Virus record (IMG/VR): IMGVR_UViG_3300044843_001063
Strand: one strand, 5' to 3'
Origin: an uncultured virus (IMG/VR IMGVR_UViG_3300044843_001063)
Taxonomy: Duplodnaviria > Heunggongvirae > Uroviricota > Caudoviricetes
DNA: 55,669 nucleotides
Notes under the pieces: generated by a model
Database searches by the model: none
Told to the model about the DNA's origin: nothing
The model's input: the letters and a program-made list of their open reading frames with translations, nothing else
Program-made: the position numbers and the translations under genes
Shown here: piece after piece, positions 1 to 55,669 of the stretch
How positions within the stretch are numbered: position 1 is the first letter of the stretch
How the letters are laid out: every line of letters starts with the position of its first letter

Positions 1-1
1 T

Positions 2-991
2 GCCAATAAAAGTAATTTAATTTGTCCTGGTTGTTTGTTTTTAGGAACAACACATGTTGTTACAGAACATAACCTGTTATGTTCCTGTTCACAATGTGCT
101 CAAAAAGTATCACAAACATTCGACCCTAAAATGAAACACTTTTTTCAAGTGTTTGCTAAACATCATAAAATAGGATTTAGATGCCATGAGTGTCAGCGTT
201 TTATTCCACAGTCTCATATTAATGGGACAAATATCTCTTGCCCTTATTTGGATTGTTCTTTTGTTGGCGCCAGTGATTCCCTCCATCGGATGCATCATCC
301 AAAAACAAAAAACAAAATAGATTTTTCCATCATAGATGGAATTCTTCCAGAAAAAATAGAAGAAAAATCAATTCGTCATCTTAAAGATATAATTGAATCC
401 CAGAAAAATAACTCCCCGTATAAGAGTTACGGATCTACTCTACACCATAAATATTTATGTTACCAGGCATATGCGAATATTCTGGATAAATACCCAGAAC
501 AATTAACTAATTATTTATTAAATAATAGTCGTACGGGTGGATTCCAATCTAAATTATTTCAAGAATATATTCGTTTACTAGAGCAATCTCTACCTTTTTC
601 TATCAAAAAAGAAAATAAGTACCATGTAATTTCTTCTTTATTAGATCCTAATTTGAATTTATTTGATGGTATTAGTGAATTTACAGCGACTGTTAACCAA
701 AAATTAGAAATTAAAAATAATACTCAGGAATTCTATATTGGTGGTAGAAAGGGATCAATTGCAGAACCTTTTTATATGGGCAAGATTCTATCTATTATAG
801 ATAAAAATACTTCCCAGTGTTATATGGAAAATATAATAGAGTATTCTTTTTCAACTATCAAGTTAAAAAATATTAAGCCAGAAACCGTTGTAATAGTTTC
901 TCATTTAAGAATACCTCCGCATTATCAAATGAATGGCATGGTATATATTAACAGGATTAGAAAAAGTATTATTGACGAGGCAAAAAAATGA
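2..991 (+). CDS. Hypothetical Cys-rich (zinc-finger-like) protein, 5' end outside the window
   Basis: The frame is open from base 2 (CPGC..CSQC..CHEC..CPYLDC). No family recognised. Confidence 0.7.
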   Translation, partial: ANKSNLICPGCLFLGTTHVVTEHNLLCSCSQCAQKVSQTFDPKMKHFFQVFAKHHKIGFRCHECQRFIPQSHINGTNISCPYLDCSFVGASDSLHRMHHPKTKNKIDFSIIDGILPEKIEEKSIRHLKDIIESQKNNSPYKSYGSTLHHKYLCYQAYANILDKYPEQLTNYLLNNSRTGGFQSKLFQEYIRLLEQSLPFSIKKENKYHVISSLLDPNLNLFDGISEFTATVNQKLEIKNNTQEFYIGGRKGSIAEPFYMGKILSIIDKNTSQCYMENIIEYSFSTIKLKNIKPETVVIVSHLRIPPHYQMNGMVYINRIRKSIIDEAKK

Positions 992-1422
992 AAAAGCGTA
1001 AAGGAATTATTAAAGTTAATTTATCTTCTCCGATTTTAGCACGAACTCGGTGCCCTTATTGTAAAGGATTGCCTAATTCCTATTTCTGCATCTCTAATAA
1101 ATTAATAGATTTTTCTCCTAGAAACATAATTGATACTTTTGAATTCTTTAAAGATGATATCATTGCCTCTTATCAAACTTCTCACTATTACTATTTTAGC
1201 CCTAAAAATTTCACTAGTGTAACTGATTTTTCTCATCAACCATTCTATAAAAACTATAGAATAGGTAGTCATAGCCTGCATAAAGATGCAGATCTAATTA
1301 ATAACAATATTACTGAATATTTATCTTGTAACTGTCAGCAATCTAGATGGGGTTTTAAATTTAAAACGATGTCTGGCAGGCCAGACATTTATATGAGAAA
1401 ATCTAAAAAATCATTTCCGTAA
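988..1422 (+). CDS. Hypothetical protein with CPYC/CNC motifs
   Basis: ORF overlaps the upstream stop (ATGA coupling). Confidence 0.65.
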   Translation: MKKRKGIIKVNLSSPILARTRCPYCKGLPNSYFCISNKLIDFSPRNIIDTFEFFKDDIIASYQTSHYYYFSPKNFTSVTDFSHQPFYKNYRIGSHSLHKDADLINNNITEYLSCNCQQSRWGFKFKTMSGRPDIYMRKSKKSFP

Positions 1423-1857
1423 ATTATTTAGTGTAATAACAGATAATTTATTTTTTACTTCGGCTTCGATAGACTCAAAATTATCCGATAATTCTTCAAA
1501 TAATTTCCATTGTTTGTTAATTAGCCTATAACAAGAATAATAAGACAGTCGAGCGACCGTGTTATAGTAATCTTTACTAGCATATTTTAAATGCTCTGGC
1601 GCTAACGTATTGGAAAAAAAGATCCAATCTCCCAAGTTTTGATAAGTATTAAAATCGTGGCGATGTCTAGCTTGAGAAAATAAAAGCGTTACACTTTCTT
1701 TAGATAAATCTAAAGAGGCACTTTTATATTTACCATATATGCTAACAATATATGACCGAGTGTCGTATTGACAGTTTATATCTTTTAATAGTTCGTTAAA
1801 AAAATCTGTAATATTGTCGTGACAATACATACAAATATGTGTTAATATTGCAAACAA
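1411..1857 (-). CDS. Hypothetical helical protein (LGDW..F...DYY..A..Y...F.ELS..F pattern); start codon uncertain
   Basis: Fills the gap between + strand genes. The pattern recalls a conserved proteobacterial hypothetical family (unverified). Confidence 0.65.
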   Translation of the reverse strand: MFAILTHICMYCHDNITDFFNELLKDINCQYDTRSYIVSIYGKYKSASLDLSKESVTLLFSQARHRHDFNTYQNLGDWIFFSNTLAPEHLKYASKDYYNTVARLSYYSCYRLINKQWKLFEELSDNFESIEAEVKNKLSVITLNNLRK

Positions 1858-1900
1858 GTCACATAAAATAACAATTCTAACTCCAGAATGGTAGCATCAT

Positions 1901-3703
1901 ATGAGTAGTTCAAAAACATTAGTAATTGTAGAATCTCCTTCCAAGGCTGATAAAATACAGTCTTATTTAGGTAAAGATTATATTGTACTGGCTAGTAAAG
2001 GGCATATTACAGATTTAGCCAAGGGTGGAAAACATGGTTTAGGAGTAGATGTAGATAATAATTTTAAGCCTCATTATGTGTTAATGGAAGATAAACTATC
2101 TATTTTAGATAATCTTTTGCAAGCTGCTAAAAAAGTAGATAAAATTTTAGTCGCTAGCGACCCTGATCGAGAAGGCGAAGCGATTGCTTGGCATCTAGCT
2201 CAACGATTAGATGGGACAGATAAACCTATTAAACGAATGGTTTTTAATGAAATTAAAAAAGATAAATTACTCAAATCTGTTAAAGATGTGAGAGATATTG
2301 ATTTAAATCTCTTTCATTCTCAAGAAGCTAGGAGAATATTAGACCGTTTAGTTGGGTTTATGGCTTCTCCATTTTTAATGAATTTCTTTGGCCCCAAACT
2401 CTCCGCAGGAAGAGTGCAGTCAGTAGTGACTCGTATGGTAATTGATAGAGAAAGAGAGATTGAATCTTTTACTCCAGAAGATTTTTGGACTATTCAAACT
2501 ACGTTAACTACTAAAAATAAAGAAAGTTTCACTGCAAAATATACTCAAAAAATAACTGATGCTGCCACTGCAGATCAGGTGAAAAAAGAATTGTTATCTT
2601 CTGACTATATAATTTCAGAAGTTCTTAGCAAAGAAGAGAAAGTATATCCTCAGCCACCGTTAGTAACTTCTACTTTACAACGAATTATGTCTAAAAATCA
2701 TGGTTTTGGAGCAGAAAAAACCATGAAAGCAGCGCAAGCGTTATATGAATCAGGTTATTGCACCTATATTAGAACCGACTCTGTCAGAGTCGGAGATGAG
2801 GCTTTACAAGAAGTTAGGCAATGGTTAGCCGATAATACTTATGAAGTTCCTAAAAAACCTTATACCTATAAGAATAAAGATGCCGCTCAGGACGCTCATG
2901 AATGTATTCGACCTTCAGATTTAACCTTATTGCCAGGGCAGAATTATGCTATTCTAGATCCTGATGAAAAATTAGTGTATGAAACTATTTGGAAATATTT
3001 TGTAGCAAGTCAAATGATGCCGGCCGTGTATGATACGCTGTCTGTCACGGCTCATCCTATTAATAATAGTAATTTTAAAGTTAAAGCCAGCGGTAAAGCT
3101 TTGAAAATAAAAGGATATATGGAGATTTTAGGAGTACAAGATGCTAATAGTATTGATATTCCTAACTTAGCAGTTAACGATCTCGTTTCCTTAGTTGGAA
3201 AAAATCCGGTGAAAGTAGATAAAAAGCAAACTCAACCGCCCCCACGATTTTCAGAAGATAAGCTAATTAAGGAATTAGTTAATAAAAATATTGGTCGGCC
3301 CGCTACTTATGCGGACTTATTAAGTAAAATTACGGCAAGAAATTATGTAGAAAAAAAGGGGAATGTTTACCACGCTACCGAATTAGGTAAGAAAATAACC
3401 GATGAATTAATTAGGTATTTTTCTTTCATGGATTATGATTATACTGCCAAGATGGAATCTCAATTAGATGAGGTGGAGTCGGGTAAAATTAATCATTTAG
3501 ATATGTTAAAACAATTCTTCCCCGCTTTCAAACAAGAATTAAATAACGCTTATGTCAACCATGGCAGTACATTGTGCGACAAGTGCGGAAGTCCTATGGC
3601 GGTTAGAAACACTAAAACGGGGGAAAAGTTTTTAGGATGTTCTAGTTATCCTAAATGTAAAAATACGTTAGAGTTAACACATAACAAGAAAGAACGAGTA
3701 TAA
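1901..3703 (+). CDS. topA: Type IA DNA topoisomerase I with a single C-terminal C4 zinc ribbon
   Basis: LVIVESPSKA, DPDREGEAI, SAGRVQS, YIRTDS (catalytic Tyr), AQDAHECIRP, IGRPATYA, CDKC..GCSSYPKC. Confidence 0.97.
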   Translation: MSSSKTLVIVESPSKADKIQSYLGKDYIVLASKGHITDLAKGGKHGLGVDVDNNFKPHYVLMEDKLSILDNLLQAAKKVDKILVASDPDREGEAIAWHLAQRLDGTDKPIKRMVFNEIKKDKLLKSVKDVRDIDLNLFHSQEARRILDRLVGFMASPFLMNFFGPKLSAGRVQSVVTRMVIDREREIESFTPEDFWTIQTTLTTKNKESFTAKYTQKITDAATADQVKKELLSSDYIISEVLSKEEKVYPQPPLVTSTLQRIMSKNHGFGAEKTMKAAQALYESGYCTYIRTDSVRVGDEALQEVRQWLADNTYEVPKKPYTYKNKDAAQDAHECIRPSDLTLLPGQNYAILDPDEKLVYETIWKYFVASQMMPAVYDTLSVTAHPINNSNFKVKASGKALKIKGYMEILGVQDANSIDIPNLAVNDLVSLVGKNPVKVDKKQTQPPPRFSEDKLIKELVNKNIGRPATYADLLSKITARNYVEKKGNVYHATELGKKITDELIRYFSFMDYDYTAKMESQLDEVESGKINHLDMLKQFFPAFKQELNNAYVNHGSTLCDKCGSPMAVRNTKTGEKFLGCSSYPKCKNTLELTHNKKERV

Positions 3704-3709
3704 AACAAT

Positions 3710-5029
3710 ATGAAAGAAGACGTGAATAATTCTAGTTATCTAACTCCCGATATACTAGAAAGCCAGGAGCATTTATCGACAGAAATTCTGGCTAAAATGC
3801 ATCCTTCGGGAAAATGGTCTAATCCAACTTTACCTAGACCTCCATCAAATTTTGTTGATTTGATGAATTGGGCCGTCGAATCCTTTGGACCAGCATTAAA
3901 AGACCATGCCGTTTTGAATAAATTTATTCAAAATAGAATTATTATTGATGGGCAGTTCTTGCATTTTTGTCAAGAACATAATGTCACCGTAGAATGTCTA
4001 TATAAAGATTCTATTATTTCTTGGCAAACAGATTTAAATTTTGAAAAATTCTTTATTCAAGGGGTGTTTTTAATTAAATGCAAAGGTTTTGAATTTATTC
4101 ATGCTGCCTTATTTCATAAGGGAAATCAAAATGAAGACGAAGTAAGTTTCTTTGTTCTGGTTTCTGATAATAATTATGAAAATTATCTTTCTTTTAGAAA
4201 TTCTTTTGAAGAGTGGATTGTTCAAAGAGATAGAAGTAATTTGCATATCAAGGTCATTGATGGGAATGATATTCCATATACTAAAGATTCTTCTTGGGAA
4301 GAATTATATTTACCCAATGAATTAAAAACAGAAATAAAAGAATTAGTAGAAAACTTCTTATCTTCACAAGAGTTTTATCAAAAATCTAAAATTCCATGGA
4401 AACGCGGAATTCTGTTGTTTGGGCAACCAGGTAATGGAAAAACTTCTATTATTAGAACCATCATGTCAGAATATAATTTTAAGCCGATTACTTTTATGCC
4501 CGGAGCCTCAGCCGAGGCGATGAGAGAGGCTTTCTCTTATGCGGAAGAGCAAAGCCCTTCCCTTTTATATATTGAAGATTTAGATTCATTAATTGAATCT
4601 GGTTTAGATATTTCTACTTTTCTTAACTTATTAGATGGAATTTCAGCTAAAAATGGACTATTAGTGATTGCGACGGCTAATAATATTAATAAATTACAAT
4701 CCAATATTACTAGTCGACCCTCAAGATTTGATAGAAAATTTGAGATTCCATTGCCAAATGAAAAAATGGCTTATATATATCTTAAAAGATGGTTTGGTAA
4801 CCTCATCACTCCTAAAAAGTGTGAGGATTTAGCTAATCAGGCAGTTAAATATGAATTATCTTATGCTTACTTAAAAGACTTATATGTATCTTCCATGTTC
4901 GAAGCTTTATCTCACAATCGAAAAAAACCTAGTGCTAAAGATATTGATAATACTTTAGTACGGTTAGTAAAAGATAAAAATATGATGAATAATGGAACTA
5001 CAATTAGTACGGATAAATATTTTAAATGA
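3710..5029 (+). CDS. AAA+ ATPase (BCS1/FtsH-like clade, no protease domain)
   Basis: Walker A GQPGNGKT, Walker B LLYIEDLD, FLNLLDG, ATAN, RPSRFD. Confidence 0.9.
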   Translation: MKEDVNNSSYLTPDILESQEHLSTEILAKMHPSGKWSNPTLPRPPSNFVDLMNWAVESFGPALKDHAVLNKFIQNRIIIDGQFLHFCQEHNVTVECLYKDSIISWQTDLNFEKFFIQGVFLIKCKGFEFIHAALFHKGNQNEDEVSFFVLVSDNNYENYLSFRNSFEEWIVQRDRSNLHIKVIDGNDIPYTKDSSWEELYLPNELKTEIKELVENFLSSQEFYQKSKIPWKRGILLFGQPGNGKTSIIRTIMSEYNFKPITFMPGASAEAMREAFSYAEEQSPSLLYIEDLDSLIESGLDISTFLNLLDGISAKNGLLVIATANNINKLQSNITSRPSRFDRKFEIPLPNEKMAYIYLKRWFGNLITPKKCEDLANQAVKYELSYAYLKDLYVSSMFEALSHNRKKPSAKDIDNTLVRLVKDKNMMNNGTTISTDKYFK

Positions 5030-5052
5030 AGGTTAAAACGGGTTATTGATAT

Positions 5053-5415
5053 ATGAAAGATAATAATAAAAATAACAGGAGAAATTCCTCGAAAAAGGCA
5101 TCGAAAGGGGGTGAATCTAGCCAGATCTTAGTCAACGATCAATTCGCACACATTGAAGCTGTGCAAGCTCAACCTTTAGAGGTTAAAGTTTATAATAATA
5201 ACTTTGATAAAGCGCTTAAAGCTTTCCGAGCCTTAGTTCAAAAAGAAAGAGTACTCTCCGATTTTAAAGAAAAACAAACTTACGAAAAGCCCTCTGATAG
5301 ACGTCGGAGAAAACGTAATGAAGCCAAAAGAAAGAAACATGAGTCAACTTTCAAAAATACTACTAAAAGTAGTAAATATCGGCCTCAAAAAAACTCTGAC
5401 TCTAATCAAAGTTAG
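5053..5415 (+). CDS. rpsU: Ribosomal protein bS21 homolog with N- and C-terminal extensions
   Basis: VKVYNNNFDKALKAF..V....VL...KEKQTYEKPSDRRRRKR matches the bS21 signature. Confidence 0.88.
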   Translation: MKDNNKNNRRNSSKKASKGGESSQILVNDQFAHIEAVQAQPLEVKVYNNNFDKALKAFRALVQKERVLSDFKEKQTYEKPSDRRRRKRNEAKRKKHESTFKNTTKSSKYRPQKNSDSNQS

Positions 5416-5420
5416 GTAAT

Positions 5421-6059
5421 ATGTCAAACATTGGAAAAATTAAGGTTTATAAAAATAAAGCTAGAGAAGTTCCTGAAAAGTTTATAGCTTATGTTCCTCA
5501 ATATCAAGCATTAGGTATTGAGCCTCATGAATATAAATCCCCCAATATGGGGACAGAAACATATCTAACGGTTAAAAAAACAACATCAGAACAAAAACCC
5601 CCTGTCATGGTAAGACAACCCTATGCAGAAGCAGTGCCTTCTCCAGTAGGGAGAGGTCGCGGTCCGTTGCCTAACATTGGAAACAATGTGGAGCAATCCT
5701 GGTCAGGAGTGGATGAAGAATTAATAGATGATGTTTCTTTAGACCCTAATCATCCAATGATAGACAATAATGAATACGTTTCTAATAAGGCGTTAGGACT
5801 GCCGCCTTCATTAGAATCTCCTGCTAAGCCAGCTGAACATAATTCTCCATTAATGGAAACTCTTCAAGATTTAGAAGAAGATAATTATATTTTATTTTTG
5901 AAAAATTCACCTTTATGCTCAGGACCATTAGAGTATGTGCAAGAACAAACTACTGCTTTAGTGTTTGGAGAACATGAATCTTTCAAAAATACTCTTTTTT
6001 CATTAGATGATATTTTAGTATTCAAACGAATAAAATTAAAAGTCGGAGTATTTCTCTAA
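5421..6059 (+). CDS. Hypothetical protein
   Basis: 212-aa ORF preceded by AGGT. Confidence 0.7.
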   Translation: MSNIGKIKVYKNKAREVPEKFIAYVPQYQALGIEPHEYKSPNMGTETYLTVKKTTSEQKPPVMVRQPYAEAVPSPVGRGRGPLPNIGNNVEQSWSGVDEELIDDVSLDPNHPMIDNNEYVSNKALGLPPSLESPAKPAEHNSPLMETLQDLEEDNYILFLKNSPLCSGPLEYVQEQTTALVFGEHESFKNTLFSLDDILVFKRIKLKVGVFL

Positions 6060-6072
6060 TATCCGATCAGAG

Positions 6073-6864
6073 GTGAATGTGGAACAACGCAAAGCGTCAG
6101 AAGTTCTTCTAGAATTAGAAGCTAAAGTGAATGCTATTCTAGATATTATTAGAACTCAAGATTTAAATAATAAGATTATTTCTAATAAATTGAACTCTAC
6201 TATTCAATTATTAGAGAAATTAAATTCTGCACCACCTGCACCTCCTAAAATTGAAGCAATTAATACTTTACCCACATCCACACACACACCTGCGCCTACG
6301 TCTTTTTCTGAGCGTGAAATACCTATTTCGGCCGAAAATAAAATCTCGGTAGAAGAGGCGCCTAAAGGTTTTAGAAGAAATTCTCGACCAGAAACTTTTG
6401 CTGGTGATGATTCTTTCTTACCAGAAAATAATAAATATCCAGTACAAGTGCCCAAAATGTCCAACCAGCCTCCTCCAGGGAGGGCCGTAGAAGAAGTATC
6501 TGTTCCTAAAAAAACAGTTAAAAACTCTAAAAATTTATCAGAAAATACTACAGAATCAGTAGTATTAAATTCAGAAAATTTAAATGCAGTTCCAGTCTCT
6601 CAACGAGTAGTTAATGCTCATGGGAAATCATTATTTTTAGCAGATGTGGAAGTTATTGACTTAAAAAGCATGCAATCAGTTTCTAAGACTAGAACTAATG
6701 GTACAGGAAAATGGTCAGCCTCTTTGCCTGTAGGGAATTATAGAGTTTTTATTAGAAAATTAGATTCTGCTACTAAAGAAAAATTGGAAGTAAAACAAGA
6801 TATTGTAGTAGATGGTCAACAATCTCCATTAGAATTATCAGTAATTATTATTAAATCTCAGTAA
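6073..6864 (+). CDS. Protein with N-terminal coiled coil, Pro-rich linker and C-terminal carboxypeptidase-regulatory-like beta-sandwich
   Basis: VVNAHGKSL..ADVEV...TRTNGTGKW..LPVGNYRV pattern. Confidence 0.6.
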   Translation: MNVEQRKASEVLLELEAKVNAILDIIRTQDLNNKIISNKLNSTIQLLEKLNSAPPAPPKIEAINTLPTSTHTPAPTSFSEREIPISAENKISVEEAPKGFRRNSRPETFAGDDSFLPENNKYPVQVPKMSNQPPPGRAVEEVSVPKKTVKNSKNLSENTTESVVLNSENLNAVPVSQRVVNAHGKSLFLADVEVIDLKSMQSVSKTRTNGTGKWSASLPVGNYRVFIRKLDSATKEKLEVKQDIVVDGQQSPLELSVIIIKSQ

Positions 6865-6896
6865 ACTGCTACTGCCTTTATGGCAGTGACTTTTTT
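6861..6896 (-). repeat. Degenerate orphan IS200/IS605 right-end-like hairpin; reads as a rho-independent terminator on the + strand
   Basis: Minus strand AAAG-TCACTGCC-ATAAA-GGCAGTAG-CAGT-TTAC. On the + strand the stem-loop is followed by TTTTTT. Confidence 0.55.
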
Positions 6897-6945
6897 AGGC
6901 CATAGATAAGGCTATGGGTATTCTGGCGAAGAAGTTATAAACTAT

Positions 6946-7212
6946 ATGGAATCTTTAATTGAATCCTTAATTAATCTTTCGGAAGAAGAACAACAAAACT
7001 TTCCATTTAAAGTGGGTGATCATTGTATAATTAATGACTGTAAGCTATTTCACCCAGGCTTAGTAAATCAGAAGGCTATTGTAGTAAAAATTGGAAAATT
7101 ACCATTTGATTTTATTAAAGTTGCTAGAATAATAGCGGAACAACATACAGTTCCAGGCTATACTAGTTGTTTTGAGTGGGATATTGTTCCAGAGTTATTA
7201 ACTCATATTTAG
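6946..7212 (+). CDS. Hypothetical small protein (possible SH3/KOW-like FKVGD motif)
   Basis: ORF; FPFKVGDHCII. Confidence 0.55.
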   Translation: MESLIESLINLSEEEQQNFPFKVGDHCIINDCKLFHPGLVNQKAIVVKIGKLPFDFIKVARIIAEQHTVPGYTSCFEWDIVPELLTHI

Positions 7213-7223
7213 TAAAGGCTATT

Positions 7224-7871
7224 ATGCAAAAATTTAAAGTTATTGTAGCTGATCCGCCATGGTCTTTTAAAGATACATTAAAAATGTCTGATGTTAAAAG
7301 AAGCGCGGAAGCTAATTATCAGATCATGTCATTACATAATATAAAAACTTTACCGATTCATGAGTTAATAGATTCGGAAGGAGCTATTTTAGCGTTATGG
7401 GTACCCTCTTCCTTGTTAAAGGAAGGATTAGAAACTATGGAAGCTTGGGGGTTTCAACAAAAGCAAACTTATATTTGGGTAAAAACAAAAAAGCATCCTT
7501 TTAAAGATTTTTTAAAATCAAAAGATAAATTAACAGATTTAATGAAGGTGCCGTTATCCATTATTAATGGATTATTAGCTTTTGGTATGGGTCGCTTATT
7601 TAGGCAAACTCATGAAATTTGCTTAGTTGGCACTAGTAACAATAAAATATACCAACAATTACAGAATAAATCTCAACGCTCTGTTAGTTTAGCTCCTAAT
7701 TTAAAACATTCAGCTAAGCCGGAAGCTTTGCAAGATTCATTAGAGATGATGTTTCCTAATGCTAATAAATTAGAATTATTCGCTCGACGTCAACGCCCTA
7801 ATTGGACATGTCTTGGTAATGAAGTATGTCAAGGAGAAGATATTCGAGATTCCTTAATTAAATTAAAATAA
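7224..7871 (+). CDS. MT-A70 family N6-adenine methyltransferase
   Basis: FKVIVADPPW, LALWV, HSAKPE, KLELFARR..W..LGNE. Likely start is the ATG at 7224. Confidence 0.9.
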   Translation: MQKFKVIVADPPWSFKDTLKMSDVKRSAEANYQIMSLHNIKTLPIHELIDSEGAILALWVPSSLLKEGLETMEAWGFQQKQTYIWVKTKKHPFKDFLKSKDKLTDLMKVPLSIINGLLAFGMGRLFRQTHEICLVGTSNNKIYQQLQNKSQRSVSLAPNLKHSAKPEALQDSLEMMFPNANKLELFARRQRPNWTCLGNEVCQGEDIRDSLIKLK

Positions 7872-8040
7872 TTGGCTTGACCTGTCAATTACCACCAGCA
7901 CAAGGCTGGTGGCTTGTAAGTAGCATCGCTGCTCCTACCATAGGCTGATTGACTTCAGCCCCATGGGACAGCTGATAGCTATCCCATGCTCGTCTGCTAA
8001 TATTTCTACTAGCATTTAAGTCTGCATTTAGTTTAAAACT
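7864..8040 (-). ncRNA. Predicted TnpB omega/reRNA; guide AGGTCAAGCCAATTATTTTA from flanking DNA; 5' boundary is a guess
   Basis: Inferred from established TnpB biology: the scaffold overlaps the tnpB 3' end and RE, and the guide starts after TGAC at 7884. Confidence 0.45.
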
Positions 8041-9141
8041 ACATCCTTGACAACAAAAACTAACCTGAGTCTTCCTGTTTTTCTTATCAACATAACCGCA
8101 TTTACTGCACTGTTGACTCGTATAAGCAGGATTAACATGTACTACTTGTATGCCTTTAGCTTGACCTTTATAAATCAGAAATTGTTCTAATTGATAATAA
8201 TTCCAACTATTCAAGGCTGATCTCTGAGGTTTTCTAACTTTTTGCCGTCTAATACCATTTAATTTTTCTAGTACTAGAGTGTCACCTGGATTTAAACTAC
8301 TGATAATCTGTTTACTAATTTGATGGTTAATGTCTGCTTTAAACCGTTTTTCTTTACCTGAAAGGTATTTAAGATGCCTTTTAGCAGATTGACTTCCACT
8401 TTGTTGTAATTTTCTTCTTAATGTTTTGTACTTGTGACATATTGACTTAAGTTTACTTCCACAATAAAACTTATTATCTGAGGTAACCGCTAACTTTTTG
8501 ATACCGCGATCAACTCCTAAAAATTTACCATTAACCTTTATCTCTTCTTTCTCTTTCTCAAAAGAAACATGTAGGTAAACTTGGCCTTTTCTAATCAGAA
8601 GATCGGAGCTGGTGTATTTCCAATCAGTAAAGTAATGCTGATAATATCTAGGAATATCTAGCTTAATTTTCTTTCTACCAGAAAGCGTTAAAATAGATAC
8701 TATTCCTTTGCGAATAGAATAGTTATTACAATCTAGTCGAATCGCAGTTAATTTAGACTGCGGACATTTGCTATACTTATTTTTACTCTTAATACTTTTA
8801 AGAGCTTCTGCGGCTTTAGTTCTAGCAGAAATAGCTAATTGAGACGGTAAGTTAAAGTTAGTTCGACACTCTTGGTAGGTTAATTTATGCAGTTTAATAG
8901 AGTTGGTTATTTTTTTTTGATACCCTACTTGACACACCAGGTTAAAAGCAGCGGTATAAGCTTGCAGTGAAGGTAGAATTTCTTCTACCTTGACATCAAG
9001 TTTTAATTTGACCGTTCTATTTAACCTCATATATAGTGATATATCTATTAATATAGAAAGTTTTATGTAAACGAAAATTTATTTAGATAACAGAAAGGGG
9101 ATGCAATTCCTCCCACAGCACAAGGCTGAGGGTGTCCTTGC
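7884..9141 (-). mobile_element. Non-autonomous IS200/IS605-family (IS1341-like) element carrying tnpB only
   Basis: Subterminal hairpins share the same loop at both ends: LE CCCTCAGC-CTTGT-GCTGTGGG; RE CAAG-CCACCAGC-CTTGT-GCTGGTGG-TAAT-TGAC. No tnpA. The left boundary is inferred to follow TTTAG. Confidence 0.85.
7885..9030 (-). CDS. tnpB: TnpB RNA-guided nuclease, catalytic residues intact
   Basis: RuvC-I FLGVDRG, RuvC-II LVLEKL, YTSQQCSKCG..CQGC zinc finger, RuvC-III NADLNAS. Confidence 0.95.
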   Translation of the reverse strand: MRLNRTVKLKLDVKVEEILPSLQAYTAAFNLVCQVGYQKKITNSIKLHKLTYQECRTNFNLPSQLAISARTKAAEALKSIKSKNKYSKCPQSKLTAIRLDCNNYSIRKGIVSILTLSGRKKIKLDIPRYYQHYFTDWKYTSSDLLIRKGQVYLHVSFEKEKEEIKVNGKFLGVDRGIKKLAVTSDNKFYCGSKLKSICHKYKTLRRKLQQSGSQSAKRHLKYLSGKEKRFKADINHQISKQIISSLNPGDTLVLEKLNGIRRQKVRKPQRSALNSWNYYQLEQFLIYKGQAKGIQVVHVNPAYTSQQCSKCGYVDKKNRKTQVSFCCQGCSFKLNADLNASRNISRRAWDSYQLSHGAEVNQPMVGAAMLLTSHQPCAGGN

Positions 9142-9150
9142 CTAAAGATC

Positions 9151-9663
9151 ATGAGTAAAAAAACGTTACTATTAAATGCTTCGTATGAAGTATTATGTTT
9201 TATTCCAGAAAGAAAAGTTTGTAAACTTATCATTAAAGATAAAGTGGAAGTTATTTCTGACTGGGATGATTATATCATTTGGGGTAAAGGAAAAGTTAGA
9301 CACCCATCTATTTTACGATTAAAAACACATATTAGAAGAAACTTTTTTAATTCTAATTTTAGTCGTAAAGCTCTGATTAAAAGAGATAAAAGTACTTGCC
9401 AATATTGTAGTAAAAAATTACCTGCGTCTCAAATAACTATTGACCATGTCCTTCCTCGGGCGCAAGGTGGTATTACTTCATTTACTAATTGTGTAGTATG
9501 TTGTCATACATGCAACAATAAAAAGGCTGATAAAACTCCAGAACAAGCTAATATGGTGCTTTTAAAAAAGCCAACTCACCCTTCTTTTGCGACACATAAT
9601 TATGTGTCAGACCCTCAAGAATATTGGCACCATGATTGGGATGATTTCTTAGGATATAGCTGA
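9151..9663 (+). CDS. HNH endonuclease (McrA-like/HNH_5 type)
   Basis: LLLNASYE N-terminus; RD..TCQYC..TIDHVLPRAQGG...NCVVCCHTCNNKK. Confidence 0.9.
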   Translation: MSKKTLLLNASYEVLCFIPERKVCKLIIKDKVEVISDWDDYIIWGKGKVRHPSILRLKTHIRRNFFNSNFSRKALIKRDKSTCQYCSKKLPASQITIDHVLPRAQGGITSFTNCVVCCHTCNNKKADKTPEQANMVLLKKPTHPSFATHNYVSDPQEYWHHDWDDFLGYS

Positions 9664-9722
9664 AAAATTTAGATCATGCAATAATCCTATATACCTATAC
9701 ACCTAGATATATAGGATAAACT

Positions 9723-9968
9723 ATGATTAAAGAAAACTGTAATTGCATTGTGTGTGCTAAAGAGTTTGATCCAAACTTATTACATAGTGTCGCATTATCT
9801 GCGATTAACGCTACTAATTTTAAAGTTTGCCAAGCCTGCTTGGATAGTTCTGATCCTGCTGAAGATTATCAACAGGTTAGAGAAATTGTCTTTTCATATT
9901 TAAAATATGCGACTGCTAAAAATTTGTTTAGTGATGTCCATTCTATTCTGGAATCTAGAAAAAAATAA
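9723..9968 (+). CDS. Small zinc-finger protein
   Basis: CIVC...VCQAC. Confidence 0.6.
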   Translation: MIKENCNCIVCAKEFDPNLLHSVALSAINATNFKVCQACLDSSDPAEDYQQVREIVFSYLKYATAKNLFSDVHSILESRKK

Positions 9969-10127
9969 TTAGAAAATATCGATAATAATAACAGACGTGT
10001 TTTCTTTATTTTCTTTGGGAGGTGGAGGGACTAAGGGCTGTTCCATTTCAATATATAATGGAAGAGGTTCAAAGTTATCTTTCTTTTTCTTTTCTTTTTT
10101 ATGAATAAATGGATAAAAAGGGCTCAT
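9969..10127 (-). CDS. 52-aa protein not in the ORF track: MSPFYPFIHKKEKKKKDNFEPLPLYIEMEQPLVPPPPKENKENTSVIIIDIF
   Basis: Translated by hand. SD-like GAGGTG lies just upstream, and the ORF fills the gap, its stop abutting the convergent stop at 9968. Confidence 0.7.
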   Translation of the reverse strand: MSPFYPFIHKKEKKKKDNFEPLPLYIEMEQPLVPPPPKENKENTSVIIIDIF

Positions 10128-10174
10128 TATGCCACCTCTAATAATATGCCGGAATAAGCATAAAGGAAAAAAAT

Positions 10175-10378
10175 ATGTTATGTTCTAGCTGTGCTAAATT
10201 AGCTTATATCCCGACTCAAAAAAAATGTATTCGTTGTCAAGGCGCTGTCGCCATTAGTATAGCTATTTTATGTGATTTTTGCTCAAATACTGAAAAAAAA
10301 TGTGCAGTATGCATTAAAAAAATAATAACCGAAGCTGAAAGACAAGCTAAACGTGGCTGTAATTGTGGTGGAAAGTAG
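10175..10378 (+). CDS. Small Cys-rich protein (multiple CxxC)
   Basis: AAGGA SD; CSSC, CIRC, CDFC, CAVC, CNC. Confidence 0.7.
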   Translation: MLCSSCAKLAYIPTQKKCIRCQGAVAISIAILCDFCSNTEKKCAVCIKKIITEAERQAKRGCNCGGK

Positions 10379-10393
10379 TTATATAGGAAAGTA

Positions 10394-10828
10394 ATGATTA
10401 TTACCAATAATGAAGATGCTTTGCGCGTTACTTGCGAAGAAGTAAAATTAGAAGAAGTTAATGAATTAATTTCTACTTTGGAAAATGAACTAAGCTATGC
10501 CAATAACTTAGGAAAAGGCGGAATTGGATTGGCGGCCCCTCAAATTGGAATAGCTAAAAAAATTGCTATTATTAGATTGCCCAATATGTCGTTAAATTTA
10601 ATTAACTGTCATATTGATCAAGGTTATGATTTGTCCCTCTTTAAAGAAGAGGGCTGTTTGTCTTTTCCAGGACGAGTAGAAAATACGATGAGATTTCAAG
10701 AGGTTCATATTTCAAATAATTTAACCTATCCATATAAATTTATCGCTCAAGGATTAATTTCTGTCGTATGTCAACATGAGTTAGATCATCTAGGATCTAC
10801 TTTATTTATGGATCGTAAAGCCAAATAA
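10394..10828 (+). CDS. def: Peptide deformylase, short viral-type C-terminus
   Basis: GIGLAAPQIG, EGCLS, QHELDHL; the protein ends at FMDRKAK. Confidence 0.95.
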   Translation: MIITNNEDALRVTCEEVKLEEVNELISTLENELSYANNLGKGGIGLAAPQIGIAKKIAIIRLPNMSLNLINCHIDQGYDLSLFKEEGCLSFPGRVENTMRFQEVHISNNLTYPYKFIAQGLISVVCQHELDHLGSTLFMDRKAK

Positions 10829-10850
10829 ATTATTAGCAGTTAGGATAATT

Positions 10851-11096
10851 ATGGATAAAAAAAATATGGTAGAATTAACTAATGACATGTTAATTGCTGA
10901 TCTACTGATGAGAGTTAAGTGCATAGAAAATCTCCTAATAGCTAAAGGAGTCTTTTCTAAAGAAGAATTACTCGCAGAAATGGAAGTAGTTGCTAAACAG
11001 ATTGCTAAATCTGTATTAGAAAAAGCTGGCGTTTCTAATGAAAATGTAGAAAATTTATTACAAGTTTTTTCTCAAAATAAACCTACTGGAAATTAG
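10851..11096 (+). CDS. Hypothetical protein
   Basis: ORF with AGGA SD; LLIAKGVFSKEE helical motif. Confidence 0.65.
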   Translation: MDKKNMVELTNDMLIADLLMRVKCIENLLIAKGVFSKEELLAEMEVVAKQIAKSVLEKAGVSNENVENLLQVFSQNKPTGN

Positions 11097-11097
11097 T

Positions 11098-11415
11098 ATG
11101 TTTTTTCTTCTTGAAGAAAATGACTTTAAAATCCAAAATGGAAGACAAGCCTTGTATTTTTATTCTACTTGGATGCCGTTTCATAAGAAAATGAATTCCA
11201 TGATTTCAAAAATAGAACAAAAATATAAAGATATTTCCTTTTGCGCTATAGATGTAGATCTGTTTAAGTCTCTGACTAAAAGATTTAGCGTAACCTCTAT
11301 TCCAACTGTGATAATTCTTGTCAATGGTATCGAGAAAAAAAGGATTACCGGAATAGTAATGACAAGTGCTTTTAAAAGTATGTTTGCTGATATATGTAAT
11401 ACTAATATGGAGTAA
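11098..11415 (+). CDS. Thioredoxin-fold protein lacking the CxxC active site
   Basis: YFYSTW-MPFH-KKM in place of WCxxC; IDVD, F.V.SIPTVIIL.NG.E..RITG. Confidence 0.85.
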   Translation: MFFLLEENDFKIQNGRQALYFYSTWMPFHKKMNSMISKIEQKYKDISFCAIDVDLFKSLTKRFSVTSIPTVIILVNGIEKKRITGIVMTSAFKSMFADICNTNME

Positions 11416-11417
11416 TT

Positions 11418-11744
11418 ATGAATAAAAAGAAAATTGTTAGAGAACCAACCTTAGCCGAATTAGCCGCTCAACAACAACAAGAGAATGATGCTGATATGGC
11501 TTCTAAAATGGAAAATACTGTAGCTGGAGAAATTTGGAATGAAATTAAAGATTTAAAAATTGAAATGTTCTCATTACCCAATCAATTTGTGCATATGCAC
11601 TGTCATCCAGTAATGATTGAGCCCTCTAAATTGTATTTAACTGTTAATTCTTCTGCCGTGCTGCCCTCATTAGAGGTGGCAGTGGGCAGTAAATTTACTG
11701 CCGATTTAGAAGGTAAATTTGTGACGGTAGCTCGAAATAAATGA
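11418..11744 (+). CDS. Hypothetical protein
   Basis: ORF with GGAG SD. Confidence 0.7.
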   Translation: MNKKKIVREPTLAELAAQQQQENDADMASKMENTVAGEIWNEIKDLKIEMFSLPNQFVHMHCHPVMIEPSKLYLTVNSSAVLPSLEVAVGSKFTADLEGKFVTVARNK

Positions 11745-11750
11745 GGCCTT

Positions 11751-12188
11751 ATGTCATTTGACGATCATGATGAACAGCCATCACTCCAATCACAAAAGAT
11801 TGGACTTAAAAAAGTTAGCACTCAACAGTCTATTTTTGACTCTATTCCTAAAAAACCGAGTCAAGAAGAGTTTACACAAGGAGTGCAAAGAGTGCAGGAA
11901 AAAGCATCGGCATCTAAACGCCGAGCAGCGGATTTAGCAGTCAAATTTTATAATATGATGTCAGATAAGACTTTACCGCAAAATAAGAATCAATTCCAAA
12001 AAGATTTGGAAATTGAATTATTGAAAGATATGGTGAACTTTGCTTCGGACATTAATACTGATCCGAATGAAAAAGAAGGCATGGGATCTATCAGTTTAAT
12101 TGCATTAATGTTGAAAAACGCCATCTCTCAAAGAGATAGAATAAATAACTTGGAATTTCTAATTTCTAAATTAGAAAAAAACAAATAA
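11751..12188 (+). CDS. Hypothetical protein
   Basis: ORF with GAGG SD. Confidence 0.7.
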   Translation: MSFDDHDEQPSLQSQKIGLKKVSTQQSIFDSIPKKPSQEEFTQGVQRVQEKASASKRRAADLAVKFYNMMSDKTLPQNKNQFQKDLEIELLKDMVNFASDINTDPNEKEGMGSISLIALMLKNAISQRDRINNLEFLISKLEKNK

Positions 12189-12226
12189 TTATTTAAGATA
12201 AGGGCGGACTTGACATTATTTGACTA

Positions 12227-12424
12227 ATGGATAAATTACCCATGATTACTAAAGAATACCTATTATCTCTAATTTCTGAAGAAAAAGAAAAATTTAGTAA
12301 ATATTCTCAATCATGCACAAATTATCAAATAATCATCGATCCACTGGCTACAGCCAGACATCAGGGCAAATTGGAAATACTTCAGCTTTTACTTCTCAAG
12401 GAGAAAGTTTTATCCAAAACTTAA
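12227..12424 (+). CDS. Possible small hypothetical protein overlapping the next gene
   Basis: ORF; a TTGACA at 12209 suggests the start may be at 12242. Confidence 0.4.
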   Translation: MDKLPMITKEYLLSLISEEKEKFSKYSQSCTNYQIIIDPLATARHQGKLEILQLLLLKEKVLSKT

Positions 12425-12945
12425 TCATTCAAGCTAACTCTATTCCTCTAAATAATTTATTTAATTTCTATAAAATATCCATTAATCCAGTTACTAAAAT
12501 GACGGTATGTCCTTTTAAATCCCATAAGGGAGGAAGAGAACAGACGCCGTCATTTAAATATTATGCCCATTCTAATTCCTTTAATTGTTTTGGGTGTAAA
12601 ATTGGTGGAGGAGGCTGCCAATTAGTAATGAATTTAGAAAATTGTTCTAAAATTCAGGCAGCAGAAAAAATTATGGCTAGGTGGGGAGAGGACTGCACTA
12701 ATGATGGTGATGTTTTTAACGCCTATTCCTATCAAAATCAAGAAGAAAGATTTAAATTATTATTGAAATTTTCTCAAATTATGAGAGACTTCTATTCGGT
12801 ATATCAAACGCCATGCGCTCTAGCGCATATGGAACAAGCCTGTCAAAAATTTGATTCTTTATTCTTTAAAAGAAATTTAAGCGATGAAGCAATCACTCGA
12901 ATAATTGAACAGATGCAGATTCATTTGTCTTATTTCAAACCTTAA
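12313..12945 (+). CDS. Stand-alone DnaG-type CHC2 zinc-binding domain protein
   Basis: CPFKSH..REQTPSF..Y...NSFNCFGCKIGG....VM.LE......AA; no Toprim domain. Confidence 0.85.
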   Translation: MHKLSNNHRSTGYSQTSGQIGNTSAFTSQGESFIQNLIIQANSIPLNNLFNFYKISINPVTKMTVCPFKSHKGGREQTPSFKYYAHSNSFNCFGCKIGGGGCQLVMNLENCSKIQAAEKIMARWGEDCTNDGDVFNAYSYQNQEERFKLLLKFSQIMRDFYSVYQTPCALAHMEQACQKFDSLFFKRNLSDEAITRIIEQMQIHLSYFKP

Positions 12946-12946
12946 A

Positions 12947-12979
12947 GTGAACTACCACTACCATAAAAGTAGTGGCTTC
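12947..12979 (-). repeat. Orphan IS200/IS605 right-end hairpin (miniature palindromic element)
   Basis: Minus strand GAAG-CCACTAC-TTTTATG-GTAGTGG-TAGT-TCAC, the same architecture as the tnpB RE. Confidence 0.75.
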
Positions 12980-12993
12980 TTAGGAAGAGAATT

Positions 12994-14178
12994 ATGTCGG
13001 TTATTATCTTGGGAGATACCCATCTGGGTAGATCTTTATCTATTGGAAAAGTAGGAATTGGCGCCACCCTTAATAGTAGAGTGGCGGATCAATTAAACCT
13101 ATTAGATTGGACTTTAGATTTAGCAGTGGAAAAATGTTCCAGTGATATTATTATTACTGGAGACATTTTTGAAGAACCTCGGCCTAATCCACAATTAATC
13201 ACTATGTTTATTGCCTGGTTAAAAAAATGCCAGGCATACCATATTCATGTTCATATTATCATGGGAAATCATGATTTATATCGAAGTGGAAACGTATTTG
13301 TGTCATCGCTAGATATCATTAGCGAAATGGATTTAGAATATGTTTCAGTATATAAAGAGATTAATACTATTATCATCGGCTCAAATGCTTATACTTTAGT
13401 TCCTTTTCGCGATCGTAAATCTTTTATTACTGATTCTAATACTGATGCTTTAGCTATTTTACAAAATACTATTAGTTATGAATTAGCTTCTATTCCCATT
13501 ACTTATACTAAAATTCTCATAGGCCATTTAGCCATCGAGGGCTCCATTCCGATTGGCGATGAAATTGATGACTTAACCAATGAGTTATTTTGTCCAGTAA
13601 CCATGTTCAACGGTTATGATTATGTTTGGATGGGGCATGTTCATAAGCCCCAAGTCATGAAAAAAAGTAATCCATATGTAGCTCATATTGGCAGCATGGA
13701 TATCTCTAACTTTGGAGAAACTGACCATAAAAAACATGTAGTCATTATCGAAGATTCAAACTACTCAATCGAGTATTTACCGACTCGACCCTTAAAGAAA
13801 ATTACTATTTCCGTTCCTAAAGAAACGGAAAATACCACTGAGTTCATTTTAGAATCACTAAAAAATGAAGTAGATTTTAGTAAATCTATCGTTAAATTAG
13901 AGATTTCATTATTGGATTCTGAATTAAAGTCGGTCAATAAGTCAGAAATTGAGACATATATTATGTCTCAAGGCGCTTTTAATGTCGCTAACATTTCAGA
14001 ATCAAAAAAATTGAATCTCATTAAAAGAGATATCAATAATAATATTGATACCAAAATGGATGTTGTTTCTGCTATTAAAACGTACGCGCACACATACGTA
14101 GACGCGTCAAAAAAAGATTCTTTTATTCAATTAGCCATGGATATTTATAACGAATACCGAGCCGAGGGAAAAGAGTGA
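12994..14178 (+). CDS. sbcD: SbcD/Mre11-like metallophosphoesterase nuclease
   Basis: GDTHLG, GDIF, GNHD, GHVH; directly upstream of sbcC. Confidence 0.92.
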   Translation: MSVIILGDTHLGRSLSIGKVGIGATLNSRVADQLNLLDWTLDLAVEKCSSDIIITGDIFEEPRPNPQLITMFIAWLKKCQAYHIHVHIIMGNHDLYRSGNVFVSSLDIISEMDLEYVSVYKEINTIIIGSNAYTLVPFRDRKSFITDSNTDALAILQNTISYELASIPITYTKILIGHLAIEGSIPIGDEIDDLTNELFCPVTMFNGYDYVWMGHVHKPQVMKKSNPYVAHIGSMDISNFGETDHKKHVVIIEDSNYSIEYLPTRPLKKITISVPKETENTTEFILESLKNEVDFSKSIVKLEISLLDSELKSVNKSEIETYIMSQGAFNVANISESKKLNLIKRDINNNIDTKMDVVSAIKTYAHTYVDASKKDSFIQLAMDIYNEYRAEGKE

Positions 14179-16421
14179 AACCACTAAGATTATATATTGA
14201 AAATTTCATGTGTCATGATAAGAGCTATATTGATTTTACTCAATTTAGCTCCGCCCTTATTATCGGAAATAAAGAACAAAATGAACTCCATGCTAATGGA
14301 GTGGGGAAAACAACAATCTTTAAAGCTATTGAGTATGTATTATTTAACCAGTCAGATGTGACTTTAGAGCACATTATTCGTGACGATACTGATTATTGTC
14401 ATGTTATTATTGATTTTCTTATTAAAGATCAAGAATTTAGAATTTCTAGAAAAAGAACTAGAAAAGGAAATTCCGATGTTTCGCTCTTAGAAAAAAATGC
14501 TACTCCTAGCCTCCATATGGAAGCTTATCATTTAGAAGGCGACAAATTACCCAATCCTAATTTAGATAAAGAGACTCTTAAAAAATATTGGAAAGATTTA
14601 TCTGGTTCTCGTGCCGGAGACACCGAGAAAGAAGTAGCTAAATTAATAAAAATAAATCCTAAATCTTTTAGAAGTACGATTCATTTTTTACAGAATGATG
14701 TGTCTGGATTATCTACCGCAACGCCAGAAAAAAGAAAAGGTATTCTTAAAGATGCTTTTAATTTATTAATTTATTCGAAATTAGAAAAGATTGCTAAAGA
14801 ACAAAGCAATCTTCTTTCTAAAGAAATCGATAAAAATAATACTTTATTAAGTACTTTAGGAAATCCAGAGCAAGATATCAATACTATTACTGGGCAATTA
14901 GCTCAGTCATCTACTTTGTTAGTAGAGAAGCAATCAAATTTATCTCAAATTGAAGAAGTAATATCTCAATGTAATAATAATATCACTTCTTGGTTATCTG
15001 CTTGTTCTAATTTAGAAAATAAATGTGCCGATTTGATTGCTCAAGAAAAATTAGCCACTCAAACTAAAAATAAATTAGAGATTTCGGTCAAAGAATATCA
15101 ATCCAAAAAAAGCAATTCTGCCAAAATAGCCAAAGAATTATTATCTGAAATTGAAGATTTAAAAGCAACACAATTAAAATTAATTGCTTTAGATTATTCT
15201 CAGATAGAAATTTTATCAGCCAAAATTGTTGAAGCAAATCAACAAATTACTGAACACAATATTAGTATTAAAAATTATCTGGAAAAGATAGAAGATTATC
15301 GAATTCCTTTACCAGAAGGAAATATCTGTAAAAGCTGTCGCAAACCAATGTCGGTAACAGAAAAAGAAGAACATCAACAACATATTAATCAAGAATTATT
15401 GTTATGCCAAAAACAAATACAAGAAAGTAAAGCGATTATTAATAATTTTAATAAACAAATCTCTTCTTATCAACAACAAATTAATAGCTTAACTACAGCT
15501 AAAAAACAATTAGAAAATTTAAATGAGAGAATATCTTCCAAAAATAAAGAAGTGTCTGATAAGAAAGCTCTTTATGATGAATACAGTGTTTTTCTTAAAA
15601 AATTCTCACTAGAATTAGAAGAAAAAAATGAAGAGTTAAGTAAAATAAATCAAGAACTAGCTAACTCTAGTATGGATGAAGTTAAATCTTTACAAAATAA
15701 AATAGAGTTAGAAAAGCAAAAAATTAAAGGACTACAGGATCAAATAGGCTCTTTGAATAAAGAGATTACTCATTACAGTAATAGTCGGGCCGTGTTACAG
15801 CACACTTTAGAACAAAGAAATAAAGATAAAATCTTATATCAAGAATTAACTACTAAGCAAGAAGAATTAAATAAAAAATTTAGTGTATATCCATTAGTAG
15901 TTCAAGGTTTTTCTTCTATTGGAATACCTAATTTAATTATTCAAAATATTTTAAATGATTTGCAGGCAGAAACTAATAATTTATTGGCGCAATTGAAACC
16001 AGGAGGAAAAGAAATTCAACTTTCTTTTTCTATTGAGAAAAAAATAGAAAAAACTGGAGATCAAGCTGACACCCTAGATATTAATTATGTTATTAATGGG
16101 AAAAATAGATACTATGAACAATTATCAGGCGCTCAGCAAATTGCCGTCATGTTTAGTCTAAAATTAGGATTATCATTCCTGCTTCAAAAAATGATTGGTG
16201 CTGATATTAGAATGCTGCTATTAGATGAAATTGATCAGTCTCTAGATAAGGCCAGTGTGGATGAATATGCTAACATTATTAAATTCTTTCAAAAAGATTT
16301 TACTATCTTGATCATTACTCATAATGATCGCTTAAAGGATAAGTTTTCCCATGCTATTTTGGTAGAACAGGATATTAATATGATTTCTACTGCTCGTGTA
16401 GTTTCTTCTTGGCAAGGTTGA
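14175..16421 (+). CDS. sbcC: SbcC/Rad50-like ATPase
   Basis: IENFMCH, NGVGKTT, coiled coil with CKSC zinc hook, LSGAQ, LLLDEID, ITH. Confidence 0.93.
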   Translation: MKPLRLYIENFMCHDKSYIDFTQFSSALIIGNKEQNELHANGVGKTTIFKAIEYVLFNQSDVTLEHIIRDDTDYCHVIIDFLIKDQEFRISRKRTRKGNSDVSLLEKNATPSLHMEAYHLEGDKLPNPNLDKETLKKYWKDLSGSRAGDTEKEVAKLIKINPKSFRSTIHFLQNDVSGLSTATPEKRKGILKDAFNLLIYSKLEKIAKEQSNLLSKEIDKNNTLLSTLGNPEQDINTITGQLAQSSTLLVEKQSNLSQIEEVISQCNNNITSWLSACSNLENKCADLIAQEKLATQTKNKLEISVKEYQSKKSNSAKIAKELLSEIEDLKATQLKLIALDYSQIEILSAKIVEANQQITEHNISIKNYLEKIEDYRIPLPEGNICKSCRKPMSVTEKEEHQQHINQELLLCQKQIQESKAIINNFNKQISSYQQQINSLTTAKKQLENLNERISSKNKEVSDKKALYDEYSVFLKKFSLELEEKNEELSKINQELANSSMDEVKSLQNKIELEKQKIKGLQDQIGSLNKEITHYSNSRAVLQHTLEQRNKDKILYQELTTKQEELNKKFSVYPLVVQGFSSIGIPNLIIQNILNDLQAETNNLLAQLKPGGKEIQLSFSIEKKIEKTGDQADTLDINYVINGKNRYYEQLSGAQQIAVMFSLKLGLSFLLQKMIGADIRMLLLDEIDQSLDKASVDEYANIIKFFQKDFTILIITHNDRLKDKFSHAILVEQDINMISTARVVSSWQG

Positions 16422-16422
16422 T

Positions 16423-17004
16423 ATGTATAAAATTGCTATTTGTGGAAAAGCTAATACTGGTAAAAATACTTTAAGCCAAATGTTTAAAGAATACATGGGT
16501 AGTCATCATAAAGTCATGACCATGGCTTTTGCGGACCCTATTAAACATATTATTAAAACTATGTTTCCACAAGTACCAAGAAAACACTTATTTGGCTCTT
16601 CTAAGCATCGCAATCAAATTATTCCAGGAGCCATTAAAGATGGTAACCCTCTAACTATTAGACAAGCTTTAATTGATATTGGTACTGGCTTAGGTCGTTC
16701 TTACCAAGAATCATTATGGATTAATAATTTTCACCTTCGGCTGAATAAAATAATTAAAAAAAATTACCAGATGGTCATTGTGACCGATGTGAGATTTGTT
16801 AATGAGTTTAAATACTTACAAAGCGAAGGTTTTTATTTAATAAAATTAACACGAGATAATGAAACTAAAATTAATCATATTAGTGAAACCAATCAAGATT
16901 TGATTCCTGGAGAAGAATTTAATAATATTATTATTAATAATGGTTCTCTAGAAGAATTGTCGCAAAAAGTTAAAGAGATCATGGAGACTATAGTAAATAA
17001 ATGA
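16423..17004 (+). CDS. Phage-type deoxynucleoside monophosphate kinase
   Basis: GKANTGKNT, FADPIK, DVRFVNE, HISE. Confidence 0.85.
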   Translation: MYKIAICGKANTGKNTLSQMFKEYMGSHHKVMTMAFADPIKHIIKTMFPQVPRKHLFGSSKHRNQIIPGAIKDGNPLTIRQALIDIGTGLGRSYQESLWINNFHLRLNKIIKKNYQMVIVTDVRFVNEFKYLQSEGFYLIKLTRDNETKINHISETNQDLIPGEEFNNIIINNGSLEELSQKVKEIMETIVNK

Positions 17005-17028
17005 CCATATTATGGTATATTCTGTAAG

Positions 17029-17358
17029 ATGAGCTTTGAACCATTTAAAGAAGATTTAGTACCAAAATTTATGGCTAGTGGAGAGCATAAATTTTATAAA
17101 TCTATTTTGGTGATGGCATTATATAAATTAATGGTTATGGAGCAGGGAAGTTATGAGGGCACTCCTCCTCATATTGAGTATATGAATTTTTGTGACAAAT
17201 TTATTATTTTATATCGTCGAGAAGGAAATGAAGTTTATTTAAATATTGCTAAGATGTTTCGTAAAGCGGCCCATAAAATATACCGAATCATGTTGAAAAG
17301 AAAACTAACTACTCATAACTCTAAATTTTTAACCTTGGTTGAATATGGCCGTAATTAG
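17029..17358 (+). CDS. Hypothetical protein
   Basis: ORF only. Confidence 0.65.
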   Translation: MSFEPFKEDLVPKFMASGEHKFYKSILVMALYKLMVMEQGSYEGTPPHIEYMNFCDKFIILYRREGNEVYLNIAKMFRKAAHKIYRIMLKRKLTTHNSKFLTLVEYGRN

Positions 17359-18337
17359 CATTACTCTCGAAGAATCAGTTGAGCAAATAGTTTCTGGAAT
17401 TCCTAGAACTATTGCTATTACCACTAATATTGCTTCCTCCATTTTTTATACGTTAGATGGTAGTACTCCCAATTTATATTCTAATATTTATACTAGTCCA
17501 ATTACTATGCCTACTAGTAACTTAACAGTTACACTAAAAGTTTTAGCTACTAATGGCATAGATACTAGCTCTATTATTACTGAAACATATGTAACTAATT
17601 TAGTAGAGAATACTAATGCTAGATTGCCTCGTTCAGGAACTACGGCTAATGCTGGCGAGAATATTCCTAGTTTATATCCTTACGGGAATACCCCTATTCA
17701 GCCTAATGCTAATTTTGAAAATCCCGCAGATGCCGGTATTACCGTCGATAATCCGGCCTTACCAGCTACTTCTACTGGATTTGATGGTGCTGGTAATCCT
17801 AATGCTTTTACTAATGAGCCTTTTAATACTACTAATTATAGTATCAAGTATTCAACTACCGATTGGCAAAATAAACCCGGTTATGGCATTGGCACTTTGC
17901 CAGGACAAGTAACTATCGATATTAAGCCTCAACCCCCAGAAACTACGAATCAAAATAGTAATACTTTTGATCCTAAAGCTTTCGTTGTCTTTCAAGATGC
18001 AGCAACTGAAGACCCTAATCTGCCGCCGTCTATTAATAGAATGCATTTTTCATCTGAAGATTCTAATATCAATCGAGATGGAAATAATTTCTTTAATAGC
18101 GGATTAGATGCACCACCGACTAGTGGCACCTTTTTAAGGTCTCATTTTAATCCTAGAACTAATTCTATTACTTATTATTATTTAGATACGTGGAGTAATA
18201 AATGGATTATTTCCACGGCTCCGTTTAATCCAAATGGTGGATGGGATGGAAATATGGCCGGGATGGCGTTGTCGAGGCAGAGTGGGGCGGGGTTTGTATT
18301 TGAATGGCTCCCCTTCACTCGTCGAGTACTATTCTAA
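17339..18337 (+). CDS. Fn3-associated/chitobiase-C-like domain protein, possibly virion-associated
   Basis: IFYTLDGSTP...Y..PI......TLKV.A motif; T/N/P-rich composition. Confidence 0.65.
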   Translation: MNMAVISITLEESVEQIVSGIPRTIAITTNIASSIFYTLDGSTPNLYSNIYTSPITMPTSNLTVTLKVLATNGIDTSSIITETYVTNLVENTNARLPRSGTTANAGENIPSLYPYGNTPIQPNANFENPADAGITVDNPALPATSTGFDGAGNPNAFTNEPFNTTNYSIKYSTTDWQNKPGYGIGTLPGQVTIDIKPQPPETTNQNSNTFDPKAFVVFQDAATEDPNLPPSINRMHFSSEDSNINRDGNNFFNSGLDAPPTSGTFLRSHFNPRTNSITYYYLDTWSNKWIISTAPFNPNGGWDGNMAGMALSRQSGAGFVFEWLPFTRRVLF

Positions 18338-18342
18338 ACCTT

Positions 18343-19005
18343 ATGCTGTGCAAACTCTGTGGACTAGACAAAGAACTAAATTCTAGCAATTTTCAACAGG
18401 GCACCAATAAAAGAAATGGCATTAACCATCATTATTGGTATCGAACTTGTCGAGCGTGTAATCGAGATAAAATTCGAGATAAAAATAAAAGATTTAAAGA
18501 GAAAAATAGAAAAAAATTAGCAGATAAACAAAAATTATATCGTGCTTCTCGACAAGAACATTATTCTCAAATAGCCAAAATTTGGTATCAAAAAAACAAA
18601 GAAGACGTTAAAATCCGCATCAAAAATAATTTGAAATTAAGACGACAAACAGATCCTCTATTTCGTTTAAAATTTAACATCTCCGCCAATATTCGTGCCT
18701 GTATTAAAAAAAATTATCAACCGGTAAAGAATTTTCTTCCATATTCTATTGCGGAACTGAAAAAACATTTAGAACAACAATTTGAACCCTGGATGAATTG
18801 GAATAATTATGGTACCTATTCTACTTCCTGGAATGATCAGGATCCCCAAACTTGGACTTGGCAAATAGATCATATTATTCCTCATAGCACATTTAATTAC
18901 ACTTCACTACAAGACCCTCTCTTTCAAGATTGTTGGGCTTTAAGTAATTTACGGCCATTAAGCTCTAAAGCCAATTTATATAAAAGCAATAAAATTATTA
19001 AATAA
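18343..19005 (+). CDS. HNH-type putative homing endonuclease
   Basis: N-terminal CxxC..CxxC, basic helix, ELKKHLEQQFEPWMNW.NYG..WQIDHIIP..CWALSNLRPL...N..K. Confidence 0.85.
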   Translation: MLCKLCGLDKELNSSNFQQGTNKRNGINHHYWYRTCRACNRDKIRDKNKRFKEKNRKKLADKQKLYRASRQEHYSQIAKIWYQKNKEDVKIRIKNNLKLRRQTDPLFRLKFNISANIRACIKKNYQPVKNFLPYSIAELKKHLEQQFEPWMNWNNYGTYSTSWNDQDPQTWTWQIDHIIPHSTFNYTSLQDPLFQDCWALSNLRPLSSKANLYKSNKIIK

Positions 19006-19090
19006 GCTGGCAGTTTAAAAAATATCCCAAATTAATTGACATTGTTGTTAGGTTATATAATAATGATAACATACAACAGAAAAAGATATT

Positions 19091-19876
19091 ATGACTGATA
19101 ATTTCAGAGTTTCCGTATCTAAAACGAAAACTTTTTTAGATTGTAAGGCTAAGTTTAAATTCTCTTATGTTGAGAAGCTGCCGAAAAAAGATTGGGATTT
19201 CCATATTTTTGGTAAATTCTGTCACATGGTACTTGAAGAGTTTCATAAGGTTTATATTGAAGGTTCTGACGCTCCTTATCATGTAACCATGGGGCAATCA
19301 TATAAGTTAGCCTTGAAAGAATTTCAGGAGAAAATGACACCTGAAATGAAAAAAGAATGTTGGGCCATTATTGATCAATATTTAAGAAAGATTTCGGCCG
19401 AAAAAAATAATGGACATCCCGCGAATGTCATTGCGGTAGAAAAAAGATTTGAACTCCAAGTAGGAGAGACCATAGTTCTCAATGGTGCCATTGACAGAAT
19501 CCAATTGGATAGTGATGGAATTATTCATGTGGCAGACTATAAAACCAGTAAAAGTACCAAATATTTGAAAGATGATTTCTTTCAATTAATGACTTATGCG
19601 TATGTCATCATGTCCGATGACCCAACTATAGAAAAAGTTAGAGCGTCTTATGTCATGTTGCGTCATGATTTTGAGTATATTACAACTGAATTCCATAAAC
19701 CAGAAGTCATGGAAGTAGAAAAAAAGTATATTGATTATGTCAATCAAATGATGACAGAGAAGGAATTTAAGGCGAATCCGAGTGCATTGTGCAGATTCTG
19801 CGATTACGCCTCCTTGTGCCCGGAAGGAAAAAAAATGCTCGAACCCTCCCTTCGGTATGGCGAAGTGGCATGGTAA
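19091..19876 (+). CDS. PD-(D/E)XK RecB/AddB/Cas4-like exonuclease with probable Fe-S ligands
   Basis: FLDC, G..CH, VEKRF, GAIDRI, ADYKTS, QLMTY, LCRFCDYASLC. Confidence 0.9.
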   Translation: MTDNFRVSVSKTKTFLDCKAKFKFSYVEKLPKKDWDFHIFGKFCHMVLEEFHKVYIEGSDAPYHVTMGQSYKLALKEFQEKMTPEMKKECWAIIDQYLRKISAEKNNGHPANVIAVEKRFELQVGETIVLNGAIDRIQLDSDGIIHVADYKTSKSTKYLKDDFFQLMTYAYVIMSDDPTIEKVRASYVMLRHDFEYITTEFHKPEVMEVEKKYIDYVNQMMTEKEFKANPSALCRFCDYASLCPEGKKMLEPSLRYGEVAW

Positions 19877-20592
19877 CGGAATATAAAAACTGTACCAAAT
19901 GTAATCTTCAAAAGATATTTCCCGATGATTTTGCTAGTGGTAAATCTTTCTGTAAACAATGTAGAAATCTTTACTTAAAAAGTAAAAGAACACCTAAATT
20001 AAAAAGCAAACAATCTTCAGCAGAAAGACTGTTAAAAATAAAAGAATGGCAACGCAATAATCCGACCAGAAGACAATTAGCGATCCAAAAATACCACGCT
20101 TCTCATCTTACAGAAGAAAAGCGTTATTATCAAGATAATAAACATAAAATCCTAACTAGGATTAAAAATTGGAAATCTTCTAACAAGGAACATACTAATG
20201 CGTGGACTAGACACTATCGTCAACAACCTATCATTAAACTAAGACACACAGTTTCTGTGTTAATTAGATTTTACTTAAAAGGAATTAAGTCTGGCTCTGT
20301 TATTAATCATCTGCCCTATTCTATCGAAGAATTAAAACTTCATTTAGAACAACAATTCGAACCCTGGATGTCGTGGTCCAATTGGGGCGTTTATTGTCCC
20401 GAAAAATGGAACGATGATGATCCCTCTACTTGGACTTGGCAGTTAGACCACATTATCCCACATAGTAGCTTTATGTATACTTCCATGGAAGATTCGGCTT
20501 TTCAAGAATGTTGGGCCTTAAGTAATTTAAGGCCATTATCTGCTAAAAAAAATATTATAGAAGGCGCTAGAAAAATAAGTGTTATAGAATAA
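19870..20592 (+). CDS. HNH-type putative homing endonuclease, paralog of 18343
   Basis: Same C-terminal block (HLEQQFEPWM..WQLDHIIP..CWALSNLRPL); likely ATG at 19870. Confidence 0.85.
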   Translation: MVTEYKNCTKCNLQKIFPDDFASGKSFCKQCRNLYLKSKRTPKLKSKQSSAERLLKIKEWQRNNPTRRQLAIQKYHASHLTEEKRYYQDNKHKILTRIKNWKSSNKEHTNAWTRHYRQQPIIKLRHTVSVLIRFYLKGIKSGSVINHLPYSIEELKLHLEQQFEPWMSWSNWGVYCPEKWNDDDPSTWTWQLDHIIPHSSFMYTSMEDSAFQECWALSNLRPLSAKKNIIEGARKISVIE

Positions 20593-20625
20593 ATGTTACC
20601 AGTTAATTTTAACTAAAGAGGAAAT

Positions 20626-21873
20626 ATGCACATTGAAGTAAGAGAAATTGAGCCGTGTAAATTATGCGTTCAGTATACTGCTGAACCGAGTGAAATATCA
20701 GATAAAAAAGAAGAGGTGGTTGCTCGCTTTAAAAAAGCGCCTGTCTCTGGATTTCGGACTGGAAAAGTTCCGACAGATGTTATCAAAATGCATTATCGTA
20801 CCCAAATCGAAGATGCATTGAAAGTTGCTTTAGCTGAAGAGGCATATCATAATGCTTTATTCGAAAAAAAACTTCGACCTCATGGAGCACCGAAGCTAAA
20901 TTCAGCTATTTTAGTAGATGGTAAATTTGTCTGTGAATTTGAAATGCATACTAAACCAGAATTTCAACTCATGACTTATGATGGTATGCAGATTCCTCGA
21001 CCACATGAAGCCTTGACGGTGACGGAATTAACTGAAAAAATGTTACAGGAATTACGAGTCAAATATGGCGATTCTGTACCCTATGCCGATAATGAATTTG
21101 TCCAAGTTGGAGATACTGTGATTGTAGATTATGAAGGATCTATTAATGGTGAAGTATTGCCTCATTTGTCAGCCACTGGAGAAATGATTACAGTTGGCCA
21201 TAGTAATTTGCCGCAATTTGATGACAATGTCTTAGGGATGTCTATTGGTGAAACTAGAGAATTTGATATTGTAGTACCGCAAAATAGCTTACCTTCTCTC
21301 AGTGGCAAAACTGTACATTTAAAAGTAACTCTTAATATGGGTTCTAAAAATGTACCTCATCCATTAGATGATACCTTGGGTCAAAAATTAGGCAAGAAAG
21401 ACCTACAAGAATTAAGAATGGCCGTAGGCGCCACCGCGATGGCCACGGTAGAAAATAAAGTTAAGGAATCTATTAATGAAGCGGTAGCTATTAAATTAGT
21501 CGAGATGCATGAAATTAACGTTCCTAATTGGATGGCTTTATCAGAAGCTCAATATTTAGTCCATGGTGCTAAATTAGATTGGAATGCTTTGAGAGATGAA
21601 GATAAAGATATGTATGTAGCCATGGCGGCTAAGAATGTTAAGCTATCTCTGATTCTAGATAGAATTAGAGATGATAACCCAGAGGCACAACTAACTGATC
21701 AGGAAGTATTTGATATGATTAAGAGAAATCTAATGCAATCTAATATGCAACAACCATTAGAGCAAGTAGTGCAGCAAATGCAAAAGAGCGGCTATTTACA
21801 AGTATTGTTTGCTCGAATTAGAGATGAGCATGCGATGGATTTTGTGACTAAAAAAGTTCAACTTATTGATTGA
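20626..21873 (+). CDS. tig: Trigger factor
   Basis: Ribosome-binding signature GFRTGKVP, FKBP-like GDTVIVDYEG..F...VLGM.IGE, C-terminal helical domain. Confidence 0.9.
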   Translation: MHIEVREIEPCKLCVQYTAEPSEISDKKEEVVARFKKAPVSGFRTGKVPTDVIKMHYRTQIEDALKVALAEEAYHNALFEKKLRPHGAPKLNSAILVDGKFVCEFEMHTKPEFQLMTYDGMQIPRPHEALTVTELTEKMLQELRVKYGDSVPYADNEFVQVGDTVIVDYEGSINGEVLPHLSATGEMITVGHSNLPQFDDNVLGMSIGETREFDIVVPQNSLPSLSGKTVHLKVTLNMGSKNVPHPLDDTLGQKLGKKDLQELRMAVGATAMATVENKVKESINEAVAIKLVEMHEINVPNWMALSEAQYLVHGAKLDWNALRDEDKDMYVAMAAKNVKLSLILDRIRDDNPEAQLTDQEVFDMIKRNLMQSNMQQPLEQVVQQMQKSGYLQVLFARIRDEHAMDFVTKKVQLID

Positions 21874-22205
21874 GGAGATTAAATATGAGTAAGAAAAAAG
21901 ATACCCAAGCCCCTAGTTCGTTTCCAGAAAAATGGTTTAAAGTAGTTCAGGCAATGCCAGAATTTAAAGATATTGCTGATGCTGCGAGTATAGATGATTT
22001 AAAAAAAATTATCGTAGATTGTGAAGGCAATATCTATACTATTGACCAAGATAAAGAAAATAATAGCAAATTAATTGCGGCTCAAGAGTTGGTTAAAGAG
22101 TATAAAGCACCTTATACAGATGCTATTAAGGCTCAAACGGCTAAAATTAAATATGCATTATTCTTATTAGAAGGCAAAGGTGTCGACTTAGATAATAAGG
22201 ATTGA
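21870..22205 (+). CDS. Hypothetical helical protein (likely start at MSKKK)
   Basis: GAGGAG SD precedes the internal ATG. Confidence 0.7.
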   Translation: MRRLNMSKKKDTQAPSSFPEKWFKVVQAMPEFKDIADAASIDDLKKIIVDCEGNIYTIDQDKENNSKLIAAQELVKEYKAPYTDAIKAQTAKIKYALFLLEGKGVDLDNKD

Positions 22206-22206
22206 C

Positions 22207-22491
22207 GTGAAAGTAACTAAATTTAATATCCAATCCTGCTGTGGTAAAACCGCGATTATTTTTAAAACTGATAGGCCATTATCTAAAAATCATTTGGCTT
22301 TCTTGGTTTCTCAAGGTTTTAAAGAAACTCCACATTTTACTGCCGCAGGAATACTTTATGTGGATAATTCGGACTTTATTTTGAACGGCCCGTTAGGTTC
22401 TGATAGACTAACAGTTAAGTGCAAGAGAAATGAAGCTGAATGCACCCAAAAGATCAATAATTTGGAGGTGTTACTTCAGCAGGTGGAGTAA
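22207..22491 (+). CDS. Hypothetical protein
   Basis: ORF tightly packed between neighbours. Confidence 0.65.
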   Translation: MKVTKFNIQSCCGKTAIIFKTDRPLSKNHLAFLVSQGFKETPHFTAAGILYVDNSDFILNGPLGSDRLTVKCKRNEAECTQKINNLEVLLQQVE

Positions 22492-22494
22492 ACC

Positions 22495-23157
22495 ATGGCT
22501 AGTAGCACTAATTCCATTGTTCATGTTAGAAAAAAGTTTCATTCCTTGCATGATTTAATATCTACTTCCTACCATGAGGCAGGCCATACTATTTATGGCT
22601 TACTTCATGGTATGAATGTTGAATCGGTGCAAGTCTTTGAAAATAAGAAAACCAAAAGAATTGATGGAATTACCTATTATAATCCTCCTGAATTAGACGA
22701 AATTCAGGATGAACAATTAAAATTGGCCCTGGCTGAAAGCGAGGTTTGCCTGTGTTATGCAGGATTAATATCCGAAAAAAAGCTATTTAAATCTATTTCT
22801 GGATTAGATTCTTTCCCTATGTTTCTAAAAAATGGCTCCTCGACTGATATCGCTGAAGCCTTATCTATTATAATTAAATTTAATTTAGCCGAACCGGGTC
22901 TTAAAAGATACCAATATAAGAAGAAATTAATTAAAAAAATTAATCAAGAGTTAACAGAACACTGGGATGCTGTGACGGCAGTGGCTCATTCCTTAAATAA
23001 TAAAAAAAGAATCAACTTCTTTGAATTAAAAGAATTGTTAATTAAAAAAACTAACCATCGAGAATTTTGGAAGCAAAAGTTTAAAATTCAGGAAAAATTA
23101 TATATAAATCGTACCGACCTTGACGAAATAAAAATAAAATCTATCTTGTTACCTTAA
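22495..23157 (+). CDS. Stand-alone peptidase M41 (FtsH protease domain)-like protein
   Basis: YHEAGH, YAGLISE (cf. LAGRAAE), GSSTD (cf. GASND). Confidence 0.75.
   Translation: MASSTNSIVHVRKKFHSLHDLISTSYHEAGHTIYGLLHGMNVESVQVFENKKTKRIDGITYYNPPELDEIQDEQLKLALAESEVCLCYAGLISEKKLFKSISGLDSFPMFLKNGSSTDIAEALSIIIKFNLAEPGLKRYQYKKKLIKKINQELTEHWDAVTAVAHSLNNKKRINFFELKELLIKKTNHREFWKQKFKIQEKLYINRTDLDEIKIKSILLP
23120..23147 (+). promoter_or_regulatory. Candidate sigma70-like promoter for dnaE
   Basis: TTGACG-16 nt-TATCTT. Confidence 0.35.
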
Positions 23158-23171
23158 CCGTATTCCCTGGT

Positions 23172-23230
23172 GCTGCATACGCCGACTATTCTTAGTCGGA
23201 ATAACTCATTTGTGAGTTGATATGTATAGC
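23172..23230 (+). promoter_or_regulatory. Structured leader upstream of dnaE (two hairpins, possible closing stem)
   Basis: CCGACTA/TAGTCGG and AACTCA/TGAGTT stems; GCTGCATA may pair with TATGT(AT)AGC. Confidence 0.45.
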
Positions 23231-23259
23231 CTCATAATACTTACCTATAAAGATATAAT

Positions 23260-26200
23260 ATGACTGACTTTGTCTCGTTACATAATCAGACGGATTTCTC
23301 TATTCTTGATTCTTTAATGTCCCCCAAAGCACTCTTTAATCGAGCCAAAGAATTGGGCCAATCTGCAGTCGCAGTCACAGATCACGGCACACTAGCCGGA
23401 GCCTGGGATTCCTTAAAAGCTTCCCGAGAGACTGGCGTTAAACTTATTATGGGCTGTGAAATCTACTTTGTAGAAGATGCCCAAAATATTACCGATAAAT
23501 TTAGACATTTAACCCTGTTAGCTAAAAATGCTAATGGTTATAAGAACTTACTCACTCTCAATAAAAAGGGCTTTGATCAGGGCTCTTTTATTGGCAAGAG
23601 AGTATATCCTATTGTCGATTGGAAGTTGTTAGAACAATGTTATAACGGGCTAATTTGTCTCACTGGTTGTGGCAATGGAATCATTAGCCAATTATTAATG
23701 AATAAAAAGTTTGATGAAGTAGAAACTACTGTCCTGAAACTGAAACAGTTATTTGGAGATAATTTAGGCATTGAAATTCTTCCCAATAATATGAAGCGGG
23801 GCTCTAATATTTATAATGATGAAATTGATCAACAATTTCTCAATATGAAGCTGATTAATTTGGGCAAAACACACAATATTAAAATTGTGCCCACCTGCAA
23901 TGCTCATTATGTGAAGAAAGAAGATCATGATATTCATGATGTTTTTCTAGCTATTGGTTCTCATCAACCAAAATATTCTAATTTTAGAATTAAATATAAT
24001 GTACCAGATTTTTATCTTAAATCTGCCGAAGAAGTTAAAAACTTCTTTGCTAGAAATCATGGCGAAGAATTAGCAGAAGAATGGTGTAATAATACGGTAT
24101 ATTTCGCCAATTTATGCGAAACTCCAGATTGGATTGACCCTAAATACTCTAATCCTTCTGGAAAAGAATTACCGATCTTCCCGGTCAAAGATGAGACAGA
24201 TTATCCTGAATTTGTACACTGGCTGGAACTTCAACCGCCAGAAGTTAAATTATTAGATATTGATAAACAATATTTGAGATTTAAATGTCAAGCCGCTTTT
24301 TCCTCTCGTATTAAGGATTTATCTCCTGATAATATGGAAAACTATCAACAGCGCTTGTTAGAAGAGCTAGATGTTATTGAATATCATGGCTTTTCTAGCT
24401 ACATGTTAATTGTGGCAGATTATATTAATTGGGCTCGTCGTAATGAGATTGCCGTAGGAGAAGGTCGAGGCTGCCTCACGGGTGATACCCAAGTCTTAAC
24501 TACTCAAGGATTTAAATTAATCAAAGACCTGTCTGTGACAGATACTGTGTTTAGTCATACTGGAAATATGAAAACTATTTCTAAATTATTTAAATTTGAC
24601 GTATCCAATGAAAAATTATTAAAGTTTAAAACACAGCAATCGTTTACGGACCTCACCATGACTTCGGATCATAAGGTGCTAATTGCTAAATCTCAAGATT
24701 TAGATAAATATTATTTTTACCCACCTAAAAAAGTTAAAGGTAAAATTAAAAGCTTTAATCCCCACTTGGAATGGGTGCCGGCTCACCAAATAAAAGTAGG
24801 AGATTATTTCTTTACTCCTAAATTAAATCGTTCCATTGACAACTTATCAGATATTGATCTTGCTCAATACAGCGACTCAATCATAGAAAATGATTTTATT
24901 GTCAGCAAAATTTACTTTACTAGCCCCCTCTCTTTACGCGCTTTACATAAAGTATCTCCAATCAGCTTTGAAAGTTTGAGAAAAATCAAAAATAACAAAC
25001 CTATTGCTGATACACAAATTAATTTACTTCAACAATACCTGTCTTCTACTGGGTCGTCTCTTCAAGATTTTGTCAATCATAAAAACTATAAATATAGCCG
25101 AATTCAAAGATTTATTAAAATTGATAATGATTTCGCTTATTTATTAGGCCGATGGATCGGTGATGGATCCTTTCATGGAAATAAAGGGATTTCTATCTGT
25201 TTTAATAGTAAAGATATCGTAGGTCGAGAAAAAATAAAATCCTATCTCACTAAACTAGGATTTTATGTCTGCCAAGAAAATAGAAAAAATAATAATACCT
25301 TATTAACTGTTTCTAATAAGGCTATGTATTCTTTATTTAAAGAATTATTTCCGAATTATCATAGTTCTCAAACTAAACATATGCCAAATATTTTTCGTTT
25401 ATTTTCTGATGAACTAATTCGTCATCTGTTATTAGGATTATTAGAATCAGATGGTTGTGTTAATAATTATGAAAAAATAAAAACTACTAGCCAAACTTTA
25501 GCTCTGCAAGTAAAAGAAGCGTTAAATTATTTATCACTCCCCTCCTCTATTTATACAGAAGAAAACCCGAAAAGATATCAAGTAGCTACCTCTACTGCTT
25601 TTACCATTGCTTTTAATGGAATTAAAACTAAACCTAATCCACATATCCACCGAACAAATCAAGGTTTTTATAGTAAAGTAGTTAGTATAGTGGAAACTAC
25701 TGCTGATTTTGTCTATGATTTTACTGTTCCAGATGATCATAGCTATCTTACTACCAGTGGAATAGTTCATAATAGTGTAGGAGGCTCTTTAATTGCTTTC
25801 TTACTAGGAATTCATCAAGCAGACCCGATTAAGTATGATCTGATTTTTGCTCGATTTCATAATAAGGAGAAGAGCAGCTTTCCGGATATAGACACCGACT
25901 TCGCCCCCTCAGGTCGCGAAAAAGTCCAAGCCTATGTTCGCCAAAAATATGGAGAGGAACACGTAGCCCACGTCTCTAACGTTAATACTATTACCCCCAA
26001 GGTGTATGTTCGCGATATTGCGAGAGCCTGCGAATTAGGCGGCTCCAGAGAAGAAGCCGTTCGGATTGGTAATGATGTTGCCGATTGCATTCCATCAGAT
26101 ATTCATTCCATTGATGATGCGTTAGCTAAAGTTCCATTATTTGCTGAATATTGTAAAAAATATCCAGAATTAGAAAAGTATAAAAGCATTTGCGGAAAAT

Positions 26201-27246
26201 ATCGAGCTTGGTCTACTCATGCCGGAGGAATTATTATTTCTGCCCGACCACTAACCGGATTAATTCCCCTGAGACGAGATAAAGATGGTGCCCTAGCTAT
26301 TGAATATGATAAAGATAAAGCAGAAGAAAACGGTCTAGTTAAAATGGATACTTTAGGTCTCTCCACTTTAGATATTATTGGAGAAACTTATCGTATTATT
26401 AAAGAACGCGGCAAAGAAGTGCCTCCCGATCAATTAGATTATGATGTTCATGATGCTCCTTCTTATGATTTGATTGCTAATGGCGATACCTTTTGCGTCT
26501 TTCAATTAGGGACTAGTGCTGGTACCGTAGACTTATGCCGTCGAATTAAACCAGATAGTATCAATGATTTAGCCAATATTAATGCCTTGGCCCGACCCTC
26601 CGCTCGTGAGATGAGAAATGATTTCATTAAAACTAAAAATGGAGGTAAGCCGGTTGCTTTATTGCATTCTAAATTAGCTCGAGCTTTTAATAGTACTTAT
26701 GGCTTCGGATTATATGAAGAATGTTTAATGTATCTGGCTCAAGATATTGCTGGTTGGAGCTTGCACTCAGCTGATAGATTAAGAAAATTAACTAAAGAAA
26801 AAGGTAAGAATCCTAAAAAGGTCCAACAATGGAAAGCAGAATTTATTGCTGATTCTGTTAAAATGGGCGTTCAAGAATTAATTGCTCAACGTATATGGAG
26901 TGAGGTAATTGAGCCTTTCCAGGGATATGGGTTCAACCGTTCCTTGTCCCTTTTTGAAATGATTGATATATATTCTAATGATGGTAGATTTATAAAGTCT
27001 AAACCTATAGGAGAAGTAAAACCAGGAGAATATGTGCGTTCACGAGATGAAGCTACTCAAAAAGAGATTTTTGTCGAAGTAAAGGCGAATCATGATCATG
27101 GTATTTTACCTTTAGTAGAGGTAGAATTAGAAACCGGCGAAACAGTCAAATGTACTATGGATCATAAGTTTAGAATTCAAGAAAATAAAGAGATGGTGCC
27201 ATTATGGCAAATCTTAAGAGACAATTTATCAATAGTGTTAGGTTAA
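23260..27246 (+). CDS. dnaE: DNA polymerase III alpha, N-terminal part (contains one cis intein, ends in split-intein N fragment)
   Basis: PHP domain (LHNQTDFS, AVTDHG), GRG|S, FPDIDTDF, HAGGII, LVKMDTLGL, YGFNR. Confidence 0.97.
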   Translation: MTDFVSLHNQTDFSILDSLMSPKALFNRAKELGQSAVAVTDHGTLAGAWDSLKASRETGVKLIMGCEIYFVEDAQNITDKFRHLTLLAKNANGYKNLLTLNKKGFDQGSFIGKRVYPIVDWKLLEQCYNGLICLTGCGNGIISQLLMNKKFDEVETTVLKLKQLFGDNLGIEILPNNMKRGSNIYNDEIDQQFLNMKLINLGKTHNIKIVPTCNAHYVKKEDHDIHDVFLAIGSHQPKYSNFRIKYNVPDFYLKSAEEVKNFFARNHGEELAEEWCNNTVYFANLCETPDWIDPKYSNPSGKELPIFPVKDETDYPEFVHWLELQPPEVKLLDIDKQYLRFKCQAAFSSRIKDLSPDNMENYQQRLLEELDVIEYHGFSSYMLIVADYINWARRNEIAVGEGRGCLTGDTQVLTTQGFKLIKDLSVTDTVFSHTGNMKTISKLFKFDVSNEKLLKFKTQQSFTDLTMTSDHKVLIAKSQDLDKYYFYPPKKVKGKIKSFNPHLEWVPAHQIKVGDYFFTPKLNRSIDNLSDIDLAQYSDSIIENDFIVSKIYFTSPLSLRALHKVSPISFESLRKIKNNKPIADTQINLLQQYLSSTGSSLQDFVNHKNYKYSRIQRFIKIDNDFAYLLGRWIGDGSFHGNKGISICFNSKDIVGREKIKSYLTKLGFYVCQENRKNNNTLLTVSNKAMYSLFKELFPNYHSSQTKHMPNIFRLFSDELIRHLLLGLLESDGCVNNYEKIKTTSQTLALQVKEALNYLSLPSSIYTEENPKRYQVATSTAFTIAFNGIKTKPNPHIHRTNQGFYSKVVSIVETTADFVYDFTVPDDHSYLTTSGIVHNSVGGSLIAFLLGIHQADPIKYDLIFARFHNKEKSSFPDIDTDFAPSGREKVQAYVRQKYGEEHVAHVSNVNTITPKVYVRDIARACELGGSREEAVRIGNDVADCIPSDIHSIDDALAKVPLFAEYCKKYPELEKYKSICGKYRAWSTHAGGIIISARPLTGLIPLRRDKDGALAIEYDKDKAEENGLVKMDTLGLSTLDIIGETYRIIKERGKEVPPDQLDYDVHDAPSYDLIANGDTFCVFQLGTSAGTVDLCRRIKPDSINDLANINALARPSAREMRNDFIKTKNGGKPVALLHSKLARAFNSTYGFGLYEECLMYLAQDIAGWSLHSADRLRKLTKEKGKNPKKVQQWKAEFIADSVKMGVQELIAQRIWSEVIEPFQGYGFNRSLSLFEMIDIYSNDGRFIKSKPIGEVKPGEYVRSRDEATQKEIFVEVKANHDHGILPLVEVELETGETVKCTMDHKFRIQENKEMVPLWQILRDNLSIVLG
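24472..25773 (+). mobile_element. 434-aa intein with LAGLIDADG endonuclease
   Basis: GRG|CLTGDT...TSDH...LLGRWIGDG...LLGLLESDG...VYDFTV..HSY....IVHN|SVGGSL. Confidence 0.95.
26941..27243 (+). mobile_element. Split intein N fragment (101 aa, begins with Ser)
   Basis: YGFNR|SLSL...HDHG...LETGETVKCTMDHKF (block B TxxH)...then a stop codon. Confidence 0.9.
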
Positions 27247-27247
27247 A

Positions 27248-28462
27248 ATGGGAAATGTCAGCAAACCAATAGATTATTATCTTCAAAAAATTCCAGAACC
27301 ATTTAGATCAAATGTTTCTTTAATGGAAGACTATCAAGGTAATAGAACTAAAATATCTTTTAATTTTTCATGTGGGTGTCAGATACAAGAACAATTTAAG
27401 GTTTTTCTTAAGAGGCCGCGATTTGATTTTTGCACCTCATGTGCTAAGAAAAATAGTCAAACTTATAGTTGTCAGTATTGCTGTCAAGAATTTACTGTGC
27501 AACGACATTTGGAAAATTGTCAGCAAAAATGCCAAAATAAATATGCACAACTCATTTTGGGTACAGATTATGTAATTTGCCAGATTTGTAATTTACATGC
27601 AAGAAGTCTAGGGGCACATGTTACTAAGAAGCACAATATATCTCATAAAGAATATCGTGAAAAATATGGAAGTTTAATTTGCACTGAGGCTTCTAAAAAT
27701 TATAAAGAAAGCGGTCAATATAATAGAGAGTGGATTACTCGTGCTCATTTAAATGGCACAGATTTAACCGAATATAGAAAAAAGTTATCTACAGCTGTTA
27801 AAGAGGCAATAATGTCAAATCCGGAAGAACGAAAAAGACGTTCCGAGTTAATGGCTACTATTAATAAAACAGAGAATATGCGGATTAAATCTTCTAAATC
27901 GGCCAAAATAACCTCTGCTAAACCAGAAATTTTAGAAAAAAGAACTAAGCAATTACAAAAATGGAGAGAAGAAAACCCAGAGTTATTTTATAACCAATGT
28001 ACCGCTCCAATGATTAAATCATTTCAAAGTAAACCAGAAAGAATATTATTTAATTATTTCTCGCAATTAAAACCTTTTAATTTTAAAAGAAACCAATTTA
28101 TAAAATCTAAGTATTTTACTAATTTTTCTAAGAAGAAACAAGTAGATATAATTGATTTGGATAATAGAATTTATATAGAGTTTGATGGTAAAGTTCATTT
28201 TAAGCCTATTTTTGGCGATTCTGTTCTCTTAAAAACTAAATTAAGAGATCAAGAATTAGAAAAAGTTATTACATCTAACAATTGGATTCTAATTAGAATT
28301 AGCTACGATCAATTTGTTTATACTACTAAAAATATTAATAAAATTAAACATGATGCATCTTATTTCAAACCAGAAAGCCTTCAACAAATAGAAGCAATAC
28401 TTAAATCAAAGCAACCAGGTGTTTACAAAATCGGAGAGGCATATAATAGCTCAAAATCATGA
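27248..28462 (+). CDS. Free-standing putative homing endonuclease (zinc fingers plus Vsr/DUF559-like PD-(D/E)XK domain) between the dnaE halves
   Basis: CQIC..H...H, SKPE, QVDII...IYIEFDGKVHF, RD......W.LIRI. Confidence 0.8.
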   Translation: MGNVSKPIDYYLQKIPEPFRSNVSLMEDYQGNRTKISFNFSCGCQIQEQFKVFLKRPRFDFCTSCAKKNSQTYSCQYCCQEFTVQRHLENCQQKCQNKYAQLILGTDYVICQICNLHARSLGAHVTKKHNISHKEYREKYGSLICTEASKNYKESGQYNREWITRAHLNGTDLTEYRKKLSTAVKEAIMSNPEERKRRSELMATINKTENMRIKSSKSAKITSAKPEILEKRTKQLQKWREENPELFYNQCTAPMIKSFQSKPERILFNYFSQLKPFNFKRNQFIKSKYFTNFSKKKQVDIIDLDNRIYIEFDGKVHFKPIFGDSVLLKTKLRDQELEKVITSNNWILIRISYDQFVYTTKNINKIKHDASYFKPESLQQIEAILKSKQPGVYKIGEAYNSSKS

Positions 28463-28569
28463 CTAATATTAAAACTATTAAATACATTGGCAATCATGCT
28501 ACGTGTGATTTGGAAGTAGATCATCCGGATCATCAATTCTACTTATCGAATGGAATGTTAACCTCAAAC
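28459..28569 (+). mobile_element. Split intein C fragment (37 aa)
   Basis: MTNIKTIKYIGNHATCDLEVDHPDHQFYLSNGMLTSN|S. Confidence 0.92.
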
Positions 28570-29697
28570 TCTCATGCGGTCTTATATTCCATGACCAGTT
28601 ATAAGACTTCTTATTTAAAGGCCCATTATCCGGTTGAGTTTTTATTGGCTAATTTAATGGCCGAAGTAAAATCTAATGCTCCAGATGCAGGGAGTAATAT
28701 CAATAAAATTAAGAAAGAATTAAAAGCACACAAGGTTAAGATTTCTCCTCCGGATATTAATTCGTCTAATTTGACTTATACTATTTCTGAAGGTAATAAA
28801 TTATTAACCGGTTTAGATTCTTTAAAATTCGTGGGAGACGATGCGATTAAAGATATTATTCAAAAACGTCCTTTCAAAAGCTTTTTTGATTTCATGCATC
28901 GAGTGGATTCCAAAAAAGTCAGAGCTAATAGTATTCAAGCCTTAGCGGCAGCTGGTGCCTTAGAAAAATTTGGTATCCCTAGAAAGCTTATTTTCTTATA
29001 TTGTTCAGATTTTAGAAAGAAATTACAAGTTTGGTTAAAGAAACATGACCCTCAACAAGAAGAGTTTATTTATCCTTGGCCTTCGGAACCGGATTGGTCA
29101 TTGTCAGAACAATATGCGTTAGAGCAATATTATTTAGGAGAATCTTTTATTTGTAAAGCGCCTGAGGCGTATGGTAAGTTTTTCAAAAGCCCTCATCATG
29201 TTATTTATGAAATTAAAAAAGCTAACAACAAAACCAAGATTTCGCCCATTAAAGGAATAGTTAAAGATTTCTTCGAATTCAAAGTTAAAAAAGAGACAAG
29301 TAGTTATTATGGTCAATCTATGGTGAAAGCTATTATTGAAGATAAAGAAGGAGACCAATGCTCTTGTACTATTTTTCCAGATCGTTGGCAATTAATACAG
29401 AAACGATTAAAAGAATTAAATAGCAAAGCTATATTTGATGTTGGCTTGGCTTTAAGTTTTTCTGGCAGTGTTAATACTTATGAAGATGAAGTTGGCATTA
29501 TTTTAGAAGAATTATTAGATATTTCTCCAATTCCAGCTTTACCTACTGATTTAAAAGCCAAGCGAGTCAATTTAAAGGAAGCTAAATTAAAAAATAAAGA
29601 GCCGGTGACTGAGGCGAAAAATGTTTTGGATGAAATTGAAGATTTATTATATGATGAGGGTCTAATTGATTTAGATACCGATCCGGATAACGATTAA
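28459..29697 (+). CDS. dnaE: DNA polymerase III alpha, C-terminal part, preceded by the split-intein C fragment
   Basis: N|SHAVLYS..SY..YLKAHYPVEF, PPDINSS, HhH, OB fold. Confidence 0.95.
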   Translation: MTNIKTIKYIGNHATCDLEVDHPDHQFYLSNGMLTSNSHAVLYSMTSYKTSYLKAHYPVEFLLANLMAEVKSNAPDAGSNINKIKKELKAHKVKISPPDINSSNLTYTISEGNKLLTGLDSLKFVGDDAIKDIIQKRPFKSFFDFMHRVDSKKVRANSIQALAAAGALEKFGIPRKLIFLYCSDFRKKLQVWLKKHDPQQEEFIYPWPSEPDWSLSEQYALEQYYLGESFICKAPEAYGKFFKSPHHVIYEIKKANNKTKISPIKGIVKDFFEFKVKKETSSYYGQSMVKAIIEDKEGDQCSCTIFPDRWQLIQKRLKELNSKAIFDVGLALSFSGSVNTYEDEVGIILEELLDISPIPALPTDLKAKRVNLKEAKLKNKEPVTEAKNVLDEIEDLLYDEGLIDLDTDPDND

Positions 29698-29774
29698 TTA
29701 TAATAATTGCGCGGTGATATATTACTCTAGTAATCCTAGAATAATTAGAGCGATCGTTGACCTAAGGAAAAATA

Positions 29775-30578
29775 ATGAAATGTATATCGTGTGAAATTGA
29801 AATCAATCCTAAATGGGCGCATGCTATTGATGTTAATATTTGCCCCTTTTGTGGGCAACATATTATGGAGGAGCATTTAAAAAACTTATTTGGCTCATTG
29901 CGTCAAACCATGGAAAGTTTAGTTGCTTATCCAGAAGCATTAAATGACTGGATGTTATCTAATTACTCGTATATTAAAACGGATTCGGAAGACATCATTA
30001 AATATGTACCTAAAGATCTAATTAAAAACAGTCATTATCATGCGGCTTCTGATCGAAAAGACTCTCAAAAATTCACGGTTAAAGTGGCCACCGAGCAAGG
30101 AGAGGAAGAGGTCATGGTAGAGAAGATTCAGCCAGAAGAAAAAACCAATGACTTTTTTAAGAGAGCGGAAGTAATTAAGCATAATGTGTTGCCGGCCGAA
30201 AAAACTCAGCATTTAAAAGCTTTAGCTCAACAAATTAAAAAGGCAGGATCTCAAGGACTAACGACTAGCAATCACAACATGGTATTATCTCCAGAATTAA
30301 TGGAAAATGCTGATCCAGAGGCCATTGCAGAATATCAGCAATTAGTTTCTAATAATATGATTGGGTCATCCATTACTTCTAATGATTTAGATAGTGATGA
30401 TTTGCCGGGAGGCGATTTTATTTTGCAAGCTAATTTAATGGCAGCGGCTACCAAAAATGGTAATAATAGAGATGGTGCTAATGCTAAAGATTTAGCCGCT
30501 TTGCAAAAAATGCAAGCTGGATTATCAGAATCCAGAAAAAATTTGCTAACTGGCGCGAAAGGGTCTTTTCGTCGATAA
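29775..30578 (+). CDS. Hypothetical protein with N-terminal zinc ribbon
   Basis: CISC...CPFCG; AAGGA SD. Confidence 0.7.
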   Translation: MKCISCEIEINPKWAHAIDVNICPFCGQHIMEEHLKNLFGSLRQTMESLVAYPEALNDWMLSNYSYIKTDSEDIIKYVPKDLIKNSHYHAASDRKDSQKFTVKVATEQGEEEVMVEKIQPEEKTNDFFKRAEVIKHNVLPAEKTQHLKALAQQIKKAGSQGLTTSNHNMVLSPELMENADPEAIAEYQQLVSNNMIGSSITSNDLDSDDLPGGDFILQANLMAAATKNGNNRDGANAKDLAALQKMQAGLSESRKNLLTGAKGSFRR

Positions 30579-30585
30579 TAGGTGA

Positions 30586-30954
30586 ATGATGTCAATTCAT
30601 ATTGTAAATAATAAAAAGTTAGAGATGACCGATGATGAATGGGCCATGTATCAAAAGATTGTAAAATCTTATACTACTGCTACTAATAAAGGCGAAGATC
30701 TATTTATAGATCTATTTGAAACAGATGATAATGGAATTATCATTTTTCTCAAACCTCCGTCTCGATTTAGAACCTCTTTTGAGGTATTCTTATTTTTGAT
30801 GGCTTTATTTCAGCATCAACATTTAAGATTAATGTATCAACAAGTAGGTGAAATCTCTCAGCAAATGAAAAATAAAATTCAAGAATTAAATCAATTGCAG
30901 GAAAAATTAGCTAAGAATCTACCTCATTCGTTAGAATTAGATTCTAGAAATTAA
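30586..30954 (+). CDS. Hypothetical protein
   Basis: ORF with AGGTGA SD. Confidence 0.7.
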   Translation: MMSIHIVNNKKLEMTDDEWAMYQKIVKSYTTATNKGEDLFIDLFETDDNGIIIFLKPPSRFRTSFEVFLFLMALFQHQHLRLMYQQVGEISQQMKNKIQELNQLQEKLAKNLPHSLELDSRN

Positions 30955-30963
30955 GGGTTACAT

Positions 30964-31467
30964 ATGAGCCATACAGTAAGACTTGGTGATTTTTTAGGGA
31001 CAGAATTAGAAGAAGATTTTATTAATTTTGATTTTACCGAAATACAGAAAGTATTAACACATTTACAAGAGACAGATGCTTTGGACTTAGTTCATGCCGA
31101 GTTTTTACAACAGCAAGCGTTGCGAGGAGCGGATATTGTTTCTGAATATCTCGGCAAGATTATTAAAACAGTTGGATATTTAGAGGCTAAAGTTAATAGA
31201 ACTAAAAATAAAGTCTCTTTAGAATATAAAGCTCCGGATGGAGAGCGAACTACTTTAGACATGAAAAAATGGGCCGGAGAGTCTTCTCTAGAGGTAGAAG
31301 AGGTTCAGATTAAATTAGCCAAAGCTAAAGCTTCTAAAATTGTATTGGAAAAAAAATATGATATTCTGATTAGAAGTCATCATCACTATAAAGATATTGC
31401 TCAGGGATTAAGAAGAACTGTCTTAGGATATAATTCTACTACTAAAATTCCCGAAGGATATGAGTAG
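30964..31467 (+). CDS. Helical protein, possibly a UvsY-like recombination mediator
   Basis: Size, long amphipathic helices and position upstream of recA; inference only. Confidence 0.4.
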   Translation: MSHTVRLGDFLGTELEEDFINFDFTEIQKVLTHLQETDALDLVHAEFLQQQALRGADIVSEYLGKIIKTVGYLEAKVNRTKNKVSLEYKAPDGERTTLDMKKWAGESSLEVEEVQIKLAKAKASKIVLEKKYDILIRSHHHYKDIAQGLRRTVLGYNSTTKIPEGYE

Positions 31468-33355
31468 AATTGCTAAATTAACTGATGCTATCTTAGATGC
31501 TCGACTCCCATCTTCCATTAAAAGAATAGATTCAGTCATTACTGCTAAAACAAAAATTACTTTTCAATGCGCACTATGTGATTATCAGTGGCTAGCTAAA
31601 CCTGATAATATCTTGCATGGCAAAGGCTGCCCAGCCTGTGCCAAGTCGCTCCCTTTATCTAATGAAATTGTAGACCAACGTTTACTAGGTCGGCCGACGC
31701 AAAGAGTCGGAGACTATATTAATAGTCGAACTAAAATCTGGTTTAGTTGCAAAAAGTGTCATTATCAATGGTTAACCACCCCACATACTATCTTAATTGA
31801 TCAATGTGATTGCCCCAAATGTCACAAGTTAAGAAAAAACGAAACACTAATTAATGATCTATTGATTAACTTAAATATTAAGTTTGAAACTCAAAAAGAT
31901 ATTCGGGCTTTTAATAATCAAGAAGTTAACAAATATTATGTTGATTTTTATGTGCCAGAGTTGCGTTTAATTATTGAATATAATGGTCATCAGCATTATG
32001 CTCCCGTTCGTTTTGGTAATAGATCGCTAGCTAAGTCAACTCAAGCCTTTCAAAAACAACAAATTAGAGATAATTATCTTCGGTCTTTTTGCTTTAATAA
32101 TAACCTGAATTTATTAGAAATTGATGGCCGACGGTATTATTCAAATAAATTAACCACGTATTTAACAAAATTACTAACTGATATAGAAGGAAGCATGAAA
32201 AATTACGATTCTTTTTTTAAAACATACTCTGACAACGAAGAACAATTAGACTTTAAAATGGCGCATGAAACGGTAGGAGAAAAGCTACCCGTTATTTCAA
32301 CGGGATCATTTATTTTAGATGATGCTTTATCTTCTGGAGGATTGCCAGAAGGCAGACTCATTCAATACTATGGCGCTCCGGGTAGTGGTAAAACCTTATT
32401 AGCCATGTTAGCTATTAAGGAAGCTCAGCAACAAAATCCTTCAGCAGACCAGGTATTTATTGATGCGGAACAGACGTTTTCGCCTACTTGGGCAGAATCT
32501 CTAGGATTAGATACTTCTCGTATTATTTTGATTCAAGGCGATACGGCAGTCAATGGTCGTAAATGTTTTGAAATGTTATTAGGGGTACCGAAAGAAGATG
32601 TGAGAACGCATACCTTAAAAGGTCAGGCTAAAGATGGTTTGTTAGATAAGGTGGCGAATAAGGAGTTTGATATTAATTTGATTGTGCTGGACTCGTTGGG
32701 CTCTATTATTCCCCCCGGAGAAGACATCTCCGCCGTTGGCAAAATGAACATCTCCCTCCTAGCCCGCTTCTTAACCACCACCTTCCGCAAGCTATCTTTA
32801 GCTCTTTCTAAAACCAATTGCCCATTAATTATCATTAATCATAAGAAAACCAGCATGGATCCTTATGGTTCCGATCATACTTTTTCTGGTGGCAATACTT
32901 ATGCTCACTTCTTGAGTGCTAACGTCTATTTTGAACCTGTCAATCGGGCTGATGCTAAAATTTTAGATGAAAAAGAAAACAAAATTGGGCAAACCATTCG
33001 AGCTACGATCGAAAAGTCTAAATTTGGTCCTTGGCCACGCAAGTGTGAATTTAAAGTAGATTTTGGTATTGGAGTCATTGATAAGCATGAAGAAATTGCC
33101 ACCTTAGCTTTAGATTATAATGTAGTGCAAAAACCCACTAGTGTGACTCATGAATATGGAGAGCGAAAATGGGTTGGTTTTGCTAAGTTTTGCGAAGCTA
33201 TTCAATCTGATGGTGAGTTAGCGGCAGAATTATTAGCTAAGATTAATCATGCTCGAGATTCTAAGTTAGAAACTAAGAGATTAGAGCAAGAAGCTAAAAA
33301 AGCCGAAAGTTTAGAGAAGGCTGGAAAATCGAAAAAAGGTAAAAAAGATGACTGA
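31460..33355 (+). CDS. In-frame fusion: two zinc-ribbon repeats plus a Vsr/PD-(D/E)XK-like endonuclease (aa 1-245), then RecA
   Basis: CALC..W...GCPAC repeated twice, YYVDFY..IIEYNGHQHY, RD; no stop before the RecA Met at 32195. Confidence 0.85.
   Translation: MSRIAKLTDAILDARLPSSIKRIDSVITAKTKITFQCALCDYQWLAKPDNILHGKGCPACAKSLPLSNEIVDQRLLGRPTQRVGDYINSRTKIWFSCKKCHYQWLTTPHTILIDQCDCPKCHKLRKNETLINDLLINLNIKFETQKDIRAFNNQEVNKYYVDFYVPELRLIIEYNGHQHYAPVRFGNRSLAKSTQAFQKQQIRDNYLRSFCFNNNLNLLEIDGRRYYSNKLTTYLTKLLTDIEGSMKNYDSFFKTYSDNEEQLDFKMAHETVGEKLPVISTGSFILDDALSSGGLPEGRLIQYYGAPGSGKTLLAMLAIKEAQQQNPSADQVFIDAEQTFSPTWAESLGLDTSRIILIQGDTAVNGRKCFEMLLGVPKEDVRTHTLKGQAKDGLLDKVANKEFDINLIVLDSLGSIIPPGEDISAVGKMNISLLARFLTTTFRKLSLALSKTNCPLIIINHKKTSMDPYGSDHTFSGGNTYAHFLSANVYFEPVNRADAKILDEKENKIGQTIRATIEKSKFGPWPRKCEFKVDFGIGVIDKHEEIATLALDYNVVQKPTSVTHEYGERKWVGFAKFCEAIQSDGELAAELLAKINHARDSKLETKRLEQEAKKAESLEKAGKSKKGKKDD
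32195..33355 (+). CDS. recA: RecA recombinase (probable internal start)
   Basis: GAAGGA SD; ISTGS..LD.AL..GGLP.GR, GAPGSGKT, FIDAE, IVLDSLG, IIINH, GG, KSKF. Confidence 0.92.
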   Translation: MKNYDSFFKTYSDNEEQLDFKMAHETVGEKLPVISTGSFILDDALSSGGLPEGRLIQYYGAPGSGKTLLAMLAIKEAQQQNPSADQVFIDAEQTFSPTWAESLGLDTSRIILIQGDTAVNGRKCFEMLLGVPKEDVRTHTLKGQAKDGLLDKVANKEFDINLIVLDSLGSIIPPGEDISAVGKMNISLLARFLTTTFRKLSLALSKTNCPLIIINHKKTSMDPYGSDHTFSGGNTYAHFLSANVYFEPVNRADAKILDEKENKIGQTIRATIEKSKFGPWPRKCEFKVDFGIGVIDKHEEIATLALDYNVVQKPTSVTHEYGERKWVGFAKFCEAIQSDGELAAELLAKINHARDSKLETKRLEQEAKKAESLEKAGKSKKGKKDD

Positions 33356-33689
33356 TAAAGATTTTATGATTGGAACGGTAGGTTTGCCAACCATTAACAA
33401 TATCACTAAAAAGCCATGTTATCTAGTTGAATTATTAGATAACATGGGTAAACAGCCTAAAAAAATATACTTTTTATCATTAGATAAGCCAGAAACTTTG
33501 AATGGGTTTATTCAAGTAAAAGGAATTTATTCTTCTTTATTAGAAGAAGAGTTAGTGAAAAAATTTGGTGAAATTCTTTCAGTCACGCCGAAAGAGCAAA
33601 TTTTAGAATTAATGATACCCTGGCATCGGGTATATAGTATTCGAAGCTTGGTATTTAATGCCAATAAGCCGTCTAGTTTGATTAAATAA
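33348..33689 (+). CDS. Hypothetical protein
   Basis: ORF overlapping the recA stop. Confidence 0.65.
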   Translation: MTDKDFMIGTVGLPTINNITKKPCYLVELLDNMGKQPKKIYFLSLDKPETLNGFIQVKGIYSSLLEEELVKKFGEILSVTPKEQILELMIPWHRVYSIRSLVFNANKPSSLIK

Positions 33690-33733
33690 TTTAATCGTTT
33701 GTGTATTGAAAATAGTAAAAGAAAGGGAATAAA

Positions 33734-34018
33734 ATGACATTTAATAGTAATAAAAGTTCGAAAAAATCCACCTCAGAAGAGATTGTTTTTAATCGAGTTA
33801 AGACTTTAGTTACCCGTAAGAAAAATTGGCTAGGAACGATGACTGAGTTAATGTTTGCCATTAATGGTAGCGCCTTAGTGACCAGAAATCCTGCTAACTT
33901 AAGAGTAGTGTTAAATAAAGTTGTAAATCGTTTACGTAATCAAAGAATTAGTGTGAAATTTTTCCGAGAAAAAGATCGTACTAGAACTCGATTTGTACAG
34001 TTTACCATGAATAAATGA
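33734..34018 (+). CDS. Small basic protein, possible winged-helix DNA binder
   Basis: W.GT.TEL...P..L...L......LR...I.V.F.R pattern. Confidence 0.5.
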   Translation: MTFNSNKSSKKSTSEEIVFNRVKTLVTRKKNWLGTMTELMFAINGSALVTRNPANLRVVLNKVVNRLRNQRISVKFFREKDRTRTRFVQFTMNK

Positions 34019-34110
34019 TAGTAGTCACACGATACTAAAATAATTGTTAATATAAAAGTACATAGTGTACAATAGATAAATAACAGTAGATAAAAAAGTA
34101 GGAGATACAT

Positions 34111-34821
34111 ATGACAACCTTTGGTGAAATTAGCTGGAATGATGACGTCTTTGGCGGCGATAATAAAAAAAATGTCAATAGTAAAGATTTATTCCTTCGA
34201 CTAGAGGAAGGATCTAACGAAATTAGATTAATTACTCAACCATTTCAATATTTAGTACACAAATATAAGAAAGAAGGAGATCCTGGATTTGGACAGAAGA
34301 TTTCTTGTTCAGCTATCCATGGCAGCTGTCCCCTTTGTGAATTAGGTGATAAGGCCAAACCCAGATGGTTTCTGGGAGTAATTTCCAGAAAAACTGGAAC
34401 TTATAAAATCTTAGATATTTCTTTTGCTGTCTTTTCTCAAATTCGTAAGTTAGCGCGCAATACTCAACGATGGGGAGATCCGACCAAATATGATATTGAT
34501 ATTGTGGTAGATAAAAATGGCGGAGCAACTGGATATTATTCAGTGCAACCTATTTCTAAAGAGGCTTTGTCGGCGGCAGATCAACAAATTAAAGACAATG
34601 TTGATTTAGATGATTTGAAACGCCGAGCCACTCCATTAATGCCAGATGCCGTTCAAAAGAGAATGGATAAAATCAATGGCGTTGGTGAATTTGCCACCGC
34701 AGGAGCGCCTGCGATGAAAAAGGCGGGAGCTAAACCGGTAGCTAAACCAGCAGTCGTCAGCATGACCGATGACGAAGATATGGATGATGCATTTCCGGCC
34801 TATAATAGTGATGCAGAATGA
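34111..34821 (+). CDS. gp32-like single-stranded DNA-binding protein
   Basis: FLRLEEG.NEIRLI, H...C......CPLC zinc site, DP..YDI.I, acidic C-terminal tail; located between recA and ruvC. Confidence 0.75.
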   Translation: MTTFGEISWNDDVFGGDNKKNVNSKDLFLRLEEGSNEIRLITQPFQYLVHKYKKEGDPGFGQKISCSAIHGSCPLCELGDKAKPRWFLGVISRKTGTYKILDISFAVFSQIRKLARNTQRWGDPTKYDIDIVVDKNGGATGYYSVQPISKEALSAADQQIKDNVDLDDLKRRATPLMPDAVQKRMDKINGVGEFATAGAPAMKKAGAKPVAKPAVVSMTDDEDMDDAFPAYNSDAE

Positions 34822-34843
34822 CCTAAAAAATAGGTAGTAATTT

Positions 34844-34873
34844 AAAAGGGCAAGTAGTAACTTGCCCTTTTTT
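34844..34873 (+). terminator. Rho-independent terminator
   Basis: AAAAGGGCAAGT-AGTA-ACTTGCCCTTTTTT. Confidence 0.9.
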
Positions 34874-34893
34874 ATTGGATAAAAGTGAGAAAT

Positions 34894-35460
34894 ATGACTC
34901 GGATTTTAGGGATAGATTGTTCTTCTACGACCATTGGTTATGGAGTGTTAGATATTGATGCTAATAATAACATTAGTTTAGTAGCGGTCTCCTATCTTAA
35001 ACCGAATAAAAAAGGCTCGATTATTGAAAGAATTGTTTCGACTAGAGATGAGATTCAAAAAATAATGAATAAATACCAGCCCGATTTAATTGGCATTGAA
35101 GATATTATACAATTTATGCAAGGCAAGAGTACGGCGAAAACGATTATTACATTGACTACTTTTAATCGTATGATTGGGCTGTGCGCCTTCGATTTTTTAA
35201 AAAAGAGCCCGAGCTTATTTAATGTAATGACCATCCGTCACGGATTAAAATTAAATAAAACGCTGCCAAAAAAAGAAGATATTCCGGAGCTTGTGGCCCA
35301 CCATTTAAAGATTACATTTCCTTACGAGCGCTCGGCCAAAGGTAAAAAAAAGGGCGCCATCAAAATTGAAAATTTTGACATGGCTGACGGTTTGGCGGTA
35401 GCGCTATATTATGCATTTATAGTAACTGGAAAAATTAAAAGAAAAAATAAGGTATTATGA
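34894..35460 (+). CDS. ruvC: Holliday junction resolvase RuvC
   Basis: ILGIDCS..TIGYGVL, PDLIGIE, DMADGLAVA. Confidence 0.88.
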   Translation: MTRILGIDCSSTTIGYGVLDIDANNNISLVAVSYLKPNKKGSIIERIVSTRDEIQKIMNKYQPDLIGIEDIIQFMQGKSTAKTIITLTTFNRMIGLCAFDFLKKSPSLFNVMTIRHGLKLNKTLPKKEDIPELVAHHLKITFPYERSAKGKKKGAIKIENFDMADGLAVALYYAFIVTGKIKRKNKVL

Positions 35461-36401
35461 AATTAAGTGAAGCTTATAATATTCTGGGAGTACAGCCCAA
35501 TGCCGACCCTGAAGCCGTGAAGAAGCAATATAAGAAATTAACTCGAGAATTTCATCCGGACATTAACAAGGAAGCCGGAGCCGAGGAAAAGTTTAAAAAA
35601 ATAAATGAAGCTTACCAAGTGGTCACCTCGGGCAAAGAAGAGGGCGCGCAAATTCCTTGGCAAGGCTTTAATCCATTTGCGAATATGGATCCTTTTGGAA
35701 TGAATCAACAAGTTATTCATCCGGCAGATCCTGTATCTTTGCATATTAATATTTCTTTTAAAGATTCTATTTTAGGATGCAAGAAAGAACTAAAGTTTAA
35801 TAGAAAAATTAAATGTACTGAGTGTCAAGGTAATGGTAAGACTGTCATCCCCAGTAATTGTACGGAATGTCAAGGTAAAGGGAGAAAAGTAGTAACTCAA
35901 GGTCATATGACTTTTGTTACTACTTGTAATAAATGTTATGGCAAAGTAGAGACTAAAAATTGTGTGAAATGTAATTCACAAGGAACTTTGACCACTGATA
36001 CGGCTATTAGTGTTAATGTTCCAGGCGGTATCCAAAATGGAAATATCTTAAGATTAAGTCATATGGGTAATTTCATTACTACTTTTGGCCCATTGGATCA
36101 ATATAGTGATGCTCATTTATCGGTGTCAGTAGAAGCCGATCCGGAGTTATCATTACATGGGACAGATGTAGTTTGTACAGTTTCTATTCCATTAGTCCAG
36201 GCTATTACTGGCACTACTAAAACAGTTAGAACTATTTTAGGATCTCAAGAGGTAATGGTGCCGGCTAAATCTAAACATAAAGATGAAATCATTCTTACTA
36301 AATTAGGGGTCAATGGAGTCGGCAATCAAAAGGTAGTATTACATGTAGACTATCCAGAATTCACTGATAGTATGATTCAAGCTTTACAGGAGGTTGTGTG
36401 A
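35457..36401 (+). CDS. dnaJ: DnaJ co-chaperone
   Basis: J domain with HPD, four CxxCxGxG-type repeats, C-terminal substrate-binding domain. Confidence 0.93.
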   Translation: MKLSEAYNILGVQPNADPEAVKKQYKKLTREFHPDINKEAGAEEKFKKINEAYQVVTSGKEEGAQIPWQGFNPFANMDPFGMNQQVIHPADPVSLHINISFKDSILGCKKELKFNRKIKCTECQGNGKTVIPSNCTECQGKGRKVVTQGHMTFVTTCNKCYGKVETKNCVKCNSQGTLTTDTAISVNVPGGIQNGNILRLSHMGNFITTFGPLDQYSDAHLSVSVEADPELSLHGTDVVCTVSIPLVQAITGTTKTVRTILGSQEVMVPAKSKHKDEIILTKLGVNGVGNQKVVLHVDYPEFTDSMIQALQEVV

Positions 36402-36724
36402 AAGTTTCTGCGATGTGTCCTGTGTGTCAAAAAGCGCAAGAGCCTTATTTGGATCCGCGTAGTAATAAAGTATATTGTTCTTTATGCGATGCAGAAATTA
36501 AAAATATTTCACATTTTGCTAAGATTCAAATGCAAACGACTAAACAAATAAGAATTCCGACTAAGGGAATTTCTGTTAAATGCAATAAATGTAAAAATGA
36601 TAGTCGGCCTCAAATAGTAGAGGCTAAAGTAGTGTGTGGAACTTGTGCCGGACCCTTAGATAATTTAACTCCTATTTTTAAAGAAATGTTAAAAGAGCTC
36701 TTGAAAAAAGAAGAGAATGATTAA
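36398..36724 (+). CDS. Double zinc-ribbon protein
   Basis: CPVC..CSLC, CNKC..CGTC; GGAGG SD. Confidence 0.7.
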   Translation: MKVSAMCPVCQKAQEPYLDPRSNKVYCSLCDAEIKNISHFAKIQMQTTKQIRIPTKGISVKCNKCKNDSRPQIVEAKVVCGTCAGPLDNLTPIFKEMLKELLKKEEND

Positions 36725-36728
36725 TTCT

Positions 36729-37325
36729 ATGCAAGAAATTAAGATAGATTATTTTGGCACTAAACATTATTATTGGAATGGTCAGCGACATCGAGAAGAT
36801 GGCCCTGCCGTAGAATATGCTGATGGAACTAAGATGTGGTTTATTCATGGTTTGAAGCATCGAGAAGATAGACCAGCTGTAGAGCATGCTAATGGAGATA
36901 AAGAATGGTGGCTTCATGGCCAAAGACATCGAGTAGGTCATCCAGCTTATGAGGGTGCTGATGGATCTAAACAATGGTGGCTTCATGGAAAACGGCATCG
37001 AGAAGATGGCCCGGCTCTAGAATGTGTTAATGGAACTAAAGAGTGGCGGATTCATGATCAACTCCATCGAGCAGATGGCCCAGCCCATGAAGGCGCTGAT
37101 GGAATGAAAAAATGGTGTCTTCATGGTCAATTCCATCGAGAAGATGGTCCTGCATTAGAACATGCTGATGGATCCAAATTTTGGTTTATTCATGGCCAAC
37201 AACATAGAGAAAATGGCCCTGCTATAGAATACTCTAATGGAGCAAAACAATTTTGGTTACAAAATTCTTTAATTCTTTCAGAAGAAGAATATTGGAGAAT
37301 ACTTAAGTTGAAAGCATTATGGTGA
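36729..37325 (+). CDS. HREDGPA-repeat protein 1 (7 repeats)
   Basis: MQEIK start, 23-aa units, EEEYWRILKLKALW end. Confidence 0.9.
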   Translation: MQEIKIDYFGTKHYYWNGQRHREDGPAVEYADGTKMWFIHGLKHREDRPAVEHANGDKEWWLHGQRHRVGHPAYEGADGSKQWWLHGKRHREDGPALECVNGTKEWRIHDQLHRADGPAHEGADGMKKWCLHGQFHREDGPALEHADGSKFWFIHGQQHRENGPAIEYSNGAKQFWLQNSLILSEEEYWRILKLKALW

Positions 37326-37328
37326 AAT

Positions 37329-37577
37329 ATGCAAGAAATTAAAAATTATAAAGATGGCACTTCCAAATATTATTGGAATGGCCGATTACATCGAGAAGAT
37401 GGTCCAGCGATAGAATGGTCTCATGGCACTAAAGAATGGTATCTTCATGGAAAATGTCATCGAGAAGATGGTCCAGCAATAGAGTGGACTAATGGAGATA
37501 AATATTGGTACCTTCAAGGTAAACAATATTCGGAGCAAGAATATTGGAGACGAGTTAAACTAAAAGCTTTATGGTGA
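37329..37577 (+). CDS. HREDGPA-repeat protein 2 (2 repeats)
   Basis: Same cap-repeat-tail architecture. Confidence 0.9.
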   Translation: MQEIKNYKDGTSKYYWNGRLHREDGPAIEWSHGTKEWYLHGKCHREDGPAIEWTNGDKYWYLQGKQYSEQEYWRRVKLKALW

Positions 37578-37581
37578 AGTT

Positions 37582-38034
37582 ATGCAAAAAATTAAAGAAG
37601 ATCACTGGGGAAAATATTATTATTGGAATGGTCTCTTCCATCGAGAAGATGGTCCAGCAGCAGAATTCTACAATGGAGATAAAGATTGGTATTATTATGG
37701 TCAACGTCATCGAGAAAATGGACCAGCCAGAGAATTTGCTCATGGCCATAAAGAATGGTGGCTTCATGGTCAACGTCATCGGGAAGATGGTCCAGCCAGA
37801 GAATATTATGATGGGTCTAAAGAATGGTATCTTCATGGAAAATGTCATCGAGAAGATGGTCCAGCGGCAGAATATTCTAATGGAGACAAATTATGGTATT
37901 TTAAAGATCAGCTTCATCGAGAAAATGGTCCAGCTATAGAATGTGAAGATGGTGCTAAAAGCTGGTATCTTCAAGATAAAGAATATTCAGAAGAAGAATA
38001 TTGGAGAGTAGTGAAATTAAAAGCTTTATGGTAA
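37582..38034 (+). CDS. HREDGPA-repeat protein 3 (5 repeats)
   Basis: Same architecture. Confidence 0.9.
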   Translation: MQKIKEDHWGKYYYWNGLFHREDGPAAEFYNGDKDWYYYGQRHRENGPAREFAHGHKEWWLHGQRHREDGPAREYYDGSKEWYLHGKCHREDGPAAEYSNGDKLWYFKDQLHRENGPAIECEDGAKSWYLQDKEYSEEEYWRVVKLKALW

Positions 38035-38043
38035 ATAGTTATT

Positions 38044-38802
38044 ATGTTTAATAAAATTATTGATGCTTGCAAATATTTGCTGACTAGCTTTCCAGAAGCT
38101 CAAACTAGCAAAGAATATCTAGATTCAAGAATCTCCGCTAGTAGTCAAGAACTATTTGATTTTGGATTTTTCCCCAATTTAGATAATTTGCCCGTATTAA
38201 TTGATTTGGTCGGAGAAGCTGAACTAATTAATAGTAATTTGCTGTATTCCAAAATTATTGAAGATTCTGGAGGGATTAGGTCTCTTAATTTTTGTTATTT
38301 TGAACATTATCCTATTATTATGCCGTTTAAAGATCCATATGGGGAAATAGTTGGTATTGTGGGTCGAACCTTATTAAGCGAATCAGAATATAAAAACTTA
38401 GGTATACCTAAATACAAGAATACTAAGAACTTTAAAAAAGGCAATTTTTTATTCGGCTTATATGAAAATAAAGAACATATTATTAAAAATAATAGCGTTT
38501 ATTTGGTAGAGGGTCAATTTGATGTAATTAAAGCAAGAGAAAAAGGCTTTAATAATATGGTAGCCTTAGGGACTTCTAGTATGACAGATTATCAATTCTC
38601 TGTTTTAAGTCGTTATACCGATAATATATTTTTATTATTGGATAATGATGAGGCCGGAGAAAAGGGTCGTAAATTTATTACCCATAAATATGGCAAATAT
38701 GCAAATATTCAAAACTTTTACTTGCCTGATCAGTACAAGGATGTAGATGATTATTTTTCATTATCTCAAGAAGATACCTTATCGTTTGCAGTTAAAGTGT
38801 GA
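38044..38802 (+). CDS. dnaG: DnaG primase catalytic core (Toprim) without a zinc-binding domain
   Basis: IIMPF.D..G.IVG..GR, PKYKNT, FKKG..LFGL, LVEGQFDV, VALGT, LDNDEAG, KDVDD. Confidence 0.9.
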   Translation: MFNKIIDACKYLLTSFPEAQTSKEYLDSRISASSQELFDFGFFPNLDNLPVLIDLVGEAELINSNLLYSKIIEDSGGIRSLNFCYFEHYPIIMPFKDPYGEIVGIVGRTLLSESEYKNLGIPKYKNTKNFKKGNFLFGLYENKEHIIKNNSVYLVEGQFDVIKAREKGFNNMVALGTSSMTDYQFSVLSRYTDNIFLLLDNDEAGEKGRKFITHKYGKYANIQNFYLPDQYKDVDDYFSLSQEDTLSFAVKV

Positions 38803-38814
38803 AATGGTTAACTT

Positions 38815-39333
38815 ATGCAAAAAATATTAAAAAGAAAAGGAATTATAGAATATATTTCTTACGGCAAACGTCATCGAGAAGATGGCCCGGCAGCAATATG
38901 GTTTAATGGAGATAAATCCTGGTATCTTCATGGTCATCTTCATCGAATAGATGGCCCGGCATTAGAATGGACTAATGGACATCAAGAATGGTGGCTTCAT
39001 GATCAACGCCATCGAGACGATGGGCCTGCAATTGAGTATTTAAATGGAGATAAAGAATGGTGGATTCATGGAAAGCGCCATCGAGAAGGCGCTCCAGCCA
39101 TAGAAAGTTTCAGTGAGAAACGATGGTATCTTCATGGTCATCTTCATCGAGAAGATGGTCCAGCGATAGAGTTGCCTAATGGACGTAAAGAGTGGCATCT
39201 TCATGATCAATGCCATCGAGAAGATGGTCCGGCAATAGAAGATGCTTATGGAAATAAATGGTGGTACTTTCAAGGTAAAAATTATACAGAAAAAGAATAT
39301 TGGAGAGTACTTAAATTGAAAGCTTTATGGTAA
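38815..39333 (+). CDS. HREDGPA-repeat protein 4 (6 repeats)
   Basis: Same architecture; one unit is 22 aa. Confidence 0.9.
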   Translation: MQKILKRKGIIEYISYGKRHREDGPAAIWFNGDKSWYLHGHLHRIDGPALEWTNGHQEWWLHDQRHRDDGPAIEYLNGDKEWWIHGKRHREGAPAIESFSEKRWYLHGHLHREDGPAIELPNGRKEWHLHDQCHREDGPAIEDAYGNKWWYFQGKNYTEKEYWRVLKLKALW

Positions 39334-39336
39334 AGT

Positions 39337-39723
39337 ATGCAAGAAATTAAAAAAGAGATATGTGGCGCTAAAAAATATTATTGGAAGTATCAGCTACATC
39401 GAGAAGATGGGCCAGCCATAGAATGGCATGATGGATCTAAAGAATGGTGGATTCATGGTCAACTTCATCGAGAAGATGGTCCGGCAGTAGAATATACTAA
39501 TGGAGAGAAATTTTGGTATCTTTATGGTAAATGCCATCGAGAAGATGGACCTGCCGTAGAATGGTTTAATGGAAATAAATATTGGTTTTTTCATGGTCAA
39601 CGTCATCGAGAAGATGGCCCAGCTATAGAGCATTCTGATGGATTGAAAGCTTTTTATCTTCAAGGAAAAGACTATTCAGAAGAAGAATATTGGCGATTAG
39701 TTAAATTAAAAGGTTTGTGGTAA
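39337..39723 (+). CDS. HREDGPA-repeat protein 5 (4 repeats)
   Basis: Same architecture. Confidence 0.9.
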   Translation: MQEIKKEICGAKKYYWKYQLHREDGPAIEWHDGSKEWWIHGQLHREDGPAVEYTNGEKFWYLYGKCHREDGPAVEWFNGNKYWFFHGQRHREDGPAIEHSDGLKAFYLQGKDYSEEEYWRLVKLKGLW

Positions 39724-39727
39724 CACA

Positions 39728-40114
39728 ATGCAAGAAATTAAGATAGATATATTTGGTACCAAAAAATATTATTGGAATGGTCGATTGCATCGAGAAGATG
39801 GGCCAGCGATAGAATATTCTGATGGAACTACAGTGTGGTTTCTTCATAATAAGAAACATCGAGAAGATGGTCCGGCAGTAGAAACTATTGATGGAGATAT
39901 GGGTTGGTATCGTTATGGAGAATTACATCGAGAAAAAGAGCCCGCCATTATATTAAATAATGGGGAGAAATCTTGGTGGCTTCATGATCAACGGCACAGA
40001 GAGGATGGGCCCGCCGTAGAATTTGCTAATGGAGAAAAAGAGTGGTTTCTTCAAGGCACAGAATATTTAGAAGAAGAATATTGGCGCTTAGTTAAACTAA
40101 AGGGTTTGTGGTAA
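39728..40114 (+). CDS. HREDGPA-repeat protein 6 (4 repeats)
   Basis: Same architecture. Confidence 0.9.
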   Translation: MQEIKIDIFGTKKYYWNGRLHREDGPAIEYSDGTTVWFLHNKKHREDGPAVETIDGDMGWYRYGELHREKEPAIILNNGEKSWWLHDQRHREDGPAVEFANGEKEWFLQGTEYLEEEYWRLVKLKGLW

Positions 40115-40118
40115 TAAT

Positions 40119-40505
40119 ATGCAAAAAATTAAGATAGATAAAGATGGTAATAAAAGATATTATTGGAATAATAAGTTACATCGAGAAGATGGTCCGGCCA
40201 TAGAATGGTTTAATGGACGTAAAGATTGGTACCTTCATGGTCAACGACATCGAGAAGCGGGACCAGCAGTAGAATATGAGAATGGAGATAAAGAATGGTT
40301 TATCCATGGAAAATATCATCGAGAAGATGGCCCAGCCAGAGAATTTTTTTGGGGAGGTAAAGAATGGTTTCTTCACGGTCAACTCCATCGAGAAGATGGA
40401 CCAGCCATAGAATATGCTAGTGGAGAAAAATATTGGTACCTTCAAGGCAAAGAATATACAGAAGAAGAGTATTGGCGAGTGGTTAAATTAAAAGCTTTGT
40501 GGTAA
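40119..40505 (+). CDS. HREDGPA-repeat protein 7 (4 repeats)
   Basis: Same architecture. Confidence 0.9.
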   Translation: MQKIKIDKDGNKRYYWNNKLHREDGPAIEWFNGRKDWYLHGQRHREAGPAVEYENGDKEWFIHGKYHREDGPAREFFWGGKEWFLHGQLHREDGPAIEYASGEKYWYLQGKEYTEEEYWRVVKLKALW

Positions 40506-40508
40506 AGT

Positions 40509-40829
40509 ATGCAAGAAATAAAAATAAATGAACGTGGGACTAAAAGATACTATTGGAATGATGAATTACATCGAGAAGATGGTCCGGCCATAGAGAGGAG
40601 TAATGGAGATAAAGAATGGTGGATTCATGGCAAAAGACATCGAGAAAATGGTCCCGCTATAGAATATATTAATGGATATAAAGAATGGTATCTTCATGGT
40701 CAATGTCATCGAGAAGATGGTCCAGCCATAGAATATGCCGATGGTTATCAAGAATTTTGGCTAAATAACCGCTTTATTTCTTCAAAAGAAGAATATTGGC
40801 GGTTAGTTAAGTTGAAAGCTCTATGGTAA
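40509..40829 (+). CDS. HREDGPA-repeat protein 8 (3 repeats)
   Basis: Same architecture. Confidence 0.9.
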   Translation: MQEIKINERGTKRYYWNDELHREDGPAIERSNGDKEWWIHGKRHRENGPAIEYINGYKEWYLHGQCHREDGPAIEYADGYQEFWLNNRFISSKEEYWRLVKLKALW

Positions 40830-40842
40830 CATCCAAATTTCT

Positions 40843-41667
40843 ATGCTTTTTATTTACAAAATTACCAATTTAATAAATGGAAAAATTTACATTGGGCAAA
40901 CTATTAATCCCTCTCGAAGATGGTCACAGCATAAATCTAATGCTAAACTCCAAAAAGGTAAGCAAATTATTACCGCCGCCATCCGTAAATATGGGCCAGA
41001 CTCCTTCTCTTTCCAAATAATTGCCACCTGCCTCTCCCAAGACCAAGCTAATTGTTCAGAAGAACTGATCATCCAACAAGAAAATAGCCGTCATCCCAAT
41101 ATTGGATACAATGTGGACAAAGGTGGTATGCTGCAATCTCAAGATCCAATTATTGCGGCTAAAATTAGTCACAGCCTTAAAAAATATTATCAATCTCACG
41201 ATAATTGGAATAAAGGAGGCACCCTCTCTCCTGAATGGAAAGAAAAAATATCCCAATCTCATGTAGGGAAAACTGGAACCAATACTGGAAAAACACTCCC
41301 CAATAATTGGAAATTAAAAATTTCTCAATCTCAAGCCGGTCAACCTAAACTTTCCAAAAGAAAATTTCCGCCTCAAATAGAACAAGAAATCTGTCAATTA
41401 TATATTAATAATAATTCTGCCTACTCATTAGCTAAACAATTCCAATGTCACCGGACTGTCATTACCGATATTTTAATTCGTCATCATATTACTTTAAGAG
41501 TTGCTTCCAATAATAAGAGAAAGAAATTATTCTCTGCAGAGCAAGAACTAGAGATATGTCAAGAGTATCAGCAAAAAATATATTCCAGAACTGACCTGGC
41601 TATCAAATATAAGTGTAGCAAAACAACTATTAGGGATATATTAATAAGACATAGTGTTCAACTGTAA
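40843..41667 (+). CDS. GIY-YIG putative homing endonuclease with NUMOD3-like and HTH repeats
   Basis: FIYKITN.INGKIYIGQT, RW..H, E...I, GYN. Confidence 0.9.
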   Translation: MLFIYKITNLINGKIYIGQTINPSRRWSQHKSNAKLQKGKQIITAAIRKYGPDSFSFQIIATCLSQDQANCSEELIIQQENSRHPNIGYNVDKGGMLQSQDPIIAAKISHSLKKYYQSHDNWNKGGTLSPEWKEKISQSHVGKTGTNTGKTLPNNWKLKISQSQAGQPKLSKRKFPPQIEQEICQLYINNNSAYSLAKQFQCHRTVITDILIRHHITLRVASNNKRKKLFSAEQELEICQEYQQKIYSRTDLAIKYKCSKTTIRDILIRHSVQL

Positions 41668-41672
41668 ATGAG

Positions 41673-42119
41673 GTGATGATGGAACCGAGAAAAAACCGAA
41701 GCGATAAGTACCAATGGATACTCCTCGAAACCGCCTGCTCCAACGAAATGCTCGAATCCTTCTGCAACGAAGACAGCATCTCGTCTCGCTTAAACCCCTT
41801 TCAATATAATGAAAATCTAATTGATTTAGAAGATCAATTGAAGAAAGAATTTTGGAGAGTGGTAGAAACTTTGTTAACTCCTCGTCAACGTCAGGTGATT
41901 CGATTGTATGCTGATGGTTATACCCAGATGGAAATTGCTAAGATGTTAAATGTTAATCAAAGTTCAATTACGAAATCGCTGAACGGTAACGTGGATTATA
42001 AGAACGGGAAAAAGATCTACGGTGGCGCGAGAAAGAAAATCCGCAAAATCATCGAAAACGACACCAAGATCAAAGAAATCTTACAGAAAATCGCCGAATG
42101 TCGAGATGAAAAATGGTAA
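41673..42119 (+). CDS. Sigma70 region-4/LuxR-type HTH protein (no region 2 recognised)
   Basis: LTPRQRQVIRLYADGYTQMEIAKMLNVNQSSITKSL. Confidence 0.8.
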   Translation: MMMEPRKNRSDKYQWILLETACSNEMLESFCNEDSISSRLNPFQYNENLIDLEDQLKKEFWRVVETLLTPRQRQVIRLYADGYTQMEIAKMLNVNQSSITKSLNGNVDYKNGKKIYGGARKKIRKIIENDTKIKEILQKIAECRDEKW

Positions 42120-42125
42120 GTCACT

Positions 42126-42965
42126 GTGACACTTTGCTCTCAATGCCAAATGCCTCAAACTCAATTTGTGCCCAAGACAAAATGGTGTGCCACCTGTCAT
42201 CAAAACTATAAAAAGAGAAAATATCAAGAAAATTTATCAGCCAGTAGATACTATACTAACCAAAGAAGAGCGGCAAGAATTCAATGGTTTCAACAACTTA
42301 AAGCCAATATTCCTTGTACGGATTGTGGAAAAATATATGATCCCGTTTGTTTAGATTATGATCACGTACCAGGTCGAGGCATTAAATATAAAAATGTGTC
42401 TCGGATGGTGTTAGATAATAGTCCGAAAGAAAAGATCTTAGAAGAAATCAAGAAATGTGAATTGGTTTGCGTGTTATGTCATAATGCGCGGACCTTTTGT
42501 CGTTTAAAAACGGCCACTGCTTATAAACCACATCAACAAAGAAATATTAATATAATTAATCAGTTCAAAGAACAACCGTGCGTTTACTGTGGTCAACAAT
42601 ACCCTAGCTATAATATGCAAATGGATCATATCAATCCAGCACACAAGTTATCTAATATATCACAGTTGAAAAGTAGTAAAGTAGAAATTTTGCATCAAGA
42701 ATTGGCTAAATGCCAGGTGTTATGTGCTGTATGTCATCGGCTTAAATCGATTATTGAACAAAAGGCCGGAAAATATTTACTTGCCAAATCTAAAATTGCT
42801 AAAAAGAGGTTATATTTTGATGGATATGTCAAAGAGTGCGGTCGATGCCGGCAACTAAAAGAACTTAGCTGTTTTAGAAAACATCAGCACACTACTTCTG
42901 GCTATAACACTTATTGTATAAGCTGTTTTAATGAGTACCGACGACAACGAAGAGCCAACCTGTAA
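42126..42965 (+). CDS. Putative homing endonuclease with two tandem HNH domains
   Basis: PCTDCG..DYDH..CELVCVLCH and PCVYCG..MDH..CQVLCAVCH. Confidence 0.82.
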   Translation: MTLCSQCQMPQTQFVPKTKWCATCHQNYKKRKYQENLSASRYYTNQRRAARIQWFQQLKANIPCTDCGKIYDPVCLDYDHVPGRGIKYKNVSRMVLDNSPKEKILEEIKKCELVCVLCHNARTFCRLKTATAYKPHQQRNINIINQFKEQPCVYCGQQYPSYNMQMDHINPAHKLSNISQLKSSKVEILHQELAKCQVLCAVCHRLKSIIEQKAGKYLLAKSKIAKKRLYFDGYVKECGRCRQLKELSCFRKHQHTTSGYNTYCISCFNEYRRQRRANL

Positions 42966-43809
42966 AATCTATTTGTTAACTAATGTAATCAATAATAAGA
43001 TTTATATTGGTCAAACTTGGAATTCAGTTCACTCTCGAATGGGTAAAAAAGGATCAAAATATAGGAACTCTCCTTATTTGTATAAGGCTATTGTCAAATA
43101 TGGGGCCCAAAATTTCAAATATGAAATCTTGGTTAAGTGTTATGATCAAGAGACAGCGGATTATTTAGAAGAATATTATATTAAGCAATATCGAAGTCAA
43201 GATTCTCATATTGGTTATAATTTGAAAGAAGGCGGTCGAGGAGGTAAGCATTCGTTGGAAACCAAAGAAAAGATCTCTCAATCCGTAAAGAAACAATTGG
43301 CCAATTTAACTCCAGAAGAGTTATTAGAGAGAACGGCCAAAATATCTAGTTATTGGTCTGGAAAGCAGCGAGGCCCACAAACAGAGCAATGGAAACAAGA
43401 AAATTCTGCTAAAATTAAAGCTTGGCATGCAGAACATCCACACCCTATGTTGGGGAAGAGTCATTCAGCGGAAGCAAAAGCAAAAATTAAGCGGAGTAGT
43501 TTGGGCAGAAAGTGTTCTCCGGAAGCTATTCAAAAGCGAGTGGCAAAATTAAAGATAGATCAAGAATTAGAATTATCTATTATTATGGCGTATCAGAGTG
43601 GGGATCTTATTTCTGAAATTGAAAAAGAATATGGGGTAAGAGTATCAACTATTTACCGAGTGCTGAAGAGGAACGCTATTCCGTTAAGGGGATGTGATCA
43701 GAGTTGGGTCGGTAAGAGTCATACTCCAGAAACCTTGGAAAAGATGTCGAGAGCGAGGAAGAAGTATTGGGAGCGCCAACGAGTGATGGGGACAATTAAT
43801 CAAGAATAA
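42931..43809 (+). CDS. GIY-YIG putative homing endonuclease with NUMOD3 repeats
   Basis: KIYLLTN..N.KIYIGQT, E.YYI, GYN, HSLETKEKIS, GKSHSAEAKAKI, GKSHTPETLEKMS. Confidence 0.9.
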   Translation: MSTDDNEEPTCKIYLLTNVINNKIYIGQTWNSVHSRMGKKGSKYRNSPYLYKAIVKYGAQNFKYEILVKCYDQETADYLEEYYIKQYRSQDSHIGYNLKEGGRGGKHSLETKEKISQSVKKQLANLTPEELLERTAKISSYWSGKQRGPQTEQWKQENSAKIKAWHAEHPHPMLGKSHSAEAKAKIKRSSLGRKCSPEAIQKRVAKLKIDQELELSIIMAYQSGDLISEIEKEYGVRVSTIYRVLKRNAIPLRGCDQSWVGKSHTPETLEKMSRARKKYWERQRVMGTINQE

Positions 43810-43849
43810 TATCAATATTTGTTTATCTATAATAGGCGTATTTTATTTA

Positions 43850-44320
43850 ATGGGAGACGTAATGTCAAAATTTAGTATAGATTATTCAAGTTTAGAGAAT
43901 AAAATTTATAAGAAAGCTTATAGATTGAGCGAAGTAAAAGATAAACTTGAAACTGTGGCCTTTGACATTGTTAGATTCAAGGAAGGCGATAAGGGCGCTG
44001 ATTTATGGCAAGTCCAGAGTGCAGATGATGGCGAGTATATTGTGGCTTTATATCAACCAGAAGAGGACGTAAAAACGGCTTCTTGGGATGTGGTATTGAG
44101 TAAAACGGCAGGTACTTTACATGTTTCTTATAACGGGGATCCGATTGTCAAGGTAGCAGCTAGTAAATTGGGGATTCCGGCAGCTGAGTTAGATAAGGTT
44201 CAAAGTTATTTGCCAAATAAATTGGCTACTAATAAAAAATTAGTACAAGCATTATTGAATGAATTGCCAGAATCAACTAAAAAAGAGGTATTAAGTAAGT
44301 ACCCAGAAATGTTAGCTTAA
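43850..44320 (+). CDS. Hypothetical protein (likely start MSKF), possible virion/assembly module
   Basis: GGAG SD; first gene of a cluster of uncharacterised genes. Confidence 0.65.
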   Translation: MGDVMSKFSIDYSSLENKIYKKAYRLSEVKDKLETVAFDIVRFKEGDKGADLWQVQSADDGEYIVALYQPEEDVKTASWDVVLSKTAGTLHVSYNGDPIVKVAASKLGIPAAELDKVQSYLPNKLATNKKLVQALLNELPESTKKEVLSKYPEMLA

Positions 44321-44336
44321 CCTTACCATATAGGCG

Positions 44337-45944
44337 TTGAAAATGAGCGTTGATAAATTACATAAATTAGTGAGTTCTCTAAATACATCATTATTTAATA
44401 ATGAGAGACTTGCCACACCTGTATTAGCTATTAAATTAGCGCAAGCTAATGCCGCTTATCCGGAAGACCAAACCATTGGGGCGATGCATCGGATTATTGG
44501 TAAAATGGTAGATAATGAGAACGTGTTTATTAGCAAGGGAGAGTTAAAAGCTCTAGCTAATAAATTATATTCTCGTAATACTAAATTTGCCGAACTTTTT
44601 CAAGAAGAATTAGGATTAACTTCTCCGATTGCCGAGCCAAAATATTTTCCACGAGATGAATCAACAGCCGAAGTTCGTTATGAGGTACAAGACCAGGTAT
44701 TAGCTAGTGCGTTAGATAGTGTCTTTAATAATGCGCCATTAAAGATGTATTCTAAGAAATTAGCTTCACAAGCCTTACATTCAGTGGCCTCTAGTTTAGA
44801 TGCTTGGAATTTAACACCTACTTCTTTAATGGTCGATGAGGGTAATGAAAAGTTTTTAGTGATTAAAGCTAATTATGAGACTCCTAAAGGGATGACCAGT
44901 TTATTTATTCCGGTAGAAACAGTAAAGGATCAAGTATTAGAAGCTTCGGTATTTATGGGTAATGTTGGCCCGCAAGAGTTAAATCATAGTGCTATTAAAT
45001 CATATTTAACGACTCAAGCCGGGACTAAATTAAAAATTAATGGATCTCAGATTTTATCGATTCTGACTACTGCTGCTTCAGAAAACAGAGAAATTAGCGA
45101 TGCAGAAATTGCGTTAACTAAATTAACTGCCTCTCGTCAAGGAGAGTCTCAATTTTTTGATAATTCGATTGTGGGACAAAAAGTGGCCGAAGCAGGACGT
45201 AAAGATATTGAATTTGCTAAATCAGATGAATTTATGTCATTTGAGAAGCAATTTACTACTCCTCAAGGCCAAGCTATTTGGCAATTTGGGGAAGAAAAAG
45301 TTAAAATTGCTCGAGAACATATTATTAGAGAGTTAAAGAGTTATGGTCATAAGAACCCACAAGTAGTTATTGCCAAGAGCGATAATAACTCTATTTTTTA
45401 CCATGTCTCATTAGATGTGGGTCGGGTTGGATTTACGGTTCCGGTAAAAATTGCCTCGGGTAAAATTATGAAACCATCTATTATGTTATGTAATGGGGCG
45501 GTGAAATCATTTAATCAAGAGAGTATTAACGAATTATATGTCAAAAATACCAGCGATTATCGTGCCGCTGCGGGCGCCTCAACTTTCTCTGGCTTAAAGC
45601 CCAGTGAAGTATTAGATAATTTGCGTACGGCCTTAGCTGAAACGAATTACGCTAAAGCCGAAGATGCGTTAAATGTCTTAGCTCATAGTGGAGATACCAA
45701 AGCATATGCTACTGGATTTAGCGTTTATATGAGCGCGTTAGCTAATAAAAATAATGAGCCTGTGCATAAATGCGCTCATGCCATTCACAATAAAACCAGT
45801 GAGCATCCCATTTGCAGTCAGACCGGATTACCGACTCATAAAGTTTACCAAGACAAAGATGGAAATTGCCGACCGATGTATCGTAGGGGCATGGCTGAGA
45901 CCTATGAAGGCGCAATTTTTAACAACTACAAAATTTTTGGATGA
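44337..45944 (+). CDS. Hypothetical 535-aa protein with an internally duplicated domain
   Basis: SLFIPVE..KDQVL.ASVFM and GFTVPVK..SGKIM.PSIML are similar segments. Confidence 0.7.
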   Translation: MKMSVDKLHKLVSSLNTSLFNNERLATPVLAIKLAQANAAYPEDQTIGAMHRIIGKMVDNENVFISKGELKALANKLYSRNTKFAELFQEELGLTSPIAEPKYFPRDESTAEVRYEVQDQVLASALDSVFNNAPLKMYSKKLASQALHSVASSLDAWNLTPTSLMVDEGNEKFLVIKANYETPKGMTSLFIPVETVKDQVLEASVFMGNVGPQELNHSAIKSYLTTQAGTKLKINGSQILSILTTAASENREISDAEIALTKLTASRQGESQFFDNSIVGQKVAEAGRKDIEFAKSDEFMSFEKQFTTPQGQAIWQFGEEKVKIAREHIIRELKSYGHKNPQVVIAKSDNNSIFYHVSLDVGRVGFTVPVKIASGKIMKPSIMLCNGAVKSFNQESINELYVKNTSDYRAAAGASTFSGLKPSEVLDNLRTALAETNYAKAEDALNVLAHSGDTKAYATGFSVYMSALANKNNEPVHKCAHAIHNKTSEHPICSQTGLPTHKVYQDKDGNCRPMYRRGMAETYEGAIFNNYKIFG

Positions 45945-46717
45945 TTATGAGAATAGTGAGACTGGCTAATTTATTAGAATTAAAGTATAATTTTACCTCT
46001 CAAGCCGGCCTTGCTGACATTATGGGGCAGGTAAAATCCGATTTAATTTCTGCCTATAATTTATATGTTAATAGTCAAACGGCGAAAGAGCCGGTCTTAG
46101 CTATGGTGGCTCAAATGGGAGAACCATTTACGGTATCGTTTGTTCACAATATGAATAAAATGATTGCTAATTTGGATGTATTAGCAGAATCTCCGGCGTT
46201 ATTATTTAATAGTATTAATAAGATGTTAGGGGCAATTCAAGAAGTAAAAGATGATAAAGACAAAACGGTACGTAATTTTATTCATGATTCTATTCGAGTC
46301 ACGAAGCAATCGGAAAAAAATTATCGAGAATTAGTTAAATCTAAATTTGAAACTATGTTATATCGTTTGTCGCATATTTTAGAAAAGCAAGCGAAGACTT
46401 TGAAAGTCTTTTTACCTAAAGAGGTAGAATTAGCTGGTGGTGGAGTGTTACCAGAAAGAAAAGAGTTAAGTAAAGATAAGTTACGAATGTTTTTAATGAC
46501 TCCGGCTGCTCAAAAATATGGTTTACATTCGTTAGATATCTTAGAAAAAGTATTATCAGATCCAGAGTTAAAAGAAAAATTAACTACTTTAATCAATGCA
46601 GTTGATCGTGGGCATGTTCCAGCAGATGGTCCAGAAATTGCAGAAGCCACTCAAGAAATAATGGACTGGTTTAAAAGCAAACAAACTAATGCCAAACAAT
46701 TTGAAGATGTGGAATGA
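45941..46717 (+). CDS. Hypothetical protein
   Basis: ORF; N-terminal MRIVRLANLLELKY. Confidence 0.7.
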   Translation: MIMRIVRLANLLELKYNFTSQAGLADIMGQVKSDLISAYNLYVNSQTAKEPVLAMVAQMGEPFTVSFVHNMNKMIANLDVLAESPALLFNSINKMLGAIQEVKDDKDKTVRNFIHDSIRVTKQSEKNYRELVKSKFETMLYRLSHILEKQAKTLKVFLPKEVELAGGGVLPERKELSKDKLRMFLMTPAAQKYGLHSLDILEKVLSDPELKEKLTTLINAVDRGHVPADGPEIAEATQEIMDWFKSKQTNAKQFEDVE

Positions 46718-46726
46718 GGAGCTATT

Positions 46727-47440
46727 ATGAGAGTTGCTGAAATATTACAGGCGATGGCGGCTTGGTTAGAGAGCCCAGATAATGAGGCATTATTATTATC
46801 TGAATATCATGAAGATAGCATGAAAATTGTGGCAGAAAATTGCATTTTGGCGGCAGCTTTGCTGAAAAATGCGGCAGAACAAGTCAATGAAATTGAGCCT
46901 CCCGCAGAATCCAAGATTACTCCAGAAGCTATTGAGCAAACGGCCGCGTTAGCTGCTATGTTTGATGCTTCGGGCGATCCAGAATTAAAAAAACAAGCTT
47001 CAGTTTTAGATGAGTTATTATTATCTATTGCGGCTCCACCTCATGCATATGCCGAGAGAAAAGATTTACAAGACCAACGGTTAGTAGAATTAAAGAAAAA
47101 ATATGAGAATCCAACTCAAGAATTAAATGAAACCAATAAAACGGCTGATGCTGAGAAAATAATTGATAAAAGCAATATGACCAAAACTTATAAAGTGTTG
47201 GAAGCTCCCTTAAGCACTCGTTATTGCCCAGATCATCCAGGAGTGCAAATTGCCAGAGTGGGAGAGCATATGTGGCAATGTGAGCTAGATAAAAAATCTT
47301 ATAATTTTGAGACTGGATTTGAATTAACTAATGGTGCTCAAGTTCCAGGAGGCGATGTAGCTAATCAAACTCAAGTCTTAGAAATTCCGTATCATGCCAT
47401 CTTCGATAGTCGCGAAGATCGACTTGGCTATAATAAATAA
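46727..47440 (+). CDS. Hypothetical protein with C-terminal zinc-ribbon-like LSTRYCPDHPG motif
   Basis: GAGGAG SD. Confidence 0.7.
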   Translation: MRVAEILQAMAAWLESPDNEALLLSEYHEDSMKIVAENCILAAALLKNAAEQVNEIEPPAESKITPEAIEQTAALAAMFDASGDPELKKQASVLDELLLSIAAPPHAYAERKDLQDQRLVELKKKYENPTQELNETNKTADAEKIIDKSNMTKTYKVLEAPLSTRYCPDHPGVQIARVGEHMWQCELDKKSYNFETGFELTNGAQVPGGDVANQTQVLEIPYHAIFDSREDRLGYNK

Positions 47441-47463
47441 TATAATTATCATTTAAGATATAG

Positions 47464-47494
47464 ATGGTCGTGAAAACTTCACGGCCATTTTTTT
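47464..47494 (+). terminator. Rho-independent terminator
   Basis: ATGGTCGTGAA-AAC-TTCACGGCCAT-TTTTTT. Confidence 0.85.
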
Positions 47495-47532
47495 ATGTGT
47501 ATAAATTTGGCGATAAAATCATATTATTCTAG

Positions 47533-48291
47533 ATGAATAAGCCGGCTTATAAAAAAATATTAGAACATCCAGATAAGGATGAAATTATTTCGAAATTGGT
47601 CATTGGTATTTCTGCCAGTGATATTCATGAATGGTTAAAAATTAAGTATAGTGCTGTGAGTGAAGCTAAATTAGTCTTATCAGAAAAACACATTAAATCT
47701 TTTAATGATAATTATTTAGATTTTTATAATGATATGTTGCAAGACGTTGCGGCTACTAAAACTGGTATGACTAATAAACCAGAAGATGAATTAAAATTAG
47801 CGGTCAGAAATAATCCAACTTATAAAGACGCGTTACTAAAAGTAGCTAATAATGAGTTAGATATTGAACGAATTATGGCCACGATGGCGATTAATGTAGA
47901 AACTCGAATGGCTCAAGTATTTGATGAGATGATGGAAGATCCTCGCAATATTAATACCAAAGTGGATCGATTATTTGCAGAATACGCTGATATTTTAGGT
48001 AATTTATTAGATAAATATCATAAATGGAAAGAAAAACCAGCAGCTGATCAAGTGATTCAGCATAATGTTACTTTACAGGTTGTAGATCAGCATATTTCAG
48101 TATTTCATGATGTAATTAAAGAGGTGTTGTCTCAAATGGATTTAGAGACCTCCATGTACTTTATGGAAGTGTTTGCAGAAAAAATGGCAAAATTAAAACA
48201 ACCGACCCATGAAGCTGGACCCAGTCAAGAAATGAAATTAGCTGAAGCAAAACTATTAAATGAAACTATTAACCAAAAAGTTAATCAATGA
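47533..48291 (+). CDS. Hypothetical helical protein (N-terminal HTH-like; a terminase small subunit-like role is speculative)
   Basis: ORF; architecture only. Confidence 0.6.
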   Translation: MNKPAYKKILEHPDKDEIISKLVIGISASDIHEWLKIKYSAVSEAKLVLSEKHIKSFNDNYLDFYNDMLQDVAATKTGMTNKPEDELKLAVRNNPTYKDALLKVANNELDIERIMATMAINVETRMAQVFDEMMEDPRNINTKVDRLFAEYADILGNLLDKYHKWKEKPAADQVIQHNVTLQVVDQHISVFHDVIKEVLSQMDLETSMYFMEVFAEKMAKLKQPTHEAGPSQEMKLAEAKLLNETINQKVNQ

Positions 48292-50105
48292 AAACCCTGT
48301 TATCTACCTCAACATTAGATCTTCATCCTTACCAAGATGAAGAATTAGAGCTTTCAGACGAAATGAAAGTAAAATTAGAAAAATTAATGGAATTTTTTGA
48401 TGAGTATTCTATTGATTATGATAAATTCAAGTTAGATAATATTCCTACCTTAGATTTTGGTAAGAAGGATGCTTATCCTAATAATCGAGATTATTTTAAT
48501 ATTCCGGGTCAACATAATACTCAGAAGTGGCTAGAAACGGTAAAAAATATTTATCGAAGTGAACAACAAGGTGAAAATAGAGTGCAAGCTATTCGTCGGG
48601 CCACCAATGGTTGGCATATTATGGAAACCTTTGATTTTCTTAATTGGGTGAAGTTTTATGAGTCTGGAGATCATATGAAGTATAAATTTGCCAAATTGTG
48701 GTATGAAAATGATGATTTGGGTCCGGGTTATTTCTTACAAATTAAACAAGATGAATCGGTTCCTGAAAAACACACCTCCGGTCAAGATATTGATTTTGCT
48801 CGAGAAACTGCCGTTTCAGATACTCAAAAACGACAAACAATTGAAAAACAGCGTAATAAAATAATTGGTCGATTAGATTCTGCAGAAAAATTACTACGTT
48901 CTCCAGAAGGCAATATTTTCTCTGGCAAAGAATTCCAATCTTTATTGGAAGCCATTTATGAATTAAAGAAAAAAATTCAAATGATTAATAAGGTTAGCAC
49001 CTCTACTAAATTATATGAAGATATGATTATTAGAGAAGCTAATGTGTTAAATAAACGTGGATTTTATCAAGCTGCTAATTTATTAGCCTCTTATGCTCAA
49101 ACTCCGGCCGCCTCGGGAGAATCGGCGACTGGTACACCCTCCGGAACAGAGGTAGTAGCTCCAGCTTCTGCAGGAGATCCTGCTGGAGCCGGTCATCCAG
49201 GAGCCCCAGGAGGATTACCTTCTACTGGACCCGGCATGGCTCCAGGAACCAGTGCGTCTGGGACAGTAAATACACCACCAGCTATTGAAGAATTTTTATC
49301 TGGTTTAAATAATGGGCAATACGCTCCTAAAGATAAGCAATTATCAGAAGACTCTTTAGAGGTAGAAGATAATTTAGAAGTTAATGAAGAAGAGTTATTA
49401 GTCACTGAAGCTCAACTTGCTACTCCTAAATTAGAAGTGGATGAGCCAATTACTACTTCTCCAGCCCCGGCTCCTTTGGATCCTGCTCCAGTGGCCGCGC
49501 CTACCACTCCAGAGGCAGATCCAGATAAACCAGTCACTAAAGAAGAGTTAGAAATTTCAGAAGAGGATATTGAAAGAGCTAAACATAGAAAATTAACTCC
49601 TAATTTTGACACTAAAGTTAATGAAGTATTCTCTAATATTACTATTGCTGATGTAGTAGTTAAATTAGAAGATTTAGCTAAAATCTTCAAAATTAGAGAA
49701 GTGCCTCGTCAATTAGGCATTGTAGATATGATGTTAGATAGTTTAGGATTAGCCTCTTTCTTCCCCTCCTTATCAGAAGCTACTAATAAAGCTTTAGAAT
49801 CTAATAATTATATTTCTACTCGTTTAGAAGATATTTTATCTAAATTACATGGAGCCATGGCTACCAAAGAAATTGATTTGACGGGAGAAGAACCCCCTTC
49901 CAATCCAGAAGTAGATAAAATTAAAGAAAAATTAAAGCAAGATGAGAATAAAGATAAAGCCAGAAAACAAATGAGAAAACAACAGGAAATGTCGGAATTA
50001 GAAAATAAATCTAAAGAAACTCCTGAAATAGAAATCGAAGAAGATTTATCGGTCCCTCCTGCTCCAGTAGCACCCGTGACACCACCACCCGCCGTCAAAC
50101 CATAA
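48288..50105 (+). CDS. Hypothetical acidic, Pro/Gly-rich protein, possible scaffold or internal head protein
   Basis: Low-complexity linkers between helical blocks. Confidence 0.6.
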   Translation: MKTLLSTSTLDLHPYQDEELELSDEMKVKLEKLMEFFDEYSIDYDKFKLDNIPTLDFGKKDAYPNNRDYFNIPGQHNTQKWLETVKNIYRSEQQGENRVQAIRRATNGWHIMETFDFLNWVKFYESGDHMKYKFAKLWYENDDLGPGYFLQIKQDESVPEKHTSGQDIDFARETAVSDTQKRQTIEKQRNKIIGRLDSAEKLLRSPEGNIFSGKEFQSLLEAIYELKKKIQMINKVSTSTKLYEDMIIREANVLNKRGFYQAANLLASYAQTPAASGESATGTPSGTEVVAPASAGDPAGAGHPGAPGGLPSTGPGMAPGTSASGTVNTPPAIEEFLSGLNNGQYAPKDKQLSEDSLEVEDNLEVNEEELLVTEAQLATPKLEVDEPITTSPAPAPLDPAPVAAPTTPEADPDKPVTKEELEISEEDIERAKHRKLTPNFDTKVNEVFSNITIADVVVKLEDLAKIFKIREVPRQLGIVDMMLDSLGLASFFPSLSEATNKALESNNYISTRLEDILSKLHGAMATKEIDLTGEEPPSNPEVDKIKEKLKQDENKDKARKQMRKQQEMSELENKSKETPEIEIEEDLSVPPAPVAPVTPPPAVKP

Positions 50106-50106
50106 C

Positions 50107-52458
50107 ATGAAATTACGTAATTTATTAGATCAAATGCAATCTATATCTAATAAAATCGGCTCGTCTCAGCCGATGATCTGTGGAGGTACGCCTCGGGATC
50201 AGTATATGGAAAGATTAGATCATATTGCTGATCTAGATATTACTACTGGAGATAAAAAAGTACAATTTTTAGCGCAAGAATTTGGTAATGCATTAGCTAA
50301 ACAATATGATGTCACGACTAAAATTCATGAAGATGGTCACGGAACTATTTATTTAGGTGATTTTAAAATTGATTTTTCTTCCAATTTTAATATTCCTAAT
50401 ATTGATAATATTTTGATTAAACAAGGTATTACTAAGCCAACTAGTATGCAAAAAGAAATGTTTAGTCGAGATTTTACTTGTAATTCATTATTATTATCCT
50501 TAGATCTAAAAAATGTCATCGATCCTACTTATCACGGATTACAAGATATTGATCAGAAAATAATTAGAACTTGTTTATCTCCAGAAATTACTTTATTAAC
50601 TAATAAAAATAGAGTGGTTCGTGCTATTTATTTGGCCTCCAAATTAGATTTTAATATTGATCCCAATATTATCAGCTATGTGGCGGCACATCCAGAGTCA
50701 GTAAAAATCTCGACTCCTAAATCTTTAACAGAAAAACTAAATTCTGCTTTTGAATTTAATCCGGAACGTGCCGCTTTTTATCTGACTCAGATGAATTTGT
50801 GGAATTATGTTCCTATTACTCCTGTTATGAGACCATTTTTTATGAAAAAAAATACCACCGTTTCTTATATTTTATCTAAATATGCTGCCATTTCATCCGT
50901 GTCAGAAGCCAAACAATTGTTTGGTTTATTGGAAAATTTTACAGAAGAAGATGTAAAAAAGAAATATAAAGAATTAGTGGTGAAAAATTATCCCGATGTT
51001 AATCCTGTTAATGGTCATGAGAAAATGTTAGATATTACTCAAGCTAAAGAAATACTATTAAAAAGCCTGACTACTCCAGAGCCTGTATTATTAAAGGAAG
51101 AAGAACCATGGAGACATTCTTATCATACGCCTGTCTCTGAATATATGGATGATGAAAAATGGGAATATTATACCAATCCAGAAATATTTAAACAATATCA
51201 AAAAGATTTTGAAGCTGAGCAAAATTATCATCAATATGATGAGGATAGTTCAAGATTAAGAGAACAAGCAGAAGAAGATAGAATTTATAATCTCAGAGAT
51301 AATATCGTCTCTATTTTAGAAAAAGTTAACCCGAATAAATTAGTAGAAGATTTTGGAGTGGATCTCGATGCCACTTCAATAAAAGAACTAGGTTTAGGTA
51401 ATTTAGCCTCAAATCAAGATGGAATAGAATTAAGTGATTTAATTTCAGCGGCTATTCTCGAGATCATCTATTATGACCATCCTAAATATTTACCTAAATT
51501 ATTAGAATTAGATTATTTTAAAAATGCAGTTCGTTCAAATAATTATATGAACAAGAACATGTCAGACTTGCTAAACAAGATAGATAATGAAAATATTAAT
51601 AAATTATTTTTGACCAGTAAACTTTCTCTTAAAGATTTATCTAATTATCGAGATGAGCAGGGTATTATTGATGTGTTATTAAATAATCAAAATAAAGTAG
51701 TTACTGATTTATTGCAAGCTAAAAATCCACTAGATATGGTAGTTTGGTTTAGCGCTCCAGTGTTAAAAAATGTTTCTTACATCTTGCTAGACCAAGAACA
51801 AACTAAGCCGATAGTAAAATTATTAGATTTGGTTAAGAGACAATTAAACCAAAAAATAAAAACAGCTTATTTTCAAGGTGGGGGAGGAGTCAACGAACCC
51901 ACTCCGAAAAAACGAAAATATAAAATAGATCCGGCCGAAGTAGTCCAGCCGAGATTTGAAGAGCCGTTTTATCGTAATTATGATCTATATAATGTTCCTG
52001 GTAAATATGGTCCGGGCACTAGAAAAAATCCTAAAAACTTAAAAGGCAAATATAAAGCTAAAAAAACTGCTCGAACTAAAGTCTTATCTAATCTCTTAAA
52101 AGTAGCCATTGACTTTCCTTCTGATAACCAAGTTAATCCAGAATTAATTACTGGTCAGCAAAATAACTTAATGGAATATCTTAATCCGGCCGGAGGATAT
52201 TTAGATAAATATCTTCCTGATAATGATTTGGAAGATAAAGACCCCACCAAATTAAACTTTGGTCGAGATTATGCCGATCAACCCACAGGGCCTAAAATCG
52301 ATAATATTGAAAAATTATTAGAACAATATTTGCCGACTGATTTGTATGGATTACCAGATGGAGTCGATGTCACAGAAGAAGAATTAGACCAACCTAATGA
52401 TATTAATCCATTTTATGGTACCTTAGGCCCTAATAGTTTGATTCATCAACGCTACTAA
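50107..52458 (+). CDS. CCA-adding/poly(A) polymerase-family nucleotidyltransferase fused to a degenerate J domain and an acidic tail
   Basis: CGGTPRD...DLDI...RDFTCNSL...DP...GLQDI...R..RAI; then VKKKYKELV.KNYPD.NP......M..I..A.EIL. Confidence 0.8.
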   Translation: MKLRNLLDQMQSISNKIGSSQPMICGGTPRDQYMERLDHIADLDITTGDKKVQFLAQEFGNALAKQYDVTTKIHEDGHGTIYLGDFKIDFSSNFNIPNIDNILIKQGITKPTSMQKEMFSRDFTCNSLLLSLDLKNVIDPTYHGLQDIDQKIIRTCLSPEITLLTNKNRVVRAIYLASKLDFNIDPNIISYVAAHPESVKISTPKSLTEKLNSAFEFNPERAAFYLTQMNLWNYVPITPVMRPFFMKKNTTVSYILSKYAAISSVSEAKQLFGLLENFTEEDVKKKYKELVVKNYPDVNPVNGHEKMLDITQAKEILLKSLTTPEPVLLKEEEPWRHSYHTPVSEYMDDEKWEYYTNPEIFKQYQKDFEAEQNYHQYDEDSSRLREQAEEDRIYNLRDNIVSILEKVNPNKLVEDFGVDLDATSIKELGLGNLASNQDGIELSDLISAAILEIIYYDHPKYLPKLLELDYFKNAVRSNNYMNKNMSDLLNKIDNENINKLFLTSKLSLKDLSNYRDEQGIIDVLLNNQNKVVTDLLQAKNPLDMVVWFSAPVLKNVSYILLDQEQTKPIVKLLDLVKRQLNQKIKTAYFQGGGGVNEPTPKKRKYKIDPAEVVQPRFEEPFYRNYDLYNVPGKYGPGTRKNPKNLKGKYKAKKTARTKVLSNLLKVAIDFPSDNQVNPELITGQQNNLMEYLNPAGGYLDKYLPDNDLEDKDPTKLNFGRDYADQPTGPKIDNIEKLLEQYLPTDLYGLPDGVDVTEEELDQPNDINPFYGTLGPNSLIHQRY

Positions 52459-52473
52459 TGTTATAGATCCAGG

Positions 52474-53583
52474 ATGAGTCAACGGTCCTCTTTAATGGCT
52501 TGGACTCAAGCCGCTCTCGCTAAACATCATAATTACTATGATTATTCTGCGGCAGTGTACCGTGGCAGTGATAGTAAAATTACTATTATTTGTCCGATTC
52601 ATGGTAAATTTGAACAAACTGCCGGATCACATTTAAAAGGTCATGGTTGTTCAGTCTGCTCGTATCAACAACGAGGCCGGCAAAAATCTTTGACCTTATC
52701 TCAATTTGTAGAAAAATCTCAATTAATCCATGGAGTTACTTATGATTATTCATTAGTAACATTTGTTAATATTTTAACAAAAGTTAAGATAATTTGTTCT
52801 ATTCACGGAGAATTTGAAATTCTACCCAAATTCCATTTAGCCGGCCATGGATGTCAGCAATGCGGAAAAATAAATAAATCTAATAAACTGCGAGCTTCTA
52901 CTCAAGATTTTATTGAAAAAAGTGAGAAAATACATGATCATAAATATGATTATCATCAAGTAAATTATATAACTTCTAAGCATAAAGTAACTATTACTTG
53001 TCCACTTCACGGTAATTTTAATCAAGTAGCTGGAGATCATTTAGCTGGTTATGGTTGCCCGAAATGTTCCAAATTATACCGTCCGACTACTGCAGAATTT
53101 ATTGCCAGCGCACAATTAATTCATCAATTCAAATATGATTATAGTTTAGTCAATTATCAATCCAGTAAAATTAAAATTCCCATTATTTGTTCCGTCCATG
53201 GGACTTTTTGGCAAACACCTCATGCTCATATTATTGGCAAATGTGGATGCCCTAATTGTAGTAATTGGAGTTCTAAAAAAGAACAAGCTTGGATTCAATC
53301 CTTAAATAATCCGAATCTTAAACTTCAACAAACTATCAAAATTAATAATCGAATCTTTAAGGTGGATGGGTTTGATCCTGCTACTAATACTATTTACGAA
53401 TTTTACGGAGATTTTTGGCACGGCAATCCTCAAGTCTATTCAGCTGAAGCGGTAAATTCCATTAATAAAAAGAAATTTGGAGAGCTGTATTTAGCTACGT
53501 TGGAGAAAGAAAATATATTGAAAAATCATTACCATTTAGTCCATATTTGGGAATATGATTGGGATTTGTTAACAAAAACCTGA
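52474..53583 (+). CDS. Putative homing endonuclease: four DUF723-like zinc repeats plus a PD-(D/E)XK/Vsr-like domain
   Basis: YDYS.V.Y......I.C..HG.F......H..G.GC..C four times; KVDGF...IYEFYGDFWHG..IWEYDW. Confidence 0.85.
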   Translation: MSQRSSLMAWTQAALAKHHNYYDYSAAVYRGSDSKITIICPIHGKFEQTAGSHLKGHGCSVCSYQQRGRQKSLTLSQFVEKSQLIHGVTYDYSLVTFVNILTKVKIICSIHGEFEILPKFHLAGHGCQQCGKINKSNKLRASTQDFIEKSEKIHDHKYDYHQVNYITSKHKVTITCPLHGNFNQVAGDHLAGYGCPKCSKLYRPTTAEFIASAQLIHQFKYDYSLVNYQSSKIKIPIICSVHGTFWQTPHAHIIGKCGCPNCSNWSSKKEQAWIQSLNNPNLKLQQTIKINNRIFKVDGFDPATNTIYEFYGDFWHGNPQVYSAEAVNSINKKKFGELYLATLEKENILKNHYHLVHIWEYDWDLLTKT

Positions 53584-53624
53584 ATAATTTAACATATTAA
53601 AAGATAATCAATTGAGGTACATAA

Positions 53625-54518
53625 ATGTTAAAATCTATCGCTCAAGAATTAGTAATTGTTGATCCTCCTTCGCAGGAACCGCCGTTAATGTTAGAAATGA
53701 GCGATTCCTCACCAGAAGATGGTCTGGATCCGGTAGAAGTATATGATAATTCTATAACTAATCTTCATATTGTCATGGAATTACCTGGAGCCCCACCTGG
53801 CACTCAAGACCCTGAACCAGTCTTAGAGGTCTCGGAAGAAGAACCAGAAGAAAAACTATCTGAGAAAGAATCAGATGAAAATGATGCTAAAGCAGCTAAA
53901 AATGAAAAATGGAACTGGGCTAAACATGGGCCTACGGGATTTATTGCTTGGGTCAAGGAGCGATGTGATGATGTGCCGAAACATTCGGGTTATGATTCGG
54001 CCGGTTTAGAGCGCGCTATTGCCTACCTAGAGCGGCTCGATAGCGAAGTCTCCAAAGCCATGCGCCTCGACATTGATGGAGAATTAGACGCCAATCAAGT
54101 AGAAAAAGTGAGAGCGGTCATTGATAACGGGACAGAGCGCTTATTAGATCGTTTAGATAAAGTAAAAAAGAATAAGAAAAAGAGTCGTAAAAAGAAAGCC
54201 GATGTCACGGATAGTTTGGTGAAAGAGGCTCAAAAAATTACTGGAGTGCAAGGCGTATTTGTGACGGTACCCTTGCTAATTTCTAGAATAGCTAGAGTAT
54301 GTATTAATGGTATGGTCTCTGGTGGCCATGATATTGAAGATTTATATGAGCGACAAGTTAAGTTCTATAAATTAAATGATCGTGAACAAGCAGAAGTAAT
54401 GCAACTATTATCTGATATGGGTTATGCTTTAAAGCAAGACCGTGGATTTATGCCAGAAGATGATTTACATATTGACGATAGTAGCAATATGGATTTTGCC
54501 GCTAACTATAAGGGTTAA
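53625..54518 (+). CDS. Hypothetical protein, possible virion/assembly protein
   Basis: GAGGT SD; acidic N-terminus, helical core. Confidence 0.7.
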   Translation: MLKSIAQELVIVDPPSQEPPLMLEMSDSSPEDGLDPVEVYDNSITNLHIVMELPGAPPGTQDPEPVLEVSEEEPEEKLSEKESDENDAKAAKNEKWNWAKHGPTGFIAWVKERCDDVPKHSGYDSAGLERAIAYLERLDSEVSKAMRLDIDGELDANQVEKVRAVIDNGTERLLDRLDKVKKNKKKSRKKKADVTDSLVKEAQKITGVQGVFVTVPLLISRIARVCINGMVSGGHDIEDLYERQVKFYKLNDREQAEVMQLLSDMGYALKQDRGFMPEDDLHIDDSSNMDFAANYKG

Positions 54519-54520
54519 TT

Positions 54521-55468
54521 ATGCCTCGCTATACTCGACACCAATCTATCATTTCCCGCCATTCGGATGAATCAATTTCAGATGAGATGTGGTTACATAA
54601 AGTAAAGAATAATTTACAAAAGGGAGCGGTACAACCTCGAAGCCAAGATTCCCTATTTGATCAAATTAATTCTATTATGAATGGAAATGCTAAGTCAAAA
54701 TATTCTTCAGTCGAAGCGGCAGTAGAAGATATGAAGGCTCGAAGTGGATTAACTGAGTATTTAAAGAAATCTAGCGATCACAGCAAAATCAAACAAGCCT
54801 CGGCTGAAATGGACCAATTACATAGTCAGATCAAATCAGCTGCTGCTTCGGAAGATTGGTATCAAGTTGGTTATTTAATGGGTAAATTAGATAGTCATCA
54901 AGGACAAGTATTAACGGCCGTTGAATCGTTAAAAAACATTAAAAAGTTTGAAGACCCAGAATTGAATAAGATTCAACCTCCGATGAATAAATGGTTAGCT
55001 TATACTATGGGATATAGTACGGGGACTAATAAAAACGAAGAAGAGTTTAAGACTGACATGAAGCATACCATGTCAGTTATTAACCGTATTAATTTAAAGA
55101 AAAAAGCTTTAGATAATAATGCGGTGATGGATAAGAATACTGATGATACACCAATAGTAATTAAAAAGTATCCGACGATCATGAATACTATTCAAAATTA
55201 TATTCGTGATACCAAGGGAAATTTACCTGTACCGGCTATTTTAGATAAAATTAGATCTATTCATCAAGCTGATTGTTCCGATGGTGCCGATTGGGAAGAT
55301 GAGAAATTAATTAGATTAGTGAGTCGTCTTAATTTAGAAGCTAAGAAGAGTAATCCTGATAATTATATGAATTATACTAATTTGGGCTCTCATGATAATA
55401 GTTCTAATTCAGAGATTGATCCGGCTAATACTGATGCATTTTTTGGATTAAATCCCGCCAAAATGTAA
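54521..55468 (+). CDS. Hypothetical protein
   Basis: ORF. Confidence 0.7.
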   Translation: MPRYTRHQSIISRHSDESISDEMWLHKVKNNLQKGAVQPRSQDSLFDQINSIMNGNAKSKYSSVEAAVEDMKARSGLTEYLKKSSDHSKIKQASAEMDQLHSQIKSAAASEDWYQVGYLMGKLDSHQGQVLTAVESLKNIKKFEDPELNKIQPPMNKWLAYTMGYSTGTNKNEEEFKTDMKHTMSVINRINLKKKALDNNAVMDKNTDDTPIVIKKYPTIMNTIQNYIRDTKGNLPVPAILDKIRSIHQADCSDGADWEDEKLIRLVSRLNLEAKKSNPDNYMNYTNLGSHDNSSNSEIDPANTDAFFGLNPAKM

Positions 55469-55469
55469 C

Positions 55470-55669
55470 ATGGGCAAGCCAAAATCCAACACGGCAGAAT
55501 TTATTGCTAAAAGCAATAAAAAACATCGTCATTTTTATGATTATCAACAAGTGGATTATATTACTCAACATATTCCAGTCGTTATCAAGTGTCCTATTCA
55601 CGGATTTTTTACTCAAAAACCAAAAGCACATTTACGGTATGGATGTAATAAGTGTGCCCAAGAAGTAAG
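55470..55669 (+). CDS. Partial DUF723-like zinc-repeat endonuclease (paralog of 52474), runs off the window
   Basis: Hand translation: MGKPKSNTAEFIAKS...FYDYQQVDY....VVIKCPIHGFFTQKPKAHLRYGCNKC. Confidence 0.8.
   Translation, partial: MGKPKSNTAEFIAKSNKKHRHFYDYQQVDYITQHIPVVIKCPIHGFFTQKPKAHLRYGCNKCAQEV

Follow-up and report, generated by a model that had tools for sequence, protein, structure and literature searches.

We propose that abrupt changes from G-ending to C-ending codons (hereafter, G-to-C flips, read along the plus strand) in the genome of a large AT-rich phage from lake-water metagenomes are directional substitution scars, written at recurrent nuclease breaks by error-prone, C-biased repair synthesis. 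We give this reading a probability of roughly 0.55, and we consider it very probable that, whatever the mechanism, the flips mark nuclease breaks in this phage; all of the evidence comes from one near-clonal phage population. The starting point was a 55,669-nt stretch of the phage genome (IMG/VR IMGVR_UViG_3300044843_001063; hereafter, the window), in which a sequence-only reading had interpreted a single flip in recA as the scar of repeated homing by a nuclease. The recurrence of the flips, their polarity and their clustering at nucleases in this phage agree with that interpretation, while the substitution spectrum and the generality it expected do not.

The recA flip is as sharp as originally described. 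Ten of the 20 codons at 32642–32701 end in G and two in C, where the amino acids and the codon usage of the window predict 2.03 G-ending codons and where 12 codons could end in G. Eleven of the following 20 codons (32702–32761) end in C against 2.5 expected by the same calculation, and the sole G-ending codon among them is ATG. The exact tail probabilities are 7 × 10−7 for the G arm and 2 × 10−6 for the C arm, and the C run is longer than first noted (19 of 26 codons at 32711–32788; 3.35 expected). The flip ranks top among the 15,065 scanned positions of the window, with a min(zG, zC) of 6.41 compared to a maximum of 4.86 in 300 within-gene synonymous shuffles of the window. Its G-ending arm occupies 32639–32701 and its C-ending arm 32711–32791, both on the plus strand, and the best change point, 32699 (95% interval 32690–32714), falls at LDSL/GS in the conserved IVLDSLG, 509 nt after the fused nuclease domain described below, where the sequence-only reading had placed it at about 500 nt. 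We take IVLDS to be the Walker B motif of RecA. None of 56 distinct recA relatives (those below 50% identity, those with fewer than 15 codons per side and duplicates having been dropped) reaches a minimum z of 2, the highest value being 0.6, so the flip is not a conserved feature of recA. Neither the flip nor the in-frame fusion is an assembly error, because a contig (X5) from a sequencing run that was not flagged as a possible source of the window spans 31784–33288 without a single difference.

The flip lies in a 631-aa ORF (31460–33355, plus strand) in which an N-terminal nuclease is in frame with RecA, as seen in the ORF translation, the Pfam matches (the RecA family, and DUF559 with E = 2.7 × 10−7) and the X5 contig. 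The N-terminal part (31460–32190, plus strand) comprises two zinc-finger repeats (DUF4379) and a Vsr-like (DUF559) nuclease domain, assigned from Pfam, alignment and Foldseek, and is the candidate cutter of the recA site. Residues E128, D162, E173, G176 and H179 are invariant across 11 aligned nuclease sequences, and position 175 is N here and in all seven close homologs. A structure model of the nuclease (pLDDT 83.9) matched Vsr (1cw0; E = 1.6 × 10−3, probability 1.00) and I-Bth0305I (3r3p; E = 8.6 × 10−3, probability 0.99) in Foldseek, which returned no match with E < 10−3, and searches of PDB sequences with the nuclease gave no nuclease match. Judged from the model, the domain has a predicted Vsr-like catalytic fold, and we think it likely that this nuclease cuts within 32690–32714. 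A purine-rich stretch followed by an ATG (M246) at 32186–32197 (plus strand) matches the recA start of nuclease-free relatives, the ATG of RecA itself, at 32195, being the start position in those relatives; RecA may therefore also be produced separately by initiation at M246. No RecA domain was found among the listed Pfam families of 11 homologs of the first 240 residues (proteins of 347–1105 aa searched), and a Vsr-type gene lies upstream of recA in none of the 42 orthologs for which the upstream gene is known. In this patchy presence beside a conserved gene, the recA nuclease resembles free-standing homing endonucleases. In three relatives, the slot upstream of recA holds an unrelated HNH-type gene (L013:916–1704, L016:2177–2887 and L212); the L013 gene ends with a duplicated C-terminus of its upstream neighbor, and the L013 recA also carries an intein.

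Overlapping contigs of the same phage extended the window by 30 kb to 85,642 nt in total, with contig L230 identical across the overlap and contig G014 showing one mismatch in 3,719 nt; no sequence was found that extended the genome leftward. Differences between these contigs and the window are almost confined to short repeat genes, mainly to a cluster of short genes with a repeated HREDGPA motif at 36717–40829, which is interrupted by a primase and includes a spot near 40650 with 11 changes in ~40 nt. Reads over 24000–43900 fell mostly in short repeat genes, and no nuclease-free allele was present among the matches listed. The best cultured matches to the phage recA are only ~30% identical. 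Other genes recognized by Pfam include a ribosomal protein S21 homolog (5053–5415), a TnpB/Cas12f-like gene (7885–9030), peptide deformylase (10394–10828), trigger factor (20626–21873) and DnaJ (35457–36401).

We scanned these sequences with 20 codons per side, a threshold of z ≥ 3 and a radius of 700 nt around nucleases, the radius having been picked after the window was seen. Across the 85.6 kb there were 11 G-to-C peaks versus one C-to-G peak; at z ≥ 3.5, the window alone held five G-to-C flips (in recA, dnaE, ruvC, a sigma-like gene and ORF 53625) and no C-to-G flip, where shuffles predict 0.25. A nuclease gene itself contains one G-to-C peak (55854, z 3.05), which we did not include when measuring distances. 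Nine of the remaining ten are 9–509 nt from a nuclease gene or intein, giving P = 2 × 10−5 given that 24% of non-nuclease positions are within 700 nt of a nuclease. The dnaE flip (25825–25947; change point 25891, at FPDI/DTDF) follows an intein by 118 nt, the sigma-like flip (41976–42095; change point 42015) precedes an HNH gene (42126–42965) by 111 nt, and the flip in ORF 53625–54518 (53927–54071; change point 54000) lies 417 nt after a nuclease gene (52474–53583), all on the plus strand. The weaker ruvC flip (35125–35245, plus strand; change point 35182) is the only one far from a nuclease gene (2992 nt); an HNH gene lies downstream of ruvC in one of 58 orthologs, and the orphan flip could possibly derive from a lost nuclease.

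The extension enlarged this set. The window ends within another nuclease gene (55470–55669, plus strand) of the same type as 52474–53583, and in the overlapping contig L230 this gene is followed by the terminase gene, which has a G-to-C flip at KGRQV/GAT (z 6.0/6.4), 203 nt after the nuclease. Before G014 was scanned, we set down the prediction that new flips would lie beside nuclease sequence. All four new flips did, with no C-to-G flip and 0.1 expected; the chance of four out of four is ~0.003 by a hand calculation, 23% of the extension positions being near nucleases. Two of these flips are in the portal gene, one at each outer junction of its tandem LAGLIDADG inteins. The third is in a gene with a free-standing LAGLIDADG neighbor 130 nt away, and the fourth is in the major head (capsid) gene, 246 nt from an HNH gene that was recognized only after the flip and was later confirmed by PHROGs (E = 1.9 × 10−18). 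The capsid gene is C-rich in relatives too, with a right-side z ≥ 3 in three of six. A LAGLIDADG-like ORF, recognized by eye, runs off the contig at the G014 end (L273:1–950, minus strand).

Orthologs of the flipped genes have no such feature: it was found in none of 37 dnaE, 60 ruvC, 17 ORF-53625, 22 terL and 18 portal sequences, and 2 of 68 sigma sequences reached z ≥ 2 with none at z ≥ 3. An upstream nuclease was likewise seen in none of 22 ORF-53625 orthologs and none of 21 terL orthologs. Within this phage, the change-point scan that had been put forward as a check on the recA observation thus came out in its favor, the flips having one polarity, clustering at nuclease genes, being absent from orthologs and, in two cases, sitting on intein junctions.

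Half of the nuclease intervals in this phage (8 of 16) had no two-sided flip nearby, namely those at 9151, 18304, 19789, 27248, 40843, 42931 and 67701 and a truncated one at the end. Two of these eight have a patch of C-ending codons alone downstream. One such patch (41720–41780, plus strand; z about 9) is at the start of the sigma-like gene, directly after a GIY-YIG gene (40843–41667), and another, at about 17000–17150 of L273, is in the gene after an HNH gene (17283–17942, minus strand). C-only patches after GIY-YIG and HNH genes are possibly one-sided scars of nicks or of single-end repair. Further patches occur inside GIY-YIG genes, with the partner arm absent in each case: a C patch at 40980–41037, in the gene at 40843, and a G patch at 43662–43800, at the end of the gene at 42931. 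In topA, far from nuclease genes, a weak G-to-C signal (z 2.1/4.0) and the only C-to-G peak (3572, z 3.02) lie together at 3509–3572; a Vsr-type gene is upstream of topA in one of five orthologs (L286).

Inteins allow the flips to be calibrated, because the nucleases that they carry cleave DNA at the point of insertion or close to it. For the two portal flips, the change point falls 9 nt from one outer junction of the tandem inteins and 24 nt from the other; the 95% intervals include the first junction and miss the second by 3 nt. Codons within the inteins are biased as well, with C ending 10 out of 20 past the 5′ junction (2.6 expected) and G ending 13 out of 20 ahead of the 3′ junction (2.5 expected). 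The two LAGLIDADG inteins are arranged back to back at one portal site (L274:3014–7084, minus strand; G014), their inner junction (YAN/SYD) is without a flip, and a relative (L284) has one intein at the same site. No flip was found at the terminase mini-intein, which is without a nuclease domain. In dnaE (23260–29697), there is a split intein with a free-standing nuclease gene (27248–28462) between its two halves, in addition to a LAGLIDADG intein. The LAGLIDADG intein (24472–25773, plus strand) shows a weak C excess at its 5′ junction (z 2.6) and none at its 3′ junction, and the split-intein junctions show no flip.

The bias inside the portal inteins bears on two alternatives. In the first, heteroduplexes around the break would be resolved with strand bias, such that the strand whose 3′ end is at the break always keeps its G and standing variants are fixed, a GRINS-like drive acting on cut sites. 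Break-centered conversion of this kind predicts the same positions and polarity as error-prone synthesis and needs fewer new mutations, and third-position skews have been tied to gene conversion in GRINS (PMC8256042). We nevertheless consider it unlikely, because the arms inside the inteins are as biased as those in the exteins and an intein-free recipient forms no heteroduplex there, because conversion would require repeated exchange between differing intein-bearing alleles in a population that is near-clonal, and because tolerance of G-T wobble pairs predicts T over C in the left arms, where C stands at 15% versus a background of 16%. In the second alternative, silent changes are selected because they shield the phage's own allele from cutting, and, for an enzyme with two-fold symmetry, a G to the left of the site counts the same as a C to its right. 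The location of flips in conserved motifs beside nuclease genes suits such escape, as does the example of I-Bth0305I, a dimer that recognizes a pseudopalindromic site with a footprint of ~60 bp (PMC3239194). Escape nonetheless appears improbable, given that Vsr-like, LAGLIDADG and HNH neighbors all go with one polarity, that the arms span ~150 nt, that the bias within inteins has no protective value and that nuclease-bearing relatives are without flips. With no heteroduplex to resolve in an intein-free recipient and nothing for escape to protect, the intein-internal bias is most simply read as new mutation arising while DNA is synthesized from the broken end, which favors error-prone repair synthesis over heteroduplex conversion or a hairpin.

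The substitution spectrum departs from the one originally expected. Four-fold sites carry G at 61 of 94 positions in left arms (background 0.14) and C at 77 of 117 in right arms (background 0.17), while each of the other three bases falls to ~0.4 of its background; the high G and C fractions derive partly from the choice of sites, whereas the even loss of the other bases does not. The A-to-G changes on the left and T-to-C changes on the right proposed by the sequence-only reading are therefore present as a subset of a broader pattern in which any base is replaced by G in left arms and by C in right arms. Expressed by strand, the new strand gains C on both sides. The substitutions showed no dependence on neighboring bases and no C-to-T signal, and amino-acid changes in the arms are few and of unclear direction. 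Left arms extend about 20–25 codons and right arms ~30 codons. Three mutational processes were rejected as sources of this spectrum: cytosine deamination on single-stranded tails and G-T wobble tolerance, since C is not lost at two-fold pyrimidine sites on the left (8/54, background 0.16) and G is not lost at two-fold purine sites on the right (11/39, background 0.19); and misalignment of the Pol IV type, since no context effect was seen. Such misalignment predicts dependence on a neighboring G or C.

The G-then-C order also argues against co-conversion during homing as the source of patches from a relative richer in GC, an idea we weighed together with local replication start or stop sites unrelated to nucleases. 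Co-conversion near cut sites is established (PMC2988022), and the GC content of the relatives ranges from 0.27 to 0.455. A GC-rich donor, however, would raise both G and C on both sides, as opposed to the G then C observed in 11 of 12 peaks, and none of the relatives has such codons at the flip sites; no common motif was visible at the ten change points. We regard both versions as improbable.

A selected RNA or DNA hairpin, in which the G-rich left arm pairs with the C-rich right arm, has some footing at recA. The RNA fold there has a z of −2.23 (8 of 200 shuffles were as good), a perfect 9-bp inverted repeat (32627–32635 and 32794–32802) is centered on 32714.5, and the register at that center, with 44 Watson–Crick pairs out of 95, is the best of 161 registers (mean about 25). 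Folding of recA was, however, no better than in shuffles of third bases within arms (p = 0.147 for RNA and 0.133 for DNA), and p rose to 0.89 and 0.51 without the outer stem; three other flips gave p values of 0.13–0.79, and in-register pairing was present in none of four other flips examined. The outer stem arises largely from K-E/D and S-L codons and is partly present in flip-free relatives, and the window contains 74 9-mer inverted repeats at this spacing. A selected hairpin is thus highly improbable. A conserved RNA structure in the coding sequence was also rejected, with neither stability beyond composition nor conservation found.

Relatives of this phage do not share the scar. Because a GC-rich region dominated a scan of G003 that relied on the codon usage of the whole genome, later scans were normalized per gene. 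Pooled across relatives, the 31,966 positions close to nucleases contained no G-to-C peak at z ≥ 3; the 140 nuclease ORFs concerned were detected by in-house profiles that will have missed some nucleases. Rates near to and far from nucleases were equal, and at lower thresholds C-to-G peaks were as frequent as G-to-C peaks. No G-to-C excess was seen in G013 (452 kb, 33 nuclease ORFs), genome-wide in G005 (360 of 361 kb, 20 nuclease ORFs) or in the 280 of 448 kb scanned of G004 (18 nuclease ORFs). The strongest G004 peak, a primase flip at about 258173 (z 3.5/4.6), is 722 nt from an HNH gene, just beyond the radius. The 5′ junction of the G005 portal intein gives a weak hint (z 3.7/2.2) of a second lineage with flips, which the genome-wide scan of G005 did not bear out; the weak terL peak of G008 is not next to a nuclease. 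As a further weak hint, scores are higher in sigma genes that are followed by an HNH gene than in those that are not (7 versus 50; p = 0.005, uncorrected for kinship or multiple tests), and an upstream GIY-YIG gene has no effect on the sigma score (18 versus 52; p = 0.12). Ten loci with distant homologs of the nuclease, one of them from this phage, had no flips among the matches listed.

Cultured phages gave a similar picture. In a scan of positions at least 20 codons inside ORFs, and thus outside intron junctions, the numbers of G-to-C and C-to-G peaks at z ≥ 3 were 1 and 1 in T4, 0 and 0 in each of T5, SPO1 and 0305phi8-36, 2 and 5 in S-PM2, and 3 and 3 in CP220. T4 had no peak even at z ≥ 2.5 in 1,809 positions near six detected GIY-YIG genes. 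The wider proposal that cut sites can be read from sequence in general accordingly fails, there being no G-to-C excess in relatives with 140 nuclease ORFs, in T4 or in the five other cultured phages, and the enrichment near nucleases that it anticipated does not extend beyond this phage, near and far rates being equal in the relatives. The scar is lineage-specific and is no general mark of homing.

Error-prone repair synthesis could produce the recA flip as follows. The Vsr-like nuclease from the 5′ part of the ORF would cut near 32700, either in nuclease-free recA alleles during homing or, now and then, in its own allele. After resection of the 5′ ends, the 3′ ends would enter a sister genome and serve as primers for synthesis, and the gaps left by resection would be filled in. 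If the first ~60–90 nt on each side were made by a low-fidelity process that places C in the new strand regardless of template, then, because the new DNA would be the plus strand to the right of the break and the minus strand to its left, silent sites would over many rounds come to carry C to the right of the break and G to its left, while selection would allow almost no change in the protein. Where the break is at an intein, synthesis of the intein-bearing product could be primed from either end, which would leave a flip at each junction and a bias into the intein. Replacement at ~60% of silent sites would need very many mutagenic events per site, beyond a few homing sweeps. Strand-asymmetric mutation around breaks occurs in eukaryotes, and we know of no phage polymerase with a context-free C rule. 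We tentatively suggest that an undescribed step of break repair, belonging to the phage or to its host, inserts C along the first 60–90 nt of the new strand whatever the template and so leaves a readable map of cut sites in which break position and strand are known; the same step may also produce GRINS skews and G-recoded conversion tracts.

If this reading is correct, the target sites of several uncharacterized nucleases are predicted to ~25 nt from sequence alone: the Walker B motif of recA, the Walker A motif of the terminase, the PDID motif of dnaE, the sigma-like gene, the capsid gene and two genes without known function; outside the window, the predicted sites include L274:9257 and positions 11022 and 2097 of L273. 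The flips have limited value as a general tool, since relatives and model phages lack the scar. The flips would nevertheless be a natural record of strand-specific mutagenesis at defined breaks, and they make two questions testable: whether homing is in itself a source of mutation, a point that PMC5378118 does not settle, and on which strand G accumulates in recombination-linked skews, whose cause is given as unknown in PMC8256042.

In searches of the open-licence literature, we found no description of a mirror G-to-C scar at homing sites. The nearest precedent is the gradients of SNP density beside the homing sites of mobile mitochondrial introns, explained there by repair that is mutagenic or by co-conversion (Repar and Warnecke 2017, PMC5378118). 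Both those gradients and the flips are sequence footprints adjoining homing sites, but that study concerns exon polymorphism density, with no mention of spectrum or transversions found in it, whereas the flips are fixed, strand-polarized and mirror-symmetric and reach inside the element. GRINS resemble the flips in showing a recombination-linked skew that is strongest at third positions and takes opposite signs on one strand; they are duplicated tracts of >500 bp with >80% identity to another region and correlated GC and TA skews, of unknown cause (PMC8256042). The flips, by contrast, are single-copy, ~150 nt long, skewed mainly in GC and anchored on nuclease or intein sites. A blastn search of the 85.6 kb with 301 nt around each of ten flips found no second copy, and pooled GC and TA skews were 0.35 and 0.01 on the left and −0.17 and −0.13 on the right (genome, 0.09 and −0.08), those of recA alone being 0.68 and 0.22 on the left and −0.43 and 0.00 on the right. 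The flips share the third-position bias of GRINS (~65% G or C at four-fold sites), but as short, single-copy tracts with little TA skew they fall outside the GRINS definition.

Intronless homing by the Seg and Mob nucleases of T4 is organized much as we suppose here, with a nuclease gene beside a conserved gene, a distant cut (inferred in our case) and repair by recombination (PMC2988022), and differs in that T4 has no such scar near its GIY-YIG genes. The closest counterpart of the recA nuclease is I-Bth0305I, an intron-encoded enzyme with NUMOD-type binding that cuts phage recA at L2-loop codons (PMC3239194). The nuclease described here shares with I-Bth0305I and the EDxHD nucleases a Vsr-like catalytic fold and a phage recA target, which in our case is predicted, and differs from I-Bth0305I in lying upstream of recA and in frame with it, in carrying zinc-finger repeats and in having its predicted site at the Walker B codons.

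What the first reader, a model, noticed from the sequence alone, without database searches (positions are those of the whole stretch)
36729..40829. Eight-gene repertoire of variable-repeat HREDGPA proteins with a constant C-terminal tail
Seen: eight paralogs with 7, 2, 5, 6, 4, 4, 4 and 3 copies of a 23-aa unit (HREDGPA-h-E-xx-[ND]G-x-K-x-W-x-h-HG-xx). The framework is fixed, while the dipeptide after hE and the residues around K/W vary strongly and are often aromatic (YA, WS, FY, WF, YE, FF...). Each protein has an MQ[EK]I cap and ends in E[EQK]EYWRx[VL]KLK[AG]LW-stop. Known: the unit resembles MORN-like beta-hairpin repeats, and repeat scaffolds with variable surface residues act as binders. 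Inference: this is a diversified set of target-binding adaptors (for example anti-defence or host-takeover factors) whose invariant tail docks on one shared partner, such as a protease, chaperone or packaging machine. That would be a phage analogue of ankyrin/F-box or VLR repertoires.
Basis: partly seen in the sequence, partly recalled or inferred. Interest (0 to 1): 0.82.

Follow-up and report, generated by a model that had tools for sequence, protein, structure and literature searches.

The report
Phage repeat proteins sharing docking tail
A giant lake phage has dozens of small repeat proteins that swap short DNA patches and end in a short tail also found on many unrelated small proteins of related phages, which looks like an undescribed address tag read by one still unknown partner.

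Summary
In detail: eight genes and 35 units, in two blocks around the primase. They are an outpost of a far larger family. Contig G002, very probably the same phage, holds 75 more (83 genes, 70 with the tail). The fold is MORN-like. Paralogues exchange patches of about 40-56 bp: gene 8 has two alleles, each matching a different donor paralogue. Point-mutation positive selection was not found (omega 0.14 framework, 0.50-0.76 variable sites).

The scan reported this array before on other assemblies (e1-5377279, e1-5377286). New here is that the tail is portable. The motif [KR]-h-x-K-L-x-x-F-x-COOH ends 48-124 ORFs in each of three near-complete relatives (under 1 expected). The 222 non-repeat carriers fall into 174 BLAST clusters. 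The motif is strictly terminal and kept at protein level. In this lineage its Phe became Leu both in the repeat proteins and in 4 of 5 unrelated orthologues.

Best reading: variable binders plugged by a common tag into one partner. That partner is unidentified; candidates are the clade's MoxR-vWA-metallopeptidase and its ClpP pair. Targets, host and expression are unknown.

The parts
36729..37325 (+). g1: 7-unit HREDGPA repeat protein with KLKALW tail (alternative ATG at 36717)
37329..37577 (+). g2: 2-unit protein with KLKALW tail
37582..38034 (+). g3: 5-unit protein with KLKALW tail
38044..38802 (+). DnaG-type primase catalytic core (Toprim); core gene that separates the two blocks, not part of the family
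   Evidence: array absent beside 28 of 28 orthologues at 52-66% identity
38815..39333 (+). g4: 6-unit protein (one 22-aa unit) with KLKALW tail
39337..39723 (+). g5: 4-unit protein with KLKGLW tail
39728..40114 (+). g6: 4-unit protein with KLKGLW tail
40119..40505 (+). g7: 4-unit protein with KLKALW tail; modelled at pLDDT 92.5; shares a 56-bp identical tract with G002:50471
40509..40829 (+). g8: 3-unit protein with KLKALW tail
40638..40689 (+). 52-bp gene-conversion tract in g8 unit 2, identical to paralogue G002:49594. It contains the 11 clustered differences (40647-40671) from same-strain contigs, whose allele matches paralogue G002:116631 over 55 bp with 1 mismatch
40791..40829 (+). C-terminal tag helix EYWRLVKLKALW-stop of g8, shown as the example; the same tag ends all eight genes

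Best explanation
These are modular phage adaptor proteins. Each has 2-7 MORN-like beta-hairpin units: a fixed frame and one tolerant, aromatic-rich face that probably binds a protein target (inferred from MORN4-Myo3a). Each ends in a basic helix whose last residues, K-L-x-x-(F/L)-x-COOH, form a clade-wide address tag read by one shared partner. The same tag is attached to well over a hundred unrelated small proteins in related huge phages. This lineage filled its tagged repertoire mainly by expanding one scaffold to at least 83 genes, and it renews the binding faces by gene birth and death and by short-patch gene conversion between dispersed paralogues. The most likely use is inside the infected cell: bringing bound host or rival proteins to a remodelling or proteolytic machine. 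First candidates are the clade's conserved MoxR AAA+ / vWA-metallopeptidase pair and its ClpP pair; a host machine is also possible. Shown: anatomy, expansion, conversion, and the portability, strict terminal position and concerted change of the tag. Inferred: binding, a single reader, its identity, and the purpose.
For: Fold: AF2 pLDDT 92.5; best PDB matches are MORN1 and MORN4 (Foldseek E 1.6e-4 to 8.6e-4; TMq 0.43-0.49 for 8 of the 9 best rows, 0.30 for the top row); VIA rank 1 is MORN4/Myo3a at Z 7.6, rmsd 4.2, 112 aligned. The MORN groove binds a protein tail with high affinity (PMC7725318 passages). Expansion: 83 genes, 328 units; 218 of 218 internal units distinct; 27% of G002's bases; 273 of 273 HRxxGPA DNA hits in frame. 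Conversion: two g8 alleles, each with its own donor; 32 identical tracts of 35 bp or more, although best whole-gene identity is at most 85%; within-unit runs of 40 bp or more: 3 observed, 0 in each of 20 shuffles. Tag: unseeded count of K(-6) L(-5) F(-2) is 80 of 2505 non-repeat ORFs against 0.75 expected. Profile hits: 124/738 in G010, 61/670 in G006, 48/701 in G012, 40/217 in G014, under 1 expected in each; 10/492 in G007, which was not used for seeding. In G010, 43 of 48 occurrences lie exactly at the C-terminus. Synonymous codons vary. 222 non-repeat carriers form 174 clusters, with 1 TM-like. A Zn-ribbon carrier family has no profile similarity to the repeats (hhalign probability 0.1%). 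Concerted F(-2) to L: 94% of this phage's 70 repeat tails and 4 of 5 unrelated orthologues, whereas core-protein Phe sites change to Leu in only 11 of 385. Candidate readers are conserved in the tagged genomes: vWA-zincin with intact MIDAS and HExxH next to a MoxR-like ATPase, and a ClpP pair without ClpX/A/B/HslU; distant G009 has only a weak zincin match, one ClpP and no tag excess (1/594). Other phage contigs carry repeat arrays, each with its own constant tail.
Against: No omega above 1: framework 0.14, inferred variable face 0.50, four most variable sites 0.76 (F3X4 optimum 0.3-0.6). The variability profile equals that of unrelated homologues, so relaxed constraint explains it as well. 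Aromatic stacking in true MORN grooves is structural. Both carrier folds modelled end in a helix after a beta-meander, so part of the helix may pack on the sheet; a cap-helix motif follows the last unit in 53 of 117 homologues. The vWA-zincin is not a general partner of tailed arrays: found in 1 of 5 other array-bearing records, and absent from one that is 96% complete. This phage's own ClpP and MoxR/vWA genes were not recovered. One of five orthologue pairs has Leu in the relative too. The profile counts for G006, G010 and G012 are partly circular, because the seeds came from them. G002's assignment to this genome is inferred. The host was not identified.
Confidence: 0.55

Rival explanations
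1. The tag is a capsid-loading signal, a C-terminal counterpart of the T4 capsid targeting sequence. Tagged binders are packed into the head and injected with the DNA to neutralise defences at entry.
For: In T4, a 10-residue CTS is shared by divergent internal proteins and is portable to foreign proteins (PMC9026906 passages). A conserved SLT-domain protein in the terminase/head gene cluster ends R-K-F-L-[LM]-K-F-[IV] in G006, G010 and G012. Carriers are small (median 106 aa) and soluble.
Against: 48-124 different carriers per genome is far more than T4's few internal proteins. Carriers are sparse in the structural region (histogram; C-termini listed). The tag is C-terminal and no cleavage site was seen. 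No dedicated promoters were found.
Confidence: 0.15
2. The tag is a C-terminal degron that makes many early proteins short-lived through host or phage proteases; the repeat proteins act alone, as binders or decoys.
For: Strictly terminal, basic then hydrophobic, with an uncharged last residue in 214 of 222 carriers. This resembles basic-hydrophobic ClpX and FtsH/Tsp C-terminal signals (recalled, not tested). The clade encodes a ClpP pair.
Against: A fixed helical spacing back to position -9/-11 and a near-invariant penultimate aromatic suggest a shaped pocket rather than a loose degron. Spending 27% of a contig on proteins built to be destroyed is costly.
Confidence: 0.12
3. The expansion is largely selfish or neutral, an accordion of recombining repeats; most copies do nothing specific.
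For: Omega at most 0.76 at variable sites. About 5 damaged copies and 4 orphan tails in G002. The conserved DNA core CATCGAGAAG (Arg codon CGA 96% against 23% genome-wide) could drive recombination. Copy number is erratic among relatives: 1-10 repeat genes in G006, G007, G010 and G012, against 39 in 91 kb of G014.
Against: Framework omega 0.14; all 273 repeat hits in frame; the tail is kept at protein level and shared with unrelated proteins; independent expansions keep lineage-specific tails.
Confidence: 0.1
4. The tail is a structural capping helix or a membrane-anchoring amphipathic helix, reused because it is convenient; there is no specific protein reader.
For: Both modelled carriers end in a helix after a beta-meander. 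The start of the helix is common across the family (53 of 117). Tails are basic (median charge +2).
Against: The hydrophobic moment of tags (0.26 and 0.21) is no higher than that of other C-termini (0.28). Neither role needs an exact distance to the stop codon, or a concerted F to L change in unrelated folds.
Confidence: 0.08

Closest known systems
MORN-repeat proteins (MORN1 6t68/6t69/6t4d; MORN4-Myo3a 6jle; PMC7725318)
   Same: 23-residue period; single-layer twisted beta-hairpin sheet in the model; aromatic-lined face; best structural matches.
   Different: No GxG or YEGEW motifs (an R-E-D-G-P-A loop instead); no Pfam MORN hit; TM about 0.3-0.5 only; a C-terminal tag helix; phage-encoded in dozens of paralogues.
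Uncharacterised HR-x-x-G-P-A repeat proteins of phages and Mimiviridae (partly caught by Pfam DUF6745)
   Same: Same repeat: BFVD matches with TMq up to 0.91; 31,967 clusters at 50% identity match at E up to 1e-3; same variability profile.
   Different: None found with a described function. Here there is an extreme lineage-specific expansion and a tail shared with unrelated folds.
T4 internal proteins with the capsid targeting sequence (PMC9026906)
   Same: A short portable terminal peptide on otherwise divergent small phage proteins.
   Different: The CTS is N-terminal, cleaved and on a few proteins; this tag is C-terminal and on 7-17% of ORFs; packaging is untested.
Variable-binder plus constant-adaptor repertoires (giant-virus ankyrin/MORN/F-box sets, PMC5753266; SspB-type ClpX adaptors, recalled; phage ClpS and MoxR-vWA-peptidase, PMC7824862)
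   Same: Variable repeat module joined to a constant docking element; lineage-specific duplication; phage-encoded proteostasis machines are present in the clade.

Membership tests
MORN repeat | 23-residue repeat forming stacked beta-hairpins | tested here: met
   (predicted model; middling scores)
MORN repeat | GxG, LxY and YEGEW consensus (PMC7725318); Pfam MORN match | tested here: not met
   Unit profile lacks GxG and YEGEW; no MORN family among Pfam hits of the 8 proteins at E up to 0.05
MORN repeat | Groove binds a partner peptide, or tail-to-tail dimer | not testable with these tools
Pfam DUF6745 | Score at or above the gathering cut-off over the domain | tested here: not met
   7 of 8 window proteins hit at 15.7-26.2 bits against a cut-off of 27, over about 20 of 206 positions; only long multi-unit members pass by summed score
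Diversity-generating retroelement targets | Adenine-specific mutagenesis from a template repeat | tested here: not met
   Some A-consensus sites are nearly fixed (Arg2 third base heterozygosity 0.07; Lys15) and some T/C/G-consensus sites vary; allele differences are donor patches
Diversity-generating retroelement targets | Reverse transcriptase gene in the genome | tested here: inconclusive
   None among 25 window and 102 G002 proteins scanned; much of the genome was not seen
Gene-conversion repertoires (VLR- or antigenic-variation-like) | Short-patch transfer between paralogous units | tested here: met
Gene-conversion repertoires (VLR- or antigenic-variation-like) | Silent donor cassettes feeding one expressed locus | tested here: not met
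   Both donors are intact ORFs of the same family
Gene-conversion repertoires (VLR- or antigenic-variation-like) | Positive selection on the binding face | tested here: inconclusive
   Omega 0.50-0.76, not above 1; conversion moves synonymous sites too and blurs the unit tree
T4-type capsid targeting sequence | N-terminal propeptide cleaved by the prohead protease | tested here: not met
   The shared element is at the extreme C-terminus
T4-type capsid targeting sequence | Sufficient for packaging into heads | not testable with these tools
   Needs virions
Portable docking tag / adaptor tether | Same short motif on unrelated folds, fixed position, protein-level conservation, concerted change | tested here: met
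Portable docking tag / adaptor tether | Identified common receptor | tested here: inconclusive
   Candidates listed by gene content only

The most novel reading that the evidence does not exclude
A clade of 350-480 kb phages runs an F-box-like system without ubiquitin. One phage machine (the MoxR-vWA-metallopeptidase, or the ClpP pair) reads a C-terminal K-L-x-x-F-x tag on 50-120 interchangeable substrate adaptors per genome. This lineage has turned one MORN-like scaffold into a library of at least 83 binders, reshuffled by gene conversion, to destroy or remodel host and rival proteins.
Probability: 0.25. Interest if true: 0.9.

Novelty: new variant of a known kind. Interest (0 to 1): 0.72.

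Why it matters
Most genes of huge phages are small orphans. It would also show how a phage keeps and renews a large binder repertoire (one scaffold, patch exchange, constant plug), a counterpart of giant-virus ankyrin/F-box sets. The repeat family is very large (about 32,000 clusters at 50% identity), and my ten paper searches found no study of it. A stable 23-residue scaffold with a free face is also of protein-engineering interest.

Tried and rejected
Complex prediction of the G010 vWA domain (+Mg) with a G010 tagged repeat fragment gave no verdict (score 0.00, controls not folded). It is no evidence either way; ClpP, MoxR, the BCS1-like AAA, DnaJ and homodimers were not modelled. No RNA holder was listed for the locus; four DNA runs were laid as contigs only. 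In 2 of 4 runs a contig joins donor-type 5' sequence to g8's 3' part, which may be a third allele or an assembly path over the 52-bp shared tract; this is unresolved. Sequence search of the PDB found nothing significant. PHROGs gave only weak unnamed hits and NCBIfam none for the 8 proteins. Of 56 tagged non-repeat proteins, 2 had weak PHROG hits and 1 a weak Pfam hit. The ESM Atlas returned only hypothetical clusters, some about 20% DUF6745. The Zn-ribbon carrier model had no Foldseek match at E up to 0.001. Host search with EF-Ts, LysRS and ClpP was uninformative (27-43% identity, or nothing). DGR was rejected. A DNA-level att-like tail was rejected because synonymous sites vary. Genetic-code reassignment as the cause of F to L was rejected. 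A sliding-clamp motif was considered because the L-x-x-F spacing fits recalled clamp-binding motifs and the clade lacks its own DnaN (0 of 5); it was ranked low because the tag is basic and helical and absent from replication enzymes. Sigma-70 promoter-like sites were not in excess (23 against 32.4 in shuffles). Raw pN/pS of 1.2-1.6 at variable sites was discarded, because the fixed Arg2 codon depresses global pS; codon models replaced it. The rest of this phage's genome could not be reached.
Full report
Observation. The eight ORFs, their unit counts (7, 2, 5, 6, 4, 4, 4, 3; 35 units), caps and tails are as described. A primase gene splits them 3 + 5. The window is part of a huge-phage genome: 53, 63 and 53 of its proteins have matches, largely in the same order, in the near-complete records G006, G010 and G012 (433-481 kb). 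The runs that hold it are labelled lake water. Of 80 primase loci examined, only the three same-strain contigs carry the array. None of the 28 full-length orthologues at 52-66% identity has a repeat gene within the DNA held, up to 6 kb on each side. Both blocks are therefore lineage-specific insertions.

The repertoire is about ten times larger. The tail pattern hit 49 stretches, all in six contigs of this phage lineage. G002 (128.5 kb) holds 75 further repeat genes, 62 of them with the tail; G003 and G005 differ from it by one residue in one gene. G002 is very probably the same genome: it holds the donors of both g8 alleles, a TnpB-like paralogue 88% identical to the window's, and a complementary set of clade orthologues. 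This link is an inference. The total is 83 genes, 70 with the tail, and 328 units; all 218 internal units are distinct. P0031 is one more paralogue, and it has the same longest contig length (259,050 bp) as g2 and the primase. The genes take 27% of G002, and neighbours are mostly 3-4 nt apart. All 273 repeat DNA hits are in frame, but about five copies are damaged and four orphan tails remain, which indicates birth and death. Relatives have 1-10 repeat genes, except G014 with an independent expansion of 39 in 91 kb.

Fold. g7 models at pLDDT 92.5 as stacked hairpins plus a C-terminal helix. The best solved matches are MORN1 and MORN4 (VIA Z 7.6, a middling score). Much closer matches are uncharacterised phage and Mimiviridae proteins. 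The repeat is MORN-like but lacks the MORN consensus (PMC7725318 passages). Positions 1, 2, 5, 6, 7, 13, 15 and 17 are nearly fixed; 10, 11, 14 and 16 are the most variable. From the DSSP strand registers I infer that 8, 10, 14, 16, 18 and 23 share one face (mean entropy 2.54 bits against 0.95; 9 of 1716 partitions reach this). I had no coordinates and made the assignment after seeing the entropies, so this is suggestive only. The same profile holds in 331 units from unrelated homologues.

How diversity arises. Three same-strain contigs match the window over 5.5-12 kb except for 11 substitutions within 25 bp of g8 unit 2 (plus one change near the end of one contig). The window allele is identical over 52 bp to G002:49594. 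The other allele matches G002:116631 over 55 bp with one mismatch. The flanking identities are only 9 and 18-21 bp, too short for an assembler to jump. Genome-wide there are 32 identical tracts of 35 bp or more; flank identity is 40-81% for all but one of the 45 longest, and whole genes are at most 85% alike. This is short-patch gene conversion between intact genes, not DGR mutagenesis. Codon models give omega 0.14 (framework), 0.50 (inferred face) and 0.76 (four most variable sites): relaxed, and not shown to be positively selected.

The tail is a portable tag. A KLKAFW-stop scan listed 80 of 90 stretches. Besides short chance matches, the 75 distinct translations included repeat proteins and several unrelated protein families. 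Whole-record censuses followed. An unseeded count found K(-6) L(-5) F(-2) in 80 of 2505 non-repeat ORFs against 0.75 expected. A profile found 124/738 (G010), 61/670 (G006), 48/701 (G012), 40/217 (G014), 53/239 (G002) and 8/71 (window), with under 1 expected in each. The seeds came from the first three records, and the ORFs were called mechanically. Unseeded G007 gave 10/492 and distant G009 gave 1/594. The consensus is [KR](-9) h(-8) x K(-6) L(-5) x x F(-2) x(-1). In G010, 43 of 48 occurrences sit exactly at the C-terminus, and synonymous codons vary. The 222 non-repeat carriers form 174 BLAST clusters; 1 is TM-like and 84 begin with CxxC. One such Zn-ribbon family folds confidently (pLDDT 94.7) and has no profile similarity to the repeats. 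In this phage the penultimate residue is Leu in 94% of the repeat tails and also in five unrelated tagged proteins. Four of these five have orthologues ending in Phe; the fifth has Leu in its only hit. Conserved Phe in core proteins changes to Leu in only 11 of 385 sites. Concerted change across folds is what a shared reader predicts. Other phage contigs carry the same repeats in arrays, each with its own constant tail.

Who reads it. This is not established. The clade core has a MoxR-like ATPase beside a DUF2201 zincin-vWA protein with intact HExxH and MIDAS, a second AAA, a ClpP pair, a BCS1-like AAA, DnaJ and TubZ, and no ClpX/A/B/HslU or DnaN (0 of 5 each). Iyer et al. describe such MoxR-vWA-peptidase pairs and phage ClpP/ClpS (PMC7824862 passages). 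A metal site that binds carboxylates would explain the strict terminal position (inference; the MoxR/vWA lead came from e1-7991927). However, the zincin occurs in only 1 of 5 other array-bearing records, and this phage's own copies were not recovered. The tag's hydrophobic moment is ordinary, which counts against a membrane anchor. No promoter excess was seen, and the host is unknown.

Literature. Ten searches of the held library returned no paper on the repeat or the tag; I saw listings and abstract starts only. I read search passages of PMC7824862, PMC5753266, PMC7725318, PMC9026906 and PMC7162821. I did not open their supplements, which could list these families, and subscription papers are not held. 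ClpX, SspB, FtsH and clamp motifs are recalled, not looked up. The scan found this array before (e1-5377279, e1-5377286) and different shared tails in other viruses; the word KLKAF was met in no earlier finding.

Verdict. The feature is real and larger than reported. The adaptor-with-shared-dock reading is the best supported (0.55), mainly through the portability of the tag. Diversifying selection, targets and the partner remain unshown. Novelty: new variant of a known kind. Interest 0.72.

Noticed in passing
all repeat units, window 36729-40829 and G002: The Arg of HRE is coded CGA in 96% of 218 units (23% in other genes), while the third positions of Pro6 and Ala7 vary freely. The DNA core CATCGAGAAG borders the g8 conversion tract and may be a recombination anchor.
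   Followed up: partly
G002:34502, 38547, 40773, 50471, 53984: Five long genes string repeat modules in front of a shared, unannotated helical C-terminal domain instead of the tag.
   Followed up: no
G002:60079-60153, 104961, 110790; window 38803-38814: Orphan tail remnants without a gene body (two in tandem at about 60.1 kb). The spacer before g4 resembles a tail end, which suggests insertion or deletion by tail-to-tail recombination.
   Followed up: partly
G012:403718-416830; G006:240501-246498; G010:423629-432818; G002:17227-19929: Tandem runs of tagged Zn-ribbon / beta-meander small proteins, up to about 27 tagged genes in 40 kb of G012: a second expanded payload family with no PDB match.
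   Followed up: partly
G010:275007; G006:122955; G012:238571: A conserved SLT-domain protein near terminase ends in a tag-like R-K-F-L-[LM]-K-F-[IV]; the orthologue in this phage was not reached.
   Followed up: partly
G006:66568-67709; G007:197430-198578: Two adjacent ClpP paralogues in clade genomes with no ClpX/ClpA/HslU ATPase detected.
   Followed up: partly
L368-L419: Other phage contigs have repeat arrays with their own constant tails (about ten types); L382 has an independent KLKALW-type array.
   Followed up: partly
window 12313-12945 and 38044-38802: The primase is split: the CHC2 zinc finger and the Toprim core are separate genes 25 kb apart.
   Followed up: no
window 23260-29697: DnaE is in two ORFs that both match one 1180-aa protein of G010, with a large insert and a 404-aa ORF between them (intein or intron likely).
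   Followed up: no
window 50107-52458: PolyA-polymerase/CCA head domain fused to a DnaJ domain; relatives match it with shorter ORFs (257 aa in G010).
   Followed up: no
window 5053-5415, 20626-21873; G002:10172, 79914, 92936, 123194, 125209: Translation and chaperone genes: S21, trigger-factor-like protein (by eye), IF-1, LysRS, Ro60/TROVE, EF-Ts, GroES.
   Followed up: no
G002 about 19-47 kb: Region of 41-48% GC against about 35% elsewhere, rich in small orphans and in the long repeat genes.
   Followed up: no
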